DNA of 25,274 nt, from positions 1 through 25,274 of the IMG/VR virus record IMGVR_UViG_3300044217_004639; one strand, given 5' to 3'. Below, piece by piece: positions 1-25,274 of this stretch. Below the pieces are notes generated by a model, which was given only the letters and a program-made list of their open reading frames with translations, was not told the DNA's origin and did no database searches. Source of the DNA: a virus. Its lineage: Duplodnaviria > Caudoviricetes. Position numbers and translations under genes: made by a program. Numbering within the stretch: position 1 is the first letter of the stretch; each line of letters starts with the position of its first letter.

Positions 1-105
1 AGAATTGTGAATACAACACGGAGCATTAAATGATATCCATCCGGAAGGAGTTTTCTTACGAGCAGTAGGCAACGATGTCAGGATAGTCGACTGGATCAGG
101 TTCAT
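1..105 (-). CDS. 5' part of putative DNA primase (N-terminal Zn-binding region); runs off the left edge
   Basis: Not in the ORF track. Manual translation from ATG at 105: MNLIQSTILTSLPTARKKTPSGWISFNAPCCIHNS. The GWISFNAPCC segment resembles the N-terminus of primase-like proteins of large phages. A sigma70-like promoter lies directly upstream. Confidence 0.6.
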   Translation of the reverse strand, partial: MNLIQSTILTSLPTARKKTPSGWISFNAPCCIHNS

Positions 106-112
106 ACATTAT

Positions 113-141
113 AGTTTACGCTCTATAAAGTACTTTGTCAA
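113..141 (-). promoter_or_regulatory. sigma70-like promoter for the primase-like gene
   Basis: Minus strand TTGACA (141-136), 17-nt spacer, TAAACT (118-113), then 7 nt to the ATG at 105. Embedded in the 3' end of the upstream gene. Confidence 0.6.
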
Positions 142-919
142 TCTTTCCTGTGGTTGAGTCCGGGTTATTGCCCCAAATAAATCTTACGTTCTGGTAAACT
201 CCAGTGAAGGTAAAATAGCTTAAAGTTGAACTAGCTGAAAATGAAATAGTGCCGCCAGACTGTCCATCAACAGTAATATCAAAGAAATCATCATCATCTG
301 GAGTACTAGCCATGGTGCCTTGTACTCTGAAACTACCTGTAAAAGATGTTTTGTACACAGCAATTGTGTGCAGAGCTTTATTGTTGTTCATTCCAGGTTT
401 TGCGTCAATTGCTCCAGACTTTCTTTCAAGTGGCCCACCAGTGGAAAAAGTTGAAACACTTGTGCTAGGAACAAACTCAGGATACGCTCCGTCTAGTAGT
501 TCGATTGTTCCTGCCGCTGCGTAGCCTGTATCTGAATATGTTACTTCACGGCTATTATCTGATTTAACTTCACGCACTGCAAAACTATAAAATTTAGCAT
601 CTAAGCCTAATAGATCAGCCTCGGTAATTGTGCAACTTGCATCACCTTTGGTACTTGTAGTTGATCCGTCATCTAAAATCGTGAGTGTTTTGGTGATTAC
701 GGATTTTTTGGACTCCGTGTCTATCATATTAAACTCATACGTTTTGGATGTTATATCCTGAGCCTTTTGATCCTCGTTCTTAAAAGTAAAATTAAGCGGA
801 TTATCGACTCCTCTATGTAGTGTTATACGTCTATTGTACACGTTTGAGTTCCTTCCGTGATAACCACTTACATAAGCAATTACCAGCTGTGATAGTAAAT
901 ACCTTGATACTGTTTGCAT
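116..919 (-). CDS. probable virion structural protein (beta-rich, baseplate/BppU-like N-terminus)
   Basis: 267 aa, rich in T/S/G/D, with alternating beta-strand patterns (LHRGVDNPLNFTFKNEDQK). Preceded by a perfect TATAAATA late-promoter motif. Confidence 0.55.
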   Translation of the reverse strand: MQTVSRYLLSQLVIAYVSGYHGRNSNVYNRRITLHRGVDNPLNFTFKNEDQKAQDITSKTYEFNMIDTESKKSVITKTLTILDDGSTTSTKGDASCTITEADLLGLDAKFYSFAVREVKSDNSREVTYSDTGYAAAGTIELLDGAYPEFVPSTSVSTFSTGGPLERKSGAIDAKPGMNNNKALHTIAVYKTSFTGSFRVQGTMASTPDDDDFFDITVDGQSGGTISFSASSTLSYFTFTGVYQNVRFIWGNNPDSTTGKIDKVLYRA

Positions 920-925
920 AATACA

Positions 926-943
926 TATTTAACAGTATTTATA
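926..943 (-). promoter_or_regulatory. T4-type late promoter(s)
   Basis: Minus strand TATAAATA at 943-936 is the exact T4 late consensus. A second TTAAATA at 932-926 sits 6 nt before the ATG at 919. Confidence 0.7.
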
Positions 944-951
944 GATAGAGC

Positions 952-1326
952 ATGAACGAAATTTTTAAAACACTGAGGGATAAATTTCCATTTTTGAGCC
1001 TGATTCGTAAGGGCGATTTGGAATTTGTTGGTATTGTGCAAAATCAAGATCAAAACGTGATTAGTTTTTACGATTACGGACGGTTATATTCGCCTCAGGA
1101 TAAAATGTATTTTTTAAAATGTGGCGAGACATGGTGGTACGAGTCAAATAGAAAATTACCAATTAACATATTTTTAAAAGGTGACTTTAGGTACTTTAGA
1201 TCAACTCTTATTACTTTAAACTCTAAAGATATATCAATTGTTGAAGGCCCTACAGTGAAGCTTTCTGAAATTTCAAAGAAACGGGTAAAGCGTAGAACAA
1301 TCCAACTTGTAAGAAAACCTACTTAA
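952..1326 (+). CDS. hypothetical phage protein
   Basis: 124-aa ATG ORF filling the space between minus-strand genes, with WWYESNRKLPINIFL and a basic C-terminus. Confidence 0.75.
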   Translation: MNEIFKTLRDKFPFLSLIRKGDLEFVGIVQNQDQNVISFYDYGRLYSPQDKMYFLKCGETWWYESNRKLPINIFLKGDFRYFRSTLITLNSKDISIVEGPTVKLSEISKKRVKRRTIQLVRKPT

Positions 1327-1453
1327 TTTCTTTTTTACCAATTAATTTTTCAAAGTATATTGTAAGAAAATTATTTCTTTGATAATGATTAAAATTGGAA
1401 ACTAGTCTGGATTTTTTTGGTTTTTTATTTTTCCGAGTTTTTTGACGTTGCAT
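1319..1453 (-). CDS. small basic hypothetical protein (44 aa)
   Basis: Below the ORF-track cut-off. MQRQKTRKNKKPKKSRLVSNFNHYQRNNFLTIYFEKLIGKKEIK* starts inside the end of the mini-DnaE gene and exactly fills the 1327-1424 gap. Confidence 0.5.
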   Translation of the reverse strand: MQRQKTRKNKKPKKSRLVSNFNHYQRNNFLTIYFEKLIGKKEIK

Positions 1454-2024
1454 CAAAACTATATTTACCTTCTGAAATCAAATTCATCTGGACAACTATT
1501 GCGTGAGCATATGCTATTGCGTGCGACTTCTTGAAAAAATAACTTCCATCTGCTGGTTTTCTCCATACATTAGTTTTTATATCATCCCAATTTTGTTTCA
1601 ACAGATACCTTTTCGCAGGTCTTATTATAGCAAGCACTGAAGCTAGTTGTTCTATAGTTTTTGGTTTTAATTTTGACACTATGTCAAAATGTCCATTCAA
1701 ATGAAATAATTCATCAACAATTTTTTTGTCTTCAAGCATATCCCAATCAGGCTCTTTGATCATTAGTTCTACAAGCTCTTGTTCGCTTGCTACGTGTTTG
1801 TATATGTTAACGTTCAACATATCAATTTTGAAATAGCCTCGGTCTTCAGCAACTTTATAATCTAATGACGAGTGACCTGTTACTGGATGCTGAGGCACAG
1901 AATGAAAGTATACTCCAGTCTTGTGTTTGTCAGTTTTATCTTCTTTGATAATTGTAGCGGGTGTGTGCTTAAATAATTTTAGCACTCCATCTCTATCAAA
2001 AAAATCAATATCTACGTCGGGCAT
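1425..2024 (-). CDS. minimal DNA polymerase III alpha (DnaE)-like catalytic-core protein
   Basis: DnaE motifs in the correct order: MPDVDIDF (PDxDxDF), HKTGVYF (HAAGV), YFKIDMLNV (KxDxLGL), LASVLAIIRP (ALxRP), YFFKKSHAIAYA (YxFNKSHAxAY). Only 199 aa. Confidence 0.85.
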   Translation of the reverse strand: MPDVDIDFFDRDGVLKLFKHTPATIIKEDKTDKHKTGVYFHSVPQHPVTGHSSLDYKVAEDRGYFKIDMLNVNIYKHVASEQELVELMIKEPDWDMLEDKKIVDELFHLNGHFDIVSKLKPKTIEQLASVLAIIRPAKRYLLKQNWDDIKTNVWRKPADGSYFFKKSHAIAYAHAIVVQMNLISEGKYSFDATSKNSEK

Positions 2025-2266
2025 TAGTGTATGCTACCTTTTCTTTGCTTGTCATAGTAATCAACAAATTCTTGTTTACTGCCAGGCTTTAGTATTTCTA
2101 TCATGTCTAATAATTTTTTATATCCGCCACTGTTTTGTACTTTGCTATTCATATCTGGTATACAAACTTTTCCAACCTCACCATCTGCTTTGATATGTAT
2201 TATGAAGTCACCTTCTTCAAGATCAAATTCTAGTTCTTCATTGCTTTCAAAATTTATTCTACTCAA
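2024..2266 (-). CDS. hypothetical protein (80 aa)
   Basis: Track ORF 2024..2290. The more likely start is TTG at 2266, with AGGAGG (2278-2273) 6 nt upstream. Its stop overlaps the mini-DnaE start (TAATG). Confidence 0.7.
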   Translation of the reverse strand: MSRINFESNEELEFDLEEGDFIIHIKADGEVGKVCIPDMNSKVQNSGGYKKLLDMIEILKPGSKQEFVDYYDKQRKGSIH

Positions 2267-2945
2267 TTTTTGCCTCCTTTGCTGTTTCAATTACAAACAG
2301 ATGATCAGCTGGATAGCTTTTAAATTTGTTAGCCCAAAATTCAGGACTTATAAATCTTTGTGTCATTTGTAATTGTTCGTCACTAAATGATTGTAACATT
2401 TTTTTCCCAGCCGGACAACCTAGCAATAGCCATGGAGAAATCTTTCCTTGTTGTATGTGTTGCACTGCTCTAGTGGTGTTGACTAATCTAAAGTAGTCTG
2501 ACCACTGTGCTTTTTGTTCGGCAGCCCAATCCATCATTGTGGCAATTGATCTTTGTAACGCAGACTCCACAGGTTCTACTTTCAATGTGTCAATAAGATA
2601 TGTTTCGTACAAACCGTCTCTTGCCCAGTGATCAAGTTTTATTTTTGATAGTATTACGTAATCTATATATTTTTCTGGATACAACGGATTTATATGCATC
2701 ATGAACCTGCCAAATTTTACAAACGCATTATAGTATGAACTCTTACAAAAATCATCGTATGTTTTTTCTTTTGTATTGTTTTGATGGATTTGATAGAATC
2801 GCTGAAAAACTAAAAAAGCATTCTGCACCCATTTTTCATTTTTTTGCAAGTGTCGACGTTTTGGTTCACACATGTGGACCTGTAGTGTTCGTTCACGTGT
2901 GAAAGTTTTGCCACAGAATGGACATTTATTTAGAGTTGATTCCAT
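2259..2945 (-). CDS. zinc-finger protein (N-terminal C2H2/C2HC-like finger) of the replication block
   Basis: CPFCGKTFTRERTLQVHMC fits C-x2-C-x3-F-x5-L-x2-H. The rest looks helical and its function is unknown. Confidence 0.75.
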   Translation of the reverse strand: MESTLNKCPFCGKTFTRERTLQVHMCEPKRRHLQKNEKWVQNAFLVFQRFYQIHQNNTKEKTYDDFCKSSYYNAFVKFGRFMMHINPLYPEKYIDYVILSKIKLDHWARDGLYETYLIDTLKVEPVESALQRSIATMMDWAAEQKAQWSDYFRLVNTTRAVQHIQQGKISPWLLLGCPAGKKMLQSFSDEQLQMTQRFISPEFWANKFKSYPADHLFVIETAKEAKIE

Positions 2946-3384
2946 GTGACTCCAATAACTCTTCTAGTTCTTTATCTGTTATAATTTTATCTAGTGTTTC
3001 AAGATCTGACTCTTTCATGTTTGGATATAGTTGCTGTAGCTGTTTCAAACTTTTATTTGGCACACGTTTCATAGGCTTTATCCAAGGATGAAACTGTTGC
3101 TTCAAAGCACCACACATAGAAGTGAGTATCCAACAAAGTTTTTTGTGTTTACCGGATAGCACAAATAAATTTTTATTCACACACTCATTGACCATTTCTA
3201 CGTAGTGTTCAATATAAAAACTATCCTTTGAAGATACACTTGATGCATATCTCATCAACATGTATGGTGAATATAATGATTTTTCGTGATCGTCAATACG
3301 GTCAAAGTAGTCTTTGTTTCGAAAGTCTACTGCCTTAAGACCATTCCTTAGTTCGAAAAATTTCCTTTTGCTTTTCTCTGTCAT
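2926..3384 (-). CDS. clamp loader small subunit (T4 gp62-like)
   Basis: 152 aa. YSPYMLMRYASS, QFHPWIK and a C-terminal helical 'LEELLESHG' pattern are typical of gp62-like subunits. Replication context. Confidence 0.65.
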   Translation of the reverse strand: MTEKSKRKFFELRNGLKAVDFRNKDYFDRIDDHEKSLYSPYMLMRYASSVSSKDSFYIEHYVEMVNECVNKNLFVLSGKHKKLCWILTSMCGALKQQFHPWIKPMKRVPNKSLKQLQQLYPNMKESDLETLDKIITDKELEELLESHGINSK

Positions 3385-3595
3385 ACTTTAGTCCAAACAT
3401 TGTACACTCTTTTGCTGTGGAAAAATAGAGTGTAAGTTTTTGATTTTTCATTTTTATTTCCGTAAATTTTATTTTTTCTTGTTTTATCCATTTAAAAAAA
3501 TTATCTGGCCAAAAACGATCAACCCAAACATATCCTTCTTTTATCTTCACAATAGGAGCCTGTATGCTAACGTGTTTTCTACCAGACCGAGCCAT
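3335..3595 (-). CDS. hypothetical protein
   Basis: 86-aa ATG ORF overlapping both neighbours in the co-oriented operon. Confidence 0.65.
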   Translation of the reverse strand: MARSGRKHVSIQAPIVKIKEGYVWVDRFWPDNFFKWIKQEKIKFTEIKMKNQKLTLYFSTAKECTMFGLKYDREKQKEIFRTKEWS

Positions 3596-4082
3596 AGTCC
3601 ACTTGTTCGCATTGTCTTGAAATGTCTTTTACAAAATATGCACAAACTGGTTTTGGCCCATCTGTTAAAGGCACAGCTAACATCTGGCCAGATTTAATTT
3701 TGGGGAAGTACCATTTCACCTCTGTGTATATGTCAACCACGTCAATGGGAAAGAAATCTGGCTTACTACTACTCAATGGGTTGAATGTGAATGCATCAAA
3801 TCCTCTGTCATTCAAACTTGTTATAGGCAAGACGTGCATTTCTGGCTGTCCTTGCTCGCCTATTAACATCTTCCAGTCCAATGGCATTTTAACTTTGAAT
3901 TTGCCAATTTCTAAAACTGCGGCCGGTGCATTAAAACTTTCTAAAAAAATTAAAGGAATGTAAAAGAAGTCAGGATTCTCTGGATCTGAATTATCTAAAA
4001 CTGCAAATCTTAATTTTTCGTCTACCCATTCTGGTATTTTTTCTAGTTGATATGTTTTATCATCAAGTGTTAGTATTTTCAT
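3579..4082 (-). CDS. hypothetical beta-rich protein, possibly a degenerate Hint-like fold
   Basis: 167-aa ATG ORF overlapping the helicase stop. The ORF call is solid; the fold is inference only (see findings). Confidence 0.7.
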   Translation of the reverse strand: MKILTLDDKTYQLEKIPEWVDEKLRFAVLDNSDPENPDFFYIPLIFLESFNAPAAVLEIGKFKVKMPLDWKMLIGEQGQPEMHVLPITSLNDRGFDAFTFNPLSSSKPDFFPIDVVDIYTEVKWYFPKIKSGQMLAVPLTDGPKPVCAYFVKDISRQCEQVDYGSVW

Positions 4083-5535
4083 ATAAATCTGTGTCTATCT
4101 TTTCTATATTATACGGATAATTTGCCTCTTTGTAAAACTTTTTTCTTTGTGTGAGATGCCTTCTAGCAAACTTACAAGCACTGGTGATATCCCATATACT
4201 CACTGAATCTTTGTCTTCGGCCTTACGTATGCCTCTACCAATTGATTGTATGACTCTCACAAAGCTTTTTCCTGGCTCTATAAGAACCAAATTGAAAATA
4301 CGAGGAATATTAATACCAACAGCGGCCACTCCATATGTGGCGATAATAACTTTAGTTTGAGCAGTAGATACTTCATCATAGTGTTCTTTCCTTTCCATGT
4401 TTTTGGTGGCGCCTCTTATAAAGACACTGTCCTTAATTTTCTTTTCTAATATTTCGCCTGCTGATATTCTATCAACAAGTATCAGTGTGTTTCCCGATGT
4501 GCTGATATCATTTATTGTTTGAGCTACCCAACTCATACGTTTAGGATCAGTTGTTAGCCATTTTAGTTCTTCGGCATAGCTTCTAAACTCTAATATATCG
4601 TTTGTCTGTAATACATTGACATGACAGTTAGCTAATACTCCTTTGTCCTGTAGTTCTTTGGCAGGTATTTTGTTCGTCACTTCACCTATTGATACTTTGA
4701 TACCCATGTATTCATAATCTTGTTTTGGAACTGTGCCTGTAAGTCCCCAACGTATTTGACAATGTGCAAACGGCCCAGTCAACATCCTTTTAAGTACATC
4801 TGCCTTAGCCATGTGTACTTCGTCAACTATTACAGTGTTTATGCCTTGGATAAATTCTTTAAAGTCTGTGCTGTGTTCGTCCTTTGATCTTTTTTCTAGC
4901 ACATTTAAACTTTGCCAAGTTGCAATTGTATTGTATCGACCTATCTCTTTTCTATCTCCATAATAGACTCCTGTATCTAAATTACAAGTCAAAAAGTCTT
5001 CTTCTGTTTGTGTAACAAGACTTTTATTTGGCACGATGGTTAGTGTGCGACCGTAAGGCTCGACCAACTGGCACAGTGCCGCAGTAATAATGGTCTTACC
5101 TGCACCAGTGGCGATCTCTTGTATGCTTTGCGGATTTTCAATAAATTTATTGATTGTCTCCACTTGATAGTCTCGTAATTCAATGCCTTGTCCTGCACTA
5201 GGATGATTCTTTGGCCATTTTATATGTGCCAAATAATTTTTATCAATAGCTGTAAATTCAAGATCTTGTTTGGGGCGTTGATCAACTAGATCAACATATA
5301 CTCCACCGTCCTCTAAAATTGGCAAAATTTGATCTACAAGATACAAATATGTTGTGCCGCCAAGTCCAAAAAATGCTATCTTACCGTCCCACCGGCCAAG
5401 CTTTACAGCTGGTAGATGATAAGCATAAGGAACTTGATATTTAAATTTTTGATGTAAACGTTGCCGCCATTTGAGATCTAAATTCTCAAATTTAACATTT
5501 ACTTGATCTTTAATTACCAGTCTGCAACTGCTCAT
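4063..5535 (-). CDS. uvsW: UvsW-like superfamily 2 DNA helicase
   Basis: Q motif LRDYQ, Walker A ATGAGKT, DEVH, motif III GLTGT, GINIP, motif VI QSIGRGIR. 490 aa with an N-terminal WDGKI segment as in UvsW. Confidence 0.9.
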   Translation of the reverse strand: MSSCRLVIKDQVNVKFENLDLKWRQRLHQKFKYQVPYAYHLPAVKLGRWDGKIAFFGLGGTTYLYLVDQILPILEDGGVYVDLVDQRPKQDLEFTAIDKNYLAHIKWPKNHPSAGQGIELRDYQVETINKFIENPQSIQEIATGAGKTIITAALCQLVEPYGRTLTIVPNKSLVTQTEEDFLTCNLDTGVYYGDRKEIGRYNTIATWQSLNVLEKRSKDEHSTDFKEFIQGINTVIVDEVHMAKADVLKRMLTGPFAHCQIRWGLTGTVPKQDYEYMGIKVSIGEVTNKIPAKELQDKGVLANCHVNVLQTNDILEFRSYAEELKWLTTDPKRMSWVAQTINDISTSGNTLILVDRISAGEILEKKIKDSVFIRGATKNMERKEHYDEVSTAQTKVIIATYGVAAVGINIPRIFNLVLIEPGKSFVRVIQSIGRGIRKAEDKDSVSIWDITSACKFARRHLTQRKKFYKEANYPYNIEKIDTDLYENTNT

Positions 5536-6830
5536 AGTTTTACTATAACTTTATCTAACCAATCATAGTTTGAAGGTTGATGATCATTATAATACAACTT
5601 TTTTGGAAGATTATCAAGTAGTCTTTTTAGGTTATCTGTTCCGCTTACGTAATATCCACCACCTATTGCAGTTAATGAAGCTTTTGGTTTTATTTTAGAT
5701 TTTATTAATGTTCTTGGAATACGGTTACGAACAAAAATTACTTTTGTGTTTTGATCAATATATTTAAATTGTTTGCTTAATTGGCTTATGTCAAACCAAT
5801 CCTGAAATTCATCTTCTGCTATCATTTCTCTCCTCGGTTCTTTAATCTCAAAACCAAAACTTAAATTTTTTGTTGTGCTTATTCCATGTCGTTCGAAACA
5901 TTGTAACCATTCCATCCATTCCAACGCATCTTCTCGTGTCTGTATATCTCCAGATACCGGCATTAACAAAGGAAAACAATCAAGTTCATCAAGACCGTTG
6001 ATCAGTTGATCCTTACCATAAACTTTGGCATCTATCCATAATTTTTGATTATTCGAATGTGCGAGTTTTTTTCCAACTTCAGATATAGCATCAACGTTTA
6101 TCCCTTTTGTGTTAATCCCAAAATTTTTCAAGACATCAACTTGCTGTAATAATGTTTTATTTGCAATGTCATTGTTCCAGTGCTCAACTAGTGTATCTGG
6201 TGCATTTGCTAAAACAATTTTATCATTTACTAAATTTGCTGTCGTGCTTTTGTAATTTTTTTTCTCTGCTCTAATTTTTTCAAAGTCATCGATTAATGAT
6301 GTATCCACAAATTTAAAATTATATCTTACAGCAAGCAACGTCAAATAATAAGTCGTCACATCTGTTTGCAAAAATATCCATTTTTTTTGGTCTCCATCAT
6401 AGCTAGAATATCCTGTTGGTAAGCCTTTTTTGTCTTTCAATGTTCTGATTAAACTTATTAGTTTTTTATCATAGGGAAATTTTATTTCTATCTTTTCAAC
6501 TTCGTCTGTATCTGTAAATTTTTCTATGCTTTTTAAAAAATTGATAACTCTAAAAGGAGCATCATATTTTGGATTGTTAAGCAATTCTTTAATGTCCATG
6601 TTGTGTGCTTGGAATTTAGTCAGATATCTTTTCAGTATTACCAAAGCTAATTTTGCTTGTTTTTCTGTCCAGGCATATTGAGCTTCTGCAAGTGATCGAA
6701 CTGTTTGATTATCCTTTGGATGTGCGTTAATTTTGCTGTTTGGTGTTTTTGGGCCGTTATCCCAGAAATAATCATTATATGCTAATATTTTAAGGGCTTC
6801 GTTAATTGTTTTTGGTAATTCTGCCTGCAT
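5532..6830 (-). CDS. hypothetical protein with a HARP-like segment, coupled to the helicase
   Basis: Track ORF extends to 6872. The likely start is ATG 6830 (MQAELPK) with GGAG upstream, downstream of the promoter at 6864-6891. ATGA overlap with uvsW. Confidence 0.75.
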   Translation of the reverse strand: MQAELPKTINEALKILAYNDYFWDNGPKTPNSKINAHPKDNQTVRSLAEAQYAWTEKQAKLALVILKRYLTKFQAHNMDIKELLNNPKYDAPFRVINFLKSIEKFTDTDEVEKIEIKFPYDKKLISLIRTLKDKKGLPTGYSSYDGDQKKWIFLQTDVTTYYLTLLAVRYNFKFVDTSLIDDFEKIRAEKKNYKSTTANLVNDKIVLANAPDTLVEHWNNDIANKTLLQQVDVLKNFGINTKGINVDAISEVGKKLAHSNNQKLWIDAKVYGKDQLINGLDELDCFPLLMPVSGDIQTREDALEWMEWLQCFERHGISTTKNLSFGFEIKEPRREMIAEDEFQDWFDISQLSKQFKYIDQNTKVIFVRNRIPRTLIKSKIKPKASLTAIGGGYYVSGTDNLKRLLDNLPKKLYYNDHQPSNYDWLDKVIVKL

Positions 6831-6863
6831 TATGCTCCACTGATTTTTGATAATTACTAGTAT

Positions 6864-6891
6864 ATTATACACTAAACGGTAAATTTGTCAA
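6864..6891 (-). promoter_or_regulatory. sigma70-type early promoter of the replication operon
   Basis: Minus strand TTGACA (6891-6886), 16-nt spacer, TATAAT (6869-6864). Both hexamers are perfect consensus. Confidence 0.8.
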
Positions 6892-6893
6892 CT

Positions 6894-7358
6894 ATGGAAA
6901 AGCGTACACAAAACACACGTAAATCTTACAAAAGACAGCTTAAAAACAAACTGTCAGAAACAGCTGATTTGGCTTACTTCAAGCCCACAAATGCGATTGC
7001 AGTGTATTGGTTTAGAAGACTTAATCATCTGTTATTTAATGGTAAATTAGGACGTGTGCATATTGAAGTCAAAAAACTTCACCATGACTGGGGTAGATGT
7101 GTAGCTTTGTGGGATAATAGAAAAACTCCAAAAGGGAAATTTAATCAAAGAAAGATTCCGCATCATATACCAGTAACTTATTATATCCAGTTGCACGTAA
7201 AGTTTGACAGTTGGAAAGATTTCATTGAAACTTTAGCACATGAAATGGTACACTTGTACCAAATGACTATTGTCAAAGACCCTTATTCAAATCATAATAA
7301 ACACTTTTATGCGTTTACTAAAAAATTTATCAATGCTGGGCTGAAACTACATCGTTAA
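6894..7358 (+). CDS. SprT-like zinc metalloprotease
   Basis: TLAHEMVHLYQ (HExxH) with a downstream H in SNHNKHF, and FRRLNHLLFNGKL, typical of SprT. ATG at 6894. Confidence 0.85.
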   Translation: MEKRTQNTRKSYKRQLKNKLSETADLAYFKPTNAIAVYWFRRLNHLLFNGKLGRVHIEVKKLHHDWGRCVALWDNRKTPKGKFNQRKIPHHIPVTYYIQLHVKFDSWKDFIETLAHEMVHLYQMTIVKDPYSNHNKHFYAFTKKFINAGLKLHR

Positions 7359-8076
7359 ATTTTTCATAAGAAATCACGTGACTATTTTTTAAGTCTGTGC
7401 CTGTTTGTAAATGGTTAAGGAACTCAGGCGGATTATCATGCACAATTGTAAAGTTACAGTATGGACGCATCTTAAGATAATCTCTGAACCATTTTAACCA
7501 ACCTTCAAAAATTGTGTCACTGTGTCGATCGCCGTAACAGTCTGTGCCTTGATACATGTTATTGAATTTGTTTCTACCGTATTCTCTGAAGTCAAATCCT
7601 ATTAGGTACAAGTTTTTATGTCCATGCACACACGCTGTAGATATAGCTTGATTGCCGCTAATGGTGTGTGTGTTCCATGGAATCAAATGCACCTTATCCT
7701 TTGCATAATTTCTATTTACATGCAAAGACGGTGCGTAATGGATTGTGTTTTCCATAACATTATCTTTACACATGGCCTCTGTCATCTGTGTATCAACACT
7801 GAAAATAAAGTCAGGCATGAAGTCCCTATAAACTGCATTACAGCCGTATGTTTGTCCTGTCTTTGACAATTTGGATAAATCAAAATTTTTACGTGAAGGG
7901 CCATTACCTATTATGTAGGCATTGCCTCTTGGCTCTGCTTTTACTCGATCTTCATAAAATTTTTTCTCAAAGATTTTTTTACCCTGACGTATGATTGTAC
8001 GTACTATTATTTCTTCACCGAGATATTTTTTCCATACTATTGGCTTTATTTCTTTTATACCAAATTGGTTAGACAT
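7330..8076 (-). CDS. MAF/DUF115-like (sialyltransferase-type Rossmann) glycosyltransferase-related protein
   Basis: AYIIGNGPSR, YGCNAVYR, PDFIFSVD, SGNQA and LYLIGFD motifs. Confidence 0.7.
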   Translation of the reverse strand: MSNQFGIKEIKPIVWKKYLGEEIIVRTIIRQGKKIFEKKFYEDRVKAEPRGNAYIIGNGPSRKNFDLSKLSKTGQTYGCNAVYRDFMPDFIFSVDTQMTEAMCKDNVMENTIHYAPSLHVNRNYAKDKVHLIPWNTHTISGNQAISTACVHGHKNLYLIGFDFREYGRNKFNNMYQGTDCYGDRHSDTIFEGWLKWFRDYLKMRPYCNFTIVHDNPPEFLNHLQTGTDLKNSHVISYEKFNDVVSAQH

Positions 8077-8938
8077 ATTTTTCTTCTAATCTTTTTTTAA
8101 TCCTTTGCCATGGTATACCTTGTTCAATTTCATCTGGAAACCATTCTGTATATGATAGCTGATTACACCAATTTTGTCTATCAGGCATAACAGGATTTTC
8201 AATATCTTTATAATCTGTATTACCAATGTCATAGCACAAACTTGATTCACTAACAAAGACCGGTATGCCATTGAACACTGCTTGCATGGCAGGATTGCTG
8301 CTGTGGTTAACTACTGTCCATGCATTCTCAAAAACTTTGTTTAGGTCTGTATCGTCATAAGTGTTATGGTCTCTCTTTGGCCCTATAATTTTTACATTTC
8401 TAAATTTAGTCGTATCTATTGCCACACGATGTCTCGGATGTGGACGGATAACAATTGGTTTTTCTGTGTGTTTTCTTATTTTCTGTATTTGTTCTTCTAT
8501 CCATTTTGTCATTGGCGGATTGTTACGCCATTGATGACTGTTACTGTGTTGTCCACAAATTATGATGTTGTCTCCTGTTTGTTTCCAAGGTTTTAGTGAT
8601 GTGTGAAATTTTTTCCATCTATCATCATCAAACTGTTGATTTGCAAAGTCAGCTTCTCTGTTTATTCCGTTAATTGCAATTTTAAAAGTTTCATTTCTTT
8701 TAATGCCACCAACTTCTATAACCACCACTGCTTTGTTTTTGTTTGTATATCTATTCCATATAGGCCTATAGCCCGACATTCTACCTGACCATAAAACGGA
8801 CCATATTACAGCTACATCTGCGTCAGTTTCTTGATTAACAAAAAGTTGTTCATTGTTATTTTCTAGACTGTTTATAAATTTTTTAAATATATCTTTACTG
8901 TTCAAAGGCCCATATTGAGGCCATATTTCAATTTTCAT
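8069..8938 (-). CDS. KpsS/KpsC-like GT-B glycosyltransferase (paralogue 1)
   Basis: IVIRPHP, VVNHSSN..MQAVFNGIPVFV and a C-terminal IENP..DR..W...LSY..W..DEI..G shared with three other ORFs in this window. Confidence 0.65.
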   Translation of the reverse strand: MKIEIWPQYGPLNSKDIFKKFINSLENNNEQLFVNQETDADVAVIWSVLWSGRMSGYRPIWNRYTNKNKAVVVIEVGGIKRNETFKIAINGINREADFANQQFDDDRWKKFHTSLKPWKQTGDNIIICGQHSNSHQWRNNPPMTKWIEEQIQKIRKHTEKPIVIRPHPRHRVAIDTTKFRNVKIIGPKRDHNTYDDTDLNKVFENAWTVVNHSSNPAMQAVFNGIPVFVSESSLCYDIGNTDYKDIENPVMPDRQNWCNQLSYTEWFPDEIEQGIPWQRIKKRLEEKYV

Positions 8939-9818
8939 TTATATCCTTTTTTGCATCAAATTTTATTCCTGCAAACGGATCATAACTTTCAACATTCTTC
9001 CAATATGTTTCATTACGAGTGCTTTTTAGATCACTGGCTGAACTTTTACCTTTTGCCTTTCTTTTGCCTTTCATATGATCGAGATATGCCCCTAGCACAC
9101 TATTAATAAAGATGTGATGTCCTTTTGCACCAGCGCCTTTTCCTATGTCAACTCCGTGTTCTGGCGCAACTCTTTTTAGAACTTGCCAAAAAATATAACT
9201 GTCGTGCCATTCTAATTCTTTAAATATTGTATCTTGTTTATACAAATTGGTCCATGTATCCATAAATTTTTTGATTAACACATGCCGTCTATTATAGCAT
9301 ACCCATCCGCATTCTGGATATTTGTTTCCACGACCAAGATAATTTACAAGTTTATCAAATGGCAGTAAATTTGTGACAAAATCTTTTGGGATTGATCGAA
9401 ACGTATAGGTGTCAGCATCTAACCAAAGCACATAATCAACGTCAATATTTTTTATTGCATGATCGACCGCAAAAGTTTTATGAGCAAATCTTACTGCGTC
9501 CCATAGGTAGCTTCCCTTACCACGGTCATTATTGCCAGCATTTGGATGCCTCCTAGCCCCGCCAGCTATCTCTTGTAGTTCACCATTTGCAACTGGATCA
9601 TTCTTATGTCTATTTTTAAATGCTACCAAATCTGGATTGACTTTTTCAGTATTGACATATTCTATTTTTTCATGATGCAGATCTGGAGTTGGCCCTTCGT
9701 GGTACGCAGTAATTTTTACGTTGTCAGGCCAATAATCAATATGACTTTGTAACATCCTTTTGGCATACACGTCCCAACGATTTTGTGGAAAAGTAGTAAT
9801 TACTTGTAGACTTGGCAT
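8928..9818 (-). CDS. GT-A nucleotide-diphospho-sugar transferase
   Basis: FAHKTFA followed by YVLWLDADT (DxD), WHDSYIF and DHMKG. Confidence 0.75.
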   Translation of the reverse strand: MPSLQVITTFPQNRWDVYAKRMLQSHIDYWPDNVKITAYHEGPTPDLHHEKIEYVNTEKVNPDLVAFKNRHKNDPVANGELQEIAGGARRHPNAGNNDRGKGSYLWDAVRFAHKTFAVDHAIKNIDVDYVLWLDADTYTFRSIPKDFVTNLLPFDKLVNYLGRGNKYPECGWVCYNRRHVLIKKFMDTWTNLYKQDTIFKELEWHDSYIFWQVLKRVAPEHGVDIGKGAGAKGHHIFINSVLGAYLDHMKGKRKAKGKSSASDLKSTRNETYWKNVESYDPFAGIKFDAKKDINEN

Positions 9819-9823
9819 AAAAT

Positions 9824-9831
9824 TATTTAAT
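9824..9831 (-). promoter_or_regulatory. late-promoter-like motif
   Basis: Minus strand ATTAAATA, 5 nt before the ATG at 9818. Confidence 0.5.
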
Positions 9832-11554
9832 AGTTTGCAATCTTAAAGGCTTCAAACCAGGTTGCCCACATCATGTCTATCGCTAACCACTTGCCTGTTT
9901 TTTGTGTAATTTTCATGTTTGGATCCATCTTGTGTTTCATTTTTTGTTCATATAAATTTAACAGACTTGGATTTTGCTTGATCCAATATGCCATCGGTGC
10001 TGTCCAACCAGTTTTACCTTTATTGATAATGTAACTTGGTAGCACATTCTTATATGCATCTCTACTCATGTGTTTCAATTTTTTTGATATTTTTTGTTTA
10101 CTATTAATACTAAAACAGTATTTCATAAATTGTTTTGATGCTAAAGGATACCTGCCCTCCATACTATATGCCATACCAAATTTATCATTCCTAATCAACA
10201 TGTCCTCTGGACATATTGTTACACATTCCAAAGCACAAAAGCTACCTAACGGATCTTGTTCATTGTAGAGTGTATCAGGAAACTGCTTTATAAATTCTTG
10301 TAACACATCATCAGCACTGTGGATGTTTTCGTTTACTTTTGTTGCAGGCTTCTGTTGCGTTACTAAAACTTTGCAAATATCTTTCCACGACATTGCTTTA
10401 TTTGAAAAGTCATGTAACAACTTTCCATGCCGAGGATAACCACACATAAGCTCATCACCTAGATCTCCAGCAATCGTAACTTTTATATTATGATCTTTCA
10501 TAACTTTATTAGTGTATAAATTTGCAGGTAATGTTGGAGTTCTTATTATCTGTTCAACACTCGAGACCGATTGATTCCAATATGATGCATAAATTTCAGG
10601 TGTGATTGGTATCTCTGTGTGATTGAATTTAAAATGTTCTGCCAATCTTTTTGCCATGTTAGCATCTTCATTGTAATCTTCTTCTCTCGTGTTTGGATCC
10701 GGTACAAACCTTGTTGTAAATGAATTCACTGTGCCTGTAATATCCAAAAGTTCTTTAGATATCATAGTGCTATCCATTCCACCACTTAAAAATAATCCAA
10801 TCTTTTTGTCACCAATGCTGCAATTTTTTACGCTGCGATTTACAACTTGCTTAAATTCTATAGGATCGTAATTGTAGTCATTCGTTGGCTTGATGAACTC
10901 TCTATAATATTTTTGAATTTTTTTATGATGTGTGTCATAGATTAATGTTTCGCCTGGCAGTAATTTTTTTATATTATTAAAAAAAGTATTACGTAAAGGA
11001 TTATTACTCATGTAATGCCAAATACTGTGACTCAGTTTATCTAACTTATGAGAATTTGGCACCTTGTCTAACAAACCTCGAACCTCGCTTCCAAACACAA
11101 GTCCTTCTTTAATCTCTGCATAGTACAGTGGTTTAATTCCAGCATGATCTCTACTCAATATTAGCTTGTTCTTCTTAGGTTGGTAGTAGGCAAATGCATG
11201 CATAGAATCTATTTCATGAACAAACTTTGCGCCAAATGTATCAAGGCCCCATGCTAGTAATTCAGTGTCACAGCCAGTGATACCTGCAAAGCCTATATTT
11301 TTAAATCGTTGTTTCAGATCATAATAGTTGAATATTTCACCGTTATATACTAACCAGTTGCCTTTTGGAGTTTTCCATGGTTGCACTGCCACCTTTGGGT
11401 TGCCCATAATGGATAATAGGTTATGACCTAAAGTCATTTTATAATCAGGATCCCACCAAACTTTTTGTGCGTCAGGTCCTCGGTGCTTACATTTTCTAAT
11501 ATAATTTTGAATAAAGACGGGGTCGTGATCGGTTATGCCATAGATACCACACAT
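9827..11554 (-). CDS. asnB: asparagine synthase (glutamine-hydrolysing)-like amidotransferase
   Basis: N-terminal MCGI nucleophile, NGEIFN, DTE, RDHAGIKPLYY, PP-loop LSGGMDS, GDLGDEL..GY, DKFGMAYSMEGRYP. Confidence 0.9.
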   Translation of the reverse strand: MCGIYGITDHDPVFIQNYIRKCKHRGPDAQKVWWDPDYKMTLGHNLLSIMGNPKVAVQPWKTPKGNWLVYNGEIFNYYDLKQRFKNIGFAGITGCDTELLAWGLDTFGAKFVHEIDSMHAFAYYQPKKNKLILSRDHAGIKPLYYAEIKEGLVFGSEVRGLLDKVPNSHKLDKLSHSIWHYMSNNPLRNTFFNNIKKLLPGETLIYDTHHKKIQKYYREFIKPTNDYNYDPIEFKQVVNRSVKNCSIGDKKIGLFLSGGMDSTMISKELLDITGTVNSFTTRFVPDPNTREEDYNEDANMAKRLAEHFKFNHTEIPITPEIYASYWNQSVSSVEQIIRTPTLPANLYTNKVMKDHNIKVTIAGDLGDELMCGYPRHGKLLHDFSNKAMSWKDICKVLVTQQKPATKVNENIHSADDVLQEFIKQFPDTLYNEQDPLGSFCALECVTICPEDMLIRNDKFGMAYSMEGRYPLASKQFMKYCFSINSKQKISKKLKHMSRDAYKNVLPSYIINKGKTGWTAPMAYWIKQNPSLLNLYEQKMKHKMDPNMKITQKTGKWLAIDMMWATWFEAFKIANY

Positions 11555-12537
11555 TATAAACCTAATTTATTTTTGAATCTTTTATATACTGTGCCGTTTT
11601 TAATTTCTTTTATGCTCCACATTTTGTATCCAAGATCGTGAAGCCATTGTGTTCTATCTGGATAGATTGGATCTTCTATTTTCGTCAGATCTGTATTTGC
11701 AACCGGCCAACATAATGCAAGATCAGATGTAACAAATGTTGGTATACCTCGCACACAGCTATCTACGCTGGCAGTTGAATTGTGTGTCACTACCGCATGG
11801 CAGTTTGTGATTGCTTCTTGGAAATGAAAACGATAATACTTTTTTTCATCACCAATGAAATGTTTTTTTCCAATCTGTAATTCAATATCTTTTGGAAATT
11901 CACTTTGCCTTTTCGAAATACTGTCAACGTGATTTGGGTGTGGACGCACTAAAAATCGTCTCTTCGTAATTGGTCTCAATTTTTTGTAAACTGAATTAAA
12001 CCATTCAATTGGATCCAGCTCATTCATACTCCAATTATCACTTGGTTGTAACACAAATAGTATAGGATCCTCTTCACTTGACTTTCTCCATGACTCATGC
12101 TTTACGTTGAATTTGTTCTTTAACATTTCCCATCTGTCTGGTGGACTATTATCTGATAGGAAGTTTCCATCGTTCATGGGTGTATACAGAGAAACTCTAA
12201 AATGGTGATCTGGGGAAGTAGATACATTTCCAAAACTTGACAGTACACCACCGTCAAACGTAATAAGTGGTATCTTTTTTTCTCTACATCTATTTGCTAA
12301 TTCTCTTCTGCGTCCTTTTGTGTGATGCATCTGTTTGTCGCCTCCATAACCAAACATCGCTGCCATTGGTGCTGTTGGCTCCATTTCGCCTGGCACAGTA
12401 GGACCTGATCTATTTTCATTAACAATAACAGCTTCATCACCTGCTGCCCGTATGCCTTCTGCTAGTTGATATAATAGGTCATAACTATTGCCACGTCTTC
12501 GATCTTTTACCGTCCTTCTAAATATTTCAACTTTCAT
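11554..12537 (-). CDS. KpsS/KpsC-like GT-B glycosyltransferase (paralogue 2)
   Basis: LQPSDN, LVRPHP, VVTHNSTASVDSCVRGIPTFV, IEDPIYPDRTQWLHDLGY. Confidence 0.65.
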   Translation of the reverse strand: MKVEIFRRTVKDRRRGNSYDLLYQLAEGIRAAGDEAVIVNENRSGPTVPGEMEPTAPMAAMFGYGGDKQMHHTKGRRRELANRCREKKIPLITFDGGVLSSFGNVSTSPDHHFRVSLYTPMNDGNFLSDNSPPDRWEMLKNKFNVKHESWRKSSEEDPILFVLQPSDNWSMNELDPIEWFNSVYKKLRPITKRRFLVRPHPNHVDSISKRQSEFPKDIELQIGKKHFIGDEKKYYRFHFQEAITNCHAVVTHNSTASVDSCVRGIPTFVTSDLALCWPVANTDLTKIEDPIYPDRTQWLHDLGYKMWSIKEIKNGTVYKRFKNKLGL

Positions 12538-13315
12538 CGCAGTCCTTTCTAAAAAATATAACCTCCATCATTGCTTTCAATCTTTTTCTATTGATATAAA
12601 AATTATATTTTTCTTTGTGTATGTCACATAGTTTTCTTATTTTTTCAAACGATTCGTCAAAAGACCCGTTCAGTCCTAACTCCATCTCTGTGACCCAAAA
12701 TTTACAATCAATAGTTTGTAGTTCGAGGCCAACATCATACCATAGGCCTTCAACATCAGTTTTTAATATATCAATGCTATCCCATCCAATATCTTCTAAA
12801 ATTGTTGTAATGTTTTTACAATCTACTTCAACATAATTATTTGGATCATCAAATGCACCTGCAAGTGAAAAACTTCCTAATGCTTGTTCTGGTCTTTTAA
12901 TTCCAGGCTCCGTCTTATAATAAAATTTCATTTTGCCATTTTGAGGAGCATAAGCACAAGGAGTAAATTTTATATTATTTTGTACTATTTGTTTGTTCAA
13001 TGTGCGTGCATTTGGTATTTCATTAAACTGTCTATATCCGCCTTTTAAAAGTATTTGATTGATATTTTTAATAGTATAAGGTGTAGGATCAAATAGTCTT
13101 ACATCTAAGTTCATGTTATCAAAACAAATTAATTTTTCAAAATTCGCATCTCCTCCTACTCCAAAACTAAGAACTTTTTTAGATTCTTTAACAAATTTTT
13201 CAGGCACATGATAGTTTCTATACACTTTGAAGGATTGATTGGTAAAAAGTTCTTGTTCGAATAGCCTTATACGTTCAACTATTTCTTTGTTTTCTGGTTT
13301 AAGTCTATCCGCCAT
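12527..13315 (-). CDS. FkbM-family SAM-dependent methyltransferase
   Basis: VLSFGVGGDANFE, LFDPTP, IDILKTDVEG. Confidence 0.8.
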   Translation of the reverse strand: MADRLKPENKEIVERIRLFEQELFTNQSFKVYRNYHVPEKFVKESKKVLSFGVGGDANFEKLICFDNMNLDVRLFDPTPYTIKNINQILLKGGYRQFNEIPNARTLNKQIVQNNIKFTPCAYAPQNGKMKFYYKTEPGIKRPEQALGSFSLAGAFDDPNNYVEVDCKNITTILEDIGWDSIDILKTDVEGLWYDVGLELQTIDCKFWVTEMELGLNGSFDESFEKIRKLCDIHKEKYNFYINRKRLKAMMEVIFFRKDCDES

Positions 13316-14120
13316 TTAGCATTCTCCAAGCAGTTCCGTTTGCCATTTCTTCAAGTGTCCAATTATTATAAGCTAAATTGGAAAATAATGCAACTCTATC
13401 TTCGTACTTTGGATTTTCAATCTTAGTTAAATCTGTTTCAGATATTGGTAGTGCCGCAGAATTTTCCTTGTCGCAAAACACAGGAACTCCGTTTTGAAAA
13501 CTTTCTACCATAGTATTGCTGTTGTATGACACACATGCAAAATATTTTGTCCAATCAATTCTACCTTTATGATTTGTTGGTTTGTCAACTTTAATAGTTG
13601 CTCCAACACGATCTTTTGTCACAGTTGGATTGTATGGCTTTTCTCTAACATCAATAGGACGATCTGTGTGTTTTTTTAATATTTGCAATGTGTCCTTAAG
13701 CCAATTTTCTTGTTTGAAAAAATTTGCAATTGAATTAGTAGGCGGTAAAACTAAAATACTGCGTCCATTTTTTTGCCATGGCTTTATATCCAGTTTAAAA
13801 AATTTTTCATATCTATCAGATTTAGTATGTGTAATTTTGTTTTGACAATGTGCATTTTTTGTTATTCTTAGCCAGTGTGGTGTATCATGTGCATTAGTAA
13901 AATAACCATGATCCATAAAATAAAAATCCTTCTGTTCTCTCATGCACCATTTATATACTTCGCCTGATCCAGCTAGAATTCCGTACATAGCCAAATTTTC
14001 TTTAGGCAAAGTTTTTAGATCTCTGAATTTGTAAATTGTATTTCTCCCTGAAGATCCTTTTACAAATGCATCAACATAACGTTGTGTTCTTGGTTTGGTA
14101 GTGTGTATTCCTGCTATCAT
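13305..14120 (-). CDS. KpsS/KpsC-like GT-B glycosyltransferase (paralogue 3)
   Basis: FMDHGYF, IDVREKP, VSYNSNTMVESFQNGVPVFC, IENPKYEDR..LAYNNWTLEEMANG. Confidence 0.6.
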   Translation of the reverse strand: MIAGIHTTKPRTQRYVDAFVKGSSGRNTIYKFRDLKTLPKENLAMYGILAGSGEVYKWCMREQKDFYFMDHGYFTNAHDTPHWLRITKNAHCQNKITHTKSDRYEKFFKLDIKPWQKNGRSILVLPPTNSIANFFKQENWLKDTLQILKKHTDRPIDVREKPYNPTVTKDRVGATIKVDKPTNHKGRIDWTKYFACVSYNSNTMVESFQNGVPVFCDKENSAALPISETDLTKIENPKYEDRVALFSNLAYNNWTLEEMANGTAWRMLNGG

Positions 14121-14860
14121 TTGATCTCTTGTACGCTGTACATAGATTTGTTACTTCGCCTGCTATATTCTGCTATAATGTTCACACTTCTTCGGTGTAA
14201 CGTGGCATTGGTACGAGGAGTCACTCCGTGTATTGCATTGGCACTGTTATTTGCAAACATGACAAATGTATTTTTTTTATATGGCACCGTTACTGCTATT
14301 GAACCAAGATCTTCTTTGTAAATGTGTCTACCTTTAGCCATATCAACTTTGGATACGGTATTTTTTGCATGATAGATCTGAAAGTCGCCACCGCTACTAG
14401 TGTCGTTTTCATATGGCATATAAAGAAGTCCAGCATACATCTCTCTTGGATTATCAATGTGTGGTGTACGAGAGCTTACTGTAATTGGTTTGTGCATAAC
14501 AGTTTGGCAGTCAGTCCACACTGTTGTATCTTTACTGGCCCATCCTCTTGGACCTAGTGTTGGATCTTTATCTTTAAAGTAATCACCAAATAACTCAGAT
14601 ACTTCGTTGTAAAAATCTTTTGATGTATGATACTCAGTAAATTCTTTCCATAAAGCACTAACCACATTTGGCTTCAACATTTCGTCAGCTTTCAATCTAT
14701 AACATATACCATTATCATATGGAGTAGTGGCTAATAGTTTATCTGTTGGCCATTGGCTTTCTAATTCATTATATAATTTTTCTGGTAGTGCGTTGTCAAC
14801 AACCACATGCGGATACGGATGTAATTGTAGTTTTGGTTTTGATTGTAGGACTGAAAGCAT
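14117..14860 (-). CDS. 2OG-Fe(II) oxygenase
   Basis: PYPHVVVDNALP N-terminus, PHID (HxD), GGDF, NTFVMF, AIHGV (distal His), RRSVN (2OG-binding Arg). Confidence 0.85.
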   Translation of the reverse strand: MLSVLQSKPKLQLHPYPHVVVDNALPEKLYNELESQWPTDKLLATTPYDNGICYRLKADEMLKPNVVSALWKEFTEYHTSKDFYNEVSELFGDYFKDKDPTLGPRGWASKDTTVWTDCQTVMHKPITVSSRTPHIDNPREMYAGLLYMPYENDTSSGGDFQIYHAKNTVSKVDMAKGRHIYKEDLGSIAVTVPYKKNTFVMFANNSANAIHGVTPRTNATLHRRSVNIIAEYSRRSNKSMYSVQEIK

Positions 14861-14864
14861 AATG

Positions 14865-14872
14865 TACTTAAT
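14865..14872 (-). promoter_or_regulatory. late-promoter-like motif (variant)
   Basis: Minus strand ATTAAGTA, 4 nt before the ATG at 14860. Confidence 0.35.
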
Positions 14873-15953
14873 CTAAGAGTTTAATTAATTCAGGAATGTT
14901 GATTTCTAAATCAACCATATCCTTACTTTTTTTATTTTTAGGTTTTGCTTTGTTAATTTTTTTTGCTTTTGCCAAATAAACTTTGTGGTTAAGCCCTAGA
15001 TGGTGTGACAGAATTGGATATACTTTTTTATCAATAAATTTTTTATGTTGAAGCTCAATTACTTTAGTACCAGGCTGACACCAAAGAGTGTTTACAAGTC
15101 CAGCACCGTGTGGTGAAAGTATGTGCGAAGCTTCTTTAAATATTTTCACTTGCTCTGTCAATGTCAAATTATCTAGCGTAATTTGTTCCCAACCTTTTAA
15201 GGCCAAAACTAGTTGTTCTTGATTGGAAATATTTCTATTTTCAGCGTCCTTTCTTGTTAAGAATATTTTCCTTGTTGGTTTTGGTTGCCCTGGCACTACA
15301 ACATTTCCTAAACGCCTAAGCCATTTGGGCATGTTTGGCGATATTATTCCGTCTGTATGATTACTTAATGAAGGCACAACTAAATGATAAAATCTCCATG
15401 TTTCATTTTTTGGCATAACATAATATTTTAATTCAGGAAAAAATTCTGTTGCAACTTTGTCAAAATATTTACTTGGATTAGATAAAATAAAAATAAATTT
15501 AGTAAAATTTGTGGCCCACCTTTTTTCTAAAAGCCTAAATTTTGAAACTATATCAATCCAAATGTGCCACGGATTATTTGCACTATATTCGTCAATTGGC
15601 AACCAAACATATTTCCATGTAGTGTCTTGAAACTGTTTTGTAATTGGTGGCATGTTTATTTCAATAGTATCAGCCCATTTTGTAAAAAAGTTATGTACCT
15701 TCTTTGGTTTGTCTCGATATTTGGAAATCAGTGGCCATACGTGATTGGTTATCATCTTTCTATCTTCAGTAATAAGCACTGGTAAACTTGCCACAGAACA
15801 ATTATGAAAATCCGCAACAAAAGTTGGCATACTTGTAAAATTAGTAACAGGATTTAAATTAGAATATTGGACATTATAATCATAAGAATCGTCAATTATA
15901 TCCCATTGATGTAAAAAATATTTTATATCAGATATATTTTGAACAGTTTGCAT
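14868..15953 (-). CDS. GT61 (DUF563) family glycosyltransferase
   Basis: NPWHIWID, KIFLTRKDAENRNISNQE, EQVKIF, SPHGAGLVNTLWCQPGTKVIEL. Confidence 0.85.
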   Translation of the reverse strand: MQTVQNISDIKYFLHQWDIIDDSYDYNVQYSNLNPVTNFTSMPTFVADFHNCSVASLPVLITEDRKMITNHVWPLISKYRDKPKKVHNFFTKWADTIEINMPPITKQFQDTTWKYVWLPIDEYSANNPWHIWIDIVSKFRLLEKRWATNFTKFIFILSNPSKYFDKVATEFFPELKYYVMPKNETWRFYHLVVPSLSNHTDGIISPNMPKWLRRLGNVVVPGQPKPTRKIFLTRKDAENRNISNQEQLVLALKGWEQITLDNLTLTEQVKIFKEASHILSPHGAGLVNTLWCQPGTKVIELQHKKFIDKKVYPILSHHLGLNHKVYLAKAKKINKAKPKNKKSKDMVDLEINIPELIKLLD

Positions 15954-15976
15954 TATTAATAATTATACTATAAAAT
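15948..15976. promoter_or_regulatory. overlapping divergent promoters
   Basis: Plus strand TTGCAT (15948-15953), 17 nt, TAAAAT (15971-15976), then 6 nt to ATG 15983. Minus strand TATAATTA (15967-15960), 6 nt before ATG 15953. Confidence 0.5.
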
Positions 15977-15982
15977 AGCATT

Positions 15983-16648
15983 ATGATATTATTTTCCAAT
16001 GGTTGTAGTTTTCTTACCGAACGTCCTAAAGACAATGTGCCTACTTTTGTGACAAAAGAATTAGCTAGAGAATATCAGGATGATTTCATAAACATAGCTA
16101 TGGGCGGCAGAGGTAACACTAGGATTGACTTCAGCACAAAAGTATGGATTGAACAAAATTATAGTAAAGATCTTTTTGCGGTGATAGGTTGGACAAGTAG
16201 CCATAGGCACGATTATGTGACCGATGATGGTTGGAAAGCTGGAAGAATACCAAACACAGATTTAACTTGGCGAACATGGAAAACTTTGGATAATTTAAAT
16301 TTTATCAATCGGCAAAAAGGTTGGGACGTAGAAAATAATGCATACATGCAATTTTATAATCATGTCATAAACCTACAAAATTATTTTGAACTTAGAAAGA
16401 TTCCATATGTGATGTACAACGCACTACCAAATTCTTTTTATACTGATAAAATAGATTTTCAAATTATGAAAAATAAAATAAACATGACTAGATTTTTCAA
16501 TCCAGATACCAGTCATTATGAATTTGTTATGAATGAAAAATACATTGTAAGTTTAGACGATCCTCATCCTTCCATTGAAGGACACAAACTTTGGGCAAAA
16601 CAATTGAAAGAATATATAGATGTTAACAATTTACGCACCATTACATAA
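15983..16648 (+). CDS. SGNH/GDSL hydrolase-like protein
   Basis: NGCSF (block I), AMGGRGN (block II), VIGWT, DPHPSIEGH (DxH). Confidence 0.75.
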   Translation: MILFSNGCSFLTERPKDNVPTFVTKELAREYQDDFINIAMGGRGNTRIDFSTKVWIEQNYSKDLFAVIGWTSSHRHDYVTDDGWKAGRIPNTDLTWRTWKTLDNLNFINRQKGWDVENNAYMQFYNHVINLQNYFELRKIPYVMYNALPNSFYTDKIDFQIMKNKINMTRFFNPDTSHYEFVMNEKYIVSLDDPHPSIEGHKLWAKQLKEYIDVNNLRTIT

Positions 16649-17432
16649 TAAAAAATCCAAAGCCTGGGAAGTGTTTGATGGTGTAAAAGCAAGTTGGCCT
16701 GAACAGGTCATAATAAATGATAACAGCGTTGCCACAGACGCATTATCTAATGCAATGTTTTGGGGCTTTGTGAACAATAATTTGGAAATGATTAAAAATT
16801 TAGAGCGTAGAAAACATCAATATTGGTTTACTGATACTCCATACTTTGGACGATTTGATAATAACAATTTGACTCCTACAAATCATTATTGGCGTGTGTG
16901 TAAGAATGCAATCCATGCCAACTTTCTTCCTGACTGTAAATCTGACAGGTTTGAAAAATTTAATTTGTCAATTACTGCCCCAACTTTGAAAGGTGAACAT
17001 ATACTAGTTTGTCCTAGTTCACCTGGTATTCACGCATATTTAGGTGAGCCCAACTGGACTAATGACACATTGAATAAGTTGAGTAGAGTAACTGATAGAC
17101 CTGTAAAGGTAAGAGAGAAGCCAAGAGGGCGTGGGACTTCTGGTCCTAGTGAAGCTAAGGTGCCACTATCTGAAGATTTGAAAAATGCGTGGGCATGTGT
17201 AACAAGTTGCAGTATTAGTGCTGTTGAAGCAATACGTCTGGGTGTTCCTGTGTTCTGTAATGAGCATAGCTTTTCTAAAGAAGTAGGCAATTTACATCTT
17301 GAAGATATTGAACAACCTTACTACGGAGATCCTGAGCCTTGGCTTTACAGTTTGGCTTATCAACAATTCACCCCAGAAGAATTAAGTAATGGTGCAGCAA
17401 TAGAAATTTTGATCGATAAAGGATTTTTGTAA
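16620..17432 (+). CDS. KpsS/KpsC-like GT-B glycosyltransferase (paralogue 4)
   Basis: FTDTPYFG, VKVREKP, CVTSCSISAVEAIRLGVPVFC, IEQP..WLYSLAYQQFTPEELSNG. Confidence 0.6.
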   Translation: MLTIYAPLHNKKSKAWEVFDGVKASWPEQVIINDNSVATDALSNAMFWGFVNNNLEMIKNLERRKHQYWFTDTPYFGRFDNNNLTPTNHYWRVCKNAIHANFLPDCKSDRFEKFNLSITAPTLKGEHILVCPSSPGIHAYLGEPNWTNDTLNKLSRVTDRPVKVREKPRGRGTSGPSEAKVPLSEDLKNAWACVTSCSISAVEAIRLGVPVFCNEHSFSKEVGNLHLEDIEQPYYGDPEPWLYSLAYQQFTPEELSNGAAIEILIDKGFL

Positions 17433-18238
17433 TGAAGTTAATACACTATGGATGTTCGTTTGCAATGGGTAATGGCATTCCGTATTTCATCAAAGGCCTG
17501 CCTGCTGAAGTGGCACCTAAGCTACACTGGAAAACAGCAGTGAAAAGACAACAAATGCTCAAAACATATGGCAATCTTTTAAAAGATGTAGAAGATCCAA
17601 TGTCCTGCGGTCTTCATATTGCTAATCAACTTAATTTAAGATTTAGTAGAATAGCTGACAATGGAATTAGTAATGAAATGATTTTCAGACGGTTGCTATC
17701 AACAGTTGATCATGATTGCTTTGTTCTTATAGGCTTAACAGGTTACAATCGAAGAGAAGGTTTAACTACAGCGGAGAATAAAACTCATTGGCACACTTGG
17801 AAACAGGTTGATCCAGCAGATCCAGTTGGTTATAAAGATTTGTCTTTTGATCCATGGGTAAACAAAAAAGGACAAAGAGAATATAAGCCAGCGATTGAAG
17901 AAGAAGGACAAATTAGAACAGCTATACAGATAATTTACATGCAGTCTTTTTTGAAATCAATGAAAGTACCACATTTAATCTTTAATGCTTTGTACAATGG
18001 ATTTGATAATCCACTTACAAACGAATGTAAAAAATTATTATCAAAGATTGATAAAAAATATTATTTTGATCTACAAGCCAATTTTGATAATTGCCAACAC
18101 GGCTGGTGTCTAAAAAAAGGGCTTACAGTAAGTGAGATCGATCAACATCCAAACGTTCAAGGGCAAAAAGAATGGGGCAATTTAATGCTATCTCAGTGTA
18201 AGAGTATAATGGAAGAACATGCAAATAAAAAAAGTTAA
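17432..18238 (+). CDS. SGNH/GDSL hydrolase-like protein
   Basis: YGCSFAMG, ADNGISN, LIGLT, DQHPNVQGQ. Confidence 0.7.
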   Translation: MKLIHYGCSFAMGNGIPYFIKGLPAEVAPKLHWKTAVKRQQMLKTYGNLLKDVEDPMSCGLHIANQLNLRFSRIADNGISNEMIFRRLLSTVDHDCFVLIGLTGYNRREGLTTAENKTHWHTWKQVDPADPVGYKDLSFDPWVNKKGQREYKPAIEEEGQIRTAIQIIYMQSFLKSMKVPHLIFNALYNGFDNPLTNECKKLLSKIDKKYYFDLQANFDNCQHGWCLKKGLTVSEIDQHPNVQGQKEWGNLMLSQCKSIMEEHANKKS

Positions 18239-18848
18239 AAACTTTTATGTGCCTGCCAATGATATTCACATACAGGATTGGGAGGGCGGTAAAGCATTTA
18301 CACAGAATAAATGTTTAGAAAAATTCAAAGCATATTGTATCAACAATAAAATACATTTTGAAAATATAATAGATATAGGAGCATGGGTAGGAACTTGGGC
18401 ATATGCCATGCAGAATCTTTGTGAAAAACAAATTTTTTGTTATGAGCCAGATAGTATTCATTTCAAATGTTTACAAAAAAATAAGTTAGATAAAGTTGTG
18501 CCAATACAGGCTGCAATTGGAGCAAAAAATGATTTAGTAAGTCTATCAGAAGATAATTTTACACAAGCAAAAAGGATTTCTGGAGAAGGTAAAATTAAAA
18601 TGATTACTTTAGATAGTTGTAATCACACAAACATTGATCTAATCAAAATAGATGTTGAAGGATACGAAATGGAAGTTCTAAAAGGAGCTGTTAAAACACT
18701 GAAGAGGGTAAAATATATAATGATTGAGCTCAACAACAATACAAAAAAATACGGAAGTAGTAACAACCAAATTGAAAGATACTTACGTAAGATTGGTTAT
18801 AGGCCTTTACTAAATCATTGGCCAGATAAAGTCTTTGTAAAAAAATAG
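18219..18848 (+). CDS. FkbM-family SAM-dependent methyltransferase
   Basis: IDIGAWVG, YEP, TLD, IKIDVEGYEMEVLKGA. Confidence 0.9.
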   Translation: MQIKKVKNFYVPANDIHIQDWEGGKAFTQNKCLEKFKAYCINNKIHFENIIDIGAWVGTWAYAMQNLCEKQIFCYEPDSIHFKCLQKNKLDKVVPIQAAIGAKNDLVSLSEDNFTQAKRISGEGKIKMITLDSCNHTNIDLIKIDVEGYEMEVLKGAVKTLKRVKYIMIELNNNTKKYGSSNNQIERYLRKIGYRPLLNHWPDKVFVKK

Positions 18849-18850
18849 TT

Positions 18851-18858
18851 TTTAAATA
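18851..18858 (+). promoter_or_regulatory. late-promoter-like motif
   Basis: TTTAAATA in a 15-nt gap, 5 nt before ATG 18864, with no Shine-Dalgarno. Confidence 0.5.
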
Positions 18859-18863
18859 GATAT

Positions 18864-19868
18864 ATGAAAATATTCATAACTGGTGTAGCTGGATTTCTTG
18901 GAAGTCATTTAGCTGATTTGATGATTTCACAAGGTCATGTAGTAGCTGGTAACGATAATATGATAGGTGGTTACCTCGATAATGTGCCACAAGACGTTGA
19001 GTTTCATCAAATTGATTGTTGTGATTTAGAAAATCTTACTAAGGCAATGGAAGGTTGTGATATTGTTTACCATACTGCGGCAACTGCATATGAAGGGCTA
19101 TCAGTATTTTCACCAGTGCTTGTAACAAGAAATATTTTTGAAGCCAGCGTAACCACTATAACAGCAGCGATAAGAAACAAAGTTAAAAGAATTGTTTACT
19201 GTTCATCAATGGCTAGATATGGTCATCATGATGAGATACCTTACAAAGAAAGTTTTGAATGCAGACCACAAGATCCATATGGCATTGCAAAAAAAGCCGG
19301 AGAGGATGTGCTTAAAAATTTATGTGACACACATGGTGTTGAATATGTTATTGCTGTACCGCACAACATTGTTGGCCCAAGACAAAAATATGATGATCCT
19401 TTTAGGAATGTTATGTCCATTATGTTGAACAGAATGCTACAAGGAAAACAACCAATTATATACGGCGACGGCCTACAAAAAAGATGTTTTAGTTACATAG
19501 ATGATTGCTTATATTGTTTGAATGCTTTAGCATTTCAAGATAATGTAAAAGGTGAAGTAGTTAATATTGGACCAGACGAAGAACCTGTTACAATAAATGA
19601 ACTGGCAGAAGCATGTGCTAATGAAACTGGAGTAAATTTAGATCCAATACATCATAAGGACAGACCAAAGGAAGTTAAGTTGGCAACATGTAGTTCTGAT
19701 AAGGCGAGAAAACTTTTAGGTTATAAAACTTCTACAAATATGAGACAAGCCGTGAAAAAGACAGCTGATTATATACGGATTCGTGGCACAAAAAAGTTTC
19801 AGTATCATCTTCCATTAGAAATAGTGAATGATATTACACCTGATACATGGAAAAATAAATTAATATGA
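18864..19868 (+). CDS. NAD-dependent NDP-sugar epimerase/dehydratase (extended SDR)
   Basis: ITGVAGFLGSH (GxxGxxG), SSMARYG, YGIAK (YxxxK), HNIVGP, YGDGLQKRCFSYIDD. Confidence 0.93.
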   Translation: MKIFITGVAGFLGSHLADLMISQGHVVAGNDNMIGGYLDNVPQDVEFHQIDCCDLENLTKAMEGCDIVYHTAATAYEGLSVFSPVLVTRNIFEASVTTITAAIRNKVKRIVYCSSMARYGHHDEIPYKESFECRPQDPYGIAKKAGEDVLKNLCDTHGVEYVIAVPHNIVGPRQKYDDPFRNVMSIMLNRMLQGKQPIIYGDGLQKRCFSYIDDCLYCLNALAFQDNVKGEVVNIGPDEEPVTINELAEACANETGVNLDPIHHKDRPKEVKLATCSSDKARKLLGYKTSTNMRQAVKKTADYIRIRGTKKFQYHLPLEIVNDITPDTWKNKLI

Positions 19869-20575
19869 TATCGTTTGCAGTCCCATCACGTGGCCGTCCA
19901 AAGCTGGCTGCTAGGTTAGTAGACACTGCTCAATCAACAGCTGACAAACAAGTTGAGATATTATTTTATCTAAATAAAGATGATCCTACTTTAACTGAAT
20001 ATAAAGATTTGTTGAAGGACAATCAATATGTTGTTGGACCAAATCAATCAACGTGTTTAAGTTGGAATCAAATGGCAGATAAGGCAAAAAATGATATTGT
20101 AATGTTGATGGGCGATGACGTTCAATGTCAAACTAAAGGTTGGGATACAATAATAAGTGAACAAATTAATCAATACAAATCAAAAATATTAATGGTTGTA
20201 CCTAGTGATGGAAGGCTGAAAGGATCTGGCCAATACGAAATGACTCAACCAACATTATGGCATGATGCTCCTTTAGGTGCCGCACATTTTGCAGTGCATA
20301 AAAATTGGATCAATGCCCTTGGCTATTTGGCACCACCTTTTTTTTGGCATTTTTGGGTTGATGAATATACACAAAAAGTTGCACGTAAAATTAACCGATG
20401 TCTTTTTATGCCAAATGTTGTTTTCAAAGCAAAAAAAATATTTGATGCCACGGCAACTCAGGTTAGATCAAATTTAAACATAGGCGAGCGTGATAAGGCA
20501 ACATGGCATAAAGTAAAAGTACGACACCTGAATGCAGATGTCGCCTGTCTAAAAAAACTTATTGAAAACGATTAA
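19865..20575 (+). CDS. GT2-like glycosyltransferase
   Basis: ISFAVPSRGRP N-terminus, DD, WN...AKNDIVMLMGDD, HFWVD. Confidence 0.75.
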   Translation: MISFAVPSRGRPKLAARLVDTAQSTADKQVEILFYLNKDDPTLTEYKDLLKDNQYVVGPNQSTCLSWNQMADKAKNDIVMLMGDDVQCQTKGWDTIISEQINQYKSKILMVVPSDGRLKGSGQYEMTQPTLWHDAPLGAAHFAVHKNWINALGYLAPPFFWHFWVDEYTQKVARKINRCLFMPNVVFKAKKIFDATATQVRSNLNIGERDKATWHKVKVRHLNADVACLKKLIEND

Positions 20576-20990
20576 TTATTTTTTGGTACTGATCTTCACT
20601 CATGTGTAATTGCACAGTTGGTCGCTCCAGCACACTCTCTTTTTTTGGTACTATTTGATATTCAGCATACTTGGTTATAAAGAAAGTATTTGGCGCATAC
20701 ACAACTACTTTGTCATTGCATTTAATATAATTACCAGCATTTCTGTCTGCTCTATCCTTGAAAAACCATAAACATGTTACAGGTAAACTTCTATCAATTG
20801 TGGATAAGTCATGATGGTACGTCCATTTCATGTATATCTGTGATTCTAAATTTTGCCAGTGTTCATGATCTAAATTGTTTTGATTTTCGTACAATTTTTC
20901 ATATTCTATTTGACTAAAAATTGTTTGTGTGCGGAAATATTCAACGGGCGTTTTATGAAAATGATCTTTTTTTAATTTGTCCCAAATCAT
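20559..20990 (-). CDS. hypothetical protein, possibly a degenerate 2OG-oxygenase-like fold
   Basis: 143 aa, TAATG-coupled to the upstream GT. Patchy resemblance to ORF 14117-14860. Confidence 0.65.
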   Translation of the reverse strand: MIWDKLKKDHFHKTPVEYFRTQTIFSQIEYEKLYENQNNLDHEHWQNLESQIYMKWTYHHDLSTIDRSLPVTCLWFFKDRADRNAGNYIKCNDKVVVYAPNTFFITKYAEYQIVPKKESVLERPTVQLHMSEDQYQKIINRFQ

Positions 20991-21664
20991 TACGAACTAA
21001 AAAGATTGATTAATTCTTTCTTCCAATCATCGCCATATTCACAATCTCTATACCCATCAAACCATGGGCCACCTTCAGTGTAGTGTAATATTTTTGGAGT
21101 GCCATCTCTTGGTTCTTGGTACCAACCAACTAACCAATTGTACTCTAAAGGTAAAGTTCCAATTTCGTTATCATCTAACCAACTAAATCTATGTAGAAAT
21201 TTTGGCGACTCTTCGTTTAAAAGTTCGGGAGTAAGAATTTTATTTTTTGGATGTTCACAGTTCCAAAGAACCATGCTGGACCAGTTTTTTCTTGGATACA
21301 CTGTTTGTACTTGCCCATCCATTTTAGTTGTTTCTTTAGGTGTATAGTCGTGTTGCACACACACTACAGCTTTTGAATTGTCACAGTATTTTACAAGTTC
21401 ATGACTAGGAATCTTCCATAAAAAATCACAGTCACAAAACACTGCCCAACCTTTGAAGTCATTCAAATAAGGAACAAAAAATCTAGTAAATGTAAATTCA
21501 GTTGATGCAAGTTTATCTACTGGCCTTGTGTAAAGTCCTTGATCACGCATCTGTTTTTGTTTTAAAGGAATCACTTCCGCTGATGGATCTCTACGTTTTA
21601 TGGAGTGTTCGCACACCTGGTATGCTATATCTTCTCGGCTATCGTGTCCTACGTAAATCTTCAT
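20990..21664 (-). CDS. GT8-like glycosyltransferase
   Basis: IYVGHDSRE, STEFTFTRFFVP, FCDCDFL (DxD), YPRKNWSS, YNWLVG, HYTEGGPWF. Confidence 0.85.
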   Translation of the reverse strand: MKIYVGHDSREDIAYQVCEHSIKRRDPSAEVIPLKQKQMRDQGLYTRPVDKLASTEFTFTRFFVPYLNDFKGWAVFCDCDFLWKIPSHELVKYCDNSKAVVCVQHDYTPKETTKMDGQVQTVYPRKNWSSMVLWNCEHPKNKILTPELLNEESPKFLHRFSWLDDNEIGTLPLEYNWLVGWYQEPRDGTPKILHYTEGGPWFDGYRDCEYGDDWKKELINLFSS

Positions 21665-22277
21665 GTACTATTTCGTGTATTTGTTTCCAATTATTTACAC
21701 GTATGACATCAGGGTGTTGAAAATCACGGTTATATGGGTGGTCTATTAAAATAGGACGCACACCATATTCAAGTCCAGTAAGAGCATTTTTTGGTTTATC
21801 CTCAATAAAATATAAACCTGTATTATGAAATTCAGCTAATACTTGATCCTTGTCCTGTCCCGTATCAAGGATATGATAGTTTTTAAAAATATGATCGCCA
21901 AACAATTCTCCCAGGCGTTTTTTTCTTAATTGTTGTGCTGGTATATCTGAAGTTTGAGATGTAATTGGTATAAATGTCCAGCCTTCGGCAGCCAATAATT
22001 TTACCCATGTTTGTGATTCTGGCATAGGACTTTGTGTACCCATCCATGCACTTTTGTTAAATTCTCTTATTTCTTTTCTTATTTCAAATACAGACAAACC
22101 GAATCTTTCGGCCATTTCGTAAGTATTTTGTTTATCCGGCAAAAGTTTGTAAGGATATATGCGTTGCTGTTTGTCATCATAGTAGCTTCTTTGTAACATC
22201 CATTCAGTAAAGTGATGTTCCCATTCGAGAAGCACTCCGTCAACATCCGTTAGTATAATTCTATCTGATATCGGCAT
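21639..22277 (-). CDS. HAD-superfamily 5'(3')-deoxyribonucleotidase-like protein
   Basis: Motif I DVDGVL, motif II ITS, K, motif IV IEDK, HPYN, RVNNW. Confidence 0.85.
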   Translation of the reverse strand: MPISDRIILTDVDGVLLEWEHHFTEWMLQRSYYDDKQQRIYPYKLLPDKQNTYEMAERFGLSVFEIRKEIREFNKSAWMGTQSPMPESQTWVKLLAAEGWTFIPITSQTSDIPAQQLRKKRLGELFGDHIFKNYHILDTGQDKDQVLAEFHNTGLYFIEDKPKNALTGLEYGVRPILIDHPYNRDFQHPDVIRVNNWKQIHEIVHEDLRRTR

Positions 22278-22728
22278 CTTCCATACCAGCTACTCTTAAC
22301 TTAACAATATTTGTTATCTGCCATTGTTTTTGATCTAGTCCTTTTGTTATACCTAACCACTGATTTCTTAAAAGTGCAAATTCATTAATTATTTTTTCCA
22401 TGTCTACAACGTCTTGCTCACCATCTACATATTTTTCTGCGTCTCTGCTAGATAAAGCTCTGTTGTAGTTTTCTAAAAATTTTTTAAATGACTTGGATCT
22501 TGTTCTACGTAGTTCGATGTTTAAATAATTTAAGATAGCTTCAATCTGTTGTAATTGATTGAATCTCTGTTCAACAACTCCTGGAAGTGCTGCTGACGCT
22601 TTTTCGAGATTGCCGTATATACGTATTTCTTTTTTGGCATTCTGAAGTTCTGTATCAAAATGTGTAATACAATCTGGAATCTTGTCTAGGTTTCTACTTA
22701 CTTCGCTGTACCAATTAATTGTCTTCAT
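22261..22728 (-). CDS. uvsY: UvsY-like recombination mediator
   Basis: GNLEK...LPG, FLENYNRALSSRDAEKYVDGE, KGLDQKQWQITNIVKLRVAGMED. Likely start is ATG 22728 (MKTINW). Confidence 0.85.
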   Translation of the reverse strand: MKTINWYSEVSRNLDKIPDCITHFDTELQNAKKEIRIYGNLEKASAALPGVVEQRFNQLQQIEAILNYLNIELRRTRSKSFKKFLENYNRALSSRDAEKYVDGEQDVVDMEKIINEFALLRNQWLGITKGLDQKQWQITNIVKLRVAGMEDADIR

Positions 22729-22960
22729 ATCGATCGCTATAATCCTCTTCGTCGTCCTCGTATTCCTCAAAAACTGTGTTGACTGCTTCTTCTAATTTTG
22801 GATCATATTCACCAATTGCTTTGATCTCATCGTGTTCAACGCCGATGTCGTCTAAACATTTAACAAAATCAATAGCTGCGTCAGCCTTTTGTTTTTCTGG
22901 AATAAAATGAACAACTGCGTTCCATAAACGTTCAATATCTTCCTGGGTCATTTCTACCAT
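22715..22960 (-). CDS. small acidic hypothetical protein
   Basis: 81 aa, coupled between uvsX and uvsY, with C-terminus EEYEDDEEDYSD. Confidence 0.75.
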   Translation of the reverse strand: MVEMTQEDIERLWNAVVHFIPEKQKADAAIDFVKCLDDIGVEHDEIKAIGEYDPKLEEAVNTVFEEYEDDEEDYSDRYEDN

Positions 22961-24003
22961 TATTCTTCCTTAGGTTGGTCTATGCTTAATTTATCAAAAT
23001 CTTGCATTAGCATATCTAATTTATCTCCAACCCAGGCTTTTCTGAACTCTAGGTGTTCTTTTCCTGCTGAATCAATGTATTTTAGTCTATTTCCTGTTTG
23101 AACTAGTATGCCTTTTTTCTCAAACAAGTCTACTAATCCACTGTATGGATCCATACCTGTATCGTATGGTATTTTAACTTGCACAGACTCAAATGGTTTA
23201 GCATATCTTGTTTTCATTACCTTACATGCTGCTCTTATCCCTCGAACATCCGATATTTTGTTGCCTTTTTCGTCCTCTTTTAATTTTAGTTTCTTCATTG
23301 CAATTACAATTGAACTTGCGTATATGAAACCTTGTCCACCTGATATTTTATCATCTGGGTCAAACATATCTTGTGATGCATACGTATGGTTAGTTGCTAT
23401 CAGTCCAACATTCCAGCTTCCAAACATGTTTACACAGTTTCTTACGAGAGCAGTCAAAGCCTTAGGCTTTCTACCCAAGTCACCTTTCATTTCACCTTTT
23501 TCAAACTGATCAACATCAGTTGGTGTTAGTAACATACCTAAACTATCTATTACAAAAAGCACTTTTGGAGCACCTTCTTTGTTGTCTGCGTGTTGTTCTT
23601 TGTAACCTTTCATGAATTCTGATACAGTCTTTGCAACGTCATCAATCATGGATAAACTTAATTTCAAAAGTTTTTCTTCCGATGTGTCAACTTTTAAGGC
23701 TTGTAACCATTGTTCATCAAGTGCGTTTTCTGAATCAATTAATATTACAAATATACCTTGATCTTGTGCATTTTTAATAATGTTGCCTGATGCTATGTAA
23801 CTTTTACCTGCACCAGACTCACCGGCAAGCACTGATACCTTGCCTAGGGGAATACCTTTATTGAAATCTCCAGATATCAAATAATTTAGTGCATAATTTC
23901 CTGTTGATATCCAGTCTGTAGGATCATTGAATCCAATTCCTAATCCTTGAATTGATTTTGTAATACTTTTCCTAAATTTTGTTGCGTCAAATACTTTTGT
24001 CAT
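22960..24003 (-). CDS. uvsX: UvsX/RecA-like recombinase
   Basis: WISTGNYALN, Walker A GESGAGKS, IDSENA, Walker B VIDSLG, TNHTY, SGGQG, KTRYAKP. Likely start is ATG 24003. Confidence 0.92.
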   Translation of the reverse strand: MTKVFDATKFRKSITKSIQGLGIGFNDPTDWISTGNYALNYLISGDFNKGIPLGKVSVLAGESGAGKSYIASGNIIKNAQDQGIFVILIDSENALDEQWLQALKVDTSEEKLLKLSLSMIDDVAKTVSEFMKGYKEQHADNKEGAPKVLFVIDSLGMLLTPTDVDQFEKGEMKGDLGRKPKALTALVRNCVNMFGSWNVGLIATNHTYASQDMFDPDDKISGGQGFIYASSIVIAMKKLKLKEDEKGNKISDVRGIRAACKVMKTRYAKPFESVQVKIPYDTGMDPYSGLVDLFEKKGILVQTGNRLKYIDSAGKEHLEFRKAWVGDKLDMLMQDFDKLSIDQPKEE

Positions 24004-24013
24004 ATGTTTCCTT

Positions 24014-24042
24014 ATTATAATACACAAGGCCTTAACTGTCAA
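24014..24042 (-). promoter_or_regulatory. consensus sigma70 promoter for uvsX
   Basis: Minus strand TTGACA (24042-24037), 17 nt, TATAAT (24019-24014). Confidence 0.85.
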
Positions 24043-24056
24043 TAATTAAGGCCTTG
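24025..24056. terminator. 11-bp inverted repeat (possible terminator of the SSB gene or an operator)
   Basis: CAAGGCCTTAA (24025-24035) and TTAAGGCCTTG (24046-24056) around a 10-nt loop, 12 nt after the SSB stop. The U-tract is weak. Confidence 0.5.
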
Positions 24057-24068
24057 GTAAATGTCAGA

Positions 24069-25073
24069 TTATTTTGCTTGTCTTGATCTTATTAACTTCA
24101 AAATGTCTTCTGCTCTTTTAGCACTATCTGTGCTTGGTTGTACTGGAGCAGTAGTTTCTGCTGCTGGTTTTTCATTTTCATGTGAGTGCGGTTTGTCACC
24201 ATCTGCATGGCTATGTGTAGTGCCATCATCATGAGTATGCTCAACTGTTGCAGGCTTTTCTGTTTGTGGTAAACTTACTTGACTTGCTTGTACTCCAGCT
24301 GGTCTAAAGTATTGTCCATACTTCTCAAGATCATAAGCCTCTCCGTCTACAGATTTTTCAAATAACTCTTTGATTATTTTTACTTCTGCTTCTGTTGGCT
24401 CTTTTGGTCTAAAGTCACCAAGATTGTGTAAACCAAACTTGTCTACAGCACTTCGTTCTGCTTCGTCAAGTGCTCTTTCTCTTCTTGACCATTTTGATGT
24501 TGAGTAGTCAGCATATCCACCTTTTGTAGTTTTGTTAATTCTAAAATCAACACCTCTTACACTGTCAGTTGGCAATTCTTCCATTTCTGGATCAAGTAAT
24601 GCTGCTCTAATAATGTTAAAGATTTGAGGACCAATTATAAATCTTCTAATTGGATTCTCTGGTGTTGTGTCCTCACTCAAAGGATTTGTAACAACAAAAC
24701 CTTGGAAAATATAACTTTTCTTTTTCCAATATTTTCTTCCCATGTCTTCCATGCTTTTGTCTTTGAACCATGGTCTAACCTCAGTTAGTACTGGACATGT
24801 TTTTCCATACATTTCCATACAAGGAACTTGCACAGTAACTGGTCTTGAGTCAGTTTGACCTTTTATACCTGCAAATGGTAGTTTGATCATGTTTCTTTCA
24901 GTCCAGAAAAATGTGTTGTTTGTATCCTTATCTGGCAAAAATCTAACGACTGCTTCTGAGCCTTCAGATATATTCCAGTGTGGATAAATGGCGTTGTCTC
25001 CGCCTGTTGATGAAGTCGAGCGATTAACTTCTTGTGATTTTAACTTCGCTCTTATTTCAGCCAATGTAGCCAT
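24069..25073 (-). CDS. gp32-like single-stranded DNA-binding protein
   Basis: MATLAEIRAKL, VRFLPD, CPV, YWKKKSY, GVDFRINKT.KGGYADYSTSKW. Adjacent to uvsX/uvsY. AGGAGG SD at 25087-25082. Confidence 0.9.
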   Translation of the reverse strand: MATLAEIRAKLKSQEVNRSTSSTGGDNAIYPHWNISEGSEAVVRFLPDKDTNNTFFWTERNMIKLPFAGIKGQTDSRPVTVQVPCMEMYGKTCPVLTEVRPWFKDKSMEDMGRKYWKKKSYIFQGFVVTNPLSEDTTPENPIRRFIIGPQIFNIIRAALLDPEMEELPTDSVRGVDFRINKTTKGGYADYSTSKWSRRERALDEAERSAVDKFGLHNLGDFRPKEPTEAEVKIIKELFEKSVDGEAYDLEKYGQYFRPAGVQASQVSLPQTEKPATVEHTHDDGTTHSHADGDKPHSHENEKPAAETTAPVQPSTDSAKRAEDILKLIRSRQAK

Positions 25074-25081
25074 AATGTAAG

Positions 25082-25110
25082 CCTCCTATGTTGCCTATGT
25101 TTGTGCCTAA
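25082..25110 (-). repeat. short direct repeats in the SSB leader, merging into the SD
   Basis: Minus strand TAGGCACAAACATAGGCAACATAGGAGG: TAGG x3, AACATAGG x2, TAGGCA x2. Confidence 0.55.
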
Positions 25111-25129
25111 TATATTAAGCATTTGCTAT

Positions 25130-25158
25130 AATATACAACTATATTTATCTAAAGTCTA
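25130..25158 (-). promoter_or_regulatory. nested early- and late-type promoters for the SSB gene
   Basis: Minus strand TAGACT (25158-25153), 17 nt, TATATT (25135-25130), with GATAAATA (25149-25142) inside the spacer. Confidence 0.5.
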
Positions 25159-25164
25159 CTACTA

Positions 25165-25274
25165 TTATTGGTAAAATGAAAGTGATTTAATTCTGTCTAA
25201 TTCTGGATTAGATTCTTTCACTGGATTTTTAAGTTTGTCAAAATTCTTTGCTAGGTATTGCATTGCTTCTTTAG
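25165..25274 (-). CDS. 3' end of an upstream gene (possibly a head-internal/scaffold-type protein)
   Basis: Manual translation ...KEAMQYLAKNFDKLKNPVKESNPELDRIKSLSFYQ*. The ES..EL.RIK.L ending resembles C-termini of prohead-core-type proteins of large phages. The product call is weak. Confidence 0.5.
   Translation of the reverse strand, partial: KEAMQYLAKNFDKLKNPVKESNPELDRIKSLSFYQ

What the first reader, a model, noticed from the sequence alone, without database searches (positions are those of the whole stretch)
1425..2024. Stand-alone 199-aa 'mini-DnaE': a family C polymerase stripped to its catalytic motifs
Seen: the protein starts exactly at PDVDIDF and keeps HKTGV, KIDML, AIIRP and YFFKKSHAIAYA in order, so all three catalytic Asp equivalents are present. 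It is an intact ORF translationally coupled to its upstream gene. Known: bacterial DnaE is >1000 aa with PHP, thumb, long fingers, clamp-binding and OB regions, and T4-like phages normally replicate with a family B polymerase. Here the N- and C-terminal regions are missing and the spacers between motifs are much shorter, which looks like streamlining rather than simple breakage. Inference: a minimal nucleotidyltransferase, for example a primer-extending or priming partner of the nearby primase, or a repair or template-independent polymerase. Short DnaE-like ORFs may already be annotated in related jumbo phages, so novelty would rest on function.
Basis: partly seen in the sequence, partly recalled or inferred. 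Interest (0 to 1): 0.8.

Follow-up and report, generated by a model that had tools for sequence, protein, structure and literature searches.

The report
Half of split phage mini-DnaE polymerase
This 199-residue gene of a marine giant phage is real and strongly conserved, but it is not stand-alone: it is the aspartate-bearing half of a two-gene, stripped-down relative of the bacterial replicative DNA polymerase described from sequence in 2021, which likely assembles with a partner encoded elsewhere and is predicted to add short stretches of DNA to primers beside the phage's main polymerase.

Summary
The ORF, its motifs and the TAATG overlap are confirmed. 'Stand-alone' is not supported. The protein is the C-terminal unit of the split minimal Pol III alpha of group 2.2 jumbo phages (Iyer et al. 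2021). A separate ~175-aa gene carries the GRGS nucleotide-binding motif and ends just before this protein begins. It was found in 6 of 6 isolate genomes searched, 11-182 kb away, and PolB was present in all 6. One natural 375-aa fusion exists. The partner is not on this contig (7% complete). The three catalytic Asp and the K553 equivalent are invariant in 85 of 85 diverse homologues; dN/dS is about 0.05; the fold matches family C. The steric-gate His is kept, while the thumb helices, most of the index finger, PHP, OB and clamp motif are gone. Possibly new: R390 is Glu/Asp throughout, the N-unit ends in Lys/Arg, and two new conserved lysines lie near the nucleotide site. Best reading: a distributive, dNTP-selective heterodimer extending primase's RNA primers for PolB (inferred). 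No bench study was found. This scan found the same family before on other DNA.

The parts
1425..2024 (-). C-terminal (Asp-bearing, template-binding) unit of the split minimal Pol III alpha, 199 aa; corresponds to E. coli DnaE ~400-795 with large internal deletions
2001..2021 (-). PDVDIDF: D3 and D5 = E. coli D401 and D403
   Evidence: 85 of 85 each in diverse homologues; E. coli residue roles
1908..1964 (-). Predicted beta-hairpin (residues 21-39) ending in HKTGV (H34 = H511); likely the two thumb strands with the helical thumb deleted
   Evidence: AF2 strands E21-27 and E30-39; thumb strands 429-438 and 503-513 from bioRxiv passage; equivalence inferred; H34 84 of 85
1821..1829 (-). KID: K66 = K553 (primer phosphate), D68 = D555 (third catalytic Asp)
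   Evidence: 85 of 85 each; hhalign to E. coli 541-642
1611..1622 (-). RPAK: R135/P136 = R639/P640 (templating-base contacts); K138 is a family-specific Lys at E. coli P642
   Evidence: R 83, P 85, K138 77 of 85
1521..1541 (-). YFFKKSH: Y162 = Y754, K165 replaces N757, S167/H168 = S759/H760 steric gate
   Evidence: H168 83 of 85; K165 Lys 78 + Arg 5 of 85; Y162 59 of 85
2024..2290 (-). Upstream 88-aa ORF, overlapping by TAATG; function unknown
   Evidence: present in 80 of 80 close loci
2259..2945 (-). Conserved neighbour, 228 aa with an N-terminal C2H2-like zinc finger (PHROG 11058)
   Evidence: 80 of 80 close and 11 of 14 distant loci; Atlas search gave no usable name
2926..3384 (-). 152-aa neighbour; lead for a clamp-loader small subunit (gp62-like)
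   Evidence: Atlas 0.92 to a cluster with PF16790 Phage_clamp_A in 11% of members; in phage Slicko01 the RFC gene lies four genes upstream of the C-unit, directly before a similar-sized gene
4063..5535 (-). UvsW-like DNA helicase of the same module
952..1326 (+). Convergent 124-aa gene (PHROG 11637), fixed neighbour, function unknown
   Evidence: 75 of 80 close and 14 of 14 distant loci
116..919 (-). Virion structural protein between the C-unit and the primase
1..107 (-). 5' end of the DnaG-type primase (zinc ribbon), cut by the contig end

Best explanation
This gene encodes the C-terminal half of a two-gene minimal family C polymerase, which likely pairs with a separately encoded ~175-aa GRGS-bearing half (seen in relatives, inferred for this phage) to form a predicted template-directed, deoxy-selective, low-processivity enzyme that most likely extends the primase's RNA primers by a few nucleotides before the clamp-bound PolB would take over. 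Shown: homology, the split point, co-occurrence of the halves, conservation, purifying selection, presence of PolB and of an intact primase, and the fixed position near primase and helicase. Inferred: heterodimer formation; two-metal catalysis by D3/D5/D68 with R-G-S supplied in trans; rejection of rNTPs by H168; low processivity from loss of the thumb helices, OB and clamp motif; replacement of the lost R390/R396/R709/R710/K714/K715 charges by K138, K165 and the N-unit's terminal Lys/Arg; and the primer hand-off role. My odds: split half 0.93; active DNA polymerase 0.75; primer extension as its main job about 0.45.
For: Iyer et al. describe this split enzyme in group 2.2 phages beside PolB. 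N-unit found in RaK2 and Atu_ph07 and in 4 of 4 further isolates, including the 141-kb Slicko01. C-unit found in 12 of 24 long N-unit contigs, 5 of 6 rated complete; the sixth also lacks a primase hit. The N-unit aligns without gaps to E. coli 322-394 and stops there: the N393-equivalent is the last residue in 89 of 111 sequences. C-units have 1-11 residues before the first Asp in 84 of 85. Neither end carries intein sequence. A natural 375-aa fusion P0215 matches both PHROGs end to end. D3, D5, D68, K66 and P136 are present in 85 of 85 and H168 in 83 of 85 homologues at 32-52% identity. dN/dS median 0.047, max 0.13, over 878 of 1953 pairs. PolB found in 13 of 15 records (6 of 6 complete) and 4 of 4, ending in an FxxLF motif in 10 of 15 regions (clamp-binding role recalled). 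The mini halves lack such motifs. Primase keeps its zinc ribbon, EGPxDA and DRD. Gene order C-unit, convergent gene, one further gene (virion protein where annotated), primase, helicase holds in the window's twin contig, RaK2, Atu_ph07, Vibrio 2.275.O and Slicko01; 121Q shows it as far as the primase. [quoted passage not shown]
Against: The N-unit is not on this contig nor on 39 related partial contigs (at most 33% complete; the 10 hits were a different, unsplit DnaE), so the partner is inferred for this phage. No activity or binding was measured. Several cationic dNTP contacts of E. coli DnaE are lost: R390 is acidic, R396 falls in the split gap, and the R709-K715 helix is deleted. R390A alone costs 27-fold in E. 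coli. Y754 is kept in only 59 of 85. T4-type PolB extends RNA primers unaided (recalled), so the need for a second enzyme is unexplained. UvsW, UvsX, UvsY and gp32 are also in this window, so synteny fits recombination-dependent replication or repair equally well. The N-unit gene sits beside GroES-like and clamp-loader genes, not beside the primase. The fusion is one predicted protein whose contig I could not find.
Confidence: 0.45

Rival explanations
1. The same heterodimer is a gap-filling, D-loop-extending or lesion-bypass polymerase for recombination-dependent replication and repair rather than a primer extender.
For: No proofreading or processivity parts; UvsW lies four genes upstream, and UvsX, UvsY and gp32 are in the window. 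[quoted passage not shown] A trimmed finger would loosen base selection (inference).
Against: Found in every isolate genome searched and kept in a 141-kb genome, which is more like a core replisome part. A second, unsplit compact DnaE beside an endonuclease III gene is patchy in the same clade (7 of 25 loci with at least 6 kb downstream) and looks like the optional repair enzyme.
Confidence: 0.28
2. The heterodimer is a repurposed nucleotidyltransferase with an altered substrate (modified nucleotide, DNA-end addition, or transfer to a protein), not a conventional polymerase.
For: R390 is Glu/Asp in 110 of 111 N-unit sequences (the one Arg is a spurious reverse-strand match) and in 4 of 4 more isolates. 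N757 is Lys/Arg in 83 of 85 and there is a new Lys at 138. The index-finger helix is deleted.
Against: Primer-binding K553, template-contacting R639/P640, thumb H511 and steric-gate H760 equivalents are all kept, which points to a primer-template duplex and a dNTP. PolC also lacks Arg at the 390 position (recalled, not tested: the profiles did not reach PolC).
Confidence: 0.14
3. One reading: the 199-aa protein works alone as a minimal nucleotidyltransferase or priming enzyme.
For: All three Asp are on this chain, its model is confident alone (pLDDT 93.5), and no N-unit has been seen on this contig or its close partial relatives.
Against: The GS motif and R362 are absent from this chain and present on a co-occurring gene that ends where this one starts. 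A fusion exists. The steric gate is kept and the primase is intact.
Confidence: 0.05
4. The halves are catalytically dead DNA-binding or scaffold subunits of the phage replisome.
For: Loss of several dNTP-binding cationic residues.
Against: Three Asp, K553 and GRGS are invariant across families at 30-50% identity, which a scaffold would not need.
Confidence: 0.06
5. Recent truncation or pseudogene of a full-length DnaE.
For: None beyond short length.
Against: ORF length from the match start is 195-204 aa in 80 of 80 close loci and dN/dS is about 0.05. 95 of 96 phage records cover at least 80% of the query. Among longer proteins only one probable chimera was found.
Confidence: 0.01

Closest known systems
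Split minimal DNA polymerase III alpha of group 2.2 jumbo phages, C-terminal unit (Iyer et al. 2021, PMC7824862; PHROG 11778 with partner PHROG 11127; e.g. RaK2 gp411 + gp373, Atu_ph07 gp074 + gp316)
   Same: 53% identical to the Atu_ph07 and 41% to the RaK2 protein over about 185 aa, with the same length, motifs and gene neighbourhood.
   Different: New marine member. Its own N-unit and PolB lie outside the 25-kb contig and were not seen. Its near-identical twin contig also carries a second, unsplit compact DnaE.
Bacterial DnaE / Pol III alpha (E. coli 5fku/2hnh, Taq 2hpi/3e0d, M. tuberculosis 5lew/7pu7) and PolC (3f2b)
   Same: Palm with three Asp, K553, H511, RP motif, and the Y/F-x-K-S-H helix with steric gate. 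The model aligns to E. coli 401-795.
   Different: Two chains. No PHP, thumb helices, R709-K715 helix, clamp motif or OB. R390 is acidic, R396 is missing and N757 is Lys.
B. subtilis DnaE as primer extender before PolC (PMC3664799, PMC5627055; search listing and abstract starts only)
   Same: Proposed division of labour: a family C enzyme extends RNA primers and hands off to the processive polymerase.
   Different: That enzyme is full-length and single-chain, and its role is shown. Here the role is inferred and the main polymerase is family B.
Split-intein DnaE of cyanobacteria and 'fractured' phage DnaE genes (recalled)
   Same: A DnaE encoded in two genes.
   Different: No intein sequence at either end here, so any joining would be non-covalent; both pieces are also heavily trimmed.

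Membership tests
Split minimal Pol III alpha of group 2.2 jumbo phages (C-unit) | Full-length homology to the ~190-200 aa proteins of group 2.2 phages | tested here: met
   PHROG 11778 E 7e-69; tblastn 53% to Atu_ph07, 41% to RaK2
Split minimal Pol III alpha of group 2.2 jumbo phages (C-unit) | Carries the Mg-binding Asp and template-binding subdomain only, without PHP, OB or other DnaE domains | tested here: met
Split minimal Pol III alpha of group 2.2 jumbo phages (C-unit) | N-terminal NTP-binding unit encoded by a distant gene of the same genome | tested here: inconclusive
   Met in 6 of 6 isolates. Not seen on this 7%-complete contig or on 39 partial relatives
Split minimal Pol III alpha of group 2.2 jumbo phages (C-unit) | Family B polymerase in the same genome, T4-like replication set | tested here: inconclusive
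   PolB in 13 of 15 and 4 of 4 related records. No window ORF is long enough for a PolB (longest 575 aa); gp32, UvsX, UvsY and UvsW are in the window
Family C DNA polymerase (DnaE/PolC) | Pol-beta-like palm with three catalytic Asp | tested here: met
   D3, D5, D68 in 85 of 85; structural matches are family C
Family C DNA polymerase (DnaE/PolC) | GS motif with R362 on the same chain | tested here: not met
   No such motif in any window ORF; it lies on the N-unit gene in relatives
Family C DNA polymerase (DnaE/PolC) | PHP, full thumb, long fingers, clamp-binding motif, OB | tested here: not met
   Motif spacings; beta-clamp-like pattern in 1 of 97 C-units and 0 of 73 N-units
Family C DNA polymerase (DnaE/PolC) | Template-directed dNTP incorporation | not testable with these tools
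   Needs biochemistry; no bench study found
Split-intein DnaE | Intein halves at the split point | tested here: not met
   N-units end at the N393-equivalent in 89 of 111; C-units have 1-11 residues before the first Asp in 84 of 85

The most novel reading that the evidence does not exclude
These T4-like giant phages run a two-polymerase fork: a ~370-residue, intein-free heterodimeric family C enzyme with a rewired nucleotide site (R390 turned acidic; the free C-terminal Lys/Arg of one chain and two new lysines of the other replacing the deleted finger arginines) acts as a Pol-alpha-like primer extender between a DnaG primase and a clamp-bound family B replicase. It would be by far the smallest working family C polymerase that I know of (recalled; not checked by a search).
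Probability: 0.35. Interest if true: 0.7.

Novelty: new member of a known kind. Interest (0 to 1): 0.3.

Why it matters
The gene itself adds one marine member to a family in print since 2021. The open question is the function. If the two halves make an active enzyme, it defines the minimal catalytic core of family C polymerases, shows how a dNTP site survives loss of the finger arginines, and reveals a replication step that group 2.2 jumbo phages (RaK2-, PA5oct/Paride- and 121Q-like) do not share with T4. The residue map here makes that directly testable with two ~20-kDa proteins from cultured phages.

Tried and rejected
Complex prediction of the cognate G008 pair was not available, so there is no verdict on binding. 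AF2 of the fusion P0215 as a single sequence gave pLDDT 35.7 and was uninformative. The contig of P0215 was not found (viral scan, metagenome scan; the cluster look-up could not be made), so a gene-calling or assembly artefact is not excluded. P0305 (350 aa, unrelated N-terminus, 2-kb contig) was set aside as a probable chimera. Pfam gave no hit for the window protein, and single-sequence PDB search gave nothing. tblastn of E. coli DnaE 271-405 against phages was swamped by full-length DnaEs. An overprinted +2 ORF, a lead from earlier notes, is absent here: the longest same-strand alternative frame is 34 codons. The idea that the N-unit C-terminus (LDIxEFLK) is a clamp-binding peptide is not supported, since it is the inherited DnaE LLFERFL pattern and differs from the PolB FxxLF ends. 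G009's primase hit without a C-unit is an unrelated small Toprim in an accessory region. The five largest close contigs lack the clamp-loader gene that usually neighbours the N-unit (no positive control in that call). RNA: a 582-nt contig from one seawater metatranscriptome matches 1438-2018 with no differences; this is one study, contigs only, and DNA is not excluded, so it is not counted as expression evidence. A genome-contig scan (10 of 64 parts) gave one hit in a MAG contig, not examined. PolC residue equivalents could not be checked. Paper search returned nothing.

Full report
Observation. The window is a whole 25,274-base linear virus record, rated 7% complete, 34.5% G+C. An intact 199-aa ORF lies at 1425-2024 on the minus strand with the five motifs in the order given. 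Against E. coli DnaE the motif spacings are 32/32/66/30 versus 111/42/83/118 residues, so the large deletions fall in the thumb and the index finger. The upstream 88-aa ORF overlaps by TAATG. Pfam gives nothing. PHROG 11778 'DNA polymerase' covers it at E 7e-69. There are 4370 homologues among 4411 candidates of 109-349 aa and 96 phage records, 95 covering at least 80% of the query; the listed full-size ones are mostly 280-490 kb jumbo phages. Only about 35 codons of the primase are in the window. Locus L005, 99.94% identical over 6868 bp, continues with a 335-aa primase, a 477-aa DnaB, an endonuclease III-like gene and a further DnaE.

It is under selection and keeps the catalytic core. Eighty of 80 close loci give ORFs of 195-204 aa. 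Among 63 unique sequences, 878 of 1953 pairs had usable synonymous distances and gave a median dN/dS of 0.047, maximum 0.13 (the other pairs were saturated or nearly identical). From the query plus 150 representatives I kept 85 that were 175-240 aa and aligned almost end to end. D3, D5, D68, K66 and P136 are present in 85 of 85, H34 in 84, H168 and R135 in 83. The AF2 model (97 sequences, pLDDT 93.5) returns family C polymerases in the top 18 Foldseek rows, none below E 1e-3. The top 7 VIA rows are also family C: PolC 3f2b Z 10.1, rmsd 4.1, 198 aligned; Taq 9.7; E. coli 8.4 over 401-795; next unrelated row 4.4. By sequence profile the PDB matches are DnaE, not PolC.

It is half of a split enzyme. 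Iyer et al. 2021 (PMC7824862; passages and section 3.4.1 read; figures not held, supplement unreadable) describe a minimal Pol III alpha in group 2.2 jumbo phages. It is split into an N-terminal NTP-binding and a C-terminal Mg- and template-binding protein on distant genes, beside a family B polymerase. I tested this. PF07733 found separate 172- and 177-aa genes in RaK2 and Atu_ph07 (the three partial contigs gave no N-unit). PHROG 11127 found one in 4 of 4 further isolates, including the 141-kb Alishewanella phage Slicko01. Conversely, 12 of 24 long contigs with an N-unit hold a C-unit, 5 of 6 among those rated complete. The sixth, G011, has no C-unit by three searches and no primase hit either, so it is probably incomplete, but it remains an exception as rated. 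Of 29 phage records matching an N-unit, 27 are among the listed C-unit rows; not all 96 rows were shown. The halves lie 34-182 kb apart in 14 genomes and 11-31 kb in the four added isolates. The N-unit aligns without gaps to E. coli 322-394 and ends there, while the C-unit begins at 400. Neither end carries an intein. P0215, one 375-aa predicted protein, joins both units in DnaE order; I could not find its contig. Against this reading for this phage: no N-unit on the window or on 39 related partial contigs of at most 33% completeness, where all 10 hits were a different, unsplit DnaE (read in full for G002, judged by frame length or position for the others).

Active-site map. A 2026 preprint on E. 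coli Pol III ternary structures (10.64898/2026.06.29.735100; passages and section 9 read) lists the dGTP contacts, and Vaisman et al. 2021 (PMC8485763; passages) identify H760 as the steric gate. Kept on the N-unit: R362-G363-S364, invariant in 73 of 73 (the scan pattern selected for it). R362A abolishes E. coli activity, so the 199-aa chain cannot work alone in the DnaE manner (inference). Kept on the C-unit: D401, D403, D555, K553, H511, R639, P640, F756, K758, S759 and H760, with Y754 in 59 of 85. Lost: R390 is Glu in 90 and Asp in 20 of 111 unique N-unit sequences; the single Arg is a spurious reverse-strand match in L092, whose true ORF reads EFLK. R396 falls in the gap, and the R709-K715 helix is deleted. 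Gained: Lys/Arg at the N393 position in 103 of 111, as the very last residue in 89 (positions not selected by the scan patterns, and 4 of 4 more isolates agree on Glu and Lys/Arg); Lys/Arg for N757 in 83 of 85; and Lys at P642 in 77 of 85. I infer that these replace the lost charges; no structure with nucleotide was available. I did not find these changes in the text of Iyer et al., but they may be in its figure or supplement.

Context. PolB is present in 13 of 15 records (6 of 6 complete) and 4 of 4 isolates. Fourteen of 15 fetched regions have DxxSLYP and DTDS in one ORF, and 10 end in FxxLF, which resembles the RB69/T4 clamp-binding tail (recalled). The mini halves lack such tails. The primase keeps its zinc ribbon and Toprim acidic motifs in the six aligned sequences. 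The C-unit sits in a fixed block with a UvsW-like helicase, a gp62-like lead, a zinc-finger protein, a convergent 124-aa gene, primase and helicase. The N-unit sits near GroES-like and clamp-loader genes.

Mechanism. The likeliest picture is a non-covalent heterodimer that binds a primer-template junction through the retained thumb strands, K553 and RP. It would select dNTPs by the His gate, add a few nucleotides and let go, lacking the thumb helices, OB, clamp motif and proofreading. With an intact primase to make RNA primers and a clamp-bound PolB for processive synthesis, I commit to primer extension and hand-off, as B. subtilis DnaE does before PolC (abstract starts only), at about 0.45. 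Gap filling or repair is the main rival (0.28), then a repurposed transferase (0.14). The patchy compact DnaE beside endonuclease III in this clade slightly favours a core role for the conserved split enzyme.

Novelty. The family is in print and in PHROGs. Five literature searches found no bench study; the library lacks most subscription papers. PMC11242549 (passages) only annotates Pol III subunits in a related phage. Earlier notes of this scan reached the same reading on other genomes; they are not independent evidence. Their overprinted-gene lead does not apply to this copy. Verdict: new member of a known kind, interest 0.3. The rewired-site primer-extender reading has probability about 0.35 and would merit 0.7.

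Noticed in passing
L005:9925-11298; L086:499-2190 (P0306): The window's near-identical twin contig and 15 of 80 close loci (7 of 25 with at least 6 kb downstream) carry a second, unsplit 563-aa DnaE without a PHP domain, beside an endonuclease III-like gene in the loci read, a few kb past the helicase. It keeps R390, R396 and RRA (R709/R710) equivalents, but reads FGLCRAH at the steric-gate helix.
   Followed up: partly
P0215 (protein only): 375-aa natural fusion of the N- and C-units with a linker three residues longer than E. coli's; contig not found.
   Followed up: partly
L310/L337, OQ508956.1: The 141-kb Alishewanella phage Slicko01 keeps both halves 11 kb apart, an RFC gene four genes upstream of the C-unit, primase/helicase and a two-ORF PolB: a small genome with the group 2.2 replication core.
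   Followed up: partly
Homologues below 70% identity: An ATG-started +2-frame ORF of 62-67 codons at codons 92-160 occurs in 8 of 37 distant homologues but not in the window's gene, nor at that place among 99 close ones.
   Followed up: partly
window 2926-3384 (-): Likely clamp-loader small subunit (gp62-like), unannotated in PHROG 11758; Atlas lead PF16790 in 11% of cluster members.
   Followed up: partly
window 952-1326 (+) and 2259-2945 (-): A convergent 124-aa gene (14 of 14 distant loci) and a 228-aa zinc-finger gene (11 of 14) are fixed neighbours of the C-unit; both are of unknown function and are candidate partners.
   Followed up: no
window 7330-21664: A 14-kb island of ORFs that by eye resemble glycosyltransferases, an asparagine synthetase, FkbM methyltransferases, a 2OG oxygenase, SGNH hydrolases and an NDP-sugar epimerase (labels recalled, not searched), between the UvsW and UvsY/UvsX/gp32 blocks.
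   Followed up: no
A4 columns before W81 (N-unit residues 1-80): The first ~80 residues of the N-unit gave no DnaE match, yet have conserved positions; possibly a phage-specific interaction module.
   Followed up: no
G011 (L108): A 543-kb contig rated complete has the N-unit and a PolB in separated ORFs but no C-unit or primase hit.
   Followed up: partly
L338 (PBLX01000009.1): A 42%-identical C-unit on a 42-kb contig of a Legionellales MAG, possibly a binned phage fragment.
   Followed up: no
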